Virus record (IMG/VR): IMGVR_UViG_3300045988_169817
Direction: 5' to 3' (one strand)
Length of the DNA stretch: 50,908 nucleotides
Source of the DNA: a virus
The notes under the pieces were generated by a model. That model did no database searches, was not told the origin of the DNA, and worked only from the letters and a program-made list of their open reading frames with translations. How positions within the stretch are numbered: the stretch's first letter is position 1; every line of letters starts with the position of its first letter. Below, piece after piece: positions 1 through 50,908 of the stretch. Position numbers and translations under genes: made by a program.

Positions 1-99
1 CCATGGCGAGCAGAAACAAATCGATAAAATGCGAGAGCTTTACGATTTGTTGCCGGTTAAACCTGAGTGGCTTACAAGAGAACAAATTGATGGATACGC
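1..99. repeat. Terminal direct repeat, identical to 50810-50908. This is an assembly overlap of a circular or terminally redundant genome.
   Basis: Read directly. Both copies run from ccatggcgagcagaaac to ttgatggatacgc. Confidence 0.95.
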
Positions 100-121
100 G
101 GCAAGAATGGGCATAAAATAA
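1..121 (+). CDS. 3' part of the wrap-around ORF that starts at 50700 (76 aa in total). Hypothetical small protein.
   Basis: The frame continues across the 99-bp overlap. Position 1 is the third base of an Ala codon, and the TAA stop is at 119-121. Confidence 0.6.
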   Translation, partial: HGEQKQIDKMRELYDLLPVKPEWLTREQIDGYAARMGIK

Positions 122-179
122 CCAACATTATTTAACGAAAAAAGTTCTTAAAGCAGTAACCAGATTAAAATAAAAGTAG

Positions 180-187
180 TATATTTG
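180..187 (+). promoter_or_regulatory. Bacteroides-type -7 promoter box TATATTTG
   Basis: Matches TAnnTTTG. It lies 61 nt upstream of the ATGGTAACA start at 241, the same spacing as at 738/800 and 49447/49508. Confidence 0.55.
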
Positions 188-240
188 CATATACTTAAAA
201 AGATATGGCGATAGCCAAAACAACTAAAATTTACAGCAAT

Positions 241-402
241 ATGGTAACAATGAAATTTTCAGCAACCAAGTCAGAAACATTGTTTTTGACACCGACAATT
301 GCAGTTGAACAAGACAACTCAGAAACAGCAATCCGATTTGCTCTTTGGCACGGCGTGTTCAGTGTAGAGGTAAGCAAGAGTTACAAAAACCGTAAAAGCT
401 AA
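241..402 (+). CDS. Hypothetical small protein (53 aa). The ORF track starts it at 205.
   Basis: The start was moved to 241 because the leader plus start aaaatttacagcaNtATGGTAACA is duplicated at 785-808, in front of the 800 ORF. Confidence 0.4.
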   Translation: MVTMKFSATKSETLFLTPTIAVEQDNSETAIRFALWHGVFSVEVSKSYKNRKS

Positions 403-407
403 ATAAC

Positions 408-674
408 ATGGCAAGAAACGAAATATTTGTAGCGGCTTATAGGCTTGAAGTTGAGGCCACTCGAGAGAATTTGGACAGTATGGAGAACTTCATGGAAGCA
501 ATTTCGGATTGCGCTATCGTGTCCAACGATGAGGGCCATGTGGCTATCATAGTAGCTTCTTCAGAAGCCTTGAGCCTATCAAGATTGGCTAATATGGCAC
601 TCAGATTTTTTGCCAAGGAGGGATATAGTATAAGTACTCTCGGACTCTTAGGGCCGTTCAAGAAACTCAATTGA
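408..674 (+). CDS. Hypothetical protein (88 aa)
   Basis: ATG-initiated ORF packed tightly behind the previous ORF. No motif recognised. Confidence 0.45.
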   Translation: MARNEIFVAAYRLEVEATRENLDSMENFMEAISDCAIVSNDEGHVAIIVASSEALSLSRLANMALRFFAKEGYSISTLGLLGPFKKLN

Positions 675-737
675 TATTTTTTAACATAAAACTTGGAAAA
701 AGTTCCCAAAGCGGCTCAATGATTCAAAAAAACATAG

Positions 738-745
738 TATATTTG
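738..745 (+). promoter_or_regulatory. Bacteroides-type -7 promoter box TATATTTG
   Basis: TAnnTTTG match 62 nt upstream of the ATG at 800. Confidence 0.55.
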
Positions 746-799
746 CAATATCAAAATTAAACAATAACATTTTAATAACAATTCAAAATTTACAGCATT

Positions 800-1924
800 A
801 TGGTAACAAAGAAATTTTTGCAGATGACAACGAAGAAGCTGAATGCTCTTTTGGCAACAGCAAGTGATGAAGACAAGAAGGCTATCGAAGCCGTACTTGC
901 AGCTCGTGAACAGGCTCAGGCCCCCGCTGCTCCTGCAGCTCCTGAGGCAACCGCAGAAGAGACTCCTGCAAATGAAGAAGAAACTCAGCTCAGTCTTGAG
1001 GAAGAAGCAGCTATTAAGGCAGCTGAAGAGAATGGCGGGCTCAACCCGCTTTACAATGGCAGCAAGGCAACTCAGGAGAAAAAGCCAAAGATGACCGATG
1101 AGGACCGCCATGCGCTGGCCGAAGAGCTGAAGAAGAACGTTAACCATCGTTGTCAGGCAGTTCCTTTTAACACCGTAGAATGGGTTGACGGCTATATCGC
1201 CGGAGTGATTGAAGAGAAGCGCAGCAATAGGGTACTCTATGCAATCAAGACAGACGACGGACGCCGCATTGTTAAGGTACACGACAGCAATCTCGTTCGC
1301 ATTCTGGATGAAGTTGTTGAGCCGGAGAAGAAAGTCCGTGCTCGCAAAGCAAAAGACCCGGTAGACAAAATTGAATGGACGCCGGAAGTAATTGCCGAAG
1401 AGGTTAACGAAGTTATCGGCAATGTAGGTAAAACGGTAGAATTTGAGAAATATCGCACTACAGACGAAAACGGCGAAGAACACATTGAAATGGTAGTTGG
1501 CCGTATCGTGACAATCGTGCCTGACAAACGAGCTCAGCGCTTGCTCTACCGCATTTCAGTTCCGACCCCTATCGAAGGCAATCCGCTCGCAACGAAGACT
1601 ATGCACAAGGTTGTAAAAGCTGAGGGCCTTAAGATTGCCGAAGAGTTCGACGAAGAAGGTGCGCAGCTCAATGCCAAGTATCTGGAGCGCCGTGAGGCAT
1701 CAGCAATCCGCAATCCGCTTACTGCTCAGGACCGCGTAATTCGCTGCGAGGAGAATGTGAAGAGGGCAGAAGAGAAGCTGCAGAAAGCTCAGGAAGAGTT
1801 GGAAGCCAAAAAGAAGCAGCTCTTGGATGCAAAGAAGGAGCTGGATTTATATCCCGGTCAGGTAAATGAAGCTCCTGCCGGAGCTCCTGTTGAGATTACA
1901 GCCGGAGAGGAGTCACTTGCATAA
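800..1924 (+). CDS. Hypothetical protein (374 aa). It has an Ala/Pro/Glu-rich N-terminus, two internally repeated beta-rich modules and a C-terminal coiled coil.
   Basis: Long ORF with its own promoter and two terminators. The segments VEWVDGYIAGVIEEKRSNRVLYAIK and MVVGRIVTIVPDKRAQRLLYRISV look paralogous. It is visibly more GC-rich than the surrounding sequence. Confidence 0.7.
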   Translation: MVTKKFLQMTTKKLNALLATASDEDKKAIEAVLAAREQAQAPAAPAAPEATAEETPANEEETQLSLEEEAAIKAAEENGGLNPLYNGSKATQEKKPKMTDEDRHALAEELKKNVNHRCQAVPFNTVEWVDGYIAGVIEEKRSNRVLYAIKTDDGRRIVKVHDSNLVRILDEVVEPEKKVRARKAKDPVDKIEWTPEVIAEEVNEVIGNVGKTVEFEKYRTTDENGEEHIEMVVGRIVTIVPDKRAQRLLYRISVPTPIEGNPLATKTMHKVVKAEGLKIAEEFDEEGAQLNAKYLERREASAIRNPLTAQDRVIRCEENVKRAEEKLQKAQEELEAKKKQLLDAKKELDLYPGQVNEAPAGAPVEITAGEESLA

Positions 1925-1955
1925 CACAGCCGCCTGACACCGTTTCTCCCATGGG

Positions 1956-1985
1956 GCCGTCTCGAAAGAGGCGGCTCTTTTTTTT
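1956..1985 (+). terminator. Rho-independent terminator
   Basis: GCCGTCTC-gaaa-GAGGCGGC stem-loop (one G:U pair) followed by a run of T. Confidence 0.75.
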
Positions 1986-2013
1986 GCTGCATATCTAAAT
2001 ATGCAGCTATTTT
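1986..2013 (+). terminator. Second hairpin, possibly a tandem terminator
   Basis: GCTGCATAT-ctaa-ATATGCAGC followed by tattttt. Confidence 0.5.
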
Positions 2014-2521
2014 TGTATTATTGTGATTTATGTTAAAATATGTAAACTCATAGAAACATGCTTCTTTCGCGTTCTAAAACACTTTTAGGCTTTAGGTGTA
2101 CTATAACATGGGTTAACTCAATTTGACGCGATAGAGGTCAAAAGAAGTATATCTATCAATGTATTTTTATAAAGCCTATAATATGAATTGAGGCATGGAC
2201 TTTCCTGAGCTTTAAGCTACCAAGCAGTTATATAAATAGCTGTTAAATTTATGGCTAAAAAGTTGACTCATTTTCTTGGCTTCTAGGACACTTTTATTTG
2301 AGAATAATAGTAGACTAAATCTATAAAAAGAAATGAGGAGAGAATGAACGAGAATAATGAAATTTCATATATTTTCGAGGCATTTAGAGCTCTATATTTT
2401 TATTTTGAAGCCGCAATAAACCAATGAAAAATTTTTATGTTAAAGCCTGTGAAACAGTGATTTATATCAAGATTATTTTGTACTTTAGCTTATAAAAGAA
2501 CAAAAGTAAAACTGTTAAAAA

Positions 2522-2752
2522 ATGTTACACACTAGAACACATAAAAGCCGCATGGCCATTATGATTAAACAGCTTATGCCTGAATGTACAAGCTGTGTAG
2601 CCCGCGTGCACAGTGGACTATGCAGCAATTGTCCACATTGGACTCCGAGTGTGGTACAGGAGTTAACAGAGGAAATGGCCGAGAGAATATCCGCCACAAT
2701 TGGACAGGAGAATATCACAAGGCCCAACGAGAGAAATGTTGAACAAAAATAA
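2522..2752 (+). CDS. Hypothetical small Cys-rich protein, possibly a zinc ribbon
   Basis: CTSC...CSNC pair of CxxC motifs. The start is uncertain, with internal Met codons available. Confidence 0.4.
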   Translation: MLHTRTHKSRMAIMIKQLMPECTSCVARVHSGLCSNCPHWTPSVVQELTEEMAERISATIGQENITRPNERNVEQK

Positions 2753-2763
2753 ATAATTGCAAT

Positions 2764-2961
2764 ATGGAAATAAATGAACAAGAGAATACCCAAGAGGTAC
2801 AGCAAGAGAATTTGCTTGATGGCTCTCAGTCAGTTCAAGCAATGCAAGAAGGAAATGAACTGCCAATTGCTGTTCAATTAGTTCAGCCTCAAGCTGCTTT
2901 AGATGAAATAGCGGAGCTTGAGAAGAAATATCGTGAAACTATAGAACGGGAGAATAAATGA
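2764..2961 (+). CDS. Hypothetical acidic and Gln-rich small protein (65 aa)
   Basis: ATG-initiated ORF that overlaps the next ORF start by 4 nt (ATGA). Confidence 0.4.
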   Translation: MEINEQENTQEVQQENLLDGSQSVQAMQEGNELPIAVQLVQPQAALDEIAELEKKYRETIERENK

Positions 2962-3434
2962 GCAATTTTGTTTTAGATTACAGCAAAAAGCAGACTTTGC
3001 AAATATCAAATGATGCTTTTTGCTTTTTGTATTATGGCGAAGAGCCATTAGACGAAGACAATTTGGAAGAAGCCAATGAGGTATCTGAAATGTTTTCCAA
3101 TAATTTTTATATAGAAGATGATTGGAAAGCAGTTGATGACTCAGACCTTATAGAATGTACTTTTGTTCCGTATGTTGAAGACCAAGCCGATTATGATGAA
3201 TATGAGGACCTTACTAAATATATTCAGCAGCAAATAAAATGGCTTGATGCAAACCATATTAGAGTGTGGTGGTTTAATAACCAAACTGGAGCGAGAGAAT
3301 TACGCGGTGATTTTAAGGTTTATACCAATAAATATGGCCTTAAGTGTTTTCATACAGGCAATCAAGATGAGGATTTTGCGACAGGAAAAACGAGCTTGTA
3401 TTTTTTGAAGAATTTCAAGAAGCGCATAGCTTAA
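2958..3434 (+). CDS. Hypothetical, strongly acidic protein (158 aa)
   Basis: Translationally coupled ORF with many D/E runs (DEDNLEEANE, DDSD, EDQADYDEYED). Confidence 0.55.
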   Translation: MSNFVLDYSKKQTLQISNDAFCFLYYGEEPLDEDNLEEANEVSEMFSNNFYIEDDWKAVDDSDLIECTFVPYVEDQADYDEYEDLTKYIQQQIKWLDANHIRVWWFNNQTGARELRGDFKVYTNKYGLKCFHTGNQDEDFATGKTSLYFLKNFKKRIA

Positions 3435-3456
3435 CAAGTGAACGAGAGAAATATAA

Positions 3457-3488
3457 GGCAGACTACAGAAAAGTAGTCTGCCTTTTTT
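3457..3488. terminator. Convergent (bidirectional) terminator hairpin
   Basis: GGCAGACTAC-agaaaa-GTAGTCTGCC followed by TTTTTT. It sits between the convergent genes ending at 3434 and 3487. Confidence 0.8.
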
Positions 3489-4209
3489 ACATTAAGCTTT
3501 CATCTTCTTCTATAACGAGAGAATAGCCGACTCCTCGTAGGGTTTCTATAGTTACTCGGCTATCCATTTTAAGCATATCTCGCAACATACACATATGGAC
3601 GTCTAAGCTACGTTTATTAAAGTAGTTATCATCAGTCCATACTTGTTGCATAAGTATTTTCCTAGGTAATATTTCGTTTTTATAGGCACATAGTAAAGCA
3701 AGAACTTGGCTTTGTTTACGATTAAGCCGTGTTTTTACACTGCCTATAGTAAGAAATTTATCTACTGTATTAAACAAGTAATCGCCTATCTCATAAGATG
3801 GCTCTATATTTCTTACTCGCACACCACATCTTTTCAAAACGGCTTTTATTCTTCTTATAAGCTCCTCAATGTTATATGGCCTTATAACGTAATCATCTGC
3901 ACCTTCATCAAATGCTTCAATAACATACTCATATCGGGCCTTGTCTGATACCATTATTACCGGTATTTTATCATTTGATTTGCGCAAAAATTTTAATGGC
4001 TTTAGCATCATAGAGGCATCTGTTGTTTTATAATGGCTTAATATGCATAAGTCATAATTCTTTTCTCTGATTTTGATTAGTATATCATTCTCAGTTGAGG
4101 TTATTACTTGAAAGCCGTTATACACCAAATAATCTACCAGGATTCTACAGTCTTCATCTTGATAGATTAAAATTCTTGGCAATGCTAATTTAGTGTTATT
4201 ACTTTTCAT
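3487..4209 (-). CDS. OmpR/PhoB-family response regulator (receiver plus winged-helix domain) with a degenerate phosphorylation site
   Basis: The receiver aligns by eye to PhoB (RILIYQDED, IPVIMVS, GADDYVIRPY, RRIKAVLKR). The C-terminus has the trans_reg_C pattern (LDVHMCMLRDML...TLRGVGYSL). Ser58 occupies the phospho-acceptor Asp position (YDLCILS), and Arg replaces the conserved Lys. Confidence 0.85.
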   Translation of the reverse strand: MKSNNTKLALPRILIYQDEDCRILVDYLVYNGFQVITSTENDILIKIREKNYDLCILSHYKTTDASMMLKPLKFLRKSNDKIPVIMVSDKARYEYVIEAFDEGADDYVIRPYNIEELIRRIKAVLKRCGVRVRNIEPSYEIGDYLFNTVDKFLTIGSVKTRLNRKQSQVLALLCAYKNEILPRKILMQQVWTDDNYFNKRSLDVHMCMLRDMLKMDSRVTIETLRGVGYSLVIEEDESLM

Positions 4210-5084
4210 ACTATTTCTTTAATCTTGTTTTGCAAATCGTTATATAGAACTTCATACCAAAATGGATTAAGTCTTAACAGGTCAAAGTATGAGTATACGC
4301 CTTTTTGGTATATTAAAGAAACATATTTAAGCTCTTTGTCCGCTCTTTTTTTAAGATGCTCATGATAGAACTTTATGGACTGGTCTACATTTACCAAGAA
4401 TGGCGATTTATGCTCTATAAGAACTTTCTGCTCTGTATTTTGAGCAAAATAATATGGAATATTAGGCATTGCCCAAAAAGTTAATCCAGCACCGTATTCC
4501 TCACTTGCTTTATATAAAAAGCCAGGGCATGGACGAATTGAGTCAGGATATAAGCTTTTACATATTCTTAACCTACGTGGAATAAAAGGATTAAGTAAAG
4601 TAGTTAATCGCTTGTTTATATAAGTTGAGTATTTATCAACCATTCTTGTGTGCTCTTTAACAAGTGATGAAACTAACAGCTTAATCCTTTCATTTCCTAT
4701 AGGGTCACTCAGGCGTATATATTCTTGCCTGAAAGCTTCACGCTGAATACGTATTCTATCTTCTTTAAGCCGTTGAGACTTTTTCCTTTTAGCTTCTACG
4801 CCAGCCATTGCGGCTCTGCGCTGTCCCTCAGGTCCAAACAGTCTTACACCTTGACAATTATTTGAACCTACGCCTACCCATGGCATTTTATCCCCATATC
4901 TAGCTTCAATCTCTCTGTTTTCTTGCTCTTCTTCAGATAATTCAACATGTTCTTCTTCTAAGGTAATTTTTTCAATTGCCTCAGATTGAGCCTCTTGAAT
5001 ATCCTCATCATCGCTTTTAATTTCATCGAGAAATTCAAAGAGTTCCTTTTCGGTTAGGTCTCCATATTGCTTAATATCTTCCAT
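4206..5084 (-). CDS. Hypothetical protein (292 aa) with an acidic N-terminus
   Basis: ATG-initiated ORF overlapping its neighbours by 4 and 14 nt. No motif recognised. Confidence 0.6.
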   Translation of the reverse strand: MEDIKQYGDLTEKELFEFLDEIKSDDEDIQEAQSEAIEKITLEEEHVELSEEEQENREIEARYGDKMPWVGVGSNNCQGVRLFGPEGQRRAAMAGVEAKRKKSQRLKEDRIRIQREAFRQEYIRLSDPIGNERIKLLVSSLVKEHTRMVDKYSTYINKRLTTLLNPFIPRRLRICKSLYPDSIRPCPGFLYKASEEYGAGLTFWAMPNIPYYFAQNTEQKVLIEHKSPFLVNVDQSIKFYHEHLKKRADKELKYVSLIYQKGVYSYFDLLRLNPFWYEVLYNDLQNKIKEIV

Positions 5085-5256
5085 GCCACTTAAATAAAGA
5101 CTTGATTATATCTTTTCCAACTTGCTTGTTAAGCAATCCAAAATATGCGATTGCAAGCATGAGCCTTGCTATTTTATGCAATACCCAGGCTAATAGATAT
5201 ATAGGGAAATAAAGTACACCTACATATCTCCATAAAAATTTAAGCACCTTTTTCAT
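5071..5256 (-). CDS. Hypothetical small membrane protein (61 aa)
   Basis: Hydrophobic segment VGVLYFPIYLLAWVL. It lies in an operon-like arrangement. Confidence 0.4.
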   Translation of the reverse strand: MKKVLKFLWRYVGVLYFPIYLLAWVLHKIARLMLAIAYFGLLNKQVGKDIIKSLFKWHGRY

Positions 5257-5578
5257 CTTCTGCTTGCTTTAATTCAACATAAGTCTTATGAAAAGCTTCA
5301 TCACCTATTCCTTTAATAAAAGTTCTAAGTGTAGAAGGATATTCGCTTGTATTTATAGTCTTATCGACTACTTTCGCGTAAAGAGCAGCAAGAGCTTTAG
5401 GCCCAAATACCTTTTTCTCTTGTAATCTTTCAATGGGGCCTCTTTTGAATTGAACACCTGGATGCTCATCCATAATCTTTGTACGAGTTAGATACAAATC
5501 CTTAATCAAAGCCTCAATATGCTTTTCAAACTGAGGCATTTGAATAATATCAATAACTTCCAAATCTTCCAGCTTCAT
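5240..5578 (-). CDS. Hypothetical protein (112 aa)
   Basis: ATG-initiated ORF, tightly packed. Confidence 0.5.
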   Translation of the reverse strand: MKLEDLEVIDIIQMPQFEKHIEALIKDLYLTRTKIMDEHPGVQFKRGPIERLQEKKVFGPKALAALYAKVVDKTINTSEYPSTLRTFIKGIGDEAFHKTYVELKQAEDEKGA

Positions 5579-5580
5579 TT

Positions 5581-6261
5581 TTATAAGTTTTTAAGTTGTT
5601 GTCTATAATACTTTTCTTGCATATCGAAATGTCTCTTATATATATGCAAATCATGAGCAAAATGGTAATAAGTGCCTATTGGCACACCGAGCTCATCTGC
5701 GACTAATTGTTGAAGCTTTGTCCAACAATACTGGTCATTGCAAAAGCCATAAACCAAATCATTGCTTCGCATAGTTACACACATATCAAGAGTTCCTATT
5801 TGAGGCTTAATATCAAATCCGACTGATAGCGTACAAGGTGTATCATACTTATAGTCATCTTTTTCTTTGCCGTCAAATATAGTAAACCAAGCTTGACGAG
5901 TATCTTTATTCTCTTTAAGCTGTTCAATGCACTTTGCCAATTGACCATTGCGAGTCCATTGCCAACCGTAATTAGAATTGACAATGTTATCTCCACCGTG
6001 CATTTTATTCCACGTAGGAGCATGTTTTTTAATTTCAGCTACACTCCTATCTCCAGACATATACCAGGCATATTCGTACTCTGCGTATCGTTCACTAAAT
6101 TTACGCCATTCTGTTGTTATGGTGCGTTGCTGAGGATTAAGTAAATAAAAACCAACATTGTAAACAGCTTTTGTTCCAACGTTAGTATTTACTCCTTGGC
6201 CCATTATAAAACCATATAAATCCTCAAAGGCTTCTGTTGCATTTTTATAAGCTATATTCAT
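5581..6261 (-). CDS. ThyA-family pyrimidine hydroxymethylase, predicted to be a deoxycytidylate (dCMP) hydroxymethylase
   Basis: Resembles T4 gp42 by eye in NSNYGW, the catalytic Cys context DTPCT, MRSNDLVYGFCNDQYCW and HIYKRHF. Asp occupies the position equivalent to T4 Asp179 and E. coli ThyA Asn177. The ORF-track start at 6276 is TTG, and the first ATG is at 6261. Confidence 0.7.
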   Translation of the reverse strand: MNIAYKNATEAFEDLYGFIMGQGVNTNVGTKAVYNVGFYLLNPQQRTITTEWRKFSERYAEYEYAWYMSGDRSVAEIKKHAPTWNKMHGGDNIVNSNYGWQWTRNGQLAKCIEQLKENKDTRQAWFTIFDGKEKDDYKYDTPCTLSVGFDIKPQIGTLDMCVTMRSNDLVYGFCNDQYCWTKLQQLVADELGVPIGTYYHFAHDLHIYKRHFDMQEKYYRQQLKNL

Positions 6262-6268
6262 AACTATT

Positions 6269-6400
6269 TTACCCAAATTTGTTTAACGCTCCAATCATAT
6301 CTTTGCCGAGATATTTTAAAAGTCTCAGCCTGTTTGTAGGTATTAAAGTATCTTAGTAATTTACCTACTGAGTCAAATACTCCATATTGCATTTTTCCCA
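6269..6400 (-). CDS. Possible small ORF (43 aa, MGKMQYGVFDS...)
   Basis: It fills the gap between 6403 and 6261 and starts 3 nt after the upstream stop codon. It is below the ORF-track length cutoff. Confidence 0.3.
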
Positions 6401-6402
6401 TA

Positions 6403-7125
6403 CTAATCCCATCCTCCTATATTATACATCGATAACTCATCATCTTTAGGTATTGTATTTCTAATAGCGTCAAGTAACTTTTTCTTTGATTCTCTACAGA
6501 GGTTATAGCCATAACCCTTATACCGGTATGAGCGCTCCCAAGTAGATATTGGAAAAGGAATTTTGTTGTCTAGTACTAAGCGCTTTTGATGCAAGTGCTC
6601 AAAAAAATCTCTATGATATAGTAGCATATATTCCCAATGCCATTTATCATCGTTGTCATCAAAAGGAAAATCTTCACTCTCATCAGCGGGCATACTAGTC
6701 ACATTATCAGGAACTATCTCCTTGTAATATGCAAACTTAGTAATGGTAAAGTCGAAATTATTCAGAATATCTTCAGGCGTTCCAAATACTGATTCAATAA
6801 GTTCTACCCACATAGAACTGCCTTTTTCTTGAAAGGCACAAGCCTTGTTATTTCTATATTTAAAAGTCCATGTGCCCTCTTCAACTAAGCTATTAAAGTG
6901 TGCAACAGCCTCACCAAAATCAGATTGATTGTGAAAGAAAATATCTACATCTTTCACTTTTTCTCTTGAGAGAATGTTCTTAAAACAACCGCCAGCTATA
7001 AAGCCTTTATGACCTTGCATATATTGGTCTAAAAATCTGAGAAACCAAAAGTTTTCAGGTATATTTTTTATATATTTATTCTCCACATTATTCGCAGCAT
7101 CTGCTATTTTTTCTTTGTCTGTCAT
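6403..7125 (-). CDS. Pol-beta superfamily nucleotidyltransferase with a CCA-adding/poly(A) polymerase-like head motif
   Basis: AGGCFKNILSREKVKDVDIFF matches the G[GS]-x(9-13)-DxD minimal nucleotidyltransferase signature. Confidence 0.6.
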   Translation of the reverse strand: MTDKEKIADAANNVENKYIKNIPENFWFLRFLDQYMQGHKGFIAGGCFKNILSREKVKDVDIFFHNQSDFGEAVAHFNSLVEEGTWTFKYRNNKACAFQEKGSSMWVELIESVFGTPEDILNNFDFTITKFAYYKEIVPDNVTSMPADESEDFPFDDNDDKWHWEYMLLYHRDFFEHLHQKRLVLDNKIPFPISTWERSYRYKGYGYNLCRESKKKLLDAIRNTIPKDDELSMYNIGGWD

Positions 7126-7586
7126 GCTATCAACTTATTAGTATTACTGTTATAAACTCTAAACAACAACTCTTCAGCTTCCTCATTCATGGCATTGCAA
7201 ATACTTATTGCTTCTTCCATAGATAAGCCTGTAAGTTCTTCATCGTCATCATTTACTGCAATTTCGCCAGTTATAACTCTAACATCAAATGAGTTTGCAG
7301 AAGCAAAAGCCTTAGCAGCATCAAGAGCCTGTATACAAATATAATGTACAGCATCCCAGTATATATAAGACAATGTGCTTGTATCTTTTAATATATCGAC
7401 ATAAAGCTCTCTCAACTTTTCTGGCTTAAACCATCCATGCTCATCCATTCGTCTATATTCAGCAAGCCATCTGCCATATCCATTTGTGGCCTTAAATCTG
7501 TTGGCATAAACAGCCACAAATCTAAGAAATTGGTCTGTATAAACGACTTGTGGAATTTCAACTGTTTTCTTCTTGAGCTGTTTCAT
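7122..7586 (-). CDS. Hypothetical protein (154 aa)
   Basis: ATG-initiated ORF with a 4-nt overlap onto the downstream gene. Confidence 0.55.
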   Translation of the reverse strand: MKQLKKKTVEIPQVVYTDQFLRFVAVYANRFKATNGYGRWLAEYRRMDEHGWFKPEKLRELYVDILKDTSTLSYIYWDAVHYICIQALDAAKAFASANSFDVRVITGEIAVNDDDEELTGLSMEEAISICNAMNEEAEELLFRVYNSNTNKLIA

Positions 7587-7602
7587 GTGCTTAAAGTTTA
7601 TA

Positions 7603-7689
7603 TATTCTCGCGCGCTCTAGAGCACGCCTATCATTCCATTATTATTCAATCATTCATGTACTTAAAGCGCGATATTGCGCGCGAGAATA
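7603..7689. promoter_or_regulatory. GC-rich inverted repeat carrying two GCGAGAAT boxes, with an internal GCTCTAGAGC palindrome
   Basis: tATTCTCGCGCGC (7603-7615) and GCGCGCGAGAATa (7677-7689) are reverse complements. They lie in the spacer between the dUTPase stop and the 7586 start. Confidence 0.55.
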
Positions 7690-7705
7690 ATGTGAAAATC
7701 AATCC

Positions 7706-8200
7706 TTAGTATGACCCAGTAGACCCGAGTGCTCCATCACCACGCTCGGATGAACGGCTGAAAAGCTCTGACTCAGAAACTTCTTCAAGGCCTTCATACG
7801 ATACAGGCACAAGAATAAATTGTGCTATTTTCATACCTGGCTTAATGTGGACCTTGGCTTTGCCGACATTAACAACATGTATATGAATTTCACCTTGGTA
7901 ATCTTCATCTACAATCTTGGCTCCGAGGATAACGATGCTTTCAAATGCTTCTGCTTTCGGTGTTCTACCAGCTCCAAGGCAAGCCCATTTAGAAGTTACA
8001 ACTCCTGATTTATCAGCTGCCATAAGCATATATCCTTCTGGAATTTCCATCTTAATACCTGATGGTATTAAAACATCAGTTCCTGGATTTACGATAAAAC
8101 CTTTGTTATTTCCAAAGTTAGGAACGAAAAAATCAATTCCTGCTGCTTTACCAGTCCCACGAACAGGAGACTTTACATTTCTTATTTTTGCAAACTTCAT
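7706..8200 (-). CDS. dut: Trimeric dUTPase (dUTP pyrophosphatase family)
   Basis: Motifs AGIDFFVP, IDEDYQGEI and a C-terminal RGDGALGSTG. Confidence 0.85.
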   Translation of the reverse strand: MKFAKIRNVKSPVRGTGKAAGIDFFVPNFGNNKGFIVNPGTDVLIPSGIKMEIPEGYMLMAADKSGVVTSKWACLGAGRTPKAEAFESIVILGAKIVDEDYQGEIHIHVVNVGKAKVHIKPGMKIAQFILVPVSYEGLEEVSESELFSRSSERGDGALGSTGSY

Positions 8201-8202
8201 AA

Positions 8203-8580
8203 CTACACTATTTTAACAAGTTCCTTAGCTGCTGTTTCTACGGCTCTAGCAAGTCTATGTTCAACTTCTGGACTTATAAGGCTGTAAACTCCTTCTTTTT
8301 CAAAAGCGTCAGCCATGATAGCTCCAATTTTTGAAAGCTTAGGATTAGAAGCGTTAATGCCATGCTTATCCATAAGTTCTTCGTTGTACTCATACTTAAT
8401 ACCTCTGCCATTTTCTACAGGAACGAGCTTAGCTATTTCTGCATGAGTATTTGACTTTCTGCTCGGAACAGTGATAATAATCTCCTGATTGGTTGCCCTG
8501 CACATATCTGTGCACATTTCCATTACTTCATTGAAGTTGCGCTTAAACTCTCTTGGAGTTACTGAAATTAAACTTTTCAT
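8203..8580 (-). CDS. Hypothetical protein (125 aa)
   Basis: ATG-initiated ORF. The N-terminus has a faint Phd/YefM-like pattern, which is not enough for a call. Confidence 0.5.
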   Translation of the reverse strand: MKSLISVTPREFKRNFNEVMEMCTDMCRATNQEIIITVPSRKSNTHAEIAKLVPVENGRGIKYEYNEELMDKHGINASNPKLSKIGAIMADAFEKEGVYSLISPEVEHRLARAVETAAKELVKIV

Positions 8581-8617
8581 AATGATGTCAAATTAGCAAT
8601 TAAGTTCAACATATATG

Positions 8618-9439
8618 TTACATTAAATCGTCATCGAATAAACTTGGTTGCTCAGTGGCTTTAGGAGCAACTTTTACATCTCCAGGCTTACGCTTTAATA
8701 CCCAAAGAGTATTACGTGAAGCATCCGGGAACATAGGAGCCATGATATTGGCAATGAGGTTTGGGTCATAATACTCTTTAAGAGCATCAAACATTTTCTG
8801 CTGCCAATCATTCATCAGTGGCTTATAGTCTTTAGCCGAAGCAAATGTGCCGAACTTATTTACTATATCAAAATGTTTCAACAATATGCCTTCAAGCTCC
8901 CAATGGTCAAACTCTTGCACATCAACTCCGCGGCCATCGCCTGAGTCATAAATATGATTACCAGCTGCTCCTACAGATGGGTCATAGTTTGGAGTTGAAA
9001 GGTAATAAGTAGCGTCATTATTGCCACAAGCCTTAAAGTTCTCCAAAAATGCATCTGCATTCTGTTTGCCAACATGCTCAAGTACTTCAAATGCACAAAC
9101 CTTATCAGCATTAAATTGGCTAAAATCCATATAATTTTTAACAAGGTCTGCTACATAAAAATGAGCCCAAGGTACATCTGCATACTTTTCAGCAGCTTGT
9201 TGAATTGCTTTTTTGCGAATATCGATACCGATATATTCTTTCTGCTTAAACTTGTTTCGGTATAATACCTCAAGCAAGTTAGCAACTCCACAGCCAAAAT
9301 CAACAATGGACTCGCCAACCTTGGCTTCTTTCAAGATATGAGCCCATCGCAGATAATGCGCAAATTGGTCTCTGTGGAATACGTGACGCTCAAAGGCCTG
9401 GTCAGGTCTGAGGTCTGTTGTGTTATACACTTTTGCCAT
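8618..9439 (-). CDS. Class I SAM-dependent methyltransferase, substrate unknown
   Basis: Motif I VDFGCGVANLL, acidic loop IGIDI, and FEVLEHV. Confidence 0.75.
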   Translation of the reverse strand: MAKVYNTTDLRPDQAFERHVFHRDQFAHYLRWAHILKEAKVGESIVDFGCGVANLLEVLYRNKFKQKEYIGIDIRKKAIQQAAEKYADVPWAHFYVADLVKNYMDFSQFNADKVCAFEVLEHVGKQNADAFLENFKACGNNDATYYLSTPNYDPSVGAAGNHIYDSGDGRGVDVQEFDHWELEGILLKHFDIVNKFGTFASAKDYKPLMNDWQQKMFDALKEYYDPNLIANIMAPMFPDASRNTLWVLKRKPGDVKVAPKATEQPSLFDDDLM

Positions 9440-9441
9440 AA

Positions 9442-10068
9442 TTATTGTTTAATAAAATTTATGTTGTCAGATGAATAATACACAGTATTTGTGCTTTTTA
9501 CTCTATAAATAGCATTGTTAGATAATTTGCATTCTATAATACAGTGTGAAGTACAATAGGCATTGTCACATGCTTCTACTGTGGCATTACCGCGTGCTTT
9601 CACTGTGGCATTATCGCATGCTTCTACTGTGGCATTACCCCATGCTTCTACTGTGACATTGTCCCATGCTTTCACTGTGGCATTGTCCCATGCTTTCACT
9701 GTGGCATTACCGCGTGCTTCTACTGTGGCATTGTCGCATGCTTTCACTGTGGCATTACCGCATGCTTTCACTGTGGCATTACCGCGTGCTTCTACTGTGG
9801 CATTGTCGCACAAAAGAAACCCAGACCGAACCGAAATGTTGATAAATATATCATTTTGAGCAAAATCCTCACGATATTGCATTAGCAAGTTAGAAGTAAT
9901 AACTTTGTTGTTAAAGTACCAATTAAAATTGTCTTTAATAACGCTGCATAATTCTTGAAGTGTTTCAGATTTATACGCTCGGCTGTATTGCTCAGTACAT
10001 GCTTTAGCTGCTTTAGCACGATTAAGAATTTCAGCTTTTATATCTTCAAAATCTGTTTTCTGTGTCAT
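9442..10068 (-). CDS. Repeat protein with about 10 tandem 8-residue units [GD]NATV[EK]A[CRW], a predicted beta-solenoid
   Basis: The repeats are visible in the translation and as a 24-nt DNA periodicity. The ORF-track start at 10092 is TTG, and the first ATG is at 10068. Confidence 0.65.
   Translation of the reverse strand: MTQKTDFEDIKAEILNRAKAAKACTEQYSRAYKSETLQELCSVIKDNFNWYFNNKVITSNLLMQYREDFAQNDIFINISVRSGFLLCDNATVEARGNATVKACGNATVKACDNATVEARGNATVKAWDNATVKAWDNVTVEAWGNATVEACDNATVKARGNATVEACDNAYCTSHCIIECKLSNNAIYRVKSTNTVYYSSDNINFIKQ
9561..9810. repeat. Tandem 24-nt coding repeat, about 10 copies
   Basis: The unit gcttctactgtggcattaccgcgt recurs with few substitutions. Confidence 0.9.
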
Positions 10069-10351
10069 ACCATTTTGAGTTATTAAGTTCAAGGTAATTA
10101 TTTAATGCGCCCATATAAGCAACTGCATCAAGCAAGTTATCTTCTTTGTGGCTATATGCCTCACGTGATAGCTTAAGAGCAATCATTGCTCTATACATTC
10201 CAGCAGTTGTTATTTGCTGGTCTTTAGGCGACATCAAGTTATAAAGAGCTGCTGCTCTTTCCATTGATGCCTGGAATGGCCCATATTGACGCTCTTTTTC
10301 CTCTGAGCGTTCATTTACAATCTTGTTTGCTTGTTCTAAGATGTTAGCCAT
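10046..10351 (-). CDS. Hypothetical small helical protein (101 aa)
   Basis: ATG-initiated ORF. The ERxxxYG motif near the N-terminus is reminiscent of small phage nucleotide-associated helical proteins. This is recollection only. Confidence 0.5.
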   Translation of the reverse strand: MANILEQANKIVNERSEEKERQYGPFQASMERAAALYNLMSPKDQQITTAGMYRAMIALKLSREAYSHKEDNLLDAVAYMGALNNYLELNNSKWYDTENRF

Positions 10352-10353
10352 GA

Positions 10354-10602
10354 TTATTTACCGTTTTTATAGTTAATACAATCCATTTTACAAGAGTCGG
10401 CCAATAGCTTATGAACTTCTGGGTTGTTCCATTGAGAATTCATAAGATAAAGCTGTGCATCTTTCTTATATATTTGAGCTTTTGTATATTGTTCTAAAGC
10501 TTCTATATGCTTAGTATTTTGGCCTATAGCACTATTCATATAGGCAATACATAAAGCTTGTATTACTATGATAACACATAGTCCGATAATTATTTTCTTC
10601 AT
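10354..10602 (-). CDS. Small membrane-anchored protein (82 aa)
   Basis: N-terminal hydrophobic anchor KKIIIGLCVIIVIQALCIAY. Confidence 0.5.
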   Translation of the reverse strand: MKKIIIGLCVIIVIQALCIAYMNSAIGQNTKHIEALEQYTKAQIYKKDAQLYLMNSQWNNPEVHKLLADSCKMDCINYKNGK

Positions 10603-10844
10603 TACGCTACTAAATTTTTAAGTTCTGCTTTTAATCTTTCTGCATCAGCACCTCTGAATGTTTGTGCATTCGCTAAAAAGTATCTAACAATATCTCCTGC
10701 GGTATCATAAAGATACATAGCATTCGGGTCTGAAGTGTCAAGTGTTAACATTGCCTCTAAATAAGGCACCGCACCAAAATATACATTAAGCCATGTTGAC
10801 TTTATATCTTTGGCTATTTGCTGAAAGGTTCTTTTCTTGTCCAT
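10602..10844 (-). CDS. Hypothetical protein (80 aa from the internal ATG)
   Basis: The TATATTTG box at 10868-10875 lies inside the longer ORF-track model, so the start MDKKRTF at 10844 is preferred. Confidence 0.45.
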   Translation of the reverse strand: MDKKRTFQQIAKDIKSTWLNVYFGAVPYLEAMLTLDTSDPNAMYLYDTAGDIVRYFLANAQTFRGADAERLKAELKNLVA

Positions 10845-10867
10845 TTTATTATCTTTATTTAGATATG

Positions 10868-10875
10868 CAAATATA
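10868..10875 (-). promoter_or_regulatory. Bacteroides-type -7 box TATATTTG
   Basis: Reverse complement of caaatata, extended as TATATTTGCATAT like the other copies. Confidence 0.5.
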
Positions 10876-10949
10876 CTAATTTTCTCCGAGAATAGAAAAT
10901 TTTTCATTATAAAATGCACTCACTTAACACTTCTTAACTTGGCCAGATT

Positions 10950-11324
10950 TTATTGCCCTTCTGGATATTCTATTCGCAGTAATTCTTTGCAAAATTGAAT
11001 AACTTGCTCATAGTTATTATATGCAGTTTGAGTAATAATTCTCCGCTGAAGTATCGTTAGTTTATTTTTAATAATAAACTTATTTATGCTAAGAGAGAGA
11101 GCTTTATCATTGCATCTTCTTTTATCTCCTAACTGAATAGCTAATTGAGCATAATGAATACATTTCTTTATATCCTGCGCTCCATTTTTAGCTTTATACC
11201 TACTAATATATTTTATAATACATCCTTGTATAAAAGAGCATCTTAAAGCAGTTATAAGCTCTATTGGTTGCATAGCCATATCTTTATAATAGCTACCACC
11301 TATTTGTACATCTGTTGCTTTCAT
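10950..11324 (-). CDS. DUF3310-like phage protein
   Basis: The N-terminal GGSYYKD...QPIELI pattern is typical of DUF3310 as I recall it. Confidence 0.5.
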   Translation of the reverse strand: MKATDVQIGGSYYKDMAMQPIELITALRCSFIQGCIIKYISRYKAKNGAQDIKKCIHYAQLAIQLGDKRRCNDKALSLSINKFIIKNKLTILQRRIITQTAYNNYEQVIQFCKELLRIEYPEGQ

Positions 11325-11509
11325 ATTTCTACTTTTGTATAATTATTAAAATCACAATAAAGATATTTAGGAATAGGAGTTATAGCACCATTTATATATT
11401 TACATGTAGTTGACCATGTATTTTTCATAACTACCTCATATATTACATTGCGATAACAGAATATATCTCCAACCTTTAACCTTGATATTTTAATATACTT
11501 TTCGCGCAT
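11321..11509 (-). CDS. Hypothetical small protein (62 aa)
   Basis: ATG-initiated ORF with a 4-nt overlap. Confidence 0.4.
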   Translation of the reverse strand: MREKYIKISRLKVGDIFCYRNVIYEVVMKNTWSTTCKYINGAITPIPKYLYCDFNNYTKVEI

Positions 11510-11807
11510 GACTATCAGCTATAAATCCGTTTGCTACTCTCAGTTCATCCATAAACATAACAGAATTGTAATGCTTAGGAAATTCTTTTATCACCTTAAA
11601 GCTTGCTGTTTTATCTTTCACAAAGCTATTGCCTACAGGTTCTACATATCCAAGTTTTACAAACTTATAAAGATATGTGGTTTCTGAGTTTCTGCCTGGT
11701 TCTTTACCAAGCAGAATTTCTTTTGAACTTACTACTTTGCCAACATTATCGTTAACAAATTTTACCATTTCCGGAAATACCGGAGCTTGCTTTCCATTAC
11801 GTCCCAT
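11490..11807 (-). CDS. Hypothetical protein (105 aa)
   Basis: The ORF-track start at 11834 is TTG. The ATG at 11807 follows the SNF2 stop codon (11809-11811) directly. Confidence 0.5.
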   Translation of the reverse strand: MGRNGKQAPVFPEMVKFVNDNVGKVVSSKEILLGKEPGRNSETTYLYKFVKLGYVEPVGNSFVKDKTASFKVIKEFPKHYNSVMFMDELRVANGFIADSHARKVY

Positions 11808-11808
11808 A

Positions 11809-13248
11809 TTACATAAATTTTTTATATTTGTCAATTTTTGCTTTTATGCTATCCATTAAGGCATTTTGCTTTTTATCTTTTGCTTTAAGTGCTCTGATTA
11901 CATCTTCATCATGAGTGCCTTGCAATATCAAGTGATTTATAACAACATGATTTTGCTGTCCTTGTCGATATAATCGAGCATTAAACTGCTGATATAATTC
12001 AAGACTCCATGTTTGCCCAAACCAAACTATTATGCTACCTCCTGCCTGAAGATTAAGTCCATGACCTGCTGATGCTGGATGTGCCAACATAACTTGTATT
12101 TTGCCTGCATTCCAGCCTTCAATATCTTTATTGTTTTTAAGCTCTCTTGGTTTATATTTTTTAAGATACTCAACAATTCTATCTCTATCAAACTGATAGG
12201 TCCATGCTACAAGCACAGATTGGCCATTTGCATCTTCGATTATCTCCTTAAGAGCTTCAAGCTTAATATCATGAATTGGAAACACATTTCTTTCTTCATC
12301 ATATATAGCCCCATTAGCAAATTGAAGTAATTTATTTGAAAGGGCAGCAGCATTGACTACATTTACTTCCACAGGCTTTTCAACAAATACTGAATTGCCA
12401 TTTTCGTCTTCTTGCTCAACAGTTTCAGTAGCACCTATTAAGTCAAGCACTTTATTCTTTTCAAAGTCATCATATTGCTTCTTTAGAGCTTCAGGCATTC
12501 TAAGCTTTATATAGTTATCTGTCCTAAACGGCATTTCAAGATAATCATCGGCTTTCATGCTTATGCAAATATCCTCTATTTTCTTATGTATTAGATATTC
12601 TGAGTCACTCATCAAATCGTATGAATATACGACATGACCATTTGTTTGGCCTGGCCGAAAATACCTTTCTCTATATCTGGATATTGTCTTTTCAAGGCGC
12701 TCGCCTCTATCCATAAGATATATTTGAGGCCACAAATCAATAAGTCCATTTGGAGCGGGTGTACCAGTTAGTCCTACTAACCTTTTAAGATAAGGTCTTG
12801 CGCCGCGTAATGCCTTAAAACGCTCTGATTTATAAGACTTAAAACTGCTAAGCTCATCGACTACTACCATATCAAAAGGTAATTTGCCTCCGCCATACAA
12901 AGCACAAAGCCATACAACATTATCTCTTGATATGATATAAATATCAGCTTTTGTTTCCATAACGGCTGCTATTCGCTGTTTAGCAGTACCTATAATCTTA
13001 GAAAAGCGCAAATGCTTTGTATGCTCCCATTTCTCTGCTTCTTCTTGCCAAACTGACTCAGCCACTCGTTTTGGAGCTATAACTAATACAGAATTAACTT
13101 CACAATAATCAAACATCAAATAATTTATAGCAGTAAGAGTTGATATGGTTTTGCCAAGGCCCATATCTACAAATACACCGCAAAATGGATGCTCGATTAT
13201 ATGCTGCACGCAAGCTAATTGGTATTTATGTAAATCTGTTTCTTTCAT
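11809..13248 (-). CDS. SNF2/Rad54-family (superfamily 2) helicase
   Basis: Motif I DMGLGKT, motif II VVVDELS, and C-terminal helicase motifs QGQQNHV. Confidence 0.85.
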   Translation of the reverse strand: MKETDLHKYQLACVQHIIEHPFCGVFVDMGLGKTISTLTAINYLMFDYCEVNSVLVIAPKRVAESVWQEEAEKWEHTKHLRFSKIIGTAKQRIAAVMETKADIYIISRDNVVWLCALYGGGKLPFDMVVVDELSSFKSYKSERFKALRGARPYLKRLVGLTGTPAPNGLIDLWPQIYLMDRGERLEKTISRYRERYFRPGQTNGHVVYSYDLMSDSEYLIHKKIEDICISMKADDYLEMPFRTDNYIKLRMPEALKKQYDDFEKNKVLDLIGATETVEQEDENGNSVFVEKPVEVNVVNAAALSNKLLQFANGAIYDEERNVFPIHDIKLEALKEIIEDANGQSVLVAWTYQFDRDRIVEYLKKYKPRELKNNKDIEGWNAGKIQVMLAHPASAGHGLNLQAGGSIIVWFGQTWSLELYQQFNARLYRQGQQNHVVINHLILQGTHDEDVIRALKAKDKKQNALMDSIKAKIDKYKKFM

Positions 13249-13316
13249 CTTTTGTTGCTGTAAATATAGCTAAACAAGCTAAACCAAACAAAGCACCTAT
13301 TATAAATGCAACTATG

Positions 13317-13610
13317 TTACTTATCATAAATTATACTATCTATAAATTGTTCAACACCTTTTATCGTATCTATTACTTCAACTCTAAAACCCAAAGCTCT
13401 AAGCTTATTGTGCATATATGCCTGTATGCGTTTAGGCTTTCGTCCAGTTGTTTTTAATTCCACAAAAACTATTTTATGGCCTGGAAATAAACACATTCTA
13501 TCTGGTAAGCCTATAAGTTGGTCGCACAGCAGTTTTATGCACATACCACCATTTAATTTGACTAGTTCTACTAGCTTTCGCTCTATAACTTTCTCACTAG
13601 CTATTTCCAT
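13317..13610 (-). CDS. VRR-NUC domain nuclease
   Basis: PD...(E)xK core: PDRMCLF...VFVELK. The size and the position beside the helicase are typical. Confidence 0.7.
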   Translation of the reverse strand: MEIASEKVIERKLVELVKLNGGMCIKLLCDQLIGLPDRMCLFPGHKIVFVELKTTGRKPKRIQAYMHNKLRALGFRVEVIDTIKGVEQFIDSIIYDK

Positions 13611-13797
13611 ACCTTTTCATATAAATATCATATTCTATTGTATCGATATTAAAAATTACTTTAATAACCTTAAAATATTGGCCTGAGAATTTAACTAACA
13701 TATCTATTTTTGGTATGCTTTCTATATTCTTTGAGCATAACAACGTTGCTTCTTTTATACTCTGACCTGAAAGTTGTTTATAAAAATTTGCTATCAT
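13597..13797 (-). CDS. Hypothetical small protein (66 aa)
   Basis: ATG-initiated ORF in an operon-like arrangement. Confidence 0.4.
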   Translation of the reverse strand: MIANFYKQLSGQSIKEATLLCSKNIESIPKIDMLVKFSGQYFKVIKVIFNIDTIEYDIYMKRYGNS

Positions 13798-13991
13798 AAT
13801 AATCTTATATCATTAGTGTTAATAAAATGCCATTCATCGTCCATGCCTTCAAGTAATAATCCAGCACACAATACCATTTGAAAATGATTATAGCAAAGTT
13901 TAATACCGTCAATTTCAAACGGGTAATTTTTCTTATCTTTCTTGCTTATAAGCCTATGGCATATAGCGCAATTACACTTAAAGTCAATCAT
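13794..13991 (-). CDS. Small zinc-finger-like protein (65 aa)
   Basis: CNCAIC...CYNH cysteine/histidine pattern. Confidence 0.45.
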   Translation of the reverse strand: MIDFKCNCAICHRLISKKDKKNYPFEIDGIKLCYNHFQMVLCAGLLLEGMDDEWHFINTNDIRLL

Positions 13992-16390
13992 AATAAGCTA
14001 TCTTTACGTTTATAGTATTTCTGTTTACCGTATAAAGGAAAGTTCTTAGTGGATGCTATAGCTTCCCATTCAGGCAATGACCTAAGAATTTCATTAACCT
14101 CTCTGGTATTATATCTTGACATTTCTGTCTTATCTTTGCCAAGGCACTCACACCATACTTCAGCAATGCAGACAAAGTCTTTTTGTACTGTACCGTTTTT
14201 AGGCAATGGGTCTTCAAGCCAACGCCTTCTGTCATACAGGTCCATTTTATCCCAGTCATCTGGAAATTTAGTATTAAGATATTCTTCAATAATACCTTTT
14301 CGCTCATCTGCTTCTGAGTGTTTATGTTGCTCAATCTTAGCAATTATATCTTCATCACCAACAAGGTATAAAGGCTCTTTTGCCAAATATAGTTGATATG
14401 CTTCAGCCCATATTTGATTTACTTCATCTTGTGTAAGGTCATCATTTACAGACTTTGTGGCATATTCTGGCCTTACGTCTATAGGCATAAATCGTCTATT
14501 TCCTGTCGGGTCACGTAAGAAATCTTTGTTGTTAGTAGTACCAAAAAATACGCATTGGCGCTTATATGTTTCTACTGTTCTACCATACGCCGGCCTGAAC
14601 ATATCTTCTCTTTTTGATATGTAGTGCTTGATTGACTCTACTTCTGCTTTCTTAAGGCCTGAAAGCTCTGCCATTTCAATCAGCCACGCCCCTTGTATCT
14701 GTTCAAATGACTCCTTGCCCTGCACAGTTGTGAATGTATCTGAGAACCATTCCATGCCGAGCTTTTTAACGAAAGTACTTTTATATGTTCCTTGTTCTCC
14801 GACAAGTATAAGCGCTGTGTCGAACTTAACACCTGGCTCGAACACCCTCGCAACAGCCGCCACCAACGTTTTCCTAATGGCGGCTCTAGTATAAGCGTTA
14901 TCTTCTGCTCCAAAATAATCAATCATTAATGTATTAACTCTCGGTATGCCATCCCACTTTTGAGCACATATATACTCTCTTATCGGATGGAACTTTTTCT
15001 TTTCAAATTCAAGCGCAAGCGCGTCGTCCACTTTTTGACTTGACACAATGCCGTAAACACACTCAATGTAATTACGAACACCAGAATAGTCAACATCACG
15101 AAGAGGCTCCACAGTATCGACTTTACGCCATGGTAACGAACGTGTAACATATCTTTTATTATCAAAAATGTTTAGCTTAAATACATCTTTTAAGAATTGG
15201 TCATGCTGAATTATTATATTCAAGTTATTGGCAGAATTATCATATTCGCCTTTTGTATTAGCGTCAAGCTCTTCTGTCCATGAAGTATCATATTCTTCAG
15301 GAACTCCTGCTTTTGCTTCTTCTGCAAACTCGAATTTAGCTTCAGCAAACTTTTCTTCAGCAATATGCTTTTTTGTTGTAGAGTCCTTAGAAGCAAATTC
15401 TTCCATTGCCTTAAAGCTCTTTTTATCTTTGTCTTCTTTTTCTTTGCCTGTATCTAAATGGCCAAATTTATGTATGCGAACTAAGTCAAATGCATTACAT
15501 AGTCTACCTCCAGCAGGGTCTGTTCCATGATGAGAATATGCAAATTTATCATCATAGACTATTAAGCCCGCAGCTGTAGAGCCATTTATATACGTATATC
15601 GCCCTTCTCCAGCTGGTGTATATACATCTGAAAGAAAAGTCTCAATGGCTTCTTGTATAGTATAAGTACGGCAGAAAACACCAATTATGCCTTTTTTATC
15701 TTCTGGGTCCTCTTGCTTTTTGATAGCTTGCATTATTACATCTGTGCTATCTGTAGCAGTTGGCCATTCGCTCGTATCATGCCAATCATCATATAGCCCA
15801 AGAATATAATCAGCTTCAAGGAAAGGTCCGTCTTGAAATTCAAAGTAGTACTCCATATCTGATGATACAGACGGCCAGAACATAAGTCTATTTACGTCAA
15901 AAGTCGACTGGTCAAACAAATCAATGTTTAGGTCTCCAGCGACTTTTCGGGCAATGGCTTGATATTCTTCTTGTGATACTTCTCTATCAAGTGGAATTAC
16001 CAATCTGTGTCGTGGCTTTTCAGGGCATGACTTATGAGTTGAGTGTATAACTGCCGCACAATCAAAAAGCATTTGGAAGTCCCACCAAAGGTTCTCATGA
16101 GAAAAGTCAATATCCAATGTAATTAACTGGCGGTAAAGTACATTTGTTTTATCACGCCTACCATTTGTAAGAAAACCTCCTACAAATCCGCCTACGTCTT
16201 TTATCTTACTTTGCTCTTCTTTTGTGGCACTCATAAACCGCTTATATGTTTCAGCGGTTACTACAGGAGTAGCTAGCTTTTGAACTAAATTGCTCCAAGT
16301 AGTTTTGGTATTTTTCCATATTTTACTTGAAACGTTTAGTCCAACTGCTATGCTCAAATTTTCATCGTATTTCAATTTATCTACTTGCAT
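13988..16390 (-). CDS. Bifunctional primase-polymerase (AEP-like N-terminus) and P-loop helicase (VirE/D5-like C-terminus)
   Basis: LITLDIDF acidic motif and HRLVIPL in the N-terminal half. A P-loop-like GEQGTYKST sits in the C-terminal half, with Tyr where the canonical Walker A has Gly. The first ATG is at 16390, and 16396 is TTG. Confidence 0.75.
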   Translation of the reverse strand: MQVDKLKYDENLSIAVGLNVSSKIWKNTKTTWSNLVQKLATPVVTAETYKRFMSATKEEQSKIKDVGGFVGGFLTNGRRDKTNVLYRQLITLDIDFSHENLWWDFQMLFDCAAVIHSTHKSCPEKPRHRLVIPLDREVSQEEYQAIARKVAGDLNIDLFDQSTFDVNRLMFWPSVSSDMEYYFEFQDGPFLEADYILGLYDDWHDTSEWPTATDSTDVIMQAIKKQEDPEDKKGIIGVFCRTYTIQEAIETFLSDVYTPAGEGRYTYINGSTAAGLIVYDDKFAYSHHGTDPAGGRLCNAFDLVRIHKFGHLDTGKEKEDKDKKSFKAMEEFASKDSTTKKHIAEEKFAEAKFEFAEEAKAGVPEEYDTSWTEELDANTKGEYDNSANNLNIIIQHDQFLKDVFKLNIFDNKRYVTRSLPWRKVDTVEPLRDVDYSGVRNYIECVYGIVSSQKVDDALALEFEKKKFHPIREYICAQKWDGIPRVNTLMIDYFGAEDNAYTRAAIRKTLVAAVARVFEPGVKFDTALILVGEQGTYKSTFVKKLGMEWFSDTFTTVQGKESFEQIQGAWLIEMAELSGLKKAEVESIKHYISKREDMFRPAYGRTVETYKRQCVFFGTTNNKDFLRDPTGNRRFMPIDVRPEYATKSVNDDLTQDEVNQIWAEAYQLYLAKEPLYLVGDEDIIAKIEQHKHSEADERKGIIEEYLNTKFPDDWDKMDLYDRRRWLEDPLPKNGTVQKDFVCIAEVWCECLGKDKTEMSRYNTREVNEILRSLPEWEAIASTKNFPLYGKQKYYKRKDSLL

Positions 16391-16399
16391 AAACAATAA

Positions 16400-18373
16400 T
16401 CATTTTTGGTAAAAATCCATAACTCCTCCGTCCGCATTCAAAGGCAAGTCCTGTGCCCACAAAGGGGGTGTTGACATGATTTTTACCAGATTATCATACC
16501 ACAATTGAGCATTCTCTTCTGGAACTTCTGTTATAACTTCGTCATGGATTGAGCCAACAATCCCATATCCAGCTTTTTCCATTCTAAGCATAGCATCGCC
16601 TAATAAATCTCTTGATACCGCTTGAACTATATTCTCGGTCAGCTTACCGCCGTAGGTATCTATGCTTATCCACTGTTTGGTTGTCTGGTCAATACCTTTG
16701 TAGCAAAGACTGCGAATAGGCATAGTGGAACGCCCTACATACTTATCTTTGAATTCTGGTTTATAGTAAAATAGTTTTCTGCCTACAGGCAATTCTATTG
16801 TCATAAATTCACCGTCACAATCAAATATAACATTTTTACTAGTGCACTTAACGGCTCTATGATAACGCACGGCCTCTTTGGAGGCTTCATCAATCTCTTT
16901 CCACATATCAACTATAGAAGGATTGGCCATACGCCATTTGCGCACAAGTGACATCATTTCAGTATCTGAGAGGCCCATCTTATCACCTCCCATGCGCTTT
17001 AATGCTCCAAGGCCTCCTTCATAACCAAGAGCTAATTCAGATATTTTTGATTTGTCACGAAGTACCGAGCCTTTTTTAATTTCAGACTTCGGGACTCCAA
17101 ACATCTTTTCTCCAGTTGCTTCATATATCTTACCATCGCCATGAAATACATCTAATCGCCATTTTTCATCGGCAAGCCAAGATATTACTCTTGCTTCAAT
17201 TGCAGAAAAGTCTGCAACTGCGTATTTCATATTCTTTGGCGGTATAAGAGCTGTTCTTACTAGCTGGGACAAAATATCTGCAACATCATCATACATCATC
17301 TCAACCGACTCCCAATCACGTGCTCTAATCATTTCACGTGGTACTTCTATATGTGATATATGGTTTTTTGATAAGTTCTGCAATTGCAATAGCCTACCTG
17401 CCCATCGTCCAGTTCTATTTGCACCATAGAATTGAAATGTACCACGGACTCTATGGTCTTTCATGGCACAATTAAGCATAGCATAATACTTCTTAATAGA
17501 CGTTTTTGAGAGCTTTTTGCGTATATTAAGCAACTCGATAACATCTGGATAATCTACAAGCTCTTTCATTAAATCAGGCATTGTTTCCTTTGAAAGTGAC
17601 ATAACAACACATCCTGTTGTCTTTTCAATCCATTGCCTGATTTGAACAGGCGAGTTTGGATTTTCAAGCCCTGTTAGCTGTTGAGCATGTTGCGTTAAGA
17701 TAGAAGTATATGTGTTATCTACTGCGATAGCAGACTCTGCTAATTCCATATCAACCAAAATACCTCTATCGTTTATATTCTGGTCAAGCACATACATCTT
17801 GCGCTCAATATCAGGAATGATATATGCCTCTAATCTCTTAAATATCTCACGCTCTGCAAGTACGTCATACTTGTTATATTCCTTATACATTTCCCACTTT
17901 TCAGGAGCATGCTCAGGATAATTCCGAGTACGCATGCCATTAACTCGAGTTGCTTTGCATGGGCATGAGAAGTATTTAATAAGCGCTTTACCAGTATCTA
18001 GCTTTTTATCTGTAAGATTAAGAGCCTTTGATACTCCGTCCAAAGAAAGCGGTAAACCACAATACGCAGCTTTTACAGAGGTACAATACCACTGTTCTGC
18101 TGGAACATTATACCCTATACGCTTAAAGCTCAAGCGCTCAAATACTGCATTATGTGCCACTTTTACACAATCCGGGTCAAGCAAAGCTTCTTCAAACTCT
18201 TCAGGCATTTCTTCACCTTGAGCCAAATCTACTATCTTTACCGGGCTATCATCTAAAGCATATCCTATTATAAGAATTTCAAAGTCTGGTGACTCAATAT
18301 ACTTATAAGCTCCAGACTCTTTAATATCTACAGATGAATATGTTTCAACGTCTATAAAAAGATTTTTTGTCAT
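16400..18373 (-). CDS. Family A DNA polymerase with a 3'-5' exonuclease domain
   Basis: Exo I IDVETYS, pol motif A VADFSAIEARV, motif B RDKSKISELALGYEGG, motif C GSIHDEV. Confidence 0.9.
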   Translation of the reverse strand: MTKNLFIDVETYSSVDIKESGAYKYIESPDFEILIIGYALDDSPVKIVDLAQGEEMPEEFEEALLDPDCVKVAHNAVFERLSFKRIGYNVPAEQWYCTSVKAAYCGLPLSLDGVSKALNLTDKKLDTGKALIKYFSCPCKATRVNGMRTRNYPEHAPEKWEMYKEYNKYDVLAEREIFKRLEAYIIPDIERKMYVLDQNINDRGILVDMELAESAIAVDNTYTSILTQHAQQLTGLENPNSPVQIRQWIEKTTGCVVMSLSKETMPDLMKELVDYPDVIELLNIRKKLSKTSIKKYYAMLNCAMKDHRVRGTFQFYGANRTGRWAGRLLQLQNLSKNHISHIEVPREMIRARDWESVEMMYDDVADILSQLVRTALIPPKNMKYAVADFSAIEARVISWLADEKWRLDVFHGDGKIYEATGEKMFGVPKSEIKKGSVLRDKSKISELALGYEGGLGALKRMGGDKMGLSDTEMMSLVRKWRMANPSIVDMWKEIDEASKEAVRYHRAVKCTSKNVIFDCDGEFMTIELPVGRKLFYYKPEFKDKYVGRSTMPIRSLCYKGIDQTTKQWISIDTYGGKLTENIVQAVSRDLLGDAMLRMEKAGYGIVGSIHDEVITEVPEENAQLWYDNLVKIMSTPPLWAQDLPLNADGGVMDFYQK

Positions 18374-18399
18374 TACATTTCACTTATGTATTATAATAG

Positions 18400-18480
18400 G
18401 AGTATAGGCGGGACTCGAACCCGCATAACAGGCACACAAACCAATGGCGCTCTGCGGTTTTACCATTAAACTACTATACT
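18400..18480 (-). tRNA. tRNA-like gene (81 nt) with canonical acceptor, D and T arms but a non-canonical, over-long anticodon region. Identity is undetermined.
   Basis: On the minus strand: AGTATAG/CTATACT acceptor, GTTT-AATGGTA-AAAC D arm, GCGGG-TTCGAGT-CCCGC T arm. There are 32 nt between the D and T arms instead of about 23, and no 5-bp/7-nt anticodon arm could be folded by hand. Confidence 0.6.
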
Positions 18481-18499
18481 TGCTGATGCAGAGAGGAAA

Positions 18500-19057
18500 T
18501 TACATCAGCACGTCGTCCCATTCATTCTCGCCTCCGAAGTCCTCTTCAGCAGTAGAACCACCGGCCAACATCTCACCGTCTTCGAGCTTCTGAAGATTGT
18601 TCAATCCAGCTGCAATGCCTTTGGATGAAACATTGAAGGCATAGAAGTTGATTGATGCACGGCCATAACAACCACTGTAGAACTCCTCTTTCTCCATGAT
18701 AGGATTGAGGTCTTTGTCCACGATGCTTGGCCTGCGCTGGCTATTGGCATTGATGAAGTACATGCCTTCGAATGCTGGGTCGTCGCCACGCTCATCGTCG
18801 CCATCACGCAGAGGCAACTTGAGGTTTGAAGGTATCTTGCCATTCTTGTCTGCGAGCTTGGCTTTACCTGCCTGTTTAGCTGCCTCGATAGCCTTGTTAA
18901 TCTTATCAAGGGTCTTTGCATCATCTTTCGGAATAAGAATGCAGATATTGTACTTAGGAGTATCGCCCTCATTCATAGCTGTGGGCTCGAACACGTTTAC
19001 ATAGCAAAATCTTACTTTGCCAGTTACAACCTTGGTTGAATTTACTTGATTACTCAT
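18500..19057 (-). CDS. DUF2815-type phage single-stranded DNA-binding protein
   Basis: N-terminal VVTGKVRFCYVNVFEP pattern, acidic C-terminal tail EEDFGGENEWDDVLM, and a position next to the DUF2800-type nuclease. Confidence 0.65.
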   Translation of the reverse strand: MSNQVNSTKVVTGKVRFCYVNVFEPTAMNEGDTPKYNICILIPKDDAKTLDKINKAIEAAKQAGKAKLADKNGKIPSNLKLPLRDGDDERGDDPAFEGMYFINANSQRRPSIVDKDLNPIMEKEEFYSGCYGRASINFYAFNVSSKGIAAGLNNLQKLEDGEMLAGGSTAEEDFGGENEWDDVLM

Positions 19058-19079
19058 TGTCTTTTAATTTAAGTTGTTA

Positions 19080-20291
19080 TTATTCTTTGAAATCTAGTTG
19101 CGCTTGAGCATATCCCATTGCTGGTCTCTTGTCTTCAAGCAGTACAAGAGTAGGTTTGCCTTGTGGCTTGATAACCATATCTGAGAGTATTTCCTCAAAA
19201 CGCTTTTTGCCTACTAACTTCTCAATAGAAGTAATCGGTTTAAGCTTCATATTGAAAATCTCATCTTCTGAAAGTTCAGGGCAACGTGCAAAAATTGCAT
19301 TAGAAGCTTGGTCTTCGTCAACCCATTTGCGTCGACTAATTCCTTCAACTAATTTAAGCCCCGGCCATTGCTTATTCTCGTTAATCGCTTTAGTTTGTGC
19401 ATATTCTGTTATTGAATTAGCCCATTCTATAAGCTTAGGCGCACGCTTAACTATATCAGCAATCTCATCATCGGTTAACAACTCTGGGTCTGCAAATTCA
19501 TGTTGTGCAATTTCGAGTTGTTGCTCATAAAGCTTACGACACTGATTACGCACAGCACAAAATCTGCACCAATCTCCAGCATTAAGTTCTCCTTTACCTT
19601 CAAATGCAAGTTCAGCTCTTGGTCTAAGTTCCTCTTCTGCCCATTTACGAAGTTCTTCGACAGATATTCGCCAACTTGATATATTGTTAATGCGAGGCTG
19701 TATAATAGTCAATCGCACTTCCGTTATATCATACATTGTATCATATTTCTGCAAAGCTCCAAGTCCATAAAGCATAAGTTGCTTATTCCATTCAGCATAC
19801 ACTGGAACACCTTTTCCATATTTTAAGTCAATAACTTCCATAAGATTGTCATTGATAACAACACAGTCAGCTGTTCCAAAGCTTTCAGGCACATACTCTG
19901 TCAAATCGAGTTTCTGCTCAATTTCCATGACAGCTAACGGATTTTCAGTTTTTGCTTCAGCTAATTGTTCTGAGCAATAATCCGTATAGATAGGTACAAC
20001 TTCAAGCATTTCCTCACTGAACAAGTCATTTGCCATTATCTCTTCGAGCCTTTGGTCAAAGTCTTGCTCACTAATGCTGTTAAGTGTATCTTTTCTCAGG
20101 TAAAGTTCTGAGAGCTCATGAGCTAATGTACCTTCTTCTGCATATACTGAAGACTTCTTTTCTCCGTATTCATCTTCAAGCTTAGCAGATGGAGTACAAT
20201 TCAGCCATCTTCCTGCTCCAGAAGCCGAGAGGAGTGCATGGCTCCTCTGACTATGTTTCTGTGGTTTAGTACTACTTGCCGCTTGAGCCAT
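19080..20291 (-). CDS. PD-(D/E)XK nuclease of the DUF2800/Cas4-like type
   Basis: DLKYGKG core motif and a C-terminal Cys cluster CRFCAVRNQC. Confidence 0.7.
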   Translation of the reverse strand: MAQAASSTKPQKHSQRSHALLSASGAGRWLNCTPSAKLEDEYGEKKSSVYAEEGTLAHELSELYLRKDTLNSISEQDFDQRLEEIMANDLFSEEMLEVVPIYTDYCSEQLAEAKTENPLAVMEIEQKLDLTEYVPESFGTADCVVINDNLMEVIDLKYGKGVPVYAEWNKQLMLYGLGALQKYDTMYDITEVRLTIIQPRINNISSWRISVEELRKWAEEELRPRAELAFEGKGELNAGDWCRFCAVRNQCRKLYEQQLEIAQHEFADPELLTDDEIADIVKRAPKLIEWANSITEYAQTKAINENKQWPGLKLVEGISRRKWVDEDQASNAIFARCPELSEDEIFNMKLKPITSIEKLVGKKRFEEILSDMVIKPQGKPTLVLLEDKRPAMGYAQAQLDFKE

Positions 20292-20406
20292 ATTCTTTTA
20301 TCAATTTTGCCAAATAATAGTATTGAACAGCATACTGAGCATAAAGCTTTGGATTTTCTCTGCGAAACTTCTGAGCTGCTTTTTGCAATTTCTTTGTACT
20401 TGACAT
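20272..20406 (-). CDS. Possible small ORF (44 aa, MSSTKKLQKAAQKF...)
   Basis: The ATG lies 3 nt after the upstream stop codon. It fills the 20292-20408 gap and is below the ORF-track cutoff. Confidence 0.3.
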   Translation of the reverse strand: MSSTKKLQKAAQKFRRENPKLYAQYAVQYYYLAKLIKEYGSSGK

Positions 20407-20408
20407 AG

Positions 20409-20822
20409 TTACAGTGACTCTAAGAAGTTATACATTTCATCATACTTAGCCGGGTCAAGTTTTGTTACGCTTGGAGCTCCAAGTTCATTGAGTTTTTGCT
20501 TGATTACGTCGCGATGCTCATTGACCTTTTTTGCAAGCATTCCGCGAACGTCCTCAATGCTCTTAGAGGCAGAAGAAGCAGCCGGAGCAGCAGGTGCTGA
20601 AGGAGCAGGCTCGGCAGCGCTCTGAGTCTGGGCAGGTGCTGCAGGCTGAGGAGTAGGTTTTGCGGGAGCCGGCTTTACTGGCGCTGTAGGAGCAGGTTTA
20701 GAAACTGAAGCGGCTACTTGAGCTCCACTTGGAACTCCTGCTGCAAACAATGAAGTTAAAAACTTCTGCGTATTTTCAGACAGGTTTACGCTAACCTCAA
20801 CAGAAATTTTAATGGTTTCCAT
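20409..20822 (-). CDS. Hypothetical replication-module protein with a long Pro/Ala linker (137 aa)
   Basis: ATG-initiated ORF, GC-rich, with a conserved-looking C-terminal helical domain (IEDVRGMLAKKV...LGAPSVTKLDPAKYDEMY). Confidence 0.6.
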   Translation of the reverse strand: METIKISVEVSVNLSENTQKFLTSLFAAGVPSGAQVAASVSKPAPTAPVKPAPAKPTPQPAAPAQTQSAAEPAPSAPAAPAASSASKSIEDVRGMLAKKVNEHRDVIKQKLNELGAPSVTKLDPAKYDEMYNFLESL

Positions 20823-21225
20823 TTTCGTAATTTTTAATGAAGTTATCTAAATAGTTAATAAACTCGTTTACTGTCATATCTGGTACGTTTGAGAGCTTTT
20901 GGTGGATAAGTTCATTATTCTTATATATAGATACGTACACGCCTTTATAATTCAGCTTTACTTTATATTCGCCTTTCAGCATTGTTAGGCATCCATCTTC
21001 AGATGAACCTTTCCAAGTATTTGCTGAAAACAAATCAGTTACTAACACGCCAATATGATTGGCCAATCGTTCTAACTGTATAACATCCAAATTGGCTTCG
21101 CCCTTTAACACACGGTCAAATGCCTGTTTCGGATATTTAACAGTAGGAAATAACACTTTAGCTAAATCTTCCGTATTTAGCTTGTAGTGCTCAATTACAT
21201 TACCTATATTAAATTGTTGTTCCAT
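20809..21225 (-). CDS. Putative helix-turn-helix (Cro/CI-like) DNA-binding protein
   Basis: The N-terminal NTEDLAKVLFPT...VLKGEANLDVIQLERLANHIGV resembles an XRE-type HTH. It is the first gene after a promoter-rich spacer. Confidence 0.45.
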   Translation of the reverse strand: MEQQFNIGNVIEHYKLNTEDLAKVLFPTVKYPKQAFDRVLKGEANLDVIQLERLANHIGVLVTDLFSANTWKGSSEDGCLTMLKGEYKVKLNYKGVYVSIYKNNELIHQKLSNVPDMTVNEFINYLDNFIKNYENGNH

Positions 21226-21247
21226 ATTTTGGTGAATTTTATTATCT

Positions 21248-21268
21248 TATTTTCGATATGCAAATATA
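21248..21268 (-). promoter_or_regulatory. Extended promoter element TATATTTGCATATCGAAAATA
   Basis: It contains the TAnnTTTG -7 box. Near-identical 21-mers occur at 49314-49334 and 49447-49467. Confidence 0.6.
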
Positions 21269-21363
21269 CAAACTATTCTCGAAAGAAAAAAAATTTTCCA
21301 TTATTTTTTGAGAATTTATTTGTTAAAAATAATTAAACGGCAATTTTAGTGCGGCTTTGAAAT

Positions 21364-21510
21364 TGCTGTAAACAAAGAAACAATAGAAACAACACCCCTA
21401 TATATTTCAAACTTAATTTCTTAATTTCCGATTAACATTAATGTTAATAAGAAATATCAGCTTTTAATACGAAAAGATTTAATGAAATTATTGTTTCTTT
21501 GTTTACAGCA
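21364..21510. promoter_or_regulatory. 21-bp perfect inverted repeat (21364-21384 and 21490-21510) flanking an 18-bp palindrome (21431-21448), with AGAAACAA iterons
   Basis: tgctgtaaacaaagaaacaat and attgtttctttgtttacagca are reverse complements. attaacattaatgttaat is a palindrome. Confidence 0.7.
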
Positions 21511-21576
21511 TATATAAGTAATTGATTTTGAGCACTTTAGGCATAAACAATGACTTGTTTATATTGTTTCTGTTGT

Positions 21577-21969
21577 TTACCGCTTTATGAAGTATTTTGC
21601 ACACAGCCATATAATTACTAAGGCTATGGCGGTTATCAGGTATTCACCAATATTAATTTTTATCTTTTGCCATTTAGTAAGCTGAGCTTCTACAGGGTAT
21701 GCAACTTGAATTGTATCAACTTTTTCTCGCCAGAGAGTATCATGCTTTTCTATGTATTTATACAAGTATTTATATTTACTGAGATACACGGTATCGCCTT
21801 TGTGCTCTACATATATTGAATCTCTATGATATATGCTATCAATTTTGGTCTGAGATAAGTAAGTAGTATCTCTTTTCGTTGTTTCCACTGGCACATATTG
21901 AATTGACTTACAGCTATATAATATAGTGGCTAAAAATATAAGTGTAATTATTCTCGCTAATTCTCGCAT
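21577..21969 (-). CDS. Lipoprotein with a C-terminal transmembrane helix, a unimolecular-spanin-like lysis protein
   Basis: N-terminal signal plus lipobox-like LYSC, a C-terminal TM segment ITAIALVIIWLCAKYF, and a position adjacent to the endolysin and holin. Confidence 0.5.
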   Translation of the reverse strand: MRELARIITLIFLATILYSCKSIQYVPVETTKRDTTYLSQTKIDSIYHRDSIYVEHKGDTVYLSKYKYLYKYIEKHDTLWREKVDTIQVAYPVEAQLTKWQKIKINIGEYLITAIALVIIWLCAKYFIKR

Positions 21970-22013
21970 AATCTTTGAGTTTTATTTGTTATTATTCATA
22001 TTTAATATAAAAA

Positions 22014-22048
22014 CCATTCTCGCACATAAGAAATTATTGCGAGAATGG
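22014..22048. terminator. Hairpin built from two inverted GCGAGAAT boxes. It is terminator-like on the minus strand.
   Basis: CCATTCTCGCA-13 nt-TGCGAGAATGG. On the minus strand the stem is followed by TTTTTAT. Confidence 0.55.
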
Positions 22049-22060
22049 CTTTTATGTGCT

Positions 22061-22486
22061 TCAGAGGTCTTTATACTCGTACTTAGCATCAAAGCTGGGG
22101 CATGCCTTAGCTGCAAATTCTCTGTGTCCATGAATAGTAGCATTTGGGTATTTTGCCTTTAAGCTTTTCAGCAATTCGAGTAAAGATTGCTTTTGAGCCT
22201 CAGTGCGCGTATCTTTAGGAGTTTTACCGTCTTTAGCAACGCCTCCTACATAGCATACTCCTATAGAGTTTGCATTTTGACCTGAGCAGTGGGCTCCAAC
22301 TACACTTTCATCTCTGCCTTTATGAACAGAGCCATCGAGCTCAATTACATAATGGTAACCAATATCTTTCCAATGATTGCCATTCACATGCCAATCTCGA
22401 ATAGTTTCGGTTTTGACGTCTTTTCCTTCAGGCGTTGCAGAGCAATGCACTATGATTTTATTTATCTTTCTCATTGTCTTTGTCAT
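22061..22486 (-). CDS. N-acetylmuramoyl-L-alanine amidase endolysin (T7 lysozyme / PGRP fold)
   Basis: Aligns by eye with T7 gp3.5: IVHCSAT, DIGYHYVI, GAH..G.N..SIGVCYVGG, AKACPSFD. Confidence 0.92.
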   Translation of the reverse strand: MTKTMRKINKIIVHCSATPEGKDVKTETIRDWHVNGNHWKDIGYHYVIELDGSVHKGRDESVVGAHCSGQNANSIGVCYVGGVAKDGKTPKDTRTEAQKQSLLELLKSLKAKYPNATIHGHREFAAKACPSFDAKYEYKDL

Positions 22487-22943
22487 TTAAGGTGATTATT
22501 TTTGTTATCTCATTAAGTATTTCGTGGCCTTGCTCTGCAGTGGCTGCTTGTACAATTTTCTTTACTATATCAGGCACATCAGCTGCATGAGCCTTTTTGC
22601 GCTTACTGTTCTCCACAACAGATTTACCCTCAATGTAGATTACAGCTATAGTACACAGAATTGTAGCAAACGGTACTATATAGAATGATAACAAGCTTCC
22701 CAGTATATCAAACATAAGAGTGAAAAGCATTAGCCTTACATAGTCGCCTATTTTTGTAACAGTTCTACGAAAACCATGCGACATAAGTGCTTGGCCTAAT
22801 GCTTTTGCTGTAGTTGTTCCACTCCAGAAGTCCACGATACTACTGACCACCATGAAAAACCAGCAGATTAAAATAATGCCAACTCTAATAGCTATGAAAA
22901 ACATTAGCCCGTCAAAGTTCTTTGCTTCAATCAGTTCTAACAT
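22458..22943 (-). CDS. Holin (multi-TM, LL-H-like)
   Basis: Several hydrophobic helices and a charged C-terminus, immediately upstream of the endolysin. The ATG at 22943 follows the upstream stop codon, and 22952 is TTG. Confidence 0.65.
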   Translation of the reverse strand: MLELIEAKNFDGLMFFIAIRVGIILICWFFMVVSSIVDFWSGTTTAKALGQALMSHGFRRTVTKIGDYVRLMLFTLMFDILGSLLSFYIVPFATILCTIAVIYIEGKSVVENSKRKKAHAADVPDIVKKIVQAATAEQGHEILNEITKIITLNDKDNEKDK

Positions 22944-22944
22944 A

Positions 22945-23436
22945 CTATACAAATTTTTTGATGAAATTCTCCATCATTTCCTGCTGCTTTTTCATGAGTT
23001 CTTTCATTTCACCGATAGAACCTTCAATCTTGCCGAAGCGCTGCTCTGTTTCTTGCTTTTCCTTATACATAGGATTAAGTTCTGCAAGCAATGAAGGAGC
23101 TTTGTCAATGATGCTTTGAGCTTTAGAAGCAGAAGCCAAAACCTGTTCAGCATTTGCCTTTTGAGCTTCGACTTCGCTCGTCAATCCAGATTTTTCTGTT
23201 GACAGAACAAGATGCCCGGCATAGGTAACTGAATGGCTTTCAGGAATAGCGTAAGTTGCCATTTTTCCATTGGCCTCTATAGTAACATCTACTACCATCT
23301 CTGTCTTACCGGTCTTCTGGTTCATTTCTAATCGAGGAAATGATACCTGAGTGGCTTTGCCTTGAATAAGGCTAAATTCCTGTGTATCAAGAATGTATAC
23401 AGGATAATTCTGCTTTATATCTTTGAATAACAACAT
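22945..23436 (-). CDS. Hypothetical protein (163 aa) with a C-terminal coiled coil
   Basis: ATG-initiated ORF between the tail and lysis modules. Confidence 0.55.
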   Translation of the reverse strand: MLLFKDIKQNYPVYILDTQEFSLIQGKATQVSFPRLEMNQKTGKTEMVVDVTIEANGKMATYAIPESHSVTYAGHLVLSTEKSGLTSEVEAQKANAEQVLASASKAQSIIDKAPSLLAELNPMYKEKQETEQRFGKIEGSIGEMKELMKKQQEMMENFIKKFV

Positions 23437-23515
23437 ATAGCTTATCTTTTTGAATTGTTAATAAAAAAGAAGGCACTCAGAGAAGTATAAAACTTCCCTA
23501 AGTACCCTCAATTAA

Positions 23516-23941
23516 TTAGGCTGCTGGTTCAGCTGCTGGAGTGATTGTTACTGTCAGTGAACTATATATAGCCAGACAATTAGAACTACCACAAGAAACA
23601 TTAGCCAATCGTTGAGTTTGTCCCTCAGCCGATAGTACAACATTTGTAGGCAATCCGGTTTGTTCTTGGAATGCGGCCATAAACTCTTCAACAATAACCT
23701 GAGTTGTTGCTTGGCAGCCACATCCTGGCGTTACTATTGTTACAGTAGCAATAACAGGCGCAAAAACAGTCGTTCCATTAAAGATTGGAGTACCAGTCTT
23801 ATAAGTTACAAATGCTTCAGGCTGATTTGTTGAGTTTTCGCAAATTCTACGACACAGACGTTCTTTGTAAGTTGCTAACAAAGATACTCGGTTGGGAACT
23901 TGTGCAGCGGATAATCCCACGGGTGATAAATATACTGCCAT
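23516..23941 (-). CDS. Hypothetical Thr/Val-rich protein (141 aa)
   Basis: ATG-initiated ORF with GC-rich codon usage. It contains PGCGCQ. Confidence 0.55.
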   Translation of the reverse strand: MAVYLSPVGLSAAQVPNRVSLLATYKERLCRRICENSTNQPEAFVTYKTGTPIFNGTTVFAPVIATVTIVTPGCGCQATTQVIVEEFMAAFQEQTGLPTNVVLSAEGQTQRLANVSCGSSNCLAIYSSLTVTITPAAEPAA

Positions 23942-23959
23942 AGTAGTGCCCTCCCTTAA

Positions 23960-24145
23960 TTAACAACCGCAGCCGTTTCCACAACCACAGTTATTATTCC
24001 AGCCGCCGTTGTTCATCAAGGCCGCCATAGCTCAAGGGCTGTCGTTGTCCCGGCGATAACCGCCGTTTGCCAAAATAGCTGCTGCCAATGCGTTGTCGTT
24101 ATTATCGTGGTCGCAACAATAAATTTTTTCTACACATTCTCCCAT
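23960..24145 (-). other. Cys-rich micro-ORF pair. A 37-codon ORF (MGECVEKIYCCDHDNNDN...) ends at a TGA that is in frame with a further 23 codons ending in WNNNCGCGNGCGC.
   Basis: Hand translation of the minus strand. TGA at 24032-24034, TAA at 23960-23962, and an internal ATG gives MAALMNNGGWNNNCGCGNGCGC. Confidence 0.35.
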
Positions 24146-24221
24146 AATTGTAAATTTTTTAGGAAGTTAAACAATAAAGTTAATTATAATTAAGCCTCTC
24201 TAGAAAAGGCACTTACATTCT

Positions 24222-25426
24222 TTATATTCCTGACTCAACAGCTGTTAAGTCTGTTACCTCATAAGGCTTTTTAACAGCACATTCAGCTGCAACTTGCGCT
24301 AAATAGCAGTTGTTATCAGTTACTCCTACCACGCCAGAAGTTCCTAAATTAGGTCCTGGTATATTTTTCTCTGTAACAAATGTAGAGTCAACTCTAGTTT
24401 GTTCGCCAATAACTCCTGTTTTGCCTATACCTAAATGATTAAGTATAACAAGAGTATTTGCATACGCGGCAGTCATACACCCAATTCCTTCTTGTAAATG
24501 CCCAGTATCCGCCATCAAATTATGTGTTGGGCCATCCCCAATAGCTTTAAGACTTGTTGACCTAAGATTTTGAACAGCTGTTCCATAAGGAAATAGAATA
24601 CTAGTTCCAGTAACATCCAGCATTTTTTTAGCATTATCTGCTGTTTTTTGCCAACGTTGTAAAAGGACTTCATCATTGCTAGCATACACTCCATGCGTTA
24701 AAAACCAACCTATTTTTATATCATGAGCAATTTTATCAAACAATAATTTGTGTAATTTGAATATAAATGGCTCAAAATACAAGTCCCAGCCCCCGAATGC
24801 AGTTTCTCCATTTTGCTGGAATGTAATAATATCCCATTCTTCATCGGCTATCATTGCATTTGCATCTTTACTACCTTGAGAAGTCCAGGCTCCCCCGTTT
24901 GTGCTCTTATAATATGTATACTTAACCTGAGTATAAACAACGCTATTTAAGGTCTGGTCTTCCCCTGTAAAATTTGCTAAATGCTGAACTAAAGGACAAC
25001 TACCAATATAGGCTATACCTAAAGTCAATTTTACATTAGGAGCAAGATTTTTTAGTATGAATGGAACATAACTCATACTATCCTGCGTAAAAGAATTACC
25101 AAAGCAGAGTATTTTTATTTTCTGATTTGCATCTTCTTCACTTTTGTCCCATATAGCAATTTTTTTAACATATCCATCAGCAGTAGTATGAACTATAAGG
25201 CTATTTGTTCCTTCTGGAGCTGTTATTTTTCCTTCAAACTTAGCATTAGCATCAGCTCTTGCTATAACTATTCTGTTCTTATCCAAAAAAGCCCATGCTC
25301 TTCCATTATCGCTACCAGCTACTTTTATTTGAAATGTTTCACCTTCTGTGCATAAAATTTCTGTACATTTCCAGACACTATTAACAAGTGTTAATGGAGT
25401 AGTAGAAATGGCTGTAGTAGAATCCG

Positions 25427-25454
<28 letters not shown>
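24222..25454 (-). CDS. Tail-associated SGNH/GDSL-family hydrolase, a putative polysaccharide esterase
   Basis: Block I ILCFGNSFTQDS and a C-terminal DTGH (DxxH) motif. It is the last gene of the tail-fibre block. Confidence 0.6.
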
Positions 25455-27028
<1,574 letters not shown>

Positions 27029-27030
27029 AG

Positions 27031-27426
27031 TTATTCAGTAGCTTTAGTGTGAGACAATTCAGATAAACCTTCTTCCTTGCTAAGAAGTAAAGTATAATTA
27101 CCATCAAATGTGGTAAGATAGCATGTTACTATATCGTCAGATACCTCAATATGAGAGAAATGAAGTGTAACGCCATTATCATGCGTACAAACACTAGAAA
27201 CTTCATTTCCAGTTATTGCATCTATAATGGCATCAATCTCGCTTTGGTCATCTACAATTTTATATGTAGTCTTATCAAGGTCCTCTGTCTTATCGCTTGA
27301 TATATGAACTGTGTGTGGTACATGCTTCATAAGCTCTATAGCTAATTGAGTTAAAGCTATAGAGCTAGCATTGCCTTGCTCAGATATGCTTTGCTGTATA
27401 AATTTATTTAGTTCATTTCTGGTCAT
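27031..27426 (-). CDS. Hypothetical tail-module protein (131 aa)
   Basis: ATG-initiated ORF, tightly packed. Confidence 0.5.
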   Translation of the reverse strand: MTRNELNKFIQQSISEQGNASSIALTQLAIELMKHVPHTVHISSDKTEDLDKTTYKIVDDQSEIDAIIDAITGNEVSSVCTHDNGVTLHFSHIEVSDDIVTCYLTTFDGNYTLLLSKEEGLSELSHTKATE

Positions 27427-27428
27427 AC

Positions 27429-28283
27429 CTATGAAGTTTTATAATCATTATTAAAATCATCATTAAAATCACCGCCTAGTAATTCGGGCTCATATCCACC
27501 TATGTTGGCTATGACAGTATCAGTTTCAAACTCACATTCAACCGCTGCTAAATCTCCTTGGTCTTCCCATTCAGGCTCCATGCTAAAAGTGGTCAAATCA
27601 TAAGTTTGCAATTTACTTGTAATTTGCTTTGTTTCGCATAACCTCACAATTCTAAGTGCATCACACAAGTATTCAGGAGCTAAAAATGTAAACTTATATA
27701 TCTTTTTGCTTACTTGGCTCTCAATAAAAGTATAGCCCATCCGCTCAGTGGCTTCTTCTTCAAAGTCGTATTCTGGTTTACCAACCTGAGTATTTAGGTA
27801 ACACTTAAACTTAAAGTTGTCAGAAAAGTCTACTATGCCATTTTTAAGTTCAAAGTTATATGAATTGTAATACTCAAGAAGTAAATAGTCGTCTACTTTA
27901 TTACATACCGTAAATACATCAGAGTATATAGTTCCCAAACCAGATATAAATATTGCTAAGTAATATTGGCCTTCATGCACAATTCCTATAATAGGAAGAG
28001 TGCCAGGATATTTCAATAGTTTAAATCCAGTAAATGACTTAATCTGTAAACCATTTTCTTTTATACTAGTCGTTATATCAGTATATTTTCCTGTGCTGGA
28101 ATTATATAGTCTAACCCAATTTACAGCCATACCGCTATTAAGAACTACCTGAAAAGGCATTAGCATATTCTTATAGGTTATTAGCGGATAAACCTGGCCA
28201 AAAGCATAATCTTTACGATGATTTTGCTGTGCAAGATTATCGTAAAAAGGCAATGGCGATATGTTATTATTCACTAACCTCAT
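27429..28283 (-). CDS. Hypothetical tail/baseplate protein (284 aa)
   Basis: Its position downstream of the large distal tail protein. Confidence 0.5.
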   Translation of the reverse strand: MRLVNNNISPLPFYDNLAQQNHRKDYAFGQVYPLITYKNMLMPFQVVLNSGMAVNWVRLYNSSTGKYTDITTSIKENGLQIKSFTGFKLLKYPGTLPIIGIVHEGQYYLAIFISGLGTIYSDVFTVCNKVDDYLLLEYYNSYNFELKNGIVDFSDNFKFKCYLNTQVGKPEYDFEEEATERMGYTFIESQVSKKIYKFTFLAPEYLCDALRIVRLCETKQITSKLQTYDLTTFSMEPEWEDQGDLAAVECEFETDTVIANIGGYEPELLGGDFNDDFNNDYKTS

Positions 28284-28346
28284 GCTGCTAATTTACAAAT
28301 AAAAATCTATATAAGAAAATTTCTTAATAATTTTTAACACACAGCT

Positions 28347-30581
28347 TTATTGAGGCACATAAAGTAATCTTACTTTAGCATGGCGAGTATTTACATTGAC
28401 AGAAATCTCATCTATTTTGCCATTTCCTATAGTAGTTTTAATTAGCTCAAGTCCATTCAAATCTTCTTCTATAGGAAACTCTATAGTATGATTCATGCAC
28501 ATTTTTACACCATTCACATATAAATTTCTAAGCACATTACAGTCAAGATTTGATGCAGGCATATCATACATATAAAAGCGCACAAGGTATGCCCAAGCTG
28601 CATAGAAATTCTGAATTATAGCATCATATGTATCACCGTTTTCATCTACCAACCGTGTTTCAACTATGGGCAATTCTAAAGAGGAGCCCTTTTTAACAGG
28701 GCATAATAATGCAAAGCCATCATCTGAGAAATTAGATGGGTTAAATAGCATATAATCCACATCAGATGAAAACTGGCTTATATTTATTTCTTCTGTTTTA
28801 TCTTTCTGTATATAGTTAGATTTAACATCTATGGTTACTCCACCAAACAAATCAGTAACGTCATCCATCCAGCCAAACTCGTATCGTTGGTTTAGGTCTG
28901 TTTTATCATATTCTACTTCTGATTGAAAATATGATGATAGCTTTTTGTTAAACTGGTCTACTAGTTTAGTAAAATCAAGCTGAACATTTGTATTATAAAG
29001 GTATGAGCCTCCTCTCCTAAAGAAACGTATGTGTTCAATCTTAAATTTATTGTCTTCTATATACCAGTAGCATCTAAAACAGTCACGCAGCATTTTCATA
29101 AGTTCTTCTAATGAAGCTTCCGCTTTTTGAGCTGGCTGGTCATAGTCTCCTTTAAGTATATTAGTTTTTTGTGTTATATATACATAAAATCTTGCCAGTC
29201 CTAATGGATTAGAACTTCCGTATAAGAATTGGCTGTATTCAGGTGTTGGTTCATGCGTAATATTCGGGTCTATTTTTTTAAGTATAGCTTTTATGGCTGC
29301 ACCAATAGAATAACTATCTTTTAATACATATTGCTTTCTTAATTTTTCTTCAAAATATTCATAAAAACTATCATATACATACCACAGTGAAGCATTTGCC
29401 CATGAATTTTTGCTAATAGGCAAAGGTCTTCCTAAACCTGTACTACCAGGAATAAACTGGTTAGTAAAATACTGTCCGTAATCATTTGGACCATATTTTG
29501 TTGGCTCATCTACTGCTCTAGAAGTGCAAAAAAACATACCACCTTTTAAACCAATGCACTTCTTATAATTTCTATTATCTGCAACAAAATCATTGGATGG
29601 CAAATTATAGGTATTTTTAACACCTTCTGAGTCTTCTACAGTATCTACATCACAAAGCAGACGCCTATATATTCTATATGTAAACAAATTACTTATAGTA
29701 CATGAGTTTTTAGCATTTTCCACATCTATTAGTTTAGAGGTATATCTTAAGTGTTTATCATTAGCGTAATCTCGGTCTTCTGAAAACAGCGTTTCATCAT
29801 CGATATTAACAGCTGTTTCAGATTTATATAGTACTTTATTATCTGAATTTCTTTTTATCATAATAAAGTAGCTTATATCTGTAAATGGTGGTCGAGCATT
29901 AGGATTTTTCTCTAAATAGCAAGTATAACCATTCCAGTTGCTATAATAGCCATTAGTTCCGGCATATACGCCATTAACACCTGCTTTGTTAGAATTTCCT
30001 ATGTAAAATTCATTACCAGATTTTATATAGGAAAAATAGAAGTTATTTATAAGCGCAGCATTGTCATCTATACTTTCATTCACATCATCTTCCCAATAGG
30101 TACCACCGAAGAAATTAGTTATAGAATTGGCACCACGGACATAAACTTGCATGAGTGAGCGTTTATGCAAGTTTATTTTTGATATTTCAGGAGCAAGTTT
30201 TATAAGGTCATAAGTATTTTCATATTTATTCATGACCTCTGTATAGTTATCTATTGTTGTAGTTTTAAGTTCACATTTCTTCTTATCGTGGTCGAATTTA
30301 CAATCAGTCTTACTAAATTCACCTCTATAATATTCAACCCATTTTTTGGAAGTACTGTTATATTTATCTATTATAAAAACAAGTTGGTCTTCTATGTTTG
30401 ATTGACTTACTATTTCATAGTCAGCGCCAAACAAATTTATTTTTCCATCTAGCGAAATACGGAAAAATTCTTGCCCGCTTTCTTTAGCATATTTCTTATT
30501 AAGCTCTTTATAATGTGGATTTACTTCTACTTTATCACCACCATTCTTCGATATGTAAAATTTATATTTTGGAGGTATCAT
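28347..30581 (-). CDS. Large distal tail / baseplate protein (744 aa)
   Basis: It lies immediately downstream of the tape measure gene, and the size is typical. Confidence 0.5.
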   Translation of the reverse strand: MIPPKYKFYISKNGGDKVEVNPHYKELNKKYAKESGQEFFRISLDGKINLFGADYEIVSQSNIEDQLVFIIDKYNSTSKKWVEYYRGEFSKTDCKFDHDKKKCELKTTTIDNYTEVMNKYENTYDLIKLAPEISKINLHKRSLMQVYVRGANSITNFFGGTYWEDDVNESIDDNAALINNFYFSYIKSGNEFYIGNSNKAGVNGVYAGTNGYYSNWNGYTCYLEKNPNARPPFTDISYFIMIKRNSDNKVLYKSETAVNIDDETLFSEDRDYANDKHLRYTSKLIDVENAKNSCTISNLFTYRIYRRLLCDVDTVEDSEGVKNTYNLPSNDFVADNRNYKKCIGLKGGMFFCTSRAVDEPTKYGPNDYGQYFTNQFIPGSTGLGRPLPISKNSWANASLWYVYDSFYEYFEEKLRKQYVLKDSYSIGAAIKAILKKIDPNITHEPTPEYSQFLYGSSNPLGLARFYVYITQKTNILKGDYDQPAQKAEASLEELMKMLRDCFRCYWYIEDNKFKIEHIRFFRRGGSYLYNTNVQLDFTKLVDQFNKKLSSYFQSEVEYDKTDLNQRYEFGWMDDVTDLFGGVTIDVKSNYIQKDKTEEINISQFSSDVDYMLFNPSNFSDDGFALLCPVKKGSSLELPIVETRLVDENGDTYDAIIQNFYAAWAYLVRFYMYDMPASNLDCNVLRNLYVNGVKMCMNHTIEFPIEEDLNGLELIKTTIGNGKIDEISVNVNTRHAKVRLLYVPQ

Positions 30582-30585
30582 ATCT

Positions 30586-33500
30586 TTAATTCTTTATAAT
30601 TCGTTTAACATTTTTATGCTGAATAACTACTGTGCCGTTAGGTAGTGTATAATATTTAGTTTCGCTCTGTTTTCTAATACTTCGCACATCATCCTCTATT
30701 TTTGAAAGGTCCACGCTTCCATTAGAATTAAGAGAAATATTCAACCCATCTGAGCTAGCAAATGCATTAAGATATTTATCTTCAAATGTTCCTTTATTTA
30801 GACTATTAATAACATCTGGAAGTATCTTTTTGTATTTCCTAGTTCGCTTCTTACTTATAATAGCAAGTGCTTCTCCACCTTCAGCTCTCATTCTGCGCTT
30901 CTTCTTATTCTTTACGCCCAAATCAATATCATCACCAGATGCATGAGAGCCTCCTTCCAAGAACTCAAGGCCTCCTTCTCCATATTCATCAGACTGGCCC
31001 GCTGTTACTTGTTTGGCTTTAACTTTTGCAACAGCGAATGAGGCCCACATCGTAGCAATGGCGGCCAATGCAAGGGCTGGGCCGACAATAGGAATTGAAG
31101 AGAATGAACTCCACAAATTAGCAGATGCTGTGACAAGCGAAGATGCCTGAGTAACAGTGTTCATTGCTTCTTGACGTTTTTGGGCTGCCTGCAGCATTTT
31201 TTGTTTTTCTTGCTGATTTTTCTTTTCTTGCTCTAATTCTTTTTTAGCAGTAGCTACGTTATTAGCATAGCCATTATTGCGAGCCTCAACCTCGGCATCA
31301 TAAGCTTTTTGTGCGGCCTCTACTCGAGCTTCAGCTGCTTCTACGGCCTGTTCAGCTAATTCAACTTCGGCATCCATAATGGATTGAAGCTGTTCTATTA
31401 CTATATTTACAGCATCTTTTAGGGCATCAATCTGGTCATCGCTAAATCCAAGCTTTTCAAGTAAAGTACCTCCTAAACCTTTTTTGCCAATATTCATTAT
31501 GAAGTTATCAAGCTCAGATAATTCACGGTCTATTCCTTTTACAGTAGATTTAGCAGCATCTATTTGAGCTTGACTCCAATCAAGTCCACCAGACTCAGCA
31601 AGTCTTATCTGTTCTTGCCATCTGGCTTTTTCTTGCTCAAGCTTAAATCGTGTTATTTCTGTTTCACTTCGCTTAACTTCATTGAATATAGCTTCATCTA
31701 AAGCCTGTTGCTCATCAAAGCTGGTCATTTGGAATGACCCTTTAGTTTGAGCTGCAGACTTATCAAACTGTGCATTTATTACAGATGTACTTACTTGCTG
31801 TTCTGCGGGTTTAGCAGCATTTTGTGCTAAAGCTAATTGCCTACGTATTTCATTTTGCTGAAGTAGCAAATTAAGTTCATCTTCGCTGCCTTTTTTAACA
31901 AGCTCAAGCTGATTTTCAATATCACGCTCTCTTGCATCTAAGATTTTCTGGTCATACTCACTCCACAACTCAAGTTTTTTCTTGTTGAGCTCAATAAGTA
32001 TTTCTTCTTCAGAGCGAGCTTGGTCATCTCCTGCCTCTAATAATCTCTTATTAGTATCAAGTATCAAAGCATATTCCAAATCAAGATTTTCTTCCATGAG
32101 TTTGCGCTCTTCTACCAACGAGGCTTCCATTTGAGAAGCGTCGCGTGTAACTACTACATTGGTAGTTACAGTAGACTCTTGATTTTGAGCTGCTTCAGTT
32201 GCTGCGCTAGTATCAATAGGATTTATAGTATTACGCTGCGTCTGCAAAGAAGCAACTTTTTGCTCATTCTGAATTTGTTGTAATTGAAGGTGTAATGCTC
32301 GTAAATTATTAGCAACAGTCTTAGTTATAAGCTCTTGCTGCCTATCAATTTGTTTCTTCTGGTCTTCAGTAAGCTTTTTATATTTTCCATCTACATTTTT
32401 AACATATTCTTCGTTAAGGCGATACATCTCACGAAGCTTGTTATTTTCACCCTGAACCTGGTCAGCTGCGGCTTTACGCCTTTTAGCATATTCATCTTTA
32501 AGTAATTCAGTTACACTTTCCTCGTACTCTCTTTGTATTTTTATATCATTCTGGTTTATAGCACGAGTTAAGTCACGCGGCTCTCTTGTATGTGTTTTTG
32601 TAGTTTTATGTTTTCCTTCTATGCCAGCAGCTTCAAGTTGAGCTTTAGCAGCTTTTTCATATCCAGCCGCTAAATCAAAATATGCATCTCCTGTTTTCTC
32701 TGCAGCATATGCTTCATCATTGAGGTCTTTAATTCTCTGTTGTCTAAAATCTTCTGCAGATACCTGGTCAGCTACTTGTAAATTAGCTGCAGATGGACCC
32801 ATACCGTATTCATCAGTAGCTCGTAAACTTGTTTGCACCCACCAGTTTTTGAATTTATCCCAACCTGATGGGCCTTTACCTGCTTCTGTTTCTGCTTTAT
32901 TTCTAGCGATTAAAGCTTTTTCGTATTCATCTGCGGCTAACTTTTGAGCAGCAGCAGCTTTAGCTCTTAATTTAAGAGCATTGATTACAGCTTCAGTATT
33001 ATCTACAAATACACTTTCAGCATCTGTTACATTATTAACAGATACTCCAAGCTGGTCAAAATTAGATTTGTTGTCTTTAATCCACTGGTCTTTCTTAGCA
33101 GTAGTTTCAAGATTTTTCCATTCCTGCTGTAATTGCTTTAGCTTTACAATGTTATTGCCGTAGCTGCCATTAGTATCTTCAAGTTCTTTAGCTATATTAT
33201 CAAGAGCCTCAGTTGTAGATATAACAGCGTTTTTTGCTTTGAAAAGATTACCAACCCATGTTATAATCTGTTTGCCAAACATGGAAAATACGGTAAGCAG
33301 TATAACAAGCACAGTATTCCAGCTAAACAAAGCTTTAACTATTGAGCCTGTTACACTTACAGTTGCTTTACCTTCTGCTCTCAACAATTCATTTTGTTTT
33401 CTTAGCCTAATAATTTCATCAACAACCATAGGTATATTGTTAGATATACCTAAAAAGAAAGTATTAAGTGATACAGCAGCAGCTGGTAATTCTCGTACTA

Positions 33501-34521
33501 CCTGAGAGATAGATATTCCTAAGCCATCCCATGTTCTTTGATAATGCCCTACGGATAATTTGTAACTGCCTGTGGCTTCTTGAAGCTTTATCATTTGCTG
33601 ATAAATTTCATTTGTTTCCGCTTCAAGTTTTTTACCAGTATCAACTGCTTCTCTTTGAGCAGCAGACATTTGGTTAAGCTTTATTTTATTCAGCTCATAT
33701 TGTGCTGAAAGTCTATTATATGACCCTTCAGCAGAAGCTGCTATTGTTGCTTGAAGTTGAGCAACTCTATTTGCTTCTTTTATCTGAGTCGAATATAACT
33801 TTAATTGCTGATTTTCTTCAGATTGAGCGTAAGCTAATTTTTGTTGTGCTTGAGCTATAGGGTCAATAGTAGCCTGTTGTTGTCTTCTAGAAGAAGTCAG
33901 CTCAGATATTTTTCTTTTTAATTCTATAAGTCGTTTACCTTCATCTGATTGTAAGTATGTTAATCTCTGTTCAGCTTTTTCAACTTCGGTTAAGGTCTGA
34001 ATATGAGGCTTCATTGTATCATCAAGAGCCTTAATTTGATTTTTAAGGTTGATAATATCACCAAGAAGTTGTTGCCCCATTTCGCTATCTGCTCTTTCAG
34101 CCGCAGTTAAAGACTTATATAGCTCAACTGTTTGCTTTAGGTCAGACTTAAGACGGTCATAAGAAGATATAGCTTGCTGGATATAACGCTGCTGTTCTAC
34201 AGTTGCTCTATTAGCATCTGAAGTTTGTGCTTTAAGCCAAGCAATCTGTTTACCCGTATCAGATAAAGCTAATTTAAGCTCATTCTGAGCTCTTTCAAGT
34301 CTTGACGTAGACGCTGTTGCTTCATCGACAGCTTTACGCCCTTCACTTGTAGCTCCACTAGCAGATTTAAGAGAATGCACAATCCTATCTGCACCTGCTC
34401 TGATAGCATTTACCATTGTCTCGTATGACTGATTGAGCTCGCCAAGTTGCTTGACAAGTTTTTCAATCGAGTCATCCGGCTCAATTATATCACTATATTT
34501 TATCTTATCGTCTTCAGCCAC
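30586..34521 (-). CDS. Tape measure protein (1311 aa)
   Basis: Very long coiled-coil-rich ORF with internal hydrophobic segments (VLVILLTVFSMFG, IVGPALALAAIATMWASFAV). It has a GTG start 3 nt after the upstream stop codon. Confidence 0.8.
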   Translation of the reverse strand: MAEDDKIKYSDIIEPDDSIEKLVKQLGELNQSYETMVNAIRAGADRIVHSLKSASGATSEGRKAVDEATASTSRLERAQNELKLALSDTGKQIAWLKAQTSDANRATVEQQRYIQQAISSYDRLKSDLKQTVELYKSLTAAERADSEMGQQLLGDIINLKNQIKALDDTMKPHIQTLTEVEKAEQRLTYLQSDEGKRLIELKRKISELTSSRRQQQATIDPIAQAQQKLAYAQSEENQQLKLYSTQIKEANRVAQLQATIAASAEGSYNRLSAQYELNKIKLNQMSAAQREAVDTGKKLEAETNEIYQQMIKLQEATGSYKLSVGHYQRTWDGLGISISQVVRELPAAAVSLNTFFLGISNNIPMVVDEIIRLRKQNELLRAEGKATVSVTGSIVKALFSWNTVLVILLTVFSMFGKQIITWVGNLFKAKNAVISTTEALDNIAKELEDTNGSYGNNIVKLKQLQQEWKNLETTAKKDQWIKDNKSNFDQLGVSVNNVTDAESVFVDNTEAVINALKLRAKAAAAQKLAADEYEKALIARNKAETEAGKGPSGWDKFKNWWVQTSLRATDEYGMGPSAANLQVADQVSAEDFRQQRIKDLNDEAYAAEKTGDAYFDLAAGYEKAAKAQLEAAGIEGKHKTTKTHTREPRDLTRAINQNDIKIQREYEESVTELLKDEYAKRRKAAADQVQGENNKLREMYRLNEEYVKNVDGKYKKLTEDQKKQIDRQQELITKTVANNLRALHLQLQQIQNEQKVASLQTQRNTINPIDTSAATEAAQNQESTVTTNVVVTRDASQMEASLVEERKLMEENLDLEYALILDTNKRLLEAGDDQARSEEEILIELNKKKLELWSEYDQKILDARERDIENQLELVKKGSEDELNLLLQQNEIRRQLALAQNAAKPAEQQVSTSVINAQFDKSAAQTKGSFQMTSFDEQQALDEAIFNEVKRSETEITRFKLEQEKARWQEQIRLAESGGLDWSQAQIDAAKSTVKGIDRELSELDNFIMNIGKKGLGGTLLEKLGFSDDQIDALKDAVNIVIEQLQSIMDAEVELAEQAVEAAEARVEAAQKAYDAEVEARNNGYANNVATAKKELEQEKKNQQEKQKMLQAAQKRQEAMNTVTQASSLVTASANLWSSFSSIPIVGPALALAAIATMWASFAVAKVKAKQVTAGQSDEYGEGGLEFLEGGSHASGDDIDLGVKNKKKRRMRAEGGEALAIISKKRTRKYKKILPDVINSLNKGTFEDKYLNAFASSDGLNISLNSNGSVDLSKIEDDVRSIRKQSETKYYTLPNGTVVIQHKNVKRIIKN

Positions 34522-34523
34522 AA

Positions 34524-35297
34524 TTATTTCCTTTTATGCCGTTTAACACTCTTGCTTTCTGCTTCTAATTGCTGTTTTATATTATCAACAGCATTATAGA
34601 ATTGAAGTACTGTCATCTTTTTAGCATCCATGCTTGTTTTTTGAGCTATCAAAAGACAAGTACTTTCAAATTGCTTATCATATTTTATCTCAACAGACTC
34701 ACTTCCTATATATGATTTTGGAGAATGCATATTAAGCATTATCATATCTATAGTTTCTATCTGTTCAGAGTTATCTGTGTCATTTATCATAGAGTCCAAC
34801 ACAAGAAGTGTTCTTTGCTTTAACTTATCGTATGCATCTTTTTCCTTTGGATTTACAAAATCTCCTGGAAAGTACATTTCAAGTTCGGTGGTTACTTTTT
34901 TTTTAAGCCAAGTCAAAAAGTCTATAATCTTTGAATGCTTTATTTCTTTAAGCCTGGCCAATATATTTTTAAGTCCATCGTCTGACAAATCATTAACTTC
35001 TTCGCCATCTATGCTATGGATAAGAGCTGCAAAAGCTAAGTACCTCGGTGAAATTTCATTGTTCACCATATACATATTTTGCCTCATGTTTTGCAGTTCT
35101 TGCAAAGCTTTTTTGGCATTATTGCTTTTAATGAATTTAGCAACACGGGTTATATGGGCATCAATATCATCTGCATCTGAGCCAATTCCAGAGTCTATAA
35201 GCAAATACTTATTGTACTTCTGAAAATTTACAATAGGCATTTCATCTATGCTGTCATATACCCGTACGACTTTTTTATTTACTATCAGGTTTTTCAT
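34524..35297 (-). CDS. Hypothetical protein upstream of the tape measure, a possible tail assembly chaperone
   Basis: Position only. Confidence 0.35.
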   Translation of the reverse strand: MKNLIVNKKVVRVYDSIDEMPIVNFQKYNKYLLIDSGIGSDADDIDAHITRVAKFIKSNNAKKALQELQNMRQNMYMVNNEISPRYLAFAALIHSIDGEEVNDLSDDGLKNILARLKEIKHSKIIDFLTWLKKKVTTELEMYFPGDFVNPKEKDAYDKLKQRTLLVLDSMINDTDNSEQIETIDMIMLNMHSPKSYIGSESVEIKYDKQFESTCLLIAQKTSMDAKKMTVLQFYNAVDNIKQQLEAESKSVKRHKRK

Positions 35298-35566
35298 ATT
35301 AAAATTCGCGTTATAGGGGTTGATATAATAGGAATAAGTATAATACTCATCTCATTAAAGAAAATAGCGAGAATGATAGCGAGAATAAGCGACGTCCAAA
35401 AGCTTAAGCAAAAGTCACAATCGAATAATTGAGAAATAAGCTTAGGAGCTCTGGTAATTATCTCATCGCGCACACCGAGTTTTCCAATTAGCAAAATAGC
35501 AAATGCTGCTGCTAAGGCTATATATATTAAAGCCGAAAGCATTGTTATAAAATATACCGTTGACAT
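35294..35566 (-). CDS. Small integral membrane protein (DUF1360-like CDFCLSFW motif)
   Basis: Three hydrophobic helices. The motif assignment is from memory. Confidence 0.45.
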   Translation of the reverse strand: MSTVYFITMLSALIYIALAAAFAILLIGKLGVRDEIITRAPKLISQLFDCDFCLSFWTSLILAIILAIFFNEMSIILIPIISTPITRILI

Positions 35567-36180
35567 AATTCTCTAGTTGTTAAAGTAAATTCAATTCGTA
35601 TTCCTGCATAAGGGTACATGAAGAATTGTTTATCAATATCTTGCATACCTTCTCCTTTATAAGTATAGTTATTATAGATTTTCTCTATTGAATAACCTTT
35701 GTATATATTTTCAAAGCGCTCATATATATCATTTATAACAAGCTTACCAGTTGTAGTAATAAGACCTGGAGTAGTTAATACTCGCATAATTTCATCTTTT
35801 ACTTCTTCTGTATGCATAACAGTTTCATCTTCATAAATACTACTGAGGTCATACCAAAATATAATAGCCCCGCTGAAAGTATATTGTGGCAATGATTGAA
35901 CTACTTCAGTAATCTTTTGTGGGTCATAAATATCAAACCATGAAAAATTGCCAAAGTTATCATTTGGTAAAAGCGACACATATTCTCCATTGCCATTATA
36001 CATTGCAGGATATATAAACTTATTACCATCTGGCCTATGTTCTACAAGCTTATATGCTCTACCAAATGCATAATTAAGCCACTTAAGTCTGTTCATAAGT
36101 GACTTTTGCATATCTTGTAATATCTTATCAAGCAATACAGGGTCTTCCTTAAATCTTATTTGTACTGAGTTTTCCTTCAT
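35545..36180 (-). CDS. Hypothetical virion/tail protein (211 aa)
   Basis: Position in the structural module. Confidence 0.5.
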   Translation of the reverse strand: MKENSVQIRFKEDPVLLDKILQDMQKSLMNRLKWLNYAFGRAYKLVEHRPDGNKFIYPAMYNGNGEYVSLLPNDNFGNFSWFDIYDPQKITEVVQSLPQYTFSGAIIFWYDLSSIYEDETVMHTEEVKDEIMRVLTTPGLITTTGKLVINDIYERFENIYKGYSIEKIYNNYTYKGEGMQDIDKQFFMYPYAGIRIEFTLTTRELCQRYIL

Positions 36181-36644
36181 TTCCTTATTGCCTGTTTTAA
36201 TCGTTTAACTAATTCTTTTCTTATGTGAGAACGAATTATTCTGGTAAAATTTTTATCTGTTAAGCGAAAAATCTCTTCACCATATTTCTCAATAAGTTCA
36301 GGTGTTTTTTCATCACTCGCGGTCACATAAAAACCTTCTGAGTCAAATACTACAAACATAGACTCATGAAAAGCACCTGTATCTCGTAATGTGACCCTTG
36401 TAGTAGGCTGACCTTTTTTCTTTTTTATTTGTATGGTTTTAGGCTTATATGGCATATAATCCATTATCTTTTCACCTCTACCATTGATACCGCGACGGTA
36501 TAGCTGGTCATCTGCTATAGCTGATACTATTACGTCTTCTTTGTCACGCACAATATCTTCTAATAGCATAGGCAAGCTATCCTTAAAACTTCGCAACCTA
36601 TATTCCAGATTGCGGAGTGTTGCGTTATATCGTTTTACGGCCAT
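36177..36644 (-). CDS. Putative head-tail joining / virion morphogenesis protein (HK97 gp10-like or Mu G-like)
   Basis: The LRDTGAFHESM pattern and the size and position. Confidence 0.4.
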   Translation of the reverse strand: MAVKRYNATLRNLEYRLRSFKDSLPMLLEDIVRDKEDVIVSAIADDQLYRRGINGRGEKIMDYMPYKPKTIQIKKKKGQPTTRVTLRDTGAFHESMFVVFDSEGFYVTASDEKTPELIEKYGEEIFRLTDKNFTRIIRSHIRKELVKRLKQAIRK

Positions 36645-36646
36645 AC

Positions 36647-37987
36647 TTATACAGTTCTATATTTAATGCCATTGTTTCGACACGGCAAACATACTCTATC
36701 AATTCCAGAAGTACTCAACTTAATGGCCTTGAAAGCCATATCTAGTTGATAGCTTAGGCCTGATTTTTTCATAGAAGAAGAGTCGCCATCTACTTCATAT
36801 AGTATATCAAGTCGAGAAGCATTGATTGAATGTCTGTTTGTCCTTACGTTAGAGTTATATGCAAATTCGCGTAACATATCTACAGCTACCTGCTTAGCTA
36901 TGACATCTTGAAACATCATTCTCTGTTCAATTATAAAATCTGTAATATCACAGCTTACAGTGACTTCTAAATTTAATCCGTAGTTGTTATCATAAGTATA
37001 TTGATTATTTTCAACATCCCATAGATGAAGCGGGCACTTTGCAAAATCTTCGTTAAAGTCATCATTGAAATTAACTGCATCTACAAGTTCTTCATTTACA
37101 AAAAATGGATGAATTTCAAGATAATTAGACCATGCCATCCAAGCAAGTAATTCTCTACGTGAGCATGAACCGCAAGGCTCTTTTGACCAGTCTTTATTTT
37201 TTCTAATAGCTTGACTTCCCTCTGGAAGTTCAGACTGAAAATAGCACAAATACCAACTTCCTCCTGCATCATTATCTTCACTTTGGTATGGCAAATAGAG
37301 GTCATCGACTGTAAACCATTCAGCGCTATTATCTCGTATCTTATTAAGCTTTATAATCTTTACTGGAGCATCCATACTTGAATGCATAAGATACAAAGTA
37401 TATTCTCCAGCTTTAGTAAACTGAAGGCATATTTTATTTATCTTTGTGGTTACGCCTTTTGCTCTTACTGGTACAATCTCGAAGCCGACTAAGTTTTTCT
37501 TATTCTTTACAGTATCTACTAATCTACCTGTTCCATCAAACAAAGTACGACTTTCGCATAATGGCTTATTTGTTCCTTCTACCGTTTTTTCATTGCAGTA
37601 TCTAGCAATAGCCTTTTGAATGCTTGCTTTTGTTTTGCTCTCGAGCCATTCAGAGAATAAATTAGTTTCAACCCAATATTCAGATTCTATATCAGGCTGT
37701 TTTCCTTTTGATTTTTGTAGTGCCTTATATTGAGTTTCTTGATAGCTTACTACATTGCCTTTATTATATTCTTTTTCAGAATCATACTCTGGAAAACTAA
37801 TATTTTTAAAATCCGGGGCAATGCATGACATGTTTTGCAAAGTCAACAAAGGATGAATTTGTTGAAAATATAGGCCACTTTCACTCACGGTTAAAGCATC
37901 AGATATTTTTAAGTCTGATGTATCATAATTCTGCTCCCACCCAATAAGATGTAACAGCTTTTCTTGTATATCGTTGGCTCTAACCAT
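36647..37987 (-). CDS. Hypothetical structural protein (446 aa)
   Basis: Large ORF directly after the capsid gene terminator. No motif recognised. Confidence 0.55.
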   Translation of the reverse strand: MVRANDIQEKLLHLIGWEQNYDTSDLKISDALTVSESGLYFQQIHPLLTLQNMSCIAPDFKNISFPEYDSEKEYNKGNVVSYQETQYKALQKSKGKQPDIESEYWVETNLFSEWLESKTKASIQKAIARYCNEKTVEGTNKPLCESRTLFDGTGRLVDTVKNKKNLVGFEIVPVRAKGVTTKINKICLQFTKAGEYTLYLMHSSMDAPVKIIKLNKIRDNSAEWFTVDDLYLPYQSEDNDAGGSWYLCYFQSELPEGSQAIRKNKDWSKEPCGSCSRRELLAWMAWSNYLEIHPFFVNEELVDAVNFNDDFNEDFAKCPLHLWDVENNQYTYDNNYGLNLEVTVSCDITDFIIEQRMMFQDVIAKQVAVDMLREFAYNSNVRTNRHSINASRLDILYEVDGDSSSMKKSGLSYQLDMAFKAIKLSTSGIDRVCLPCRNNGIKYRTV

Positions 37988-38006
37988 AATTCTTAATTTT
38001 TTAATG

Positions 38007-38051
38007 AAAAATAGGAGGCCACTATCGCCTAGTGGCTTAGTGTGCCTCCTA
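38007..38051 (-). terminator. Rho-independent terminator after the capsid gene
   Basis: Nested hairpin TAGGAGG...GCCACTA-nnnnn-TAGTGGC...CCTCCTA followed by TTTTT on the minus strand. Confidence 0.7.
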
Positions 38052-38128
38052 CCAAAGCTAATAACAACTCAAAGATTTGCTATCGGTTTTTATCCAAAGT
38101 CGTTGTTAAAATCATTGTTAAATGACCT

Positions 38129-39247
38129 TCATGCTCCTGCGCCTGCTTCCTTAGTGTTAACAGGATTATCAGTAGTATTCATAACAACAACAGGCTTAGC
38201 ATAAACTGCATCCTCGCTTGATACGTTAAATGCCAAGATAGGACTAGGCAATGTAGTAGCATCACTGTTGTGAGCAGTAAGAAATGCAACATCTACAGCA
38301 AAGCCATAGTGCTCTTTGCGAGTACGGGTCATATCTGCAGTAGCAGCTCCTGCAATTGTGTTGTAGTCACCTACAGAATCGTAGAAGTAAGTACCTACAG
38401 GCATGTTCAGCATTGGCAATGTCGCAATACCCCACTCATGGCCATCACCAGAAACTGTGCCAAGCAAGCAGTCGCGCTCAAACCGAGTCAACATTCCAAG
38501 GGCTCCAGCATTTACCGCATAACCCTGAGCATATTTACCTCCAGCAGCCGCGATGTTGTTTGTAAGATGCACAACCTTGGTACCAAACTCGTTCTGCTTG
38601 TTTACGTCATTGTAAAGACCGTGCTGCTGCAGTTTGCGCATAATGGATTCAACTCCAGGGTCACCTATGATATGCAGCTGACCAAAGAAGTCATTTGCAC
38701 CCATCATAACCTCGAGGTCACCAAATACGTTTTCACGCTCTGACCACTTGGCATTGACTGCATTGGATGAGAAGTCATACAGCAGCTTGTTCTTCAGAAC
38801 CTGTGTCTTTGCGGCAGCGAGCGCGGCAATTGCAGCTTCATCAAGCTTTTTGGCAAATGCATACAGATACTTCATAAACTTGGTTTCAAAGTCCTTCTGA
38901 ATGCCAATTTCGTTGTTCATATACATTGCCGGAGCAATAGTAAATCCCCACGCATAAGTGGCAAATGTGATTTGAACCATTTTAGAAGTATTTTCACTGT
39001 CTGCGATAGTCACACTGCGGGTGTTTCCGATAGTAATATCAGCATCATAGTCAATTACCGGAGTTTCCAGCGTGTTACCGATGGAGGTCCTTGCTTTTTG
39101 CTTCAGTTCCTCAGTGAGGATGCCAGTAGGGTCTTCAGACTGCACCATAAAAGCGTTCAGCGCACCGTACCTACTGGGGCGATACTCAAACTTATCAAGG
39201 TTAGAGTTCGCACGAATGTTCTGGACACGTGTTAAAACTAGACTCAT
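38129..39247 (-). CDS. Putative major capsid protein (372 aa)
   Basis: It follows the scaffold-like gene, has GC-enriched codon usage and a strong terminator, and the size is typical. Confidence 0.6.
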   Translation of the reverse strand: MSLVLTRVQNIRANSNLDKFEYRPSRYGALNAFMVQSEDPTGILTEELKQKARTSIGNTLETPVIDYDADITIGNTRSVTIADSENTSKMVQITFATYAWGFTIAPAMYMNNEIGIQKDFETKFMKYLYAFAKKLDEAAIAALAAAKTQVLKNKLLYDFSSNAVNAKWSERENVFGDLEVMMGANDFFGQLHIIGDPGVESIMRKLQQHGLYNDVNKQNEFGTKVVHLTNNIAAAGGKYAQGYAVNAGALGMLTRFERDCLLGTVSGDGHEWGIATLPMLNMPVGTYFYDSVGDYNTIAGAATADMTRTRKEHYGFAVDVAFLTAHNSDATTLPSPILAFNVSSEDAVYAKPVVVMNTTDNPVNTKEAGAGA

Positions 39248-39324
39248 AACTTTTAAGTTTTTTAATTGTTAATACTTACGCTAATATGGTGCATTACCCT
39301 TTTACGCCTCATAGCATTTTTCAT

Positions 39325-40272
39325 TTATCTAATAGGCAAACTTGCCACATTGTTTTCAGTTCTCAGTTGCATTGACTGGTCTGCAAATTCCTGTGAGTCA
39401 CGGGTCAAACCATTTGCAAGCAGATGTGCCTCAATAGCTTTATCAGCTTCAACTTGGCTCTTAATGCCAGACAAGTCAAGTGTTCCACCTGTTCCGCCTG
39501 AACCGGACCCAAAGCCTCCTGTTCCACCGCCTGTCTGCTGACGGCCTTTGTCAATTACATCTTTAAGCGATGTTTCCATTACAAGCTCCTGCATTGTATA
39601 AGGATTAAGATTGTTCTTCGGATTGTTGAGGATATTACCATCTGCACCGCGAATAACAAGTTTCTTTCCTCCTTGGCCGTCCTCTATGAAATCAGGAGTA
39701 CCTTTTGCAAGGACTTCTGCTTTTGCAGCATTGAGCAGCGTCTTCTGAATAGGCTCAGTGATACCACTCTTAAACTTAAGACCTGCTGTAGCAGCTTGAA
39801 AAGCATAATCTACATGCGTATCCTTAATAGCTTTATCAAACTCTGCCTTTTTGGTATTGAACTCAGTTTCCTTTGTCTGAAGTTGAGTTTGAAGCTGAGT
39901 TACTTGAGCTTTAGCATCTTTCAGCTGTTGCTTCAAAGTTTCATCACCAGCTCCTTTTTCAAGTTTAGACTGGAGCTCTGCGACCTGTGCCTGAGCAGCA
40001 GTAAGCTGAGTTTGAATTGTTTTTGCAGACTCTGCTTTAGTTTTGTATTCGTCAAGTACGCGCTTAGCATAGTCGTAACTTTTTTCACCATCTTTCTTTT
40101 TAATGCCTGTAATGCCAAGAATATCAGCATCATACTGACCGTGCAATGCACCGATTTTAGTGCCAATAACGGTATTCTCATCATTTCTTGACATCTCAGC
40201 AATCGCATTCAGCTGGTCATCCGTAAGGCCTGTTAAAGCTGAACTCTGTCGTAGCATCTCAATTGTTAACAT
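39325..40272 (-). CDS. Putative scaffolding protein (315 aa)
   Basis: Coiled-coil-rich with a Gly-rich GGGTGGFGSGSGGTGG tract. It lies between the portal and capsid candidates. Confidence 0.5.
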   Translation of the reverse strand: MLTIEMLRQSSALTGLTDDQLNAIAEMSRNDENTVIGTKIGALHGQYDADILGITGIKKKDGEKSYDYAKRVLDEYKTKAESAKTIQTQLTAAQAQVAELQSKLEKGAGDETLKQQLKDAKAQVTQLQTQLQTKETEFNTKKAEFDKAIKDTHVDYAFQAATAGLKFKSGITEPIQKTLLNAAKAEVLAKGTPDFIEDGQGGKKLVIRGADGNILNNPKNNLNPYTMQELVMETSLKDVIDKGRQQTGGGTGGFGSGSGGTGGTLDLSGIKSQVEADKAIEAHLLANGLTRDSQEFADQSMQLRTENNVASLPIR

Positions 40273-40294
40273 ATAGCTTTGTTTTTATTGTTAA

Positions 40295-40753
40295 TTACTT
40301 TTGTACTAACTCTGCAGCATCCCCATACGGGTCGTGCAAGGCTGCCATAATGGTATAACCAAGGCCTTTATACGTTTTCTTGAAAAGCTGCCACTCTGCA
40401 AATGTGAACATTTGAGTATATGCTGGTGACTCTTCTTCGCCAGTCATTGGATTAAACCTACGACCGCGCACAATTGACAAGTGCACCATCTTCTCAGTAC
40501 CCGGCTTAGGAGTATAATCACCCTTAGCCTGTGTTTTCGAGGCCAATGATTTTTCTTCAATAATATCATCAACATCCACTAGGAAAAGAACTACCTCGTC
40601 AAGCTCTTCTTGTAAGTCGCTTGTCCAAGCTTTTCCGCCTTTAGCTTTAGCAGCTTCTAGTTCTGCTTTGCATTCTACGGCCTTTTTCTTATAAGACTTA
40701 ACATCCTCAAGACTGAGTGCCTGTAGTTGCTGAAATTCCAATTTCTGTAACAT
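40295..40753 (-). CDS. Hypothetical head-module protein (152 aa)
   Basis: ATG-initiated ORF that overlaps the portal 3' end by 47 nt. Confidence 0.5.
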   Translation of the reverse strand: MLQKLEFQQLQALSLEDVKSYKKKAVECKAELEAAKAKGGKAWTSDLQEELDEVVLFLVDVDDIIEEKSLASKTQAKGDYTPKPGTEKMVHLSIVRGRRFNPMTGEEESPAYTQMFTFAEWQLFKKTYKGLGYTIMAALHDPYGDAAELVQK

Positions 40754-42449
40754 ATTCCAAAAGTTTTTTGCTTATAATATCTATTTTTTCTCTCATTGGC
40801 TTATTTGAAGCAAACTCAATTATGTTAATGTTCTCACGTTCAAATTTTTCGACTAAAGTACTAAAATTTATTTTAAGCTTTACCAAATTTTCATTTAATA
40901 ACTCTTTTTCATACAGTTTTAACACTTCATCCAGCGTTTTATGTGGATATGGCTCCAATTGCTTTAAGATAAGCATTCTCTGAAGTACCAAAGGATTGTT
41001 ACGATACTCAACTTCAAGAATTTGTTGCGATATAGCATCTAGTTCTGAGTTAGACGCACCATTCTCCTTTGCTTGTTTGTACTTAGAATATAGCTCTGTT
41101 ACTGTGAAAACGTAAAACTCTGTACCCCAGTTTACAGAAGATGATATGAAAGCACCTCCATACCTGAGTTTGCAAACAGTATCTTCGACAAATTTCTGTG
41201 CCAATTCAAAGTTGGTCTTTAAGGCATTGAGAACTGAGGTTTTGCTTTCAAAGTTAGCAGTTACCTGAGTTTCATTGATAGCTTCTTTTTCACTTACAGT
41301 ACCACCTGAACCAACAACAGAAATTACAATTTCATTTTTAAGCCTTGCACACTCATTGACATTATAATCAAGTGAGTCTTTATCGATAGTAGTTATCTGA
41401 ACAGGATTACGCATATCTGCGACACCTTCAGATTGATTTGGTATAGGAACTTCTAAGAATGAACCAGGACCAGCTATACGCTTTTCGCTACAGCAAGGAC
41501 ACTTTTCAACTGTTCCATCATTGAGAATTTTATACTCGCCTTTTGCATTGCGTAGAAAACCTCCATCGCAGTAATCACCAGTCTCATTATTCTCAAAATT
41601 ACAATCAGCTTCATACGCACTATATATAGGATAAGGTGCATACAAGTCTAAATGCTGCTTCGAAATAGAGAAGAACAAATACCAATCAAGATTTGACAGC
41701 TCTTTTGTAATTGGATTTTTCTTAAGGTCTTTATTTTTCTCATTGAGTTGTGTTGACCAAAAGAACCGAGCTGGGCAATATCCTAAATCGTGCTTTGCTT
41801 CTGAAATAAGTGACTGAATTTCATTTTTCTCATTCAGCTGATATACTCTTATAGAAGTATCATCAAATACAGCTATTCGATGTTCCGGCTGTTTGAAAAT
41901 AAGCCACTCAAACTGATTTTCATCAAGTCTAAAAGTCTGGTAATCAATTACAGCATCAATCTCAAGCCAATAAAAATATGGCTCTGGACGTAAAGATGTT
42001 TGTACTTGAGGAAGGTCTACTACCAAAATACTATTTGGCGATACCTGCATTCTCTTCCATCCGGTTGTCTTCCACACCTCTGGCTCGTTGAGGTTATTCT
42101 TTTTATACTGAGACCAGTCTTCTGCAAGCTCTGAGTCTGTAAACTGGTATGAGCTTGATGAGTTACGACTATAGAAAACCCTTTCGAGTTCTCTATAGAC
42201 GTCCTCAACTACAGCAGGTGTAGGCAACGGAAATTTGAACAGATGAAGGAATATGTTGAATTTATCCTTCGGAAGCAACTGTCTTACCCAATCAAGGAAT
42301 ATAGTCGTAGGTTGGTTAATATCAGATACAGCAACATTCGTCTCAGTATGAAATCTAAGACGGCGCTGCATGTTTACAGCTTTCTGAATAGTCTGACGTT
42401 TAGTTGGCTTTTGCAGAATTTGCTTTATCTGATTTAATTCTAAGGCCAT
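40707..42449 (-). CDS. Putative portal protein
   Basis: Size and position near the terminase. The start is uncertain: the ORF track gives 42497, and MALELNQ at 42449 is used here. Confidence 0.5.
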   Translation of the reverse strand: MALELNQIKQILQKPTKRQTIQKAVNMQRRLRFHTETNVAVSDINQPTTIFLDWVRQLLPKDKFNIFLHLFKFPLPTPAVVEDVYRELERVFYSRNSSSSYQFTDSELAEDWSQYKKNNLNEPEVWKTTGWKRMQVSPNSILVVDLPQVQTSLRPEPYFYWLEIDAVIDYQTFRLDENQFEWLIFKQPEHRIAVFDDTSIRVYQLNEKNEIQSLISEAKHDLGYCPARFFWSTQLNEKNKDLKKNPITKELSNLDWYLFFSISKQHLDLYAPYPIYSAYEADCNFENNETGDYCDGGFLRNAKGEYKILNDGTVEKCPCCSEKRIAGPGSFLEVPIPNQSEGVADMRNPVQITTIDKDSLDYNVNECARLKNEIVISVVGSGGTVSEKEAINETQVTANFESKTSVLNALKTNFELAQKFVEDTVCKLRYGGAFISSSVNWGTEFYVFTVTELYSKYKQAKENGASNSELDAISQQILEVEYRNNPLVLQRMLILKQLEPYPHKTLDEVLKLYEKELLNENLVKLKINFSTLVEKFERENINIIEFASNKPMREKIDIISKKLLEYVTEIGISATTGTQS

Positions 42450-42612
42450 TTTCTTCGTCGTAAGTATAATTGCTATCTTTAGGTAATTCCCATCCACCGT
42501 TTATGGCTGTGCCCATATCAAGCAGGCGTTCGGCATGCTGAATGCCAAACTCCTGCCTCATATTGTACTTAGGCACAACCAATGTTACTGTTTGTTCTTT
42601 TTTCTTTATCAT
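42400..42612 (-). CDS. Hypothetical small protein (70 aa)
   Basis: ATG-initiated ORF. Confidence 0.4.
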   Translation of the reverse strand: MIKKKEQTVTLVVPKYNMRQEFGIQHAERLLDMGTAINGGWELPKDSNYTYDEENGLRIKSDKANSAKAN

Positions 42613-42623
42613 AACTGAAAGTT

Positions 42624-43274
42624 TTAAGCTCCAGCAGAAGCAGCATTAACCCAATCTGTAAGAGGATTGAAGTCCAATGTTTCACGCTTAACGATGTAGA
42701 AGTTATCGCTCCAGTTAGGATAGAATGACCATTCAATGGTATTGCTGTCCGGCTCTTCAAAACCGCCAAGCTTCTTATCGCCAACAAAGAACTTACCAAT
42801 AGGAATTGGGAAGTATGCTGTAGGCTTATCCTGGTCATCTACCAAACAGCCAATGTTGCCGTTTTCATCAATCAGCCAAACGCCAATCTCTTCGCACATA
42901 TACTGTTTCAGCTGTGCAATTGTCTTCTGACTTTCCTGATAGATAGTGGCAGAGAACGTTGTCGGCTCACGGCCAATTGTAATCTCAATACCTCCAAGTG
43001 TCTGGTTACCACCACCGAATGTACGAGCTGCACCAGGCTCAGAAGTAGGTCCTTGAATATACGGAGAAACTGTCATTTTAGAACCATCAGCTGCAGAAAA
43101 CAAGGTAGAAAACGATGCTTTCTTAGTCGGGTCAACGACAGAGTTCTTCGTTCCGGCTGTCTTATAGATGCGCTGGAATGCAACTTTTTGTACTTGCCCC
43201 ATGCTCTCCTTGCAGTTTGCAATTTCAAGGTCGGCGATATGTGCGCCTGCAGGGCATCCACAGTTTAATCCCAT
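42624..43274 (-). CDS. Hypothetical abundant virion protein candidate, possibly a tail tube (216 aa)
   Basis: It has its own TATATTTG promoter, GC-enriched codon usage like the capsid gene, and a beta-rich sequence. Confidence 0.35.
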   Translation of the reverse strand: MGLNCGCPAGAHIADLEIANCKESMGQVQKVAFQRIYKTAGTKNSVVDPTKKASFSTLFSAADGSKMTVSPYIQGPTSEPGAARTFGGGNQTLGGIEITIGREPTTFSATIYQESQKTIAQLKQYMCEEIGVWLIDENGNIGCLVDDQDKPTAYFPIPIGKFFVGDKKLGGFEEPDSNTIEWSFYPNWSDNFYIVKRETLDFNPLTDWVNAASAGA

Positions 43275-43371
43275 AATTTATTTATGTTTTAATGTTAATA
43301 TTACCGAGCAGTTACCCTTAACTTGCATCGAATTACCTGTATTTTTGCTTTGAATTGGCTTCTCCACAGGG

Positions 43372-43379
43372 CAAATATA
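43372..43379 (-). promoter_or_regulatory. Bacteroides-type -7 box TATATTTG
   Basis: Reverse complement of caaatata, about 100 nt upstream of the 43274 start. Confidence 0.45.
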
Positions 43380-43438
43380 CTAAATTTCTTTATAAGCTGT
43401 ACCGCTTTTAACATTTTTTATAGAGGTATTTTTATTTC

Positions 43439-43530
43439 ATATTCTCGCATTATGTCCATTCAAGGCTTATGATTTAATCATTTATATATAATTAGAAGCC
43501 TAGAAATTGCGAGAATAATGCGAGAATATG
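43439..43530. promoter_or_regulatory. 13-bp inverted repeat carrying GCGAGAAT boxes (three boxes in total)
   Basis: atattctcgcatt (43439-43451) and aatgcgagaatat (43518-43530) are reverse complements. An extra box lies at 43509-43516, 11 bp from the next. Confidence 0.6.
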
Positions 43531-43539
43531 AATTTTAAC

Positions 43540-46263
43540 TCAATTTCTCAATGATATCTTCTTCCTTCCAGCTTTTCTAAGCCTCATTTCTACTACTCCA
43601 GTTAATGCATCTGGTGCATCATCATGAGCAGCCCTTCGCTTATTATCTTTACGATAAGTTGTAATAGCATTATAGAATTCACGCCATTTTTTATCCCAAT
43701 TTTCTGGAAACGCTACATCTGAGTTAACAAGAGCTGAATTTGAAAAAATACGAGCAGCTTTATTTTTTGTCTGTGTAAAAGTATTTATGGCTGTTTTGAA
43801 ATTATGCAAAGTAGCTCTTGTAATACGCTTTACATTTCTAGCAAACTGCCTACCACCATTATTGGACTCTATCAGACATTCTGTTATACTATTTTCTGTG
43901 AGCATTTTAGCCAACATTACTTCAGTTTTTTCCATGGGCAGTTGTGTGTATAGCACATCAATTATATATAGCATTTCTGGAGTATTTATAAAGCAAATTG
44001 CACATAAATAATCAGAGCCAGTATCAGCTGTATCAACGTAACACCATCTTTGATTAGCTTTAGAGCCTGATGGCAATTCTATATTTTGATATGTCCTAAA
44101 CTCGTGATACATAAGGCCCTCAGTAGGAATTGGATTTTGCATATATTGGGTCTCAAATACTACCGGGTTAATCTCTCGTAGTTTATATAGCTCCTCAAGA
44201 TTGTGCTTCATTGGCCAAAGAGCATGTTCTTCTCCTGTCTCAGGGTCTGTTTGTATAACTGGAAGTGATAAAACAGTCCATGTATCTGGCTCTATCTCTT
44301 GCAAATAGCCACAGAGGTCATGCTCATGTAATCTTTGCATTATAATAATGATAGGCGTTCTACGCGAGTTAACACGGTTACGTATTGTATTTTCGAAGCG
44401 TTGGTTTATGCGCTCTCGTATAAGGTCGGATGCTGCATCATCGGCTTTCAGGGGGTCATCGATTACAATTGCGCCTTGAAATATATTGGTTTTAGCATCT
44501 ATCATTTTAAGCATTTCATTCGTGTGGTCATCGAAAACAAATATATCATTGCCTCCATCCATTTTATCTATTTCTTCATCTACCGCTCCAGCACCAAAGC
44601 CTGTGACCTGACCTTGTGTTGACACTGCATAGAGTTCTCCTCCTGCTTTAGTTTTCCATCTCTTAGCCGAACCTTTCTCGGATGCAAGAGCTGAATTAGG
44701 AAAGAGTGTTTTATATAATTCTTCACTCATTATATTGCGTACAGTATCTGAATTGTCATTCACAAGTATATCTGAATACGACAAATGCAGAAATCTACTC
44801 CGCGGGTTCAAGGCGAAGGCCCATGAGATAAACGACTTAATAACTAATTCTGTATTGTGTGATACGAGCCCATTGGCTATAAAATTTTTATCGCCAGATA
44901 CTTCAATATGAACTAATTCATGCTTTCCTACTTCTTCTATACTAACAATTTCATCAGGATAGAAATCTTCAGCCCAATATCTCGTAAGGTTATCAGGAAA
45001 AATTTCCACTAATTCTCTAAATGTATCTTCTGACATATTCCTATTTGGCCCAACTGATTTATACCCTAAATCAAAGTGTATCATTTTGTAAAGGCCTTCA
45101 TTCTTTATTATAGAATACGGGTATGTGCATGTACGTTCTATTTTAGAAGGCTGTAAAATGTATTCTTTTGCTTTATCTGCTTTTCCATAAAAATCCAAAT
45201 GCGGATATAATTTTTGAGAATACCTTCTTGATATTGCAACATTCCATATACCAGCTTTTTCATTTTCATAAAATCCTAAAGTTGATGGGATTTTCATAGT
45301 AGATAACAGATATTGGATATCCTCAGCAAGTCCTTTGTTTGCTAGGCCTATAGACAACTGGCCATTCTTTTTTATAGTACCATCTGTCGCTATCACTATT
45401 CCTAAAAACACATATTTTTGTCGCATAGAAGTACTAAATATTCCTAATGGGATTCTTTTAGTATAAGAGTCATTTCCAACTAATCTATGCTTTATTAAAA
45501 TGTTATCTATTACGCCTTTAGTTCCGCCTAATATGGTATATTGACAATCTGCGGTACAAGAATAATGCTTGACCTCACCTCCGAGTTCATTAACAGCCTT
45601 TATAACAGCATTTACCGCTAATTTATCTATGTTAGTAAATCCTAATTTACCAGATTTTGTACAACATCCGTCAAACAGCACCATTGATATTAGTATAACC
45701 TCCGCGTCTGATAATGTTTCGGCGCCGTCCAACTCTTTTTTTAGTGCAAATATCCTATCTCCAATTTTAAGCCTATTAGATTTTACATACCCGAACGGTG
45801 TCCTCCAAGGATGGTCAATACTGCATACAACTGACCGACCTGACCTCATAGTAATTTCATAGCAGTCTTTATATGCCGGCTCAGTAGCAATAACGCTATT
45901 AACAACTGCTCTACCATCTTTGAATGATAGCACTTTATCTCCTGGCAGTATATCAGCTATTTTTTTTCGCTCACCTGTAGCAAGCGTAATAAGGGTATCT
46001 TTACTAACGCATTTCCCGTATCTGGGAGCGATATTGATAATCAATCTGGTAATTTTACCATCTACAACATCTTGTAACACTTCGAACATTTTCTTATGGT
46101 GCTCTGCTACTATGAATGAGCGTTTATATTGGCATTTAAACATTAGTTTAGTATACTTTTCAAATGACGTAAGAGCCTCAAGGCGTAACATTTCTACAGG
46201 ATTTACAGTTCCGGGCTTTGTGGCGTCTAATGCTGTTTCTTGCATTTCTTTAAGTGACTTCAT
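43540..46263 (-). CDS. terL: Terminase large subunit interrupted by an intein (907 aa precursor, 521 aa after splicing)
   Basis: The Walker A motif APRYGK|TELV is reconstituted by removing residues 85-470. The C-terminal nuclease half has a typical length. Confidence 0.8.
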   Translation of the reverse strand: MKSLKEMQETALDATKPGTVNPVEMLRLEALTSFEKYTKLMFKCQYKRSFIVAEHHKKMFEVLQDVVDGKITRLIINIAPRYGKCVSKDTLITLATGERKKIADILPGDKVLSFKDGRAVVNSVIATEPAYKDCYEITMRSGRSVVCSIDHPWRTPFGYVKSNRLKIGDRIFALKKELDGAETLSDAEVILISMVLFDGCCTKSGKLGFTNIDKLAVNAVIKAVNELGGEVKHYSCTADCQYTILGGTKGVIDNILIKHRLVGNDSYTKRIPLGIFSTSMRQKYVFLGIVIATDGTIKKNGQLSIGLANKGLAEDIQYLLSTMKIPSTLGFYENEKAGIWNVAISRRYSQKLYPHLDFYGKADKAKEYILQPSKIERTCTYPYSIIKNEGLYKMIHFDLGYKSVGPNRNMSEDTFRELVEIFPDNLTRYWAEDFYPDEIVSIEEVGKHELVHIEVSGDKNFIANGLVSHNTELVIKSFISWAFALNPRSRFLHLSYSDILVNDNSDTVRNIMSEELYKTLFPNSALASEKGSAKRWKTKAGGELYAVSTQGQVTGFGAGAVDEEIDKMDGGNDIFVFDDHTNEMLKMIDAKTNIFQGAIVIDDPLKADDAASDLIRERINQRFENTIRNRVNSRRTPIIIIMQRLHEHDLCGYLQEIEPDTWTVLSLPVIQTDPETGEEHALWPMKHNLEELYKLREINPVVFETQYMQNPIPTEGLMYHEFRTYQNIELPSGSKANQRWCYVDTADTGSDYLCAICFINTPEMLYIIDVLYTQLPMEKTEVMLAKMLTENSITECLIESNNGGRQFARNVKRITRATLHNFKTAINTFTQTKNKAARIFSNSALVNSDVAFPENWDKKWREFYNAITTYRKDNKRRAAHDDAPDALTGVVEMRLRKAGRKKISLRN
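44854..46011 (-). mobile_element. Intein (386 aa) with a LAGLIDADG homing-endonuclease domain
   Basis: N-terminal CVSKDTLI, block B CSIDHPW, two LAGLIDADG-like motifs (LISMVLFDGC and FLGIVIATDGT), and a C-terminal VSHN followed by Thr. Confidence 0.8.
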
Positions 46264-46273
46264 TGCTATATTT

Positions 46274-47062
46274 TTACTTTATTAAGTTTTCACGTATAAT
46301 CAGATATGCTTCACGACTTACAGGCACATTAGGAATAATGCCTGTTTGGAGTTGTTGCTGCTCAGGTAGATTAAGCTGCATTTGACCTTTTCCAAACACA
46401 CGGTCCCAAAGCTTCTCAATTGTTTCTATATTGCCAAGTTTTGTATCTTCTTGCAAGCGCTTTATAACTGTTTTGATAACGATTGGTATCTTTTTATTGT
46501 TATACAGAGCCGCAAGTTGTGCCTCATTGCACGTTAACAAACAAGCCAATAAATTAGCCGTGTCCTGCTTTGTAAGTTGGACACTTAAATTGATATTAAG
46601 GCTAGTAAGAAGCTTTGTTATTTCAGGCCTTGATGCTCCTTGTAACTGAAGTGCTGAGCGTATAGCTGATGAATATGAACCTCTGCCCGAGTCATGGCGC
46701 TCTGCTAACTCAGTTGCTTTAAGTGGCTCTACAGTCTGAGCCTCAAGTGCCTCAATAGCCTCAACTCGTTTTTGCTGCTCTGCAATACGTTTGGCTTGAA
46801 ACTCAGTTTGGCCATCTGGTATTTCTTCCAAGCCAAGTTCTTCTGCTAACGATCGGCGTTTTTCTTGTTTAGCTTGAAGGTTTTTAAGCTTCTGCTTTTC
46901 AAGATACTTAATACGAGCCAATTCCTTTGCATCGTATTTTGATTTAATGCGCGTGGCCTCTTGTTCTACGAGTTTGGATGTGTCTGGATTAGACATTCCA
47001 GGAACTATTGGCCTGTTTGGCAATATATCTGCTAATTTCTGTGCTATTTTATCTGTTTTCAT
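46274..47062 (-). CDS. Putative terminase small subunit (262 aa)
   Basis: Position immediately upstream of terL only. Confidence 0.35.
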   Translation of the reverse strand: MKTDKIAQKLADILPNRPIVPGMSNPDTSKLVEQEATRIKSKYDAKELARIKYLEKQKLKNLQAKQEKRRSLAEELGLEEIPDGQTEFQAKRIAEQQKRVEAIEALEAQTVEPLKATELAERHDSGRGSYSSAIRSALQLQGASRPEITKLLTSLNINLSVQLTKQDTANLLACLLTCNEAQLAALYNNKKIPIVIKTVIKRLQEDTKLGNIETIEKLWDRVFGKGQMQLNLPEQQQLQTGIIPNVPVSREAYLIIRENLIK

Positions 47063-47864
47063 ATTGGCTATTATATTTTTGTTGTTTATTTGATATGGTT
47101 TTACTTTTTTCTTCTAATGCCATATCTTTCTTTATTTGGTTTTGTAATCGCCTATACTCTGTTGCTTTTCTAAGGTCTGGCTCTATAGTTATTATATCAT
47201 CTGCATTATTAAATCTCCATACAGAACCATAGGCTATTCTCCGTTGGCCATTGCAACACATGTATATGGCGCTTGGGTTGACTTTTGTCGGTGTTGAATT
47301 TGCGTATTCTCTTATAGAATCCCATCTTTTATAAAATTTATAAGTATTTTCTGCTATCTCAGTATACTGATATACGGCTCTATGTGGATAACTACGTATA
47401 GTATCTGTTCCTGATTTACGTATTGTATCTGGTATTCCCCATTTTGCTGCATATCCTGGTATGACGGCTTTTTCTGCTGCACATTTATTTAAGCTATTTA
47501 TTATGTTGTGGCCGTAGGGAGCATAAGCTATATATTCATCTATCAATTCATACATTCTTAGGTATACGCCCATCAAGTCTAGGTTCATAGGAATTTCTTC
47601 TGTGGACACCGTTATATATTTGCTTTCAGTTATGGCTTTTGCCAAGTCAGGATTGTTTTTACTTGGCCAAGCTGCATTATGAAATGCATCATATATAAGC
47701 CTCTCTATTTTGTTTTTAACAGTAAAAGTTCTTCTTTCTCCTGTCCAGCCTATGTATACTTTATTATCATACTCAAACTCAAGTATGAAAAATGCACTTG
47801 TAGACTGTAAATTGGCGTTTTCTTGTAAATCTACCAAATACTTGTATTTACCTATGCGTATCAT
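47049..47864 (-). CDS. GIY-YIG homing-endonuclease-like protein with C-terminal DNA-binding repeats
   Basis: FILEFEYDNKVYIGWT, EEIP...YGHNI resembles I-TevI (EEIP...NGYNI). The C-terminal pattern AIYMCCNGQRRIAYGSVWRF is NUMOD-like. 47891 is TTG, and the first ATG is at 47864. Confidence 0.55.
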   Translation of the reverse strand: MIRIGKYKYLVDLQENANLQSTSAFFILEFEYDNKVYIGWTGERRTFTVKNKIERLIYDAFHNAAWPSKNNPDLAKAITESKYITVSTEEIPMNLDLMGVYLRMYELIDEYIAYAPYGHNIINSLNKCAAEKAVIPGYAAKWGIPDTIRKSGTDTIRSYPHRAVYQYTEIAENTYKFYKRWDSIREYANSTPTKVNPSAIYMCCNGQRRIAYGSVWRFNNADDIITIEPDLRKATEYRRLQNQIKKDMALEEKSKTISNKQQKYNSQYENR

Positions 47865-47888
47865 AAATATAGTTTTTTTATTACTTTG

Positions 47889-47896
47889 CAAATATA
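47889..47896 (-). promoter_or_regulatory. Bacteroides-type -7 box TATATTTG
   Basis: It lies 25 nt upstream of the ATG at 47864, and a GCGAGAAT box (47920-47927) sits about 25 nt further upstream. Confidence 0.55.
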
Positions 47897-48383
47897 CTAA
47901 TAAAAATTGATAGGCGAAAATTCTCGCAAAATAAAAATTACACAGAAATGAGAAATTAACATTTTTTTATACTAGTGAATTATTAACCTTTTAATATGAT
48001 ATTTCACAGGTATTTAGGCATATATCTTAGTTAGTGAATAGAAAATGAGGCTTTGGTTTCTTGTGTTTCTACCTCACAAAATAAAGCTAATTGAAAATCA
48101 ATATTTTATCAAATTTAATTAGTGAATGGAAATTGAGTGGCGCAGAAACAATCATCTCTAACTCTTCTACGAAGTCTTATACTGTGATATGTGAATAGAT
48201 AAGCCTATCTATATCACAATTCACTATCTCAAATCTATTTTATCTCTTTTATATATTTATTGTTTATGTTGTTTATCGATATCTAATTTATTGAAAATCA
48301 ATCATTTATTGAGAAACTTCACTCTGATTTCGCATGTTTATTTTGTTTCTTTGAAAATTATTTCTGAGCATCTATTCTTTATT

Positions 48384-48780
48384 GCGAGAATGGGATTTTG
48401 TCAATTCCTTATTAAGTCTAGGGGCCTAGATTGATATTTGCGAGAATGTATGCGAGAATGAGAATTTATGAGCCTCTGGGCCTTGCTCATACTCATATAT
48501 GATTTGAATCCCAATTTGCGAGAATGATTTGAACCCCCAATTTGCGAGAATGGTTTGAACCCCAATTTGCGAGAATGATTTGAAGCCAAAAAATTTTTCT
48601 GCCTATGGACATGGCTCTATATACTATATATGATTTGAATCCCAATTTGCGAGAATGAGAATTTATGAGCCTCTGGGCCTTGCTCATACTTATATATGAT
48701 TTGAATCCCAATTTGCGAGAATGATTTGAAGCCAAAAAATTTTTCTGCCTATGGACATGGCTCTATATACTATATATAAG
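48384..48780. repeat. Array of nine same-orientation TGCGAGAAT boxes embedded in two larger duplications
   Basis: Boxes at 48384, 48440, 48452, 48518, 48544, 48569, 48649 and 48715. The block at 48452-48531 recurs at 48649-48728 with one mismatch. The block at 48569-48632 recurs at 48715-48778. Confidence 0.9.
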
Positions 48781-48881
48781 GGGGCACCCAGGCACTGCGG
48801 CAGGGGCCTAATTTCCACACAGGCTAAACAAATTAAATATAAAAATCTATTTCGTTAAAAAGCATTAAGCCTGACAGCCTC

Positions 48882-48970
48882 ATTCGTTAATTATAGCTTG
48901 ATTCATTAATTATGGTTTAATTCATTAATTATGGTTTAATTTGTTAATTATTGGTTTGATTCGTTAAGAA
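48882..48970. repeat. Tandem repeat of about 19 nt (about 4.5 copies, attcattaattatggttta)
   Basis: Units at 48882, 48901, 48920, 48939 and 48959. They are flanked by an imperfect direct repeat tcgttaaNaagcattaagNct. Confidence 0.85.
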
Positions 48971-49313
48971 GCATTAAGGCTATGAGCCTGTTAACAACTC
49001 TCTGGTAAAACAACCTTCAAGTTCCAAGCCATAACCAGGCTCACAGGCTCTCCTCTAACAAGGTTTAACGAAGCTTTGACATTTCCTAACCGAAAATATT
49101 TTCAGGTTCCGATTGTTTTATTAGCTGACAGTTATAAAATCATTATTTTCAGCTTATTAACGAAACAACCAGGAAATCTAATACAATTTAACTTGTAAGA
49201 TTTTTATAGGTTATTTATTTTACAGGTTATATAGCCAACAATTTTTAATATTCATATCCAGGTTTCTTAACACTTTTTTAATGCATAAATTTTATAGCCG
49301 GTAAAATTATTAT

Positions 49314-49334
49314 TATATTAGCATATCGAAAATA
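49314..49334 (+). promoter_or_regulatory. Promoter-like 21-mer TATATTAGCATATCGAAAATA (one mismatch in the -7 box)
   Basis: Near-identical to 49447-49467 and to the reverse complement of 21248-21268. Confidence 0.4.
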
Positions 49335-49374
49335 AGCCGGATATATATATAATAATTTAATGGTTATTAACCAA

Positions 49375-49414
49375 ATATCCAATACTTATTAACGAATATC
49401 CAATACTTATTAAC
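49375..49414. repeat. Direct repeat atatccaatacttattaac, two copies with 21-bp period
   Basis: 49375-49393 and 49396-49414 are identical. Confidence 0.85.
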
Positions 49415-49446
49415 CAAATAAATTTTTCCGGTTAAAATAAAATTGG

Positions 49447-49467
49447 TATATTTGTATATCGAAAATA
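49447..49467 (+). promoter_or_regulatory. Promoter TATATTTGTATATCGAAAATA for the plus-strand gene block
   Basis: TAnnTTTG box 61 nt upstream of the ATG at 49508. Confidence 0.6.
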
Positions 49468-49507
49468 AAACGAGAATAATATGGAATAATTAAAAAATAT
49501 AGACAGT

Positions 49508-49864
49508 ATGAAAATTAGCAGAAACTATCGTTTCGTCCTGACAGTTCTGGACAACGAGAAAATTAACGCGGGAGAAATCCGTATTGACAGCAGTGCTGTA
49601 ACCGGCGAGAGAATGTTTGTCAGCGAATGCCATTATTATGCCGAAAAAAATATTTTGGAATGCCTGAAAGAGGCCGACAAAAGAAATGACCTGAGCGGTT
49701 ATTACGGCCATACGTACTGTATTTATAAGGAAAACAAGTCGAAAAAGGAAATAACCGAACGGGAGGAGGACGGCAAGAAGATTGTCGAAACTAGAGAAAT
49801 ACCGGGAGAGGCAATGTTGCTCGAAATAATAACCGTGGACGAAAATGGCGTAAATATCCGCTGA
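49508..49864 (+). CDS. Hypothetical protein (118 aa)
   Basis: ATG-initiated ORF, the first gene of the plus-strand block. Confidence 0.55.
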   Translation: MKISRNYRFVLTVLDNEKINAGEIRIDSSAVTGERMFVSECHYYAEKNILECLKEADKRNDLSGYYGHTYCIYKENKSKKEITEREEDGKKIVETREIPGEAMLLEIITVDENGVNIR

Positions 49865-49874
49865 TGCGGATATT
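49851..49874 (+). other. 10-bp hairpin spanning the stop codon of the 49508 ORF
   Basis: AAATATCCGC-tgat-GCGGATATTT. Confidence 0.6.
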
Positions 49875-49876
49875 TA

Positions 49877-49923
49877 GCCCAGGCCGGGAAGGCTGTACAG
49901 GAGTTCGACTCTCCTGCTGGGCA
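49877..49923 (+). ncRNA. tRNA-like acceptor/T-arm minihelix. It could be a tRNA fragment, an att-like remnant or a tRNA mimic.
   Basis: GCCCAG...CTGGGC acceptor-like stem (6 bp) enclosing AGGAG-TTCGACT-CTCCT, which fits the T-arm consensus. There is no D or anticodon arm. Confidence 0.4.
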
Positions 49924-49964
49924 CAATTGGCAATATTGCCGAGAGGATTAAAATAAACTATAAT

Positions 49965-50168
49965 ATGGATAAATTTAATTTAGTAGTACGTGCTGCAAGA
50001 GAATTGGCGCGTGCCGTACAAGAGAATTATTATGGCCTGTCAGACCTAGATAATATTAATTACAGCGAGGTATGTGAATGGTGTAACTTTCCTGATTTAC
50101 AAGACGGAGGTATATATGAACAGGCTATTGATGCGGCTGCAAAAATTATTATAGAGGTTATTAAATAA
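49965..50168 (+). CDS. Hypothetical small protein (67 aa)
   Basis: ATG-initiated ORF. Confidence 0.45.
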   Translation: MDKFNLVVRAARELARAVQENYYGLSDLDNINYSEVCEWCNFPDLQDGGIYEQAIDAAAKIIIEVIK

Positions 50169-50178
50169 CAGGAGAATT

Positions 50179-50460
50179 ATGGCACAATTACAGCAATTTT
50201 TGTTCGGATTATCGTTCGGACAGGCCAGGAGAATACGCGGATATATGCTGAAACGGCGTGTATTGCGGCTCAATGAAAGGCCTAGAGCAGGCCATAAATG
50301 GCTATATGCCGAACGAGGATATATTAGAAGGACTGTCAGAAGTATTGGCAGGAGAGTCCTGCACGGGAGAATGGCCGAGAGATATGCAGCTAGTAATATG
50401 TATGGAGGCATGGCAGTAAAAAGTGTTGGACTAAAACAAGAGGACAGCAATGGAAAATAA
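50179..50460 (+). CDS. Hypothetical Arg-rich basic protein (93 aa)
   Basis: ATG preceded by aggag, one of the few SD-like sites in the window. Confidence 0.45.
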   Translation: MAQLQQFLFGLSFGQARRIRGYMLKRRVLRLNERPRAGHKWLYAERGYIRRTVRSIGRRVLHGRMAERYAASNMYGGMAVKSVGLKQEDSNGK

Positions 50461-50698
50461 CAAATCGCAGTTCAAGAGGACAGGAGTTTTGCATGGCGGA
50501 ACCGAGTGCGTTGAGGTACAAATAAGTCACTCAGGCGATGCGGCAAGGTATGTGAGCACAATCATGTTCACAGTAAGGGACCCAGAGGTCACGAGAGGCC
50601 GTTGGCAAGAGAAACGCTACAGCAAGAGAAACGGCCATGCGTATATTGTGAAGTACGGCAAGAGGCTATATTTGCACAAATTTCTAAGAATATACTAA
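50450..50698 (+). CDS. Hypothetical protein (82 aa)
   Basis: ATG-initiated ORF overlapping the previous one by 11 nt. Confidence 0.45.
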   Translation: MENNKSQFKRTGVLHGGTECVEVQISHSGDAARYVSTIMFTVRDPEVTRGRWQEKRYSKRNGHAYIVKYGKRLYLHKFLRIY

Positions 50699-50699
50699 C

Positions 50700-50908
50700 A
50701 TGGCAGCAAGAGACTATAAATTTGAGTACATGCTACTCAACCGGCTTCAATGCGATTGCAATTACTATCTTGGCCACGGCGGCCGAAATGCTCAGCATTG
50801 TCTTTGGGCCCATGGCGAGCAGAAACAAATCGATAAAATGCGAGAGCTTTACGATTTGTTGCCGGTTAAACCTGAGTGGCTTACAAGAGAACAAATTGAT
50901 GGATACGC
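50700..50908 (+). CDS. 5' part of the wrap-around ORF (it continues at 100-121). 76-aa protein with the motif YMLLNRLQCDCNYYLGHGGRN...LW...PEWLTREQIDGY.
   Basis: The ATG lies 2 nt after the previous stop codon, and the reading frame is continuous through the terminal overlap. Confidence 0.6.
   Translation, partial: MAARDYKFEYMLLNRLQCDCNYYLGHGGRNAQHCLWAHGEQKQIDKMRELYDLLPVKPEWLTREQIDGY
50810..50908. repeat. Second copy of the 99-bp terminal direct repeat
   Basis: Identical to 1-99 by eye. Confidence 0.95.

Follow-up and report, generated by a model that had tools for sequence, protein, structure and literature searches.

What use might a phage make of a response regulator that no longer has a residue to be phosphorylated, and on which DNA would such a protein act? 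The question is raised by a gene at positions 3487..4209 (minus strand) of a 50,908-nucleotide stretch of viral DNA (IMG/VR record IMGVR_UViG_3300045988_169817; hereafter the window), which starts with ATG and encodes a protein of 240 aa that its sequence identifies as an atypical OmpR/PhoB-type regulator made of a pseudo-receiver and a winged helix.

The pseudo-receiver and its active site

That the protein joins a receiver to a winged-helix output domain, as a sequence-only reading of this DNA had proposed, is agreed upon by Pfam, by sequence matches to PDB entries and by a confident AlphaFold2 model (mean pLDDT 87.7). The Response_reg profile (PF00072) scores 35.3 bits against a cutoff of 30.2 over residues 24-122 and Trans_reg_C scores 63.3 bits against 26.2 over residues 160-231, and the profile of PHROG 731, a phage family without assigned function, matches the regulator end to end (E 3.2e-33; residues 12-231 aligned to positions 3-224 of the 227-position profile). 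In the predicted structure, aa 12-128 (3826..4176, minus strand) adopt a (beta-alpha)5 fold close to the receiver domains of PmrA, ArlR, BfmR and PhoB (target-normalised TM-scores of 0.81-0.90 and rmsd of 1.8-2.8 A in Foldseek). The following aa 137-233 (3511..3801, minus strand) form a winged-helix DNA-binding domain with the expected beta-sheet, helices and wing, its recognition helix lying at about aa 196-213 (NKRSLDVHMCMLRDML). Full-length Foldseek matches include DNA-bound KdpE, PmrA, PhoP, CosR and VbrR. Canonical PhoB, KdpE, PmrA and PrrA, which share this two-domain architecture and these folds, are the best sequence and structure matches of the phage regulator; canonical OmpR/PhoB regulators, however, possess the full Asp/Asp-Asp/Thr/Lys site and a partner kinase, whereas the phage protein has lost three of the five residues and no kinase was found for it.

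The phmmer alignment with the receiver of Escherichia coli PhoB (1zes/1b00) pairs Gln17 with Glu9, Asp18 with Asp10, Ser58 with Asp53, Ser88 with Thr83, Tyr107 with Tyr102 and Arg110 with Lys105, and an alignment with PrrA of Mycobacterium tuberculosis is consistent with this assignment. The replacement of the acceptor Asp by Ser and of the conserved Lys by Arg, both read earlier from the letters alone, is thereby confirmed: a direct read of the sequence gives AGC at 4036..4038 (minus strand) for Ser58, with no genuine Asp at that position, and the codon of Arg110 lies at 3880..3882 (minus strand). Both residues occupy canonical active-site loops in the AlphaFold2 model, Ser58 directly following beta3 (54-57) and Arg110 directly following beta5 (106-109). 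The alignments also reveal a deviation beyond those first noted, Gln17 (codon 4159..4161, minus strand) at the first acidic metal-binding residue, and beta1 ends in the model at residue 16, just before it. The pair known for "Y-T coupling" is kept, as Ser88 and Tyr107.

With Gln17, Ser58 and Arg110 replacing three of the five catalytic residues, the phosphorylation site is incomplete. A pseudo-receiver is defined as a computationally recognised receiver without at least one of five conserved active-site residues (PMC12632262); the regulator passes the PF00072 cutoff with three of the five missing and is, by its sequence, a pseudo-receiver or "atypical" OmpR/PhoB regulator. Since the lost residues are among those that catalyse or sense Asp phosphorylation, it cannot be the output of a histidine kinase. 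In line with the earlier claim, none was found in the window by PHROG and Pfam scans of essentially all ORFs of at least 100 aa, and the called genes of seven related loci gave no kinase family match; a host kinase would be without a target, because the regulator has no acceptor residue. That the protein works without Asp phosphorylation thus follows from its sequence and fits a class of regulators that has been described from bacteria (PMC12632262).

Bacteria are well known to have OmpR-type regulators that act independently of phosphorylation, and the phage regulator introduces no new principle. In Helicobacter pylori HP1043 (HsrA), and in Campylobacter jejuni its orthologue CosR, are orphans of this family whose receiver is degenerate; they bind repeat motifs in promoters as phosphorylation-independent dimers, and HP1043 is autoregulated (PMC9449129, PMC8345958, PMC5253667). 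Both are among the matches of the regulator, by sequence (2hqr, 8uuz/8uvx) and by fold (2hqr, 8uvk/8uvx), and like them it is an orphan of the OmpR/PhoB type with a degenerate receiver and no phosphorylation site. However, HP1043 and CosR are cellular proteins with essential housekeeping roles, whereas the phage regulator is virus-encoded, has its putative sites on the virus genome and is only ~22-25% identical to them. ChxR of Chlamydia trachomatis is described as an atypical OmpR/PhoB protein whose homodimers assemble without phosphorylation and which recognises direct repeats (PMC3960148; Hickey et al. 2011, cited in PMC12632262). ChxR and HP1043 are therefore precedents for dimerisation and binding to direct repeats without phosphorylation (PMC12632262, PMC3960148, PMC8345958). 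ChxR differs in being bacterial and autoregulatory, with a dimer interface unusual within the subfamily, and no direct match between it and the phage regulator was seen.

Family, gene neighbourhood and possible modes of control

The combination Q17-D18-S58-S88-Y107-R110 is present in all 78 full-length regulator genes from IMG/VR contigs. Gln17, Asp18 and Arg110 are invariant in the family, and position 58 is Ser in 96, Gly in 104 and Asp in none of 200 cluster representatives (at least 66% identity). The dN/dS ratio of ~0.07 (888 pairs) denotes purifying selection, and the gene is therefore functional. The nearest relatives of the family (35-51% identity) are degenerate as well; most of them keep the Asp, and all five catalytic residues are kept in only two of the 25 nearest representatives (50% clustering).

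The regulator belongs to a phage-restricted lineage whose gene invariably closes the replication/nucleotide-metabolism operon of ~50-kb siphophages; among isolates, the closest are phages of Bacteroides fragilis, BF503P4 for example. All seven distant homologues looked up, their contexts being obtained by exact-sequence look-ups, sit in the same phage module. A search of 185,579 species genomes gave no relative above 35% identity, and tblastn against 50,697 GenBank phage records gave nothing above ~33% identity; many of the latter matches were bacterial contigs filed as phage. The closest cellular relatives are ordinary OmpR-type regulators of Bacteroidota/Flavobacteriia, at ~30-35% identity. 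IMG/VR pattern searches for distant homologues gave no match or recovered only the window's own lineage, through the shared peptide FDEGADDY, and a profile search of a 5.8-billion-protein collection gave matches dominated by the abundant close lineage. The first description of the regulator as an unusual gene for a phage was overstated, for receiver-domain proteins are already catalogued in phages, both in PHROG 731 and in BFVD, which holds phage proteins annotated as response regulator or OmpR/PhoB-type DNA-binding domain (the matches being one-domain or weak). No functional or experimental study of phage receiver-domain proteins was found in the searched literature.

The gene is the last of a long minus-strand block, at the end of a replication/nucleotide-metabolism operon, and a bidirectional intrinsic terminator hairpin with a 12-bp stem, visible in the sequence at 3455..3484, lies between it and the convergent plus-strand gene 2958-3434. 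No integrase or repressor was detectable in the phage. The regulator start overlaps (ATGA) the stop of a called ORF of 292 aa (4206..5084, minus strand), which is a conserved upstream neighbour: an ORF of 255-301 aa overlaps the regulator start in six of the seven distant contexts and is found ~3 kb upstream in the seventh (L344), and all are homologous to the 292-aa protein (alignment A5). The structure predicted for this protein, from a shallow alignment, has a pLDDT of 45, too low to define a fold.

Such a neighbour could be the partner of a regulator that still responds to a signal by a route other than Asp, be it Ser/Thr phosphorylation, cysteine oxidation, a ligand or a protein such as this one. 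HP1021 of H. pylori and RitR of streptococci are orphan OmpR-like proteins without a working acceptor Asp that are controlled by cysteine oxidation (PMC9449129, PMC8266642), the RitR entries 5u8k and 5vfa being among the structure matches of the regulator, and GlnR is under Ser/Thr phosphorylation control (PMC12632262). In the phage family Cys21, Cys55 and Cys174 are invariant, Cys128 in the domain linker and Cys207 in the recognition helix are kept by nearly all members, and the Ser88-Tyr107 pair is retained. Nevertheless, Ser58 cannot be a required phospho-site, because half of the family has Gly at this position; conservation of Cys128 does not extend to the wider family, and a homologue of the 292-aa protein is also found in BF503P4, which is without the regulator. 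We regard this mode of control as improbable, and take the redox switches of HP1021 and RitR as models for rival readings only.

The charged residues of the alpha4-beta5-alpha5 face, taken by comparison with PhoB to be dimer-face residues (Asp105, Asp106, Arg120, Lys122 and Arg127), are kept on an intact receiver fold. These features would also suit a decoy that does not act through DNA and that titrates a host histidine kinase, or heterodimerises with a host OmpR-family regulator, thereby blocking host signalling. The winged-helix domain would, however, be superfluous for a decoy, and it is the better conserved half of the protein (63 bits; many residues of the recognition helix and its surroundings are invariant), which makes a decoy highly improbable.

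The GCGAGAAT boxes as candidate sites

The 8-mer GCGAGAAT occurs 21 times in the window against about 1.2-1.3 expected, a number reached by none of 100 shuffles, and nearly all copies are intergenic. Copies with one mismatch are no more frequent than chance predicts (33 found versus 32 expected), and degenerate second half-sites beside the single boxes were considered and rejected on these grounds. This exact-match-only usage is unusually strict for a transcription-factor site.

Canonical OmpR/PhoB regulators bind direct repeats with a period of ~10-11 bp, and the sequence-only reading had seen the same spacing in the paired boxes. The pairs that it quoted, 43509/43520 and 48440/48452, do exist, and four direct-repeat pairs are present in all; their periods, however, are 10, 11, 12 and 12 bp, and only 8 of the 21 boxes stand in close direct pairs, the others being inverted or single. 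The pair with an 11-bp period (43509..43527) lies between the large terminase gene and a head gene, has a further single box nearby (43441-43448), and recurs in L345, a phage with a regulator 42% identical. One pair with a 12-bp period (35367..35386) precedes the virion-protein gene 34524-35297 by ~70 nt, and the 10-bp pair (21950..21967), in the opposite orientation, is downstream of the lysis genes. Two box pairs resemble terminator hairpins; right after the amidase gene, two inverted boxes form such a hairpin, followed by a T run (22016..22046). An inverted pair (ATTCTCGCGCG ... CGCGCGAGAAT; 7604..7688) heads the operon closed by the regulator gene and is a candidate autoregulatory site; its arms are invariant in phages with regulators 42-65% identical. 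A single box on the minus strand (47920..47927), before gene 47049-47891, ends 23 nt upstream of TATATTTG, which, judged by the promoter consensus, is presumably a Bacteroides-type -7 element. The idea that the box is a promoter element with a set position was rejected, since the spacing between box and TAnnTTTG-like elements is inconsistent. The 262-aa protein encoded before the terminase was likewise rejected as a box-reading sigma factor: phage PDS1 has an annotated sigma factor at the corresponding position, but the 262-aa protein neither resembles PDS1 gp43 nor gives a Pfam match to a sigma-factor family.

Eight boxes, all in one orientation, form an array between divergent gene blocks (48384..48722, plus strand), built of 25/26-bp units and 146/197-bp duplications. 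Could the regulator bind these repeats as iterons and control the initiation or timing of replication rather than transcription? Its gene closes the replication/nucleotide-metabolism module, in which no dedicated origin-binding protein was recognised, and same-orientation arrays of 25-33-bp box-carrying units occur in the window and in the related phage L337. Moreover, the array sequence differs in L342, with its divergent regulator, and in BF503P4, with none, and the atypical OmpR-like HP1021 provides a precedent by binding the replication origin of H. pylori (PMC9449129). We nevertheless hold a role at the origin to be unlikely: the 13 boxes outside the array are at the borders of structural and lysis modules, and BF503P4 does without the regulator although its replisome genes are the same.

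Related phages bear on whether regulator and boxes belong together. The boxes are conserved at homologous intergenic sites in L339, L337, L341 and L344/L345, although the regulators of these phages are only 42-65% identical, and BF503P4, which is syntenic (portal protein 75% identical) and has no regulator gene, carries only three boxes, the chance level. Regulator and boxes thus occur together in the window and in these relatives and are both absent from BF503P4, a presence-absence pattern that amounts to a single phylogenetic contrast and that is shared by four small ORFs (8203-8580, 10046-10351, 11490-11834 and 13597-13797). An IMG/VR scan for paired boxes yielded, among the matches listed, mostly the window's own lineage; the 27 unrelated loci among these listed matches mostly have just the matched pair, as chance predicts, and no regulator homologue within the short stretches examined. 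A DNA-binding domain match was found in no other window protein tested. The proposal that the regulator is the most obvious binder of the boxes is therefore favoured by its being the only such candidate and by its co-occurrence with them, and is tempered by the single contrast and by the constancy of the box, which is unchanged in a phage (P0126) whose regulator differs at four recognition-helix positions. We conclude that the correlation is consistent with binding of the regulator to the GCGAGAAT boxes.

The constancy of the box while recognition-helix residues vary would be expected if the regulator were directed at the host, binding Bacteroides promoters and not phage DNA, and the boxes were read by something else. 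It would then reprogramme host functions in the course of infection, be it surface structures, the stress response or the supply of nucleotides. Host-derived regulators are often carried by phages, and the closest cellular relatives are indeed those of Bacteroidota/Flavobacteriia; at their level of identity, however, there is no close host homologue to mimic, and the boxes come and go with the regulator gene. A host-directed role is in our view rather unlikely. A known counterpart is CtrA, an OmpR-family regulator of the host that controls promoters of Alphaproteobacteria phages through sites concentrated in intergenic or gap regions (PMC9437464). CtrA, however, belongs to the host, is phosphorylated and reports the host cell cycle, whereas the regulator studied here is phage-encoded and cannot be phosphorylated on Asp.

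Proposed mechanism and significance

Our preferred reading, to which we give roughly even odds, is that the regulator is a phosphorylation-independent OmpR/PhoB transcription factor that likely targets the phage's own GCGAGAAT boxes; judged from its sequence, it is probably an always-on switch for phage genes. Because the acceptor is absent and the dimer-face residues are retained, we infer that its activity, that is dimerisation and DNA binding, is independent of phosphorylation. The pseudo-receiver would dimerise constitutively by way of its alpha4-beta5-alpha5 face, and the dimer would bring a pair of winged-helix domains onto DNA. The amount of protein that the phage makes would then be all that determines activity, and the regulator would build up as the replication/nucleotide-metabolism module is expressed, because its gene is the last of that operon. 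The most likely targets would be the exact boxes at the borders of functional modules and the repeat array. Binding at these sites could time structural, lysis and early gene expression, any direction of regulation being presumed, and might, through the box pair 7604/7688, also act back on the operon of the regulator itself.

A bolder version of this reading can be offered tentatively. The pseudo-receiver regulator, having progressively lost all phosphorylation chemistry, might be a two-component response regulator that a large and abundant group of gut Bacteroides phages has domesticated as a kinase-free master switch, one that reads a strictly invariant 8-bp word at module borders, in terminator hairpins and in an iteron-like array, and that couples replication with the switch from early to late transcription, regulator and word being swapped as a cassette between related phages. 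If true, this would be the first described virus-encoded regulon of an atypical response regulator.

The activation of pseudo-receivers is still called a mystery (PMC12632262). The phages described here offer a natural series in one syntenic gene, sister clades having lost the metal-binding acidic pair and the Lys first, then the acceptor Asp (to Ser or Gly). Single clusters of the regulator at 90% identity reach ~2,900 member sequences and the lineage is found in very many human-gut metagenomes, so that the regulator is common in the human gut via a widespread phage lineage. In the non-crAss Bacteroides siphophages, the timing of gene expression is poorly understood and most genes bear a hypothetical annotation; because the candidate operator word is sharply defined, the link between regulator and boxes is directly testable.

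Active site and family of the regulator

The regulator gene (3487..4209, - strand) begins at an ATG and specifies a 240-aa protein with Pfam matches to Response_reg (residues 24-122, 35.3 bits) and Trans_reg_C (residues 160-231, 63.3 bits), both above the curated cutoffs of 30.2 and 26.2 bits, respectively, which confirms the receiver and winged-helix architecture. A PDB sequence search matched 157 OmpR/PhoB-type chains, led by PrrA (E 9e-20), and the N-terminal half alone aligned with the E. coli PhoB receiver (E 6e-12). This alignment places Gln17, Asp18, Ser58, Ser88, Tyr107 and Arg110 opposite PhoB Glu9, Asp10, Asp53, Thr83, Tyr102 and Lys105, respectively. In the AlphaFold2 model (pLDDT 87.7), Ser58 follows beta3 and Arg110 follows beta5, as in real receivers, and the receiver half superposes on the solved receivers of PmrA, ArlR, BfmR and PhoB with target-normalised TM-scores of 0.81-0.90. 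Because alignment, model and superposition agree, the Asp-to-Ser and Lys-to-Arg substitutions recognized in the sequence-only reading are real; a third, overlooked there, is Gln17, at the first acidic metal ligand of the site. The protein is thereby predicted to be unable to undergo Asp phosphorylation. A test of the active site that defines canonical response regulators found it altered, which excludes the protein from that group; by architecture and lost phosphorylation chemistry it falls squarely among the atypical OmpR/PhoB regulators, a known kind.

Across the family, the loss of the catalytic residues is fixed and selected. The combination Q17-D18-S58-S88-Y107-R110 occurs in 78 of 78 full-length regulator genes from IMG/VR contigs (pairwise dN/dS ~0.07), and position 58 is Ser in 96, Gly in 104 and Asp in none of the 200 cluster representatives of alignment A1 (at least 66% identity). 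According to one rival explanation, the regulator is under redox or Ser/Thr control. An alternative phosphorylation at Ser58 is unlikely, given that a whole sister clade has Gly there. Five cysteines (Cys21, Cys55, Cys128, Cys174 and Cys207) are conserved in the close family, three of them invariant, and recall RitR and HP1021, which are redox-switched atypical regulators; Cys128, at the interdomain linker, and Cys207, within the recognition helix, are present in nearly every member.

The suggestion that such a gene is unusual for a phage holds only in part. Receiver-domain proteins are already catalogued in phages, as PHROG 731 (no assigned function) and as BFVD entries annotated as response regulators, alongside one phage CtrA-like DNA-binding domain, and phage promoters are known to be regulated by host CtrA (PMC9437464). 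Full-text searches, whose coverage of the literature is incomplete, returned no work on the function of any atypical response regulator encoded by a phage.

Lineage and genomic setting

Searched exhaustively with HMMER, 1.84 billion representatives yielded 57 proteins at E ≤1e-30. Among the 25 nearest relatives (35-51% identical), Asp occupies position 58 in 21, the acidic pair is gone in 23, Lys is present in only 10, and all five catalytic residues are found in only two; Bacteroidota canonical regulators with a full site first appear only at ~30-35% identity. All seven of these relatives that were examined in context (P0121, P0122, P0123, P0126, P0132, P0139 and P0146) lie on related phage contigs, within a module of family-A polymerase, VapE primase-helicase, SNF2 helicase, and dUTPase or thymidylate synthase, and 185,579 species-representative bacterial and archaeal genomes yielded no relative above 35% identity. 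The regulator thus belongs to a phage-restricted lineage of pseudo-receiver regulators, of which the clade of the window is the most degenerate branch. In human-gut data this lineage is very frequent, with hundreds of protein clusters, one of 2,863 member sequences; the analysis covered 80 IMG/VR loci, many from ~50-52 kb contigs.

Nearly all window genes lie on the - strand, between ~48 kb and 3.5 kb. In order of descending coordinate, large terminase, portal, head and tail proteins, tape measure and lysis (amidase) are followed by exonuclease, Gp2.5-like SSB, a tRNA-like gene, family-A DNA polymerase, VapE-type primase-helicase and SNF2 helicase, then by nucleotide kinase, methyltransferase, dUTPase, a thymidylate-synthase-like enzyme, a 292-aa protein and, as final gene, the regulator, directly after which stands a bidirectional terminator with a 12-bp stem (3455-3484). 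Among these genes, neither an integrase, a repressor, an RNA polymerase nor a sigma factor was detected, and no histidine kinase either, as had been proposed. The 292-aa protein (4206-5084, - strand), acidic in its N-terminal part, overlaps the regulator start; it has no family match and a predicted structure of only pLDDT 45. A 255-301-aa homologue directly precedes the regulator and overlaps its start in six of seven distant contexts; in the seventh, contig L344, it lies ~3 kb upstream. BF503P4, introduced below, has the 292-aa protein but not the regulator.

Among isolates, the closest are phages of Bacteroides fragilis (52-54 kb), namely BF503P4, BF503P1, BF486P2 and relatives, with a portal protein 75% identical, which makes a Bacteroides species the very probable host. 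The thymidylate-synthase-like gene (5581-6276, - strand) shares 60% identity with a BF503P4 gene annotated as deoxycytidylate 5-hydroxymethyltransferase, which, with the dUTPase, nucleotide kinase and methyltransferase nearby, hints at modified bases in the phage DNA. Two stretches of the 907-aa large terminase (43540-46263, - strand), aa 3-84 and 471-907, are matched contiguously by the BF503P4 terminase, so that the window gene has a ~386-aa insertion; the ends of this insertion (GKC|VSKDTLITL, starting with Cys, and ...GLVSHN|T) bear the hallmarks of an intein, and its size suits a homing endonuclease. ARAGORN assigned no identity to the tRNA-like gene (18399-18480, - strand, between SSB and DNA polymerase), which has the four-base anticodon ccat. 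A run of ~19 ACT triplets (25910-25961; poly-Ser, AGT on the coding strand) falls in a 533-aa ORF (25427-27028) of the tail/host-recognition module. G+C content is 44.7% in 1-2000 and ~35% in the remainder; this segment contains a 374-aa + strand gene (800-1924), without family match, 46-50% identical to genes of BF503P4 and contig L337.

Boxes and their possible link to the regulator

The exact 8-mer GCGAGAAT, here called the box, occurs 21 times in the window against 1.1-1.3 expected, between genes or at gene ends in all but one copy; the exception (18524, within the SSB gene) agrees with chance expectation, and one-mismatch variants are at chance level (33 observed, 32 expected). The boxes are real. 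Against a proposed spacing of ~10-11 bp, four tight direct pairs have periods of 10, 11, 12 and 12 bp; other boxes are inverted, single or arrayed. The inverted pair 7604/7681 (7604-7688), 77 bp apart, has GC-rich extensions: box 7681 adjoins a GC hairpin (GCGCGCaatatcGCGC plus TTT) that follows the dUTPase gene, and box 7604 a palindrome, GCTCTAGAGC. Past the amidase gene, another inverted pair, 22016/22039 (22016-22046), folds into a terminator-like stem with a trailing T run. Relative to TATATTTG elements, one box ends 23 nt upstream, others are at least 62 nt away or have no such element nearby, which rules out the box as a fixed promoter element.

Eight boxes of uniform orientation form an array (48384-48722). 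It lies in a repeat region between divergent gene blocks, composed of 25/26-bp units with one box each, duplicated again at 146-bp and 197-bp spacing (48384-48780), and of four 19-bp repeats (ATTCRTTAATTAT..., 48882-48956). This region may be an origin or control region; its equivalents in BF503P4, L337 and contig L342 have quite different repeats. A rival explanation is that the regulator controls the replication origin, as HP1021 does.

The sequence-only reading had proposed the regulator as the binder of the boxes, and several observations favour this. No further window protein gave a DNA-binding domain match. In related phages, the box or its core CGAGAAT is found at homologous intergenic sites in L339 (regulator 65% identical) and L341 (47%); in L337 (51%), 11 of 12 box matches are intergenic, including a 5 x 33-bp array, and L344/L345 (42%) keep boxes, among them the 11-bp pair that follows the terminase in the window as well. 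BF503P4, syntenic gene for gene, has no tblastn match to the regulator, only three boxes, and unrelated repeats in the equivalent intergenic region. The phages of P0123 and P0139, whose recognition helices are more divergent, have no intergenic boxes in the 12 kb examined for each, and one of them carries a different array (29 bp x 8). The related phage of contig L342 has no GCGAGAAT boxes in the 12 kb examined, a different recognition helix (KSLDIYIFHLRKAL) and at least eight tandem 29-bp units (CGTCGCTATAGGGGTAGACGCCTCCCAAG; 11876-12112 of ERZ16268129 scaffold_6618), such that regulator and repeat sequence may change together.

Several observations point against the link. The gain/loss support is one single contrast, and four small ORFs of no assigned function share the phyletic pattern of the regulator. 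P0126 has four recognition-helix substitutions, yet its box is unchanged, and simple head-to-tail binding by a dimer is a poor explanation for boxes of such mixed orientation and spacing. We put a link between the regulator and the candidate boxes at roughly even odds; regulation directed at the host is a rival explanation.

Possible mode of action

The PhoB alignment also shows Asp105, Asp106, Arg120, Lys122 and Arg127 in the regulator, residues that we read as the retained charges of the alpha4-beta5-alpha5 dimer face. HP1043, ChxR, GlnR and CosR dimerise and bind DNA without phosphorylation (PMC12632262, PMC3960148, PMC8345958, PMC9449129), and by analogy the pseudo-receiver is most likely a permanent dimerisation module. 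A further rival explanation gives the regulator a decoy role. As a permanent dimer, the regulator would have its activity set by its concentration. The replication/nucleotide operon carries a conserved inverted box pair at its head and the regulator gene at its end, and the regulator, as the product of that last gene, could therefore act back on the operon that encodes it; it could also turn structural, lysis and early box-bearing units on or off. Modified bases, if present, would affect any protein reading the boxes. The regulator is a well-defined, testable candidate for a very abundant, almost unstudied group of gut phages.

Follow-up and report, generated by a model that had tools for sequence, protein, structure and literature searches.

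A predicted T4-type dCMP 5-hydroxymethylase and its linked methyltransferase in a phage lineage common in the human gut

INTRODUCTION

In phage T4, the dCMP hydroxymethylase gp42 (PDB 1b5e, 6a9b) has the MazG-like dCTPase gp56, the dNMP kinase gp1, and glucosyltransferases as its partners, and the hydroxymethylcytosine (hmC) pathway needs gp1 as a dedicated kinase. Other enzymes with the ThyA fold differ from gp42 in substrate or product. Escherichia coli thymidylate synthase (ThyA) and the dUMP hydroxymethylase gp29 of phage SPO1 carry Asn177 (E. coli numbering), which gives uracil specificity; ThyA also has Leu143, His147, and a C-terminal segment of 57 residues. MilA, a CMP hydroxymethylase of mildiomycin biosynthesis (PDB 5b6d, 5jnh), has the cytosine-specific Asp and an Asp three residues ahead of the catalytic cysteine but prefers ribonucleotides by virtue of Lys133 and Ala176, and it serves bacterial secondary metabolism rather than phage DNA synthesis. 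RB69 gp48, DLP3 gp80, and HY126 AfhB are 5-hydroxy-dCMP synthases that act on dCMP with flavin and O2.

The residue rules that separate these activities derive from only a handful of characterised enzymes. Asp177 is also present in dCMP methylases and flavin-dependent 5-hydroxy-dCMP synthases (PMC13326640). An Asp at the N177 position can therefore no longer be equated with 5-hmC, and the equivalents of L143 and D169 need to be read as well. An acidic residue at the third position ahead of the catalytic cysteine (Cys-3; T4 D145) activates the substrate water and marks hydroxymethylation as opposed to methylation (PMC6400193, PMC13326640), whereas a hydrophobic Leu at Cys-3 correlates with methyl products (PMC13326640, PMC6400193). 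The T4 mutants D145N, S94N, and Y96F are inactive, and the missing ThyA C-terminal tail has been described as a feature of the T4 gp42 type (PMC6400193). Asn at position 169 is diagnostic of 5-hydroxy-dCMP synthases (PMC13326640). An Arg and Ser pair is found in deoxynucleotide users, and Lys and Ala in the ribonucleotide enzyme MilA (PMC5175136).

Two sets of cultured phages are compared below with the locus studied here. The closest cultured relatives are the Bacteroides fragilis phages of the BF486P2 group (OP172667-OP172672), in which BF486P2_00032 carries the computational GenBank annotation 'deoxycytidylate 5-hydroxymethyltransferase'. The Stenotrophomonas phage AXL3 has a cassette of gp27 (dCMP deaminase), gp28 (thymidylate synthase [TS] homolog), gp29 (thymidylate kinase), gp30 (NTP pyrophosphatase), and gp31 (methyltransferase). 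Of 37 restriction enzymes, 35 fail to cut AXL3 DNA; it is cleaved only at A/T-only sites, and all 35 resisted enzymes have G or C in their sites (PMC7504290). The authors of that study read gp28 as an ordinary thymidylate synthase (PMC7504290).

We analysed a 50,908-nucleotide viral stretch (IMG/VR record IMGVR_UViG_3300045988_169817), referred to below as the window. Since related contigs are 50-52 kb long, the window looks like the whole genome, roughly 51 kb, of a Bacteroidota gut phage.

RESULTS AND DISCUSSION

The hydroxymethylase gene and its family

The gene under study is the following.

5581..6261, minus strand: dCMP 5-hydroxymethylase of the ThyA family (predicted 5-hmdCMP synthase), 226 aa

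The open reading frame (ORF) occupies 5581..6276 on the minus strand when started from the TTG at 6276; starting instead from the ATG at 6261, in the same frame, yields a 226-aa product, which is the length of the homologs. NSNYGW, DTPCT, MRSNDLVYGFCNDQYCW, and HIYKRHF, quoted in the initial annotation as segments shared with T4 gp42, are all present exactly in the translation. The exact protein, from either start codon, was absent from the public assemblies looked up, and its genomic context was read from relatives that are 88-92% identical.

The protein matched PF00303 (E=3.8e-24; 85.7 bits versus a cut-off of 24.3) and phrog_160 (E=1.9e-44). The label of this family in PHROG and NCBIfam is 'thymidylate synthase'. 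When solved structures were ranked by sequence, MilA came first (E=5e-16) and T4 gp42 second (E=3e-15), compared to 4e-12 for the best thymidylate synthase and 8e-7 for E. coli ThyA. This agrees with the earlier statement that the protein is closer to T4 gp42 than to a thymidylate synthase. The NCBIfam thymidylate synthase equivalogs scored 19-74 bits, with cut-offs of 108-576. An AF2 model (pLDDT 89.1) was searched with Foldseek, and MilA was again the best match (TM 0.82-0.86), followed by the HY126 dCMP hydroxylase AfhB (9iqc, 9iqu; TM 0.76-0.79). Thymidylate synthases matched at TM 0.65-0.73, indicating that the protein has a ThyA fold. T4 gp42 shares this fold at approximately 26% identity, the query being 20 residues shorter.

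Specificity determinants

Determinants were read from alignments anchored on verified E. coli ThyA together with T4 gp42, RB69 gp48, SPO1 gp29, and MilA. HMMER was used for the alignment to T4 gp42, and MAFFT was used with the verified E. coli ThyA sequence. Invariance was assessed in the 120 closest database homologs and, as a second set, in 72 gut-phage loci.

Both alignments place the Asp of the FCND motif (Asp176) at T4 Asp179 and E. coli Asn177, as claimed initially for this ThyA-family ORF. The specificity position thus holds Asp, not Asn, in the alignment with T4 gp42, SPO1 gp29, and ThyA, and it is Asp in 120/120 homologs. The part of the original argument that took this residue to indicate a cytosine substrate stands. 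The step from there to hydroxymethylation does not follow from the Asp by itself, which dCMP methylases and 5-hydroxy-dCMP synthases share, and the other determinants were therefore read as well.

The signature at E58, Cys-3, C146, 147, S167, D169, and 177 is EDCTSDD, the same as in T4 gp42, and the tested determinant positions were unchanged in 120/120 homologs and the 72 gut-phage loci. The counterparts of T4 C148 and E60 are Cys143 (in DTPCT) and Glu63, both invariant in the 120 homologs. The Cys-3 residue is Asp (YDTPC), again in 120/120. The Ser-x-Tyr motif is Ser-Asn-Tyr within an NSNYGW that is the same in T4 gp42, and S96 and Y98 are invariant (alignment A4). Position 169 (E. coli numbering) is Asp in the hydroxymethylase and all 120 homologs. 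The sugar determinants Arg126 and Ser167 (E. coli numbering; R123' and S169 in T4) are present and invariant in the same homologs. The T4 gp42 residues matched are Glu60, Ser94-x-Tyr96, Asp145, Cys148, Thr149, Arg168-Ser169-Asn170-Asp171, Asp179, and His216/Tyr218, and the core in common with E. coli ThyA and SPO1 gp29 comprises Glu58, Tyr94, Arg126, Cys146, Arg166, Ser167, His207, and Tyr209. Only 20 residues follow His207, compared to 30 in T4 gp42 and 57 in ThyA; like T4 gp42, the protein is without the ThyA C-terminal tail. It differs from T4 gp42 in its second phosphate-binding Arg (E. coli R127), which is Gln. However, the active SPO1 gp29 likewise has Gln here, and it shares both this Arg-Gln pair and the Asp at Cys-3. 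The equivalent of E. coli R21 is not conserved.

A neighbour-joining tree, a check proposed with the initial annotation, joined the query clade to T4 gp42, but with only 58% bootstrap support. Because the tree is too weakly resolved for function, we took function from the determinant residues. The protein belongs to the hydroxymethylase family and carries the signature for cytosine, deoxyribose, and hydroxymethyl transfer, and we hold this with high confidence. The Asp at Cys-3, the Ser-x-Tyr motif, Asp169, Arg126/Ser167, and the lack of a C-terminal tail all match T4 gp42, in support of the original dCMP hydroxymethylase call. The gene is probably a folate-dependent dCMP C5-hydroxymethylase acting like T4 gp42, with 5-hmC or a derivative in the DNA. 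As the enzyme has every known sequence hallmark of the T4 type, the phage DNA probably contains modified cytosine.

By homology with T4 gp42, Cys143 would attack C6 of dCMP, Asp176 would act in cytosine recognition and protonation, and Glu63 would act in the opening of methylene-tetrahydrofolate. The one-carbon unit would be transferred to C5 of dCMP, and a water activated by Asp140 would capture the exocyclic methylene without reduction, yielding 5-hydroxymethyl-dCMP and tetrahydrofolate.

The same gene type is already on record in cultured phages. BF486P2_00032 is 60% identical to the hydroxymethylase, and the BF486P2 group has the same signature and the same operon order (dut, two further genes, hydroxymethylase). 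The suggestion that such an enzyme had gone uncharacterised in Bacteroidota phages of this kind needs qualifying, as these homologs were annotated in GenBank beforehand. It holds for experimental characterisation: no experimental work on the BF486P2-group homologs or on hmC in Bacteroides phages was found in the literature searched, which covered few subscription journals.

The early operon

The hydroxymethylase gene belongs to a co-directional early operon that also encodes DNA polymerase A, primase-helicase, single-stranded DNA-binding protein, and exonuclease, and the same operon is present in relatives. Its relevant neighbours are as follows (L002, L004, and L005 are close relatives).

6264..6401, minus strand: short 45-aa ORF immediately upstream of the hydroxymethylase gene; a 45-53 aa ORF is likewise placed in L002 and L004
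6403..7125, minus strand: nucleotidyltransferase-fold-like protein, 240 aa (phrog_4400, E=2.4e-64)
7122..7586, minus strand: conserved 154-aa protein, encoded between the hydroxymethylase and dUTPase-family genes; a 151-154 aa ORF in L002, L004, and L005
7706..8200, minus strand: trimeric dUTPase-family NTP pyrophosphatase, 164 aa (PF00692, E=2.2e-16; phrog_135)
8203..8580, minus strand: conserved 125-aa protein, encoded between the dUTPase-family and methyltransferase genes; a 124-128 aa ORF in L002 and L004
8618..9439, minus strand: class I SAM-dependent methyltransferase, 273 aa (Methyltransf_23/12/25/11 matches)
10046..10351, minus strand: DUF6378 protein, 101 aa (PF19905, E=1.7e-11)
10950..11324, minus strand: DUF3310 protein, 124 aa (PF11753, E=9.5e-8)
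16400..18373, minus strand: family A DNA polymerase, 657 aa (phrog_17, E=6e-130; PF00476 on the L004 ortholog)

The conserved cassette in this operon consists of the hydroxymethylase, the dUTPase-fold NTP pyrophosphatase, and the class I SAM methyltransferase. The pyrophosphatase matches PDB dUTPases down to E=2.6e-14; it has an insertion of about 18 aa ahead of motif III, and its motif V is RGDGALGSTG. It is a candidate supplier of dCMP or dUMP, its base specificity not being readable from sequence, and it fills the slot that a MazG-like NTP pyrophosphatase holds in other cassettes with the methyltransferase and hydroxymethylase. The polymerase is 68% identical to that of the BF486P2-group phages. 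The 7122..7586 protein had no Pfam or PHROG match and no P-loop motif, and the 8203..8580 protein had no family match in Pfam or PHROG.

The nucleotidyltransferase-like gene at 6403..7125 was considered as a pathway member and rejected, as it is missing at this place in L002, L004, and L005. Its product showed a weak match to the phrog_1614 nucleotidyltransferase and no Pfam family above threshold. Judged from these relatives, it is an accessory insertion outside the conserved cassette.

In the predicted pathway, the NTP pyrophosphatase would supply dNMP and perhaps deplete dCTP, and the hydroxymethylase would deliver 5-hmdCMP. Conversion of 5-hmdCMP to its triphosphate would fall to a kinase of the host or to a phage protein not recognised as one. 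This triphosphate would be inserted by the phage-encoded family A polymerase, which would need to accept modified dCTP, and the resulting 5-hmC or derivative in phage DNA would impede host nucleases.

The linked methyltransferase

A same-strand TS-family gene accompanied the methyltransferase in 69/69 diverse IMG/VR contigs and 72/72 gut-phage contigs (141/141), and the signature EDC[T/S]SDD is found in 67 of these 69 TS genes from the diverse set. These counts include only contigs with enough flank, and they are not independent events because the loci sampled are themselves relatives. The linkage is kept despite changes in gene order, with the TS gene downstream or upstream of the methyltransferase, and despite a swap between non-homologous NTPases, which are MazG-like in 54 loci and of the dUTPase fold in 8. 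In every annotated phage record compared, the methyltransferase adjoins a dCMP-hydroxymethylase-type TS homolog; these records are MW202510, MW202621, AXL3, and the marine contigs L009 and L010. A PW916 methyltransferase match was left out of this neighbourhood comparison.

The AXL3 cassette offers the comparison with a cultured phage. Its gp31 is approximately 28% identical to the 8618..9439 protein and has in common with it, along the full length, the family-specific motifs HRD..H..RW, STP..D, AANH, and AP..P...RN..W, which other members have too. Beside gp31 are the NTP pyrophosphatase and the TS homolog gp28, which has EDCTSDD as in the query at only about 26% identity. Unlike the query phage, AXL3 has a MazG-like NTPase, a kinase, a dCMP deaminase, and ThyX.

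Because the methyltransferase always stands beside such enzymes in these loci, the final base is possibly something beyond plain 5-hmC. In that case 5-hmdCMP would be only an intermediate, and the 8618..9439 protein would methylate the hmC nucleotide or hmC in DNA, possibly by O-methylation to 5-methoxymethyl-cytosine or at another atom. A methylated hmC derivative would account for the resistance of AXL3 DNA to every tested enzyme with a G/C site. The AF2 model of the methyltransferase (pLDDT 85.8) is also of a small-molecule or nucleotide type and not of DNA-methyltransferase architecture. However, PDB and viral fold searches gave generic small-molecule and cap methyltransferases at TM ~0.5, so the substrate is not readable from the fold and the argument is one of guilt by association. 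A weak sequence match to Hen1 was discarded as a clue to the substrate since it covers the SAM-binding core only. The proposed chemistry has no precedent in the searchable literature, where, with few subscription journals covered, neither a methoxymethyl-cytosine DNA base nor the modified base of AXL3 is reported. In addition, the BF486P2 isolates are without the methyltransferase; their slot instead contains BF486P2_00027, a divergent second TS paralog in which Asp177 is present but Glu58 and Trp80 are not. We therefore put forward only tentatively, as a reading somewhat short of even chances, that the locus represents an undescribed and widespread cytosine-hypermodification cassette in which the methyltransferase makes a methylated hmC derivative, on the nucleotide or in DNA. 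One candidate product could be 5-methoxymethylcytosine.

Missing pathway genes and the extent of incorporation

Returning to the reading favoured here, hydroxymethylation of dCMP followed by incorporation, the phage differs from T4 in the partners of the enzyme, which are a dUTPase-fold NTPase and a SAM methyltransferase, with a recognisable kinase and glycosyltransferase absent. No dNMP kinase, thymidylate-kinase homolog, or P-loop kinase, no T4 gp56 homolog or MazG-type NTPase/dCTPase, and no dCMP deaminase was recognisable in the window. No glycosyltransferase or NDP-sugar gene was recognised among the genes scanned, a set that leaves out most structural-module genes.

Two neighbours were evaluated for the missing functions. 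The DUF6378 gene occurs in 7/8 dUTPase-type diverse loci, the same 7 that are without a thymidylate-kinase-like gene; a role as a cryptic MazG-like dCTPase was not supported, the hhalign probability being 9% and neither Pfam nor PDB giving a link. In gp1.7, the nucleotide kinase of T7, the DUF3310 domain spans residues 122-184 (E=4.5e-23), but the DUF3310 protein shares this Pfam domain alone with gp1.7 and has no pairwise similarity to it, so that it is a weak lead as the missing kinase.

With neither a dNMP kinase nor a MazG-type dCTPase recognised in the phage, the enzyme could be active while its product is incorporated only partly or never, the gene mainly tuning or perturbing nucleotide pools. 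T4 requires its kinase, and 56/69 related cassettes do have a thymidylate-kinase-like gene. In the RB69 system, kinase co-expression greatly increased incorporation (PMC13326640). On the other hand, expression of either synthase, RB69 or DLP3, on its own was enough for trace incorporation (PMC13326640), and the kinase-less dUTPase-type cassette is conserved in gut and marine phages, which implies a functional pathway via host or unrecognised kinases.

Base composition was also examined. GATC occurs once in the genome versus 96 times expected, indicating that the phage still evades at least one restriction specificity by sequence, which fits partial or no incorporation. However, GATC is depleted in T4 (observed/expected, 0.40) and RB69 (0.13) as well, both with fully modified cytosines, so the depletion does not imply unmodified cytosine. 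Restriction-site avoidance was accordingly dropped as a proxy for modification. We consider partial or absent incorporation unlikely, although worth keeping in view, and find it reasonably probable that modified cytosine is incorporated in virion DNA.

Alternative chemistries

The remaining alternatives concern the reaction itself. The enzyme could be a dCMP methyltransferase of the kind known from Xanthomonas phage XP12, which would make 5-methyl-dCMP by a reductive transfer of the methyl group like that of TS. Asp177 is also the residue that converts thymidylate synthase to a dCMP methylase (Liu and Santi 1992; Hardy and Nalivaika 1992). Here, however, Cys-3 is Asp and not Leu, the Ser-x-Tyr water-binding motif is present, and the C-terminal tail that closes the TS active site for hydride transfer is missing, which makes this activity very unlikely.

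Slightly less probable still is a flavin-dependent 5-hydroxy-dCMP synthase of the RB69 gp48, DLP3 gp80, and HY126 AfhB type, for which 5-hydroxycytosine would be a glycosylation handle. These enzymes have the ThyA fold, Asp177, the acidic Cys-3 residue, and the dCMP substrate in common with the hydroxymethylase, and the HY126 structures are its second-best fold matches. The diagnostic D169N is nevertheless missing: the query and its 120 homologs keep the folate-type Asp169, whereas the RB69 gp48 residue aligned with them is Asn, as published (PMC13326640). The lack of recognised glycosyltransferase or NDP-sugar genes among those scanned also argues against this type.

An ordinary thymidylate synthase, a dUMP hydroxymethylase, or a MilA-like CMP (ribo) hydroxymethylase is the least probable reading, since the family name and the top rank of MilA in sequence and fold are set against Asp at position 177 (Asn in ThyA and SPO1 gp29), equivalog scores far under cut-off (for example, 74 versus 327 bits), Arg and Ser in place of MilA Lys133 and Ala176, and a setting in a phage DNA replication operon.

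Significance

Sequence comparison suggests that the enzyme is another dCMP hydroxymethylase of the T4 type, with the linked methyltransferase as a further lead. The 90%-identity clusters contain approximately 2,700 members for the hydroxymethylase and 3,600 for the methyltransferase, IMG/VR holds more than 400 relatives, and phages of this lineage turn up very often in human gut metagenomes. If the methylated-hmC reading is true, such a base would be present in very abundant gut Bacteroidota phages, in marine and freshwater phages, and in AXL3. A possible new DNA base is directly testable, given the strict methyltransferase linkage and a cultured phage, AXL3, with restriction-refractory DNA. 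If the cytosines of these phages are modified, genome recovery by enzymatic library preparation would be affected and nanopore and PacBio reads of these genomes would be altered. The modification would also shape evasion of Bacteroides restriction, type IV, and CRISPR defences, and it would determine engineering routes for microbiome editing.

A ThyA-family protein closest to cytosine hydroxymethylases

The ThyA-family open reading frame spans 5581..6276 on the minus strand. It opens with TTG at 6276, and translation from an in-frame ATG at 6261 yields a protein of 226 aa, the same size as its database homologs. The segments quoted in the initial annotation (NSNYGW, DTPCT, MRSNDLVYGFCNDQYCW, and HIYKRHF) are all present in the translation, and matches to Pfam PF00303 (E=3.8e-24) and phrog_160 (E=1.9e-44) place the protein in the ThyA family. 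It scored far under the cut-off of every NCBIfam thymidylate synthase equivalog (e.g., 74 bits versus 327), indicating that it is no ordinary thymidylate synthase (TS). The claim that it is closer to T4 gp42 than to TS was confirmed: among solved structures, the sequence matched MilA CMP hydroxymethylase (E=5e-16) and T4 gp42 (E=3e-15) better than the best TS (E=4e-12) or E. coli ThyA (E=8e-7). The AlphaFold2 model (pLDDT 89.1) was closest in fold to MilA (TM 0.82-0.86), followed by HY126 dCMP hydroxylase (0.76-0.79) and then by TSs (0.65-0.73). Identity to T4 gp42 is just ~26%, and the clade of the query protein joined T4 gp42 in a rough neighbor-joining tree, but with a bootstrap of 58%.

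Substrate and product determinants

Residues are numbered as in E. coli ThyA, whose reference sequence is identical to PDB 1aob; T4 gp42, RB69 gp48, and SPO1 gp29 were taken from GenBank records. In HMMER and MAFFT alignments with T4 gp42, SPO1 gp29, and ThyA, the Asp of FCND aligned with T4 Asp179 and E. coli Asn177, as had been proposed. The conclusion drawn from this residue, a dCMP hydroxymethylase, was upheld, but through further determinants, because Asp177 also occurs in 5-hydroxy-dCMP synthases and dCMP methylases and is insufficient alone. RB69 gp48, long held to be a dCMP hydroxymethylase, and its kin are flavin- and O2-dependent 5-hydroxy-dCMP synthases with Asp177 (2026; PMC13326640), and dCMP methylases likewise carry it. 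Three residues before the catalytic Cys (Cys-3), E. coli has Leu143 and T4 has Asp145; a hydrophobic residue here goes with a methyl product and an acidic one with a hydroxymethyl product (PMC6400193; PMC13326640). The T4 gp42 D145N substitution abolishes activity, and the Ser94-x-Tyr96 pair of T4 positions catalytic waters, with S94N and Y96F inactive (PMC6400193). Folate enzymes have Asp at position 169, whereas every 5-hydroxy-dCMP synthase tested has Asn (PMC13326640).

Signature residues, in the order E58, Cys-3, C146, 147, S167, D169, 177
E. coli ThyA: ELCHSDN
T4 gp42: EDCTSDD
RB69 gp48: EECTSND
SPO1 gp29: EDCNSDN
Query protein: EDCTSDD (all positions as in T4 gp42)

The Ser-x-Tyr motif of the query protein (NSNYGW) is identical to that of T4, letter by letter, and none of the determinant positions varies among the 120 closest homologs or across 72 gut-phage loci. 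The second phosphate-binding Arg is replaced by Gln, a feature shared with the active SPO1 enzyme, and the R21 equivalent is unconserved. Every feature of T4-type dCMP hydroxymethylases that can be tested from sequence was found. A 5-hydroxy-dCMP synthase would share Asp177 but have Asn at position 169, where the query protein has Asp. A MilA-type CMP hydroxymethylase would agree with the closest fold; however, MilA owes its CMP preference to Lys133 and Ala176, which are replaced by Arg and Ser in deoxynucleotide enzymes, and the A176S/K133R double mutant of MilA switched to dCMP (PMC5175136). The query protein has Arg126 and Ser167, the deoxynucleotide type. A dCMP methylase or TS is contradicted by Asp at Cys-3 and, for TS, by Asp177; moreover, only 20 residues follow His207 (57 in ThyA and 30 in T4 gp42), so the tail that closes the TS active site is absent. 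The protein is thus very probably a folate-dependent dCMP 5-hydroxymethylase, as judged from its sequence.

Operon around the hydroxymethylase gene

The gene lies within a long co-directional early operon (~4.2-21.2 kb, minus strand) that includes a family A DNA polymerase, a primase-helicase, an SNF2 helicase, a gp2.5-like SSB, and an exonuclease. The gene order recurs in contigs with an 88-92% identical hydroxymethylase.

Further genes in or at the end of the operon
3487-4209, minus: OmpR-type response regulator (Response_reg and Trans_reg_C), at the operon end
6403-7125, minus: nucleotidyltransferase-fold-like protein (phrog_4400, GG...DxD-like motif), directly upstream of the hydroxymethylase gene, after the dUTPase block
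7706-8200, minus: dUTPase-family protein
8618-9439, minus: class I SAM methyltransferase (MTase)
10046-10351, minus: DUF6378 protein
10950-11324, minus: DUF3310 protein, 124 aa

The nucleotidyltransferase-like gene is missing from the relatives with an 88-92% identical hydroxymethylase and is therefore regarded as an accessory insertion. In the dUTPase-family protein, ~18 extra residues lie between motif II and motif III, the Arg of motif II is replaced by Lys, and motif V (RGDGALGSTG) has Leu in place of Phe. This Phe normally stacks on uracil in dUTPases, and the altered motifs suggest that the protein may be something other than a plain dUTPase. The DUF3310 Pfam domain is also present in T7 gp1.7, a nucleotide kinase, where it spans residues 122-184; the 124-aa protein has no counterpart to the N-terminal two thirds of gp1.7. 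Families related to DUF6378 are labeled "phosphofructokinase" in PHROGs, and no link between DUF6378 and MazG was found (hhalign probability 9%). The response regulator is kept in three gut relatives (L002, L004, and L005), and no histidine kinase partner for it was seen.

Related contigs are 50-52 kb, so the window is apparently a complete genome. Its positions 2-2238 are 92% identical to MT838291, a 5.4-kb fragment from human feces that is titled "Bacteriophage sp." and carries no annotation; the first 25 kb had no other near-identical DNA match in the phage collection. No P-loop dNMP kinase, MazG-type dCTPase, dCMP deaminase, or second TS paralog was found in the window, and no glycosyltransferase was found among the genes scanned. 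Because neither a kinase nor these other genes were recognized, we can only infer 5-hmC-based DNA, as initially annotated, from the making of 5-hmdCMP; such DNA, requiring a host kinase or an unrecognized one, is somewhat favored.

A methyltransferase-linked cassette

MTase homologs occur in five phage records. In each neighborhood inspected (MW202510, MW202621, AXL3, and two marine contigs; PW916 was left out), the MTase gene directly adjoins genes for an NTP pyrophosphatase and a TS-family "pyrimidine hmase," and these MTases have family-specific motifs in common across their full length, beyond the SAM site. We additionally searched IMG/VR using an MTase-family profile. In a diverse set of 80 loci (MTase 43-78% identical to the MW202510 reference), a same-strand TS-family gene was present in all 69 loci with more than ~1.6 kb of downstream flank, the sampled loci being non-independent; the remaining 11 each stop within 1.6 kb of the MTase. 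Relative to the MTase, 55 of these TS genes are downstream, at a distance of 0.4-5 kb, and the other 14 are upstream, at 1.8-6.6 kb; 67 of the 69 linked genes carry the signature EDC[T/S]SDD. Among 80 close gut relatives, a TS-family gene with the signature was found in 72 of the 72 with enough flank. We read the linkage of MTase and hydroxymethylase as real and functional.

Cassette genes in the 69 diverse loci
MazG-like NTPase: 54/69
dUTPase-fold NTPase: 8/69
Both NTPase types in one locus: 0/69
Thymidylate-kinase-like gene: 56/69
dCMP deaminase: 34/69

The typical cassette resembles the T4 pre-replicative pathway (dCTPase, hydroxymethylase, kinase, and deaminase), with the MTase as an addition. 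As in the window, the kinase is absent and DUF6378 is present in seven of the eight dUTPase-type loci (L155, L159, and L169-L173); DUF6378 was not detected in MazG-plus-kinase cassettes. The MTase model (pLDDT 85.8) showed only a generic likeness to small-molecule and cap methyltransferases, from which the substrate cannot be deduced. By guilt by association, the MTase might tentatively be assigned methylation of an hmC nucleotide or of hmC in DNA; no methylated hmC base was found in the searchable literature.

Cultured relatives

The nearest cultured phages are the BF486P2 group of Bacteroides fragilis, with a hydroxymethylase 60% and a DNA polymerase 68% identical. The initial annotation knew of no characterization of such an enzyme in Bacteroidota siphovirus-like phages of this gene layout. 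No experimental study, including work on the DNA of this group, was found in the literature searched, but the GenBank label of the homolog already reads "deoxycytidylate 5-hydroxymethyltransferase." The BF486P2 isolates have no MTase homolog, and a divergent second TS paralog (gene 00027, 253 aa, at 9168-9929 of BF486P2) occupies the slot of the MTase in the window. This paralog retains Cys146 and Asp177 and likewise has Asp at Cys-3, with Glu58 replaced by Leu, Trp80 by Ile, and Gly173 by Leu, substitutions that suggest its chemistry may be different.

The DNA of Stenotrophomonas phage AXL3 was cut by 2 of 37 restriction enzymes, both with A/T-only sites, and its gp28 was published as an ordinary TS making dTMP (PMC7504290). 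In our alignment, Asp177, Asp169, and the Asp at Cys-3 give gp28 the signature of a cytosine hydroxymethylase, and AXL3 also encodes ThyX. The signature fits DNA that resisted every tested enzyme whose site contains G/C.

Restriction-site depletion

GATC occurs once in the 50.9-kb window (at 46851) versus 95.8 expected under a Markov model (observed/expected [O/E] 0.01, z ~ -9.7). Counts in gut relatives were 0 versus 34 (L004), 0 versus 19 (L005), 4 versus 55 (part of BF486P2), and 18 versus 37 (L002), and the O/E was ~1 in non-gut cassette carriers. Because T4 (0.40) and RB69 (0.13) are depleted too, GATC depletion is uninformative on cytosine modification; it points to GATC-specific host restriction pressure. 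Several A/T-rich 6-bp palindromes are also depleted in the window: TTTAAA (7 versus 36), CATATG (3 versus 22), ATTAAT (9 versus 31), GATATC (3 versus 20.5), AATATT (25 versus 48.5), and GAATTC (3 versus 16). These have no C/G or have it at outer positions only. Expectations for G/C-rich palindromes are too low to establish a pattern of protected C-containing sites.

Proposed pathway

Family membership, catalytic residues, determinants of substrate and product, and conservation of the cassette are established here. In the pathway that we propose, the dUTPase-fold enzyme, which sits where other cassettes have the MazG-type enzyme, would convert dNTPs, possibly dCTP included, to dNMPs. The hydroxymethylase would then make 5-hmdCMP from dCMP and methylene-THF as the T4 enzyme does: the Cys attacks, the Asp mediates protonation of the cytosine, and water captures the exocyclic methylene. 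The triphosphate would be formed by a host kinase or an unrecognized phage kinase and incorporated by the phage polymerase, and the MTase would perhaps then add a methyl group. In contrast to T4, the window has no recognizable kinase or glucosyltransferase, its NTPase differs in fold, and it adds the MTase. The hydroxymethylase call itself is anticipated by automated annotation of the cultured relatives; any novelty would lie in the MTase-linked cassette.

Follow-up and report, generated by a model that had tools for sequence, protein, structure and literature searches.

The 1.6-kb gap between the early and late genes of this phage may be a cis-acting control region made up of clusters of protein-binding sites, in which the TGCGAGAAT array would be the main platform for a phage protein that regulates middle and late transcription. 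Judging from the sequence, we put the probability of this reading at about 45%. The gap belongs to IMG/VR record IMGVR_UViG_3300045988_169817, whose whole stretch of 50,908 nucleotides was analyzed and is called the window below. A regulatory switch was among the proposals of an earlier note on this DNA. It is supported by the divergent late (47896) and early (49314 and 49447) promoters and because the main repeat is tied to middle and late promoters and to operon junctions.

We propose that the gap would act as DNA, rather than as protein or structured RNA, between early genes transcribed on the plus strand and late genes transcribed in the other direction on the minus strand. The site of 8-9 bp would be recognized by a single sequence-specific DNA-binding protein of the phage, probably made early, which would use the sites to turn middle and late transcription on or off. 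Pairs of sites are spaced 10-12 bp apart, which suggests that binding is cooperative and occurs on one face of the DNA helix. The eight-copy array lies halfway between the early and late promoters and would be a high-capacity platform (a reservoir, an enhancer, or a nucleation site), and its size would be easily altered by slippage and duplication. The right half of the gap, with its TTCGTTAA boxes, its 21-nt repeat, and a G+C content of 19-24%, would most likely be an operator zone for the early promoters and may also start replication.

The phage is of a human-gut Bacteroides type and belongs to a very common lineage. The protein at the position of the small terminase subunit (TerS) has over 800 homologues, with 3,937 sequences in one 90%-identity cluster, and we recovered more than 100 related IMG/VR contigs. 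When 185,579 species genomes were searched for prophage or host copies with the 19-nt array core, there were three matches, without further similarity to the window. To our knowledge, gene regulation, origins, and packaging signals are almost uncharted in Bacteroides siphophages: our literature search found no paper on phages of the BF486P2 type, and the phiB124-14 paper does not mention origins or repeats. The map presented here yields targets for such work, namely the promoters and the leader they have in common, the 9-bp site that recurs across the genome, the exchangeable core modules, and elements with deep conservation.

Gene content, promoters, and repeats of the gap

The earlier note had described the gap as gene-free, and this holds. 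An ORF scan from the first late ORF to the first early ORF (47865-49507) found no credible gene: the only open frames are 34-80 aa long, and none of the eight small ORFs matched a PHROG family. The two longest (62 and 80 aa, both on the minus strand) are the repeat array translated. Relatives differ in array length by multiples of 25-26 nt or by 146 nt, and a reading frame is therefore not maintained. Neither a conserved frame nor family membership revealed an intact or disrupted protein-coding gene in the phage or its relatives, and homologous phages carry no genes at this place, so the refutation that the earlier note had envisaged fails; Bacteroides phage BF486P2 has an unannotated gap of 1.66 kb at the equivalent position. 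The gene map also confirmed that early genes (plus strand) and late genes (minus strand) lie on opposite sides of the gap. The first late ORF probably starts at ATG 47864, as its TTG extension would include the promoter box (47896-47889). The label GIY-YIG for this ORF is plausible; searches of Pfam, PHROGs, and PDB gave no match, and all relatives have divergent alleles of it with FxxEFEYDxKxYxG in common. (The sole element found in a tRNA search lies at 18.4 kb.)

The -7 box of Bacteroidetes promoters has the consensus TAnnTTTG. Oriented, intergenic boxes of this kind upstream of a gene, which we take as predicted promoters of the Bacteroidetes sigma-A type, are present in the gap at 47896 (minus) and 49447 (plus). 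The predicted late promoter, P(47896), would drive the first late ORF, the gene at the TerS position, and the intein-containing gene for the large subunit (TerL). In the TAnnTTTG scan, its TAGTATATTTGC box is intergenic at 180, 738, 10875, 43379, and 47896, with GTATATTTGC at 21268. On the early side, a repeated promoter module starts at 49309 and 49442. The -7-like box of the first module is degenerate in the window (TATATTAG) and canonical in relatives (TATATTTA or TATATTTG). So, the promoter-like 21-mer that had been noticed at 49314 and 49447 is present and is of the Bacteroidetes type, with a conserved leader, but it is not limited to the gap: the box and leader of P2 recur at 21268-21247 on the minus strand, and a similar pair is found at 10875. 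A scan for sigma-70-type promoters and terminators, which is ill-suited to Bacteroidetes, gave counts no higher than chance.

Every repeat in the earlier list is present, at about the coordinates given there. The families are not as unrelated as had been claimed, as TTCGTTAA/TTAACGAA is common to the 19-nt tandem, its brackets, and the junction of the 21-nt repeat. The list was also incomplete, and we add a palindrome (ATTGAAAATCAAT), TTAGTGAATrGAAA, runs of TTGTTTA, and a G+C-rich island (Table 1). Some of these elements recur elsewhere: TTGTTTA has four copies in the gap versus nine in the other regulatory gap (21.2-21.6 kb), and CTTATTAAC of the 21-nt repeat has further copies, one at 49153 and one on the minus strand at 21443, where it lies upstream of the middle promoter. 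Of 11 genome copies of TTCGTTAA, six fall within 48851-49396.

Table 1. Features of the gap and of related loci elsewhere in the window
Feature	Position	Strand	Details
First late ORF	listed 47049-47891 from TTG; ATG 47864 is the likely start	minus	
Late promoter -7 box TATATTTG within TAGTATATTTGC	47889-47896	minus	TAnnTTTG scan
TGCGAGAAT copy at late promoter	47920-47928	minus	23 nt upstream of late -7 box (about -44 to -36)
A+T-rich left part	48027-48352		two repeat pairs and TTGTTTA runs (48260-48350)
TTAGTGAATrGAAA	48031, 48119		two copies
Palindrome ATTGAAAATCAAT	48090, 48290		two copies; also in Bacteroides phage BF486P2
TGCGAGAAT array	48383-48777	plus	8 direct exact copies (48383-48722)
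G+C-rich island GGGGGCACCCAGGCACTGCGGCAGGGGCCTAAT	48780-48812		sole G+C-rich spot of the gap
Core module, type A	48848-49232		brackets, 19-nt tandem, inverted TTAACGAA copies
Bracket boxes TTCGTTAAnAAGCATTAAG	48851, 48960		within core module
19-nt tandem	48882-48967		4.5 copies
Inverted TTAACGAA copies	49065, 49157		core module
Early promoter module P1	49297-49340	plus	box TATATTAG 49314-49321; leader ATATCGAAAATAA 49323-49335
21-nt direct repeat (AATATCCAATACTTATTAACS)	49364-49420	plus	2.6 copies, between early promoters P1 and P2
Early promoter module P2	49427-49477	plus	box TATATTTG 49447-49454; leader ATATCGAAAATAA 49456-49468; CGAGAAT 49471-49477
First early ORF	ATG 49508	plus	
Replication/nucleotide block intergenic gap	7604-7688		inverted pair ATTCTCGCG ... 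CGCGAGAAT; folding z = -4.0
TCCGAGAAT, a reversed copy	10885-10893		9 nt upstream of promoter box 10875
Middle promoter (outside gap)	21261-21283	minus	TTCGAGAAT 6 nt upstream of box TATATTTG
Amidase/spanin-like gene junction	21950-22048		hairpin CCATTCTCGCA-N13-TGCGAGAATGG then T-run (minus); two direct copies at spanin start
TerL/major head protein junction	43441-43527		three TGCGAGAAT copies, of which two are direct and one is inverted, 61 nt upstream of P(43379)

The array unit has a conserved core, AATTTGCGAGAATGATTTG, and the tandem part of the array has a period of 25-26 nt. Two nested duplications lie within it, of 86 nt (48451/48648) and 82 nt (48550/48696), each with 98% identity between copies. 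We found the array in all 31 full-length relatives, with one to eight copies of TGCGAGAAT. The late promoter is 490-830 bp away from it, and the early promoters are about 590-930 bp away. To the left of the array, 48229-48350 is the sole piece that is present in all relatives. To its right, GGGGCCTAA of the G+C-rich island is retained in 26 of the 31 relatives examined (allowing one mismatch) and also in BF486P2; a conserved hairpin could not be drawn for the island. Beyond it, the central ~400 bp has three exchangeable versions, with core type A replaced by the unrelated type B or C in 12 of 31 relatives.

Sites shared with other loci and a candidate regulator

The earlier note had treated TGCGAGAAT as a repeat of the gap, but it also occurs outside. 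The whole window contains 15 copies (0.49 expected; 15 was reached in none of 100 shuffles), and its core, CGAGAAT, is found 28 times in the genome, as compared to 6.1 expected and a maximum of 14 in 200 shuffles. Intergenic DNA makes up 11% of the genome and holds 20 of the 28 copies of CGAGAAT; of the TGCGAGAAT sites with at most one mismatch, 18 of 30 are intergenic. Besides the gap, the site is present at 7.6, 10.9, 21.3, 22.0, 35.4, and 43.5 kb. Sites adjoin all four of the strong minus-strand promoters (47896, 43379, 21268, and 10875), and inverted pairs of sites lie at three gene junctions. The plus-strand promoters at 180 and 738 have no copy upstream.

The sites are conserved in more than 100 relatives, while their flanks, their spacing and orientation, and the DNA between them vary. 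The late promoter has one to three copies in all relatives examined, 25-110 nt upstream and in either orientation. At P(21268), CGAGAAT is invariant in the relatives in which the promoter was found, whereas the flanks vary. At the junction of TerL and the major head protein, the relatives in which the site was found keep the three 9-mers, whereas the intervening 50-60 nt are at least four unrelated sequences. The CCATTCTCG/CGAGAATGG elements of the 22.0-kb hairpin are retained in nearly all of 80 relatives, while the 13-nt loop between them flips (43 versus 34 relatives in the two orientations). We looked for a second conserved element at a fixed distance from the sites and found none. Overall, the sites have the features of an operator set: over-representation, intergenic bias, association with promoters, and conservation amid changing flanks.

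Several observations do not fit easily with the proposed regulator. First, the early proteins gave no family matches, so no binding protein can be assigned. Second, the distance between site and promoter is inconsistent, from overlap with the spacer to more than 60 nt upstream, so no single mode of activation or repression follows. Third, the distances from the array to the late and early promoters, as given above, are unusually long for operators. Finally, three inverted pairs form very stable hairpins (z = -4 to -9), one of them with a T-run as in intrinsic terminators, and some of the signal may thus act at the RNA level. Also, we found no counterpart of the genome-wide motif in the more distant relative BF486P2, whose gap has the same architecture and motifs that are purely local. 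Genome-wide use of the motif is thus specific to this lineage and dispensable for the basic function of the gap.

As a control region, the gap is of a familiar kind. We compared it with the stoperators of mycobacteriophage L5, the omega heptads of pSM19035, the KorB operators of RK2, and the Alt repeats upstream of the late promoter of TP901-1/Tuc2009. As in these sets of sites for global regulators, a short, asymmetric, intergenic site occurs singly and in direct or inverted pairs, at variable distances from promoters and with one dense array, and the sites are conserved while their flanks drift. Unlike the L5 stoperators, which are co-oriented, the sites here have mixed orientations relative to transcription, and unlike the omega heptads and Alt boxes, which are adjacent to promoters, the array lies away from the promoter. 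The binding protein here is putative, and the phage shows no lysogeny or partition genes, which is another difference from those systems.

A more specific version of the proposed control region, which we consider speculative and unlikely, is that the array would be a reservoir of tunable copy number for a global regulator of the phage. As a titration sink or a platform for nucleation, it would take up or concentrate this protein and thereby time the switch from early to late expression. In a variant of this idea, it would be a cis-acting replication element for the VapE-type primase-helicase, similar to crr of phage P4. If the array is such a reservoir, then slippage between one and at least eight copies would be a fast evolutionary dial on the infection program of these phages, which form one of the most widespread lineages of the Bacteroides type in the human gut.

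Replication and packaging

A replication origin had also been proposed for the gap. The sequence is compatible with an origin, but we find this explanation doubtful. It comes in two versions. In the first, the TGCGAGAAT and/or TTCGTTAA boxes would be iterons bound by the VapE-like primase-helicase, as in phage P4, whose alpha protein has octamer iterons as binding sites both in ori and in crr, a distant element of two long direct repeats. In the second, the tandem early promoters would prime replication into DNA of 19-24% G+C, as at the primary origin of T7 or the ori of lactococcal phage c2. Direct repeats do adjoin A+T-rich DNA (48200-48350 and 49150-49500, 19-24% G+C), two tandem promoters lie in such DNA, and short sites are placed inside nested long duplications, as in P4 crr. 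Furthermore, the phage encodes a VapE-like/DUF5906 primase-helicase, a family-A polymerase, a gp2.5-like SSB, and an exonuclease, and no separate initiator was seen. The gap also coincides with the point where transcription diverges and with the minimum of the cumulative GC skew (47-48 kb), which the earlier note had suggested checking. However, this minimum is also where the coding strand switches, so it is uninformative.

Other evidence argues against an origin. The gap has no cluster of DnaA boxes, and iteron number is normally stable, but here it varies from one to eight among near-identical phages. The replication genes are far from the gap, and another repeat-rich gap (21226-21576) is directly upstream of them. 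The precise placement of CGAGAAT in promoter spacers fits regulation better. Also, we saw no link between core type and either the primase-helicase or the adjacent early gene: across 19 contigs, no column of the primase-helicase alignment separates core A from B/C, and the adjacent early proteins (118 aa) of types A and B are up to 99% identical. (For the TGCGAGAAT array itself, the close relatives all share both the array and the primase-helicase, so they offer no contrast for coupling.) The repeat periods in the gap are 19, 21, and 25-26 nt, the last of which is a non-whole number of helical turns.

The gap shares several features with the c2 ori and P4 ori/crr: a gene-free point of early/late divergence with direct and inverted repeats, A+T-rich DNA, and an internal early promoter and, as in P4, short sites inside longer direct duplications and a primase-helicase instead of a separate initiator. 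The differences are that here the number of sites is unstable, sites also lie in promoter spacers, and the core types do not track the primase-helicase.

Another proposal was a packaging site. By position alone, upstream of the terminase genes, the gap is compatible with this: the small terminase subunit would bind the TGCGAGAAT array, and the first headful cut would be made nearby (e.g., at the G+C-rich island). We consider a pac region to be unlikely. The models are the cosB R sites of lambda, which lie beside cosN, and the repeated boxes or hexamers in the pac sites of SPP1 and P1; as in these phages, a cluster of repeated short sites has a conserved G+C-rich element next to it, and both lie upstream of the terminase operon. 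The first genes of this operon are a small ORF, the gene for the 262-aa protein at the TerS position, and the TerL gene, and the array and island are 0.5-0.9 kb upstream of the operon. The TerL extein is about 30% identical to the TerL of Tuc2009 and T1-like phages, which are headful packagers. (This is a difference from lambda cos.) The assembly is closed by an overlap of 99 nt between its ends, in keeping with a permuted genome. Among relatives, the core next to the array is exchanged, while the array itself remains associated with the late side.

In contrast, sites confined to the packaging region would be expected of pac or cos, but TGCGAGAAT-type sites are found at six other loci, including some far from the packaging genes. 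Among these locations are promoter spacers of replication genes and a junction of lysis genes, and a role for a terminase site in such places is not obvious. The pac sites of headful phages are usually inside or at terS. Also, the identity of the 262-aa protein as TerS was not confirmed by any search (Pfam, PHROGs, PDB sequences, and a search of 5.8 billion proteins gave no name). Unlike at cos or pac, no shared terminus was found among the contig ends. Two loci with a seemingly shared end proved to be storage boundaries rather than ends of contigs. The contigs of 43 of 80 relatives do stop within the gap, but they end in different tandem repeats with no common nucleotide, which points to assembly breakage, and we rejected the idea that these ends are physical termini. 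More broadly, seeming "genome ends" at this gap in viromes are assembly artifacts, and short-read assemblies probably misreport the copy numbers of its repeats.

RNA, rearrangement, and sequence turnover

The earlier note had raised non-coding RNAs as well, and our results do not support them. In such an explanation, the array and core would give a non-coding RNA, and the inverted intergenic pairs would be terminators or processing sites. The RNA might pair with the AUUCUCGCA/UGCGAGAAU hairpin arms as an antisense or sponge, or it might mimic an antitoxin, like the pseudo-ToxI of phage PhiTE. Tandem units of variable copy number, as found here, are typical of type III antitoxin RNAs. The three intergenic inverted pairs fold beyond shuffles (z = -4.0 at 7604-7688, -6.7 at the TerL-head junction, and -9.2 at 21950-22048, with a U-run after one of them), as does the core on both strands (z = -4.0 and -3.2). 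However, the array shows no excess of folding over shuffles (z = +0.6 and +1.9), and in a consensus fold of the core from ten relatives, none of 50 predicted pairs had a compensatory change (covariation term +0.29). There was no match to Rfam at the gathering score, and the best E-value was 0.39.

On the plus strand, TAnnTTTG boxes are absent between 47615 and 49447, and the only minus-strand boxes, at 48237 and 48117, are directed away from the array and core. So, neither strand has a promoter of this type that could transcribe the array or core, and our scan found no terminator-like site to delimit a transcript. Several copies of the motif are upstream of promoters and hence cannot be in mRNA, and the extended stem at the TerL-head junction is lost among relatives. 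We therefore rate an RNA-level function of the gap as very improbable. The hairpins also recall the PeSL (promoter-early stem-loop) cassettes of T4-type phages, in which near-identical stems lie beside promoters in several intergenic gaps. Unlike those cassettes, only a 9-mer is shared here, and the largest cluster of sites is a direct array that is unable to form stems.

We also considered an invertible promoter. Arms of 17 nt at 47920 and 48375 flank 438 bp, but this segment was inverted in 0 of 27 relatives, and we rejected this candidate; no recombinase was found among the proteins scanned.

Finally, most of the gap could be neutral spacer, in which slippage and unequal recombination make and lose repeats and only the promoters matter. 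There is change of this kind: the copy number of every repeat family varies among near-identical relatives, a 146-bp duplication of the array (part of its nesting in the window) is missing from a genome that is 98.5% identical, and whole modules are swapped. Nevertheless, neutrality seems highly unlikely. More than 100 related contigs share the order of the modules, and BF486P2, with structural proteins of just 42-65% identity, shares it as well. When the window is aligned with five relatives, the core matches somewhat better (76-87%, gaps included) than the adjacent early gene (72-77%), and the copies of the motif are conserved amid this turnover of the surrounding DNA.

Gene-free interval between the early and late genes

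The assembly is closed (bases 1-99 recur at the window end) and represents a ~50.8-kb phage genome whose promoters are of the Bacteroidetes type. Among cultured phages, the Bacteroides fragilis phages BF486P2 and BF503P4 are its closest relatives (65% identity for a conserved 446-aa structural-block protein, 42% for the protein in the TerS position). The promoter box falls inside the listed TTG extension of the first late ORF, which makes ATG 47864 its most likely start, and the gene-free interval (the gap) is therefore 47865-49507. The earlier note's view that it contains no credible ORF was borne out: its ORFs have just 34-80 aa, the longest are translations of the repeat array, and none matches a PHROG family. 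In every relative examined, the first late ORF itself is represented by an allele of 204-280 aa; these alleles diverge strongly but share FxxEFEYDxKxYxG. It had been labelled GIY-YIG, but a family search gave no match and so no support for this label.

Feature coordinates (window), gap modules in their order among relatives, and core types
Feature	Coordinates	Strand	Remarks
Late block	47.9 to 21.6 kb	minus	First a small ORF, 262-aa protein in TerS position, TerL with LAGLIDADG intein; later head protein, portal, further structural genes, holin, amidase, spanin-like gene
Middle block	21.2 to 3.5 kb	minus	HTH-like protein, DUF2800 exonuclease, gp2.5-like SSB, family-A polymerase, VapE-like primase-helicase, SNF2 helicase, nucleotide-metabolism genes
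Early block	49508-50809 + 1-3434	plus	Small genes, function unknown; 49.5 kb across junction to 3.4 kb
First late ORF	47049-47864		Loci L028, L030, L036
TAGTATATTTGC boxes	180, 738, 49447	plus
TAGTATATTTGC boxes	47896, 43379, 21268, 10875	minus
Inverted motif pairs, three junctions	7604/7680, 22016/22038, 43441/43508		z = -4.0, -9.2, -6.7
Module 1			Late promoter, 1-3 motif copies in either orientation
Module 2			A+T-rich part with palindrome
Module 3	48383-48777		TGCGAGAAT array
Module 4			G+C island
Module 5	48848-49232		Core (type A in the window)
Module 6			Early promoter module, 1-3 copies
Core type A			TTCGTTAA boxes; 19/31 relatives
Core type B			47-nt + 32-nt units; 9/31 relatives
Core type C			Diverged cousin of type A; 3/31 relatives
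Second repeat-rich gap	21226-21576		20-nt perfect inverted repeat CTGTAAACAAAGAAACAATA at about 21505/21365; 9 TTGTTTA/C copies; one CTTATTAAC copy
Amidase/spanin hairpin	22014-22048		Loci L106-L185
TerL gene	43540-46263	minus	Intein at about residues 80-470
tRNA-like gene	18399-18480	minus	Between SSB and polymerase genes
(ACT)x19.7 microsatellite	25910-25968		Perfect; within 533-aa ORF 25427-27028
24-nt tandem repeat	9569-9810		Within ORF 9442-10092
Stretch without clear gene	1925-2520		Third such stretch, about 600 bp

All of the repeats reported earlier were found in the gap, at about the same positions, together with several that had not been listed: two copies of the palindrome ATTGAAAATCAAT, two of TTAGTGAATrGAAA, runs of TTGTTTA, and a 33-bp G+C-rich island. 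The window has 15 copies of the array 9-mer TGCGAGAAT, against 0.49 expected. The repeat families had been called unrelated, which is true of some, but TTCGTTAA/TTAACGAA is common to the 19-mer, its brackets, and the 21-mer junction, and it also occurs in two inverted copies (49065 and 49157). Scanning for the Bacteroidetes -7 box TAnnTTTG, we found the extended box TAGTATATTTGC in only a handful of intergenic places. The 21-mer described as promoter-like matches a Bacteroidetes-type promoter plus a conserved leader, ATATCGAAAATAA; box and leader recur at the predicted middle-operon promoter (21268-21247). The gap is therefore predicted to contain three promoters: a late one and, diverging from it, two early ones in tandem.

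DNA and protein-guided scans of IMG/VR yielded more than 100 related contigs, and all of them keep the gap with identical module order. The more distant BF486P2 has the same 1.66-kb gap, with the palindrome and GGGGCCTAA in common with the window and with its own local repeats. That the gap is a neutral spacer seems highly improbable. Relatives have 1-8 exact array copies (the window has the most) and 1-4.5 copies of the 19-mer, and one 146-bp duplication is absent from a 98.5%-identical genome. The core has three versions, which differ in their tandem repeats, and core type showed no tie to the neighbouring early gene or the primase-helicase. In a 5.4-kb fecal scaffold (MT838291.1, locus L001, 44-325), a type A core and early genes are joined to an XRE-type HTH gene in the expected place of the TGCGAGAAT array, which shows a mosaic boundary at window ~48848.

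A genome-wide site and its putative binding protein

TGCGAGAAT is a genome-wide site with the invariant core CGAGAAT, which occurs 28 times (6.1 expected; maximum of 14 in 200 shuffles). Intergenic DNA makes up 11% of the genome and holds 20 of these copies. One copy spans positions of about -44 to -36 relative to the late promoter; the head-gene promoter has one 61 nt upstream; and in both middle promoters the spacer contains a copy, 6 nt from the box in one and 9 nt in the other. Upstream of the plus-strand promoters at 180 and 738 there is none, and we found no second element at a fixed distance from the motif. The inverted pairs at three junctions fold far better than shuffles. Among relatives, the middle-promoter copy is invariant wherever the promoter was found. 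At the TerL-head junction, three 9-mers survive, whereas the extended stem does not, and the intervening DNA has been exchanged for unrelated sequence of at least four kinds. Because copies persist while their context changes, these comparisons favour a 9-mer recognized as DNA over selection for a particular hairpin.

We read the gap as a control region that acts in cis as DNA. Such regions are familiar; this one is mapped here for an abundant, unstudied gut phage lineage. As the best-supported mechanism (probability roughly 0.45), we propose that a putative phage DNA-binding protein would recognize TGCGAGAAT at the middle and late promoters and at the junctions, with the array as the principal platform for its binding. 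The gap's right half probably provides the operators of the early promoters and may have a second function as an origin. A regulatory switch, as the earlier note had suggested, agrees with the promoters and the genome-wide site. The data establish the layout of the gap, the motif statistics, and the conservation, whereas the binding protein, the direction in which it would regulate, and any part in replication or packaging are inferred.

The coding strand of the early block has GAGAAT at about four times the density found elsewhere (17 in 5.8 kb vs. about 1-2 per 2.5 kb). Often the motif reads GGAGAAT or AGAGAAT, with an ATG following within a few bases (e.g., 50179 and 2958). These may be weak copies of CGAGAAT, or else Shine-Dalgarno-like signals, which Bacteroidetes do not usually have. 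A further observation concerns the hairpin that separates the amidase gene from the spanin-like gene: its outer stem (CCATTCTCG/CGAGAATGG) is constant, and its 13-nt loop reads AATTTCTTAT in 43 relatives and the reverse complement in 34. Such a pattern suggests recurrent flip-flop of a small palindromic loop, a process known from chloroplast hairpins.

Other roles considered for the gap

The gap had also been proposed to encode non-coding RNAs, and this was not borne out: the core showed no covariation (0 of 50 pairs), the gap had no Rfam match, the TAnnTTTG scan gave no promoter suited to transcribing the array or core, and the array folds no better than shuffles. We consider action through RNA very unlikely.

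A replication origin, which would be compatible with regulation, could be expected to have A+T-rich DNA and repeats, as the gap does. The cumulative GC skew, which the earlier note had proposed to analyse, has its minimum at 47-48 kb, but this coincides with the strand switch. Also, we found no DnaA-box cluster and no iteron-initiator coupling with the neighbouring early gene or primase-helicase, and the second repeat-rich gap, directly upstream of the replication block, is an alternative candidate. We regard an origin at 47865-49507 as possible but rather unlikely.

A pac site, also compatible with regulation, is less probable still. Its position would fit, and TerL resembles that of Tuc2009 and T1-like phages (~30% identity), phages that use headful packaging. 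Against a pac site, copies of the motif also occur at replication promoters, and although 43 of 80 related contigs end inside the gap (loci L023-L102; many are ~50 kb and near-complete), they do so within different tandem repeats. Such a pattern is typical of assembly breakage, and we reject these ends as physical termini. In public virome catalogues, the "genome ends" and repeat copy numbers of this lineage are probably assembly artefacts.

Other features of the genome

The TerL intein is about 390 aa long and includes a LAGLIDADG domain; the TerL gene of BF486P2 is much shorter (1566 nt). The tRNA-like gene scores 45.7 bits against Rfam tRNA, with 22 nt where the model has an 11-nt anticodon arm, and ARAGORN classes it as tRNA-??? 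and gives its anticodon as four bases (ccat). The gene could be intron-bearing, a quadruplet decoder, or degenerate. On the coding strand, the microsatellite would encode a run of ~20 serines. The 24-nt tandem repeat (72-nt super-period, ~10 copies) includes near-copies of the TGCGAGAAT motif (TGCGATAAT and TGCGACAAT). Finally, the stretch at 1925-2520 follows a strong terminator-like hairpin (~1945-1990) and contains GAGAAT-type motifs, including CGAGAAT at 2349.

Follow-up and report, generated by a model that had tools for sequence, protein, structure and literature searches.

A conserved intergenic 8-mer dispersed over the genome of a Bacteroidales siphovirus, with candidate operators of a phage-encoded regulator

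In the current study an exact 8-mer, GCGAGAAT/ATTCTCGC (hereafter the box), was found in 21 copies, counted on both strands, in the window, i.e. the whole stretch of viral DNA that was analysed (50,908 nt, IMG/VR record IMGVR_UViG_3300045988_169817). The box is almost certainly a control signal, and it probably docks a regulator protein that is carried by the phage itself. The reading favoured here, tentatively, is that the copies are dispersed operators of a phage-encoded regulator, most likely of the OmpR type, at the late promoter and at terminator-like cassettes, and that an array of boxes may serve as a high-occupancy cluster. A preliminary description of this DNA had proposed an operator set for a phage DNA-binding protein; this appears to be the best fit, on the circumstantial grounds of regulator co-occurrence, box spacing and a box in the -33 region of a promoter.

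The first 99 nt of the window are repeated exactly at its end, which identifies it as a complete genome, assembled as a circle of about 50.8 kb. By its gene content the phage is a siphovirus of Bacteroidales, and the nearest cultured relatives are the B. fragilis phages of the BF503P4 group (portal identity 76%). A leftward gene string of 44 kb runs from 47.9 kb to 3.5 kb. It encodes a GIY-YIG-like protein, a small-terminase-like protein (46274-47062), TerL, portal, capsid, tape measure, amidase, a spanin-like lipoprotein, an exonuclease, an SSB-like protein, PolA, a VapE/D5-type primase-helicase (13988-16396), an SNF2 helicase, dUTPase, a thymidylate-synthase-like enzyme and an OmpR-type regulator. 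Small genes that read rightward make up a short block across the junction. The -7 promoter consensus of Bacteroides is TAnnTTTG (PMC7366714), and host-type promoters with such an element were located on the + strand at 180, 738 and 49447, and on the - strand at 47889, 43372 and 21261. An Rfam search of the whole window gave one match at gathering score, a tRNA (18400-18480). The TerL of the window is about 370 residues longer than that of intein-less relatives, and the 909-residue TerL of one relative contains an intein and LAGLIDADG domains.

Dinucleotide shuffles of the window contained on average 1.31 copies of the box (maximum 5), and an order-3 Markov model predicted 1.32 copies. The box was the top-enriched 8-mer of the window, with a density of 0.41 per kb, and for the 13 copies outside the array the Poisson P was 1.6e-9. 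Sixteen copies are intergenic, in a genome of which intergenic DNA makes up only 9.5%. The motif has an 8-mer core that is exact and two weakly preferred flanking positions, T at -1 and a purine at +9, i.e. T-GCGAGAAT-R, and one-mismatch variants occurred at background frequency in the window. The box is found in four settings: an array in the hub between divergent transcription units, a promoter-proximal copy, four tandem pairs, and three inverted pairs that form hairpin stems.

The preliminary description had rightly called the box over-represented against an expectation of about one copy on both strands, which both models and the 8-mer count bear out, but its total of 18 missed the copies at 18524, 35367 and 35379. 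Its sixteen copies between genes were found again. Two copies do lie on the first codons of the spanin-like gene as it stated, but these are not all of the remainder, as 35367/35379 fall within a membrane-protein gene and 18524 within the SSB-like gene. The array at 48384-48722 has the single orientation that was claimed for it, but holds eight exact copies (all on the + strand) rather than nine. For the tandem pairs, spacings of 12, 11 and 10 bp were found as described, and so were the inverted pairs 7604/7681, 22016/22039 and 43441/43520; the pair 35367/35379 (12 bp) is now added to the former, and the latter additionally constitute the hairpin stems.

The lone box at the 3′ end of the SSB-like gene (18524..18531, - strand) was unconserved in 80 related loci and, with about 1.3 chance copies expected, is regarded as a chance occurrence outside the system. 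Several other candidates were set aside. The box is not a promoter element itself, since no -7/-10-like element lies at a constant distance downstream of it in either orientation. A second motif, AATGATTNRAA, was not significant outside the array. Near-boxes (CGAGAAT) at two early promoters (21275 and 49470) were treated as chance; the 7-mer occurs at background frequency and the two positions are unlike each other. A Chi-like function, a methylation site, invertible-promoter repeats and integron attC-like recombination were rejected by reasoning alone, on the grounds of the intergenic syntax, the lack of a recombinase among the scanned proteins and segment lengths of 23-71 bp. A literature search on the box motif returned primers only.

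The array of eight exact boxes (48384..48722, + strand; starts at 48384, 48440, 48452, 48518, 48544, 48569, 48649 and 48715) lies in a 1.6-kb hub that separates divergent transcription units. The copies are embedded in nested repeats (3.4 periods of 25 nt, and duplicated stretches of 82 and 86 nt) and so are not independent events. In the relatives that were examined first, one to eight array copies were present, in the same place and orientation as in the window. Array spacings of 25, 26, 56, 66 and 80 bp are out of helical phase, and neither strand has a consensus promoter that reads into the array. The hub also contains other repeat families, among them a separate 19-nt repeat (x4.5, 48882-48967), a conserved GC-rich element (48780-48815) and the minimum of the cumulative GC skew. 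This GC-rich element was considered as a cos site and rejected, as the contig ends of relatives are scattered within repeats and look like assembly breaks. A simple terminator scan of 47000-50000 found none.

One box (47920..47927, - strand) faces the packaging/structural operon and lies 23 nt upstream of the host-type -7 element of that operon (TATATTTG, 47889..47896, - strand), which conforms to TAnnTTTG. In 30 distinct upstream sequences three islands were conserved, one being the box together with its T-run, another the -7 element, and the third the word ATGTTAA some 40 nt farther upstream. The distance from the box to TAnnTTTG was constant at 22-23 nt in all relatives, and transitions in positions 1-3 of the promoter box were seen in about 12 of the 30 distinct relative sequences. 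If the -7 element represents about -11 to -4, the box would occupy about -42 to -35, the usual place of the -33 TTTG. Overlap or abutment of an upstream element by a box holds at one promoter, that of the packaging operon.

The spacings of the four tandem pairs in the window are 10, 11, 12 and 12 bp (21950/21960, 43509/43520, 48440/48452 and 35367/35379, respectively). Clade-wide, 10 bp (69 cases) and 12 bp (91 cases) were joined by 11 bp (18 cases). Most box copies are single, inverted, or wider apart than 10-12 bp. The pair at 35367..35386 (+ strand) lies 12 bp apart and antisense within a gene for a small DUF1360-like membrane protein (35294-35566), and was found in 76-78 of 79 related loci; this gene is well conserved throughout, so that a test for extra constraint on its boxes was uninformative. 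The pair at 21950..21967 (- strand, 10 bp apart) lies over the initial codons of the lipoprotein/spanin-like gene, whose ATG is at 21969. Relatives with another gene downstream keep this pair at the same spacing, 48-49 nt past the lysis hairpin, where it is now part of a 5′ UTR. The pair thus survives exchange of the underlying gene and is not a coding by-product.

Each of the three inverted pairs is the basal stem of a long hairpin of very high stability (z -4 to -8). Their cassettes share one order along transcription, namely a stop codon, 13-18 nt, ATTCTCGC (once or twice), a spacer and GCGAGAAT, so that the polarity of the boxes, 5′-ATTCTCGC...GCGAGAAT-3′, is constant in all three. The post-TerL cassette (43436..43532, - strand; boxes 43509 and 43520 on +, inverted box 43441 on -; z -8.1) has perfectly complementary arms of 18 nt with 61 nt between them. 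A -7 element (TATATTTG, 43365..43372, - strand) follows 61 nt downstream of the cassette box, and is likely the promoter of gene 42624-43274 and of the genes behind it. The post-dUTPase cassette (7603..7689, - strand; boxes 7681 on + and 7604 on -; z -4.0) has perfectly complementary 13-nt arms, also 61 nt apart, and the corresponding box pair of relatives is 77 nt apart. Neither of these two hairpins has a U-tract. The lysis-module cassette (22007..22055, - strand; boxes 22039 on + and 22016 on -; z -6.8 on both strands) has 18-nt arms, an A-run ahead of the stem and a U-run behind it. It resembles a bidirectional intrinsic terminator, and a GC-containing hairpin plus U-tract, by which intrinsic terminators are defined, is present on both strands. 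No consensus promoter was found at the lysis and post-dUTPase cassettes.

In relatives, the post-TerL cassette has at least five unrelated interiors, all of 79-80 nt from box to box and all forming long hairpins on the box stem. That non-homologous interiors of equal length are still self-complementary points to selection on a single-strand structure, which a protein binding duplex DNA does not need. The complementarity of the outer flanks seen in the window cassettes is not kept in relatives, where flanks are shuffled right at the boxes. Extra copies of one arm permit alternative pairings, including one with the box on the spanin start codon. The post-TerL cassette combines a stem-loop and a promoter between stop and start codons, is shared, and lies at a mosaic junction, all of which are PeSL-like features.

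Related DNA was gathered from IMG/VR with three proteins as anchors, from one metagenome scan, and through several look-ups of exact proteins. When the same box was sought in this material, as the preliminary description had suggested, the positions of 20 of the 21 copies proved to be conserved, in over 100 contigs of related phages. Conserved sites extend to relatives in which the anchor protein is 33-53% identical and TerL 61% identical. The post-TerL pair was present in nearly all related loci and the lysis cassette in most, and the box is retained while flanking and interior DNA is exchanged. The 12 conserved copies outside the hub lie at five loci, among them operon junctions and the interiors of two genes, and have precise positions with respect to stop codons, start codons and a promoter. 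Two short contigs (L407 and L409) contained no boxes, and longer contigs of their lineages were not found in IMG/VR or metagenomes. A search of IMG/VR for the tandem-box pattern outside the clade gave coding repeats or chance matches. One high-GC contig outside the clade (L052) carries five boxes within 150 nt.

BF503P4 (three copies) and the Parabacteroides phage PDS1 (one copy) carry the box at background frequency. BF503P4 nevertheless has hairpin cassettes after TerL and after dUTPase, built on a shared stem of its own (CCTGGAAGAGC/GCTCTTCCAGG), and its post-TerL hairpin is followed by a -7 promoter in the same layout as in the window. As BF503P4 lacks the regulator yet has the cassettes, the latter are independent of the regulator; their presence with neither box nor regulator indicates that the hairpins are an older trait of this phage family.

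The candidate binder of the box is an atypical OmpR/PhoB-type regulator (3487..4209, - strand), which consists of a receiver domain and a winged helix. Its Pfam matches (PF00486, 2.2e-17; PF00072, 1.4e-08) are both over the curated cut-offs, and it aligns over its full length with PrrA, DrrD, BasR, RegX3, KdpE and PhoP from the PDB. In the window the phospho-acceptor Asp at the end of strand beta-3 has given way to Ser (ILS), one subfamily has Gly there, and Arg stands in place of the beta-5 Lys. With both residues missing, the protein is an atypical orphan that presumably works independently of phosphorylation. No partner histidine kinase was detected in Pfam and PHROGs scans of the window proteins, nor among the pre-computed Pfam families of the called genes in three relatives' loci. 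When most of the unassigned proteins had been scanned against Pfam and PHROGs, the regulator was the sole protein with a recognisable sequence-specific DNA-binding domain.

The regulator was found, at 51-99% identity, in all box-bearing relatives with a locus that extends to its gene, was absent from BF503P4 and is not annotated in PDS1. At least five other clade-specific genes of unknown function are distributed in the same way, so that the co-occurrence holds at the clade level only. The recognition-helix segment NKRSLDV..C.LR is kept across the regulator subfamilies. The box stays constant while the DNA-binding domain falls to 50-56% identity; for this invariance a constant host partner is the simpler account. 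The best cellular homologue of the regulator is only 31-35% identical, and no close copy of the phage type, as expected of an integrated prophage, was seen among the 80 best hits. No integrase or repressor module was seen in the window phage. One 90%-identity cluster of the regulator comprises 2,863 member sequences, and papers on a response regulator encoded by Bacteroides phages were not found in a literature search.

According to the favoured reading, T-GCGAGAAT-R (predicted site TGCGAGAATG) would be recognised by a DNA-binding protein encoded by the clade, the likeliest being the regulator at 3487-4209, which the replication/nucleotide operon would supply. One box would be occupied per winged-helix domain, and tandem boxes 10-12 bp apart would accommodate head-to-tail pairs. 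Such spacing, together with a box in the -33 region, would fit DNA binding as known for the OmpR/PhoB family. At the packaging/structural promoter the protein bound in the -33 region would either stand in for recognition by the host sigma factor or prevent it. At the three operon junctions, where inverted boxes frame the cassettes, bound protein may change read-through or the insulation of modules, and at the lysis junction the start of the following gene would offer one more tandem pair. A high-occupancy cluster would be formed by the array, 0.45-0.8 kb upstream of the late promoter; it may act as a reservoir, in looping with the promoter box of opposite orientation, or in the control of the neighbouring origin-like region. 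We infer binding, and with it the direction of regulation, from sequence comparisons, i.e. from the sites, their conservation and syntax, and the co-occurrence of the regulator. A function at least partly at the DNA level is indicated by the lack of a promoter reading into the array, the use of both orientations, the boxes within genes, and the lysis pair that outlasts a gene swap. A single switch of a novel type, in which the kinase-less OmpR-type protein binds the duplex stems and decides on their extrusion or folding, its titration by the array during genome replication times read-through from module to module along the 44-kb transcription unit, and the cassettes are fixed exchange points for module swapping, is conceivable but distinctly improbable.

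Alternatively, the box could act in RNA or single-stranded DNA, the cassettes being terminators, attenuators or mRNA-stabilising hairpins of the PeSL kind with the box as their shared stem. The position of all three inverted pairs 13-18 nt past a stop codon, their stable folds, and the A and U runs that make the lysis hairpin terminator-like would agree with this, as would the unrelated post-TerL interiors (at least five) that keep both hairpin and length. BF503P4, with hairpins at two matching places on a different shared stem and a -7 promoter after one of them, points the same way, and relatives are mosaic exactly at the cassettes, as is known for PeSLs (PMC2839356, PMC4122927). The box itself would then be maintained by an RNA-binding factor that reads AUUCUCGC or GCGAGAAU and switches between pairings, for which the alternative pairings (that with the spanin start included) would give scope, or by inter-cassette recombination that homogenises the copies. 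However, a partner close by is lacking for the eight array copies, the promoter copy and the tandem pair within the tail-module gene, and no consensus promoter is placed so as to transcribe the array and promoter copies. As the word is also used where no hairpin can form, a purely structural explanation is insufficient; folding does not need a single exact 8-mer across deep divergence, outer-flank complementarity is lost in relatives, and a U-tract is found at one of the three hairpins. Messenger RNA would moreover contain both orientations of the box, so that one RNA-binding specificity cannot serve all sites. The RNA-level reading is a serious rival, though on balance rather unlikely. Sites for a host factor, either a response regulator or a global regulator, would let the phage read the state of its host, with the phage regulator being unrelated, a mimic or a competitor. 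The invariance of the box in relatives whose own proteins fall to 33-60% identity speaks for such a factor, and clusters of host CtrA sites in a large intergenic region of a siphovirus provide a precedent (PMC9437464). Against it stands the background frequency of the box in BF503P4 and PDS1, siphoviruses of B. fragilis and Parabacteroides with related structural genes. A total of 1.26 Mb of bacterial DNA including Bacteroidota loci had 0.012-0.024 boxes per kb versus 0.41 in the window, a weak argument since none of this DNA is from the real host. Host-factor sites are considered unlikely.

Replication iterons, which the preliminary description had offered beside operators, were not favoured by the data, and together with packaging sites they are a very unlikely explanation. 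The binder would be the VapE/D5-type primase-helicase or the small-terminase-like protein. Models for such a function are the ori/crr octamers of phage P4 and the R sites of lambda cosB; like those of P4, the box is an octamer that occurs in both orientations and at more than one locus. Within the hub, the array is moreover placed at the minimum of the cumulative GC skew, immediately upstream of the packaging genes, and it adjoins the conserved GC-rich element. Nevertheless, the 12 conserved copies outside the hub are at odds with this assignment, the array alone fits the definition of iterons, and the 19-nt repeat (x4.5) of the hub is more iteron-like. Contig ends of relatives vary within repeats and show no single defined terminus, and BF503P4 has a primase-helicase 70% identical to that of the window, though no box enrichment. 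The GIY-YIG-like/helix-turn-helix protein encoded by the first gene of the packaging operon (47049..47864, - strand) is a further candidate binder, in which case the boxes would serve I-TevI-like auto-repression or be the ends of mobile palindromic cassettes. This gene, one of the clade-specific genes distributed like that of the regulator, has its start 56 nt past a box and is 0.5 kb away from the array, and a C-terminal helix-turn-helix-like segment is the most conserved part of the protein. In an AlphaFold2 model (mean pLDDT 80) the N-terminal fold is similar to the catalytic domain of I-TevI (target TM-score 0.79), but the match is weak by E-value (0.028), and in the alignment no conserved Arg was seen where the catalytic residue is expected. 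A small comparison speaks weakly against this protein: of the helix-turn-helix segments the most divergent belongs to a relative that keeps the boxes (L408), and that of L407, with no promoter box in its short stretch, is near-identical. The cassettes hold syntenic positions, which speaks against their mobility, and the chance that this protein is the binder appears slim.

Dispersed phage operators and regulatory stem-loop cassettes are both kinds of element that are already known, and the box does not represent a new category. Operators of the OmpR/PhoB family (pho boxes) are direct repeats about one helical turn apart at the upstream promoter element, with a GC-containing core beside an A/T-rich stretch. 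The tandem pairs of the box resemble such direct repeats, and the box has an upstream-element site at one promoter and a GC-containing core with an A/T-rich stretch. It differs in the variable spacing of 10 to 12 bp and in the many sites that occur singly or in inverted orientation, and the regulator has neither the canonical Asp nor a partner kinase. The C1 operators of phage P1 are asymmetric, occur genome-wide, singly or as inverted 'bivalent' pairs, and control several operons; they are degenerate, 17 bp long, and serve lysogenic immunity. The box is likewise asymmetric, scattered over the genome and single or paired in inverted orientation. In contrast to P1, the site is an exact 8-mer instead of a degenerate 17-bp sequence, and the window phage, in which no integrase/repressor module was seen, was not found as a prophage.

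CtrA binds its sites in phage genomes and regulates phage genes (PMC9437464). In phages with CtrA boxes (Brevundimonas phage vB_BsubS-Delta and others) the sites are also mostly intergenic, with additional ones in promoter regions elsewhere, but the protein is the CtrA of the host, the motif is TTAA-N7-TTAA, and binding has been demonstrated experimentally (PMC9437464). The window phage differs in having an orphan regulator of its own without phospho-acceptor as the candidate, an asymmetric 8-mer, and some sites that are hairpin stems. The PeSLs of T4-like phages are intergenic stem-loops between a stop codon and a host-type promoter, with a sequence common to the cassettes of one genome and mosaic junctions at the cassettes (PMC2839356, PMC4122927), features that are all present at the post-TerL cassette of the window. 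PeSLs are about 100 bp long, conserved throughout, present in about 50 copies per genome, and flank orphan genes in hyperplastic regions (PMC2839356, PMC4122927), whereas the three cassettes of the window have only the 8-mer in common, lie at junctions of core modules, and use an 8-mer that is also found elsewhere without a hairpin.

The phage lineage described here is common in human-gut metagenomes. A defined signal of 8-10 bp, with candidate binders and four site architectures, provides a route to the timing of late genes, lysis and module insulation. If the binder is indeed a kinase-less protein of the OmpR type, the system would be a phage-borne counterpart of the host CtrA circuits of Alphaproteobacteria phages. 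The box-framed cassettes mark points of module exchange among relatives, and are therefore relevant for mosaicism in gut viromes.

The first 99 bases of the window (1-99) exactly repeat its last 99 (50810-50908), so the window is a whole genome, assembled as a circle and about 50.8 kb long. The hub, the 1.6-kb region between divergent transcription units that holds the array (eight co-oriented copies at 48384-48722 of the box, the over-represented exact 8-mer), contains several other repeated elements. The array is bordered on its outer side by a GC-rich element (48780-48815), preceded by TATATACTATATATA, in which CCNNGGCA occurs three times with a period of 8 nt. This element is kept in all relatives with lineage-specific substitutions, and it may serve as a packaging site or mark a transcript start. 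Further repeat families were located at 48882-48967, 49364-49420, 48027-48137 and 48183-48225; the hub repeats include a 19-nt unit present 4.5 times (ATTCGTTAATTATGGTTTA), a 21-nt unit present 2.6 times, GTGAATAG-type repeats and a large palindrome. If the origin has iterons, these families are more likely to supply them than the box is.

The extended sequence TATATTTG(C/T)ATATCGAAAATAA is common to two promoters, one heading the replication module and the other the rightward early block, and a third, weaker copy is found close by (21246-21268, minus strand; 49447-49468 and 49309-49335, plus strand). These promoters seem to form an early-promoter class of their own. The rightward block of small genes (49508-50908 and 1-3517, plus strand) is enriched on its sense strand in a second family of words, GRGAGAAT, CAAGAGAA, CGAGAGAA and CAGGAGAA, which was also seen in loci L001-L038 and L400-L403 from related contigs, the relatives having 10-15 copies per 20 kb. 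Most of these words lie within ORFs and some directly precede start codons (2948, 50171); the family may reflect purine-rich coding or else a ribosome-binding-like word.

The large terminase (TerL) gene (43540-46263, minus strand) encodes 907 residues, compared with 525-535 in relatives. Since the 909-residue large terminase of one relative has Intein_splicing and LAGLIDADG_3 domains, the gene in the window probably carries an intein with a homing endonuclease. A tRNA-like gene (18399-18480, minus strand) matched the Rfam tRNA model with 45.7 bits, and ARAGORN assigned it no definite identity, calling a four-base anticodon, 'ccat'. Of two proteins encoded at 9442-10092 and 25427-27028 (both minus strand), one has GNATV(K/E)A(C/W/R) repeats of about eight residues throughout and the other a run of about 20 serines, the latter accounting for the enrichment of the GTAGTAGT 8-mer in the window.

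The ORF at 5581-6276 (minus strand) encodes a thymidylate-synthase-family protein with 60% identity to the product of a gene annotated as deoxycytidylate 5-hydroxymethyltransferase in BF503P4, a related B. fragilis phage, and a methyltransferase-like gene was recognized by eye at 8618-9439. The phage DNA may contain modified bases.

The box was absent from two inverted repeats in the window: a perfect 22-nt repeat with a 103-nt spacer (21364-21385/21489-21510), in the 350-nt gap that separates the lysis module from the replication module, and a perfect 12-nt hairpin (3455-3484) between convergent transcription units. Both are probably terminators. Five GCGAGAAT boxes, including overlapping tandem copies, were found within about 150 nt (4098-4251) of L052 (IMG/VR contig 3300005573_000937, 61% GC), a high-GC viral contig unrelated to the window; these may be a coincidence or a convergent operator.

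In the window, the box forms the basal stem of the post-TerL hairpin, the stem-loop cassette just after the terminase gene. Where relatives lack the box, hairpins with lineage-specific stems occupy the corresponding junctions. In BF503P4 (OP172672.1) the stem is CCTGGAAGAGC/GCTCTTCCAGG (8811-8873 and 49320-49400), and in L409, a short box-poor relative, a GC-rich segment (3334-3598) with the complementary words CCCTGGGCC and GGCCAGGG is a putative hairpin. The post-TerL hairpin therefore seems to be shared across the whole phage family, with a stem sequence that differs between lineages.
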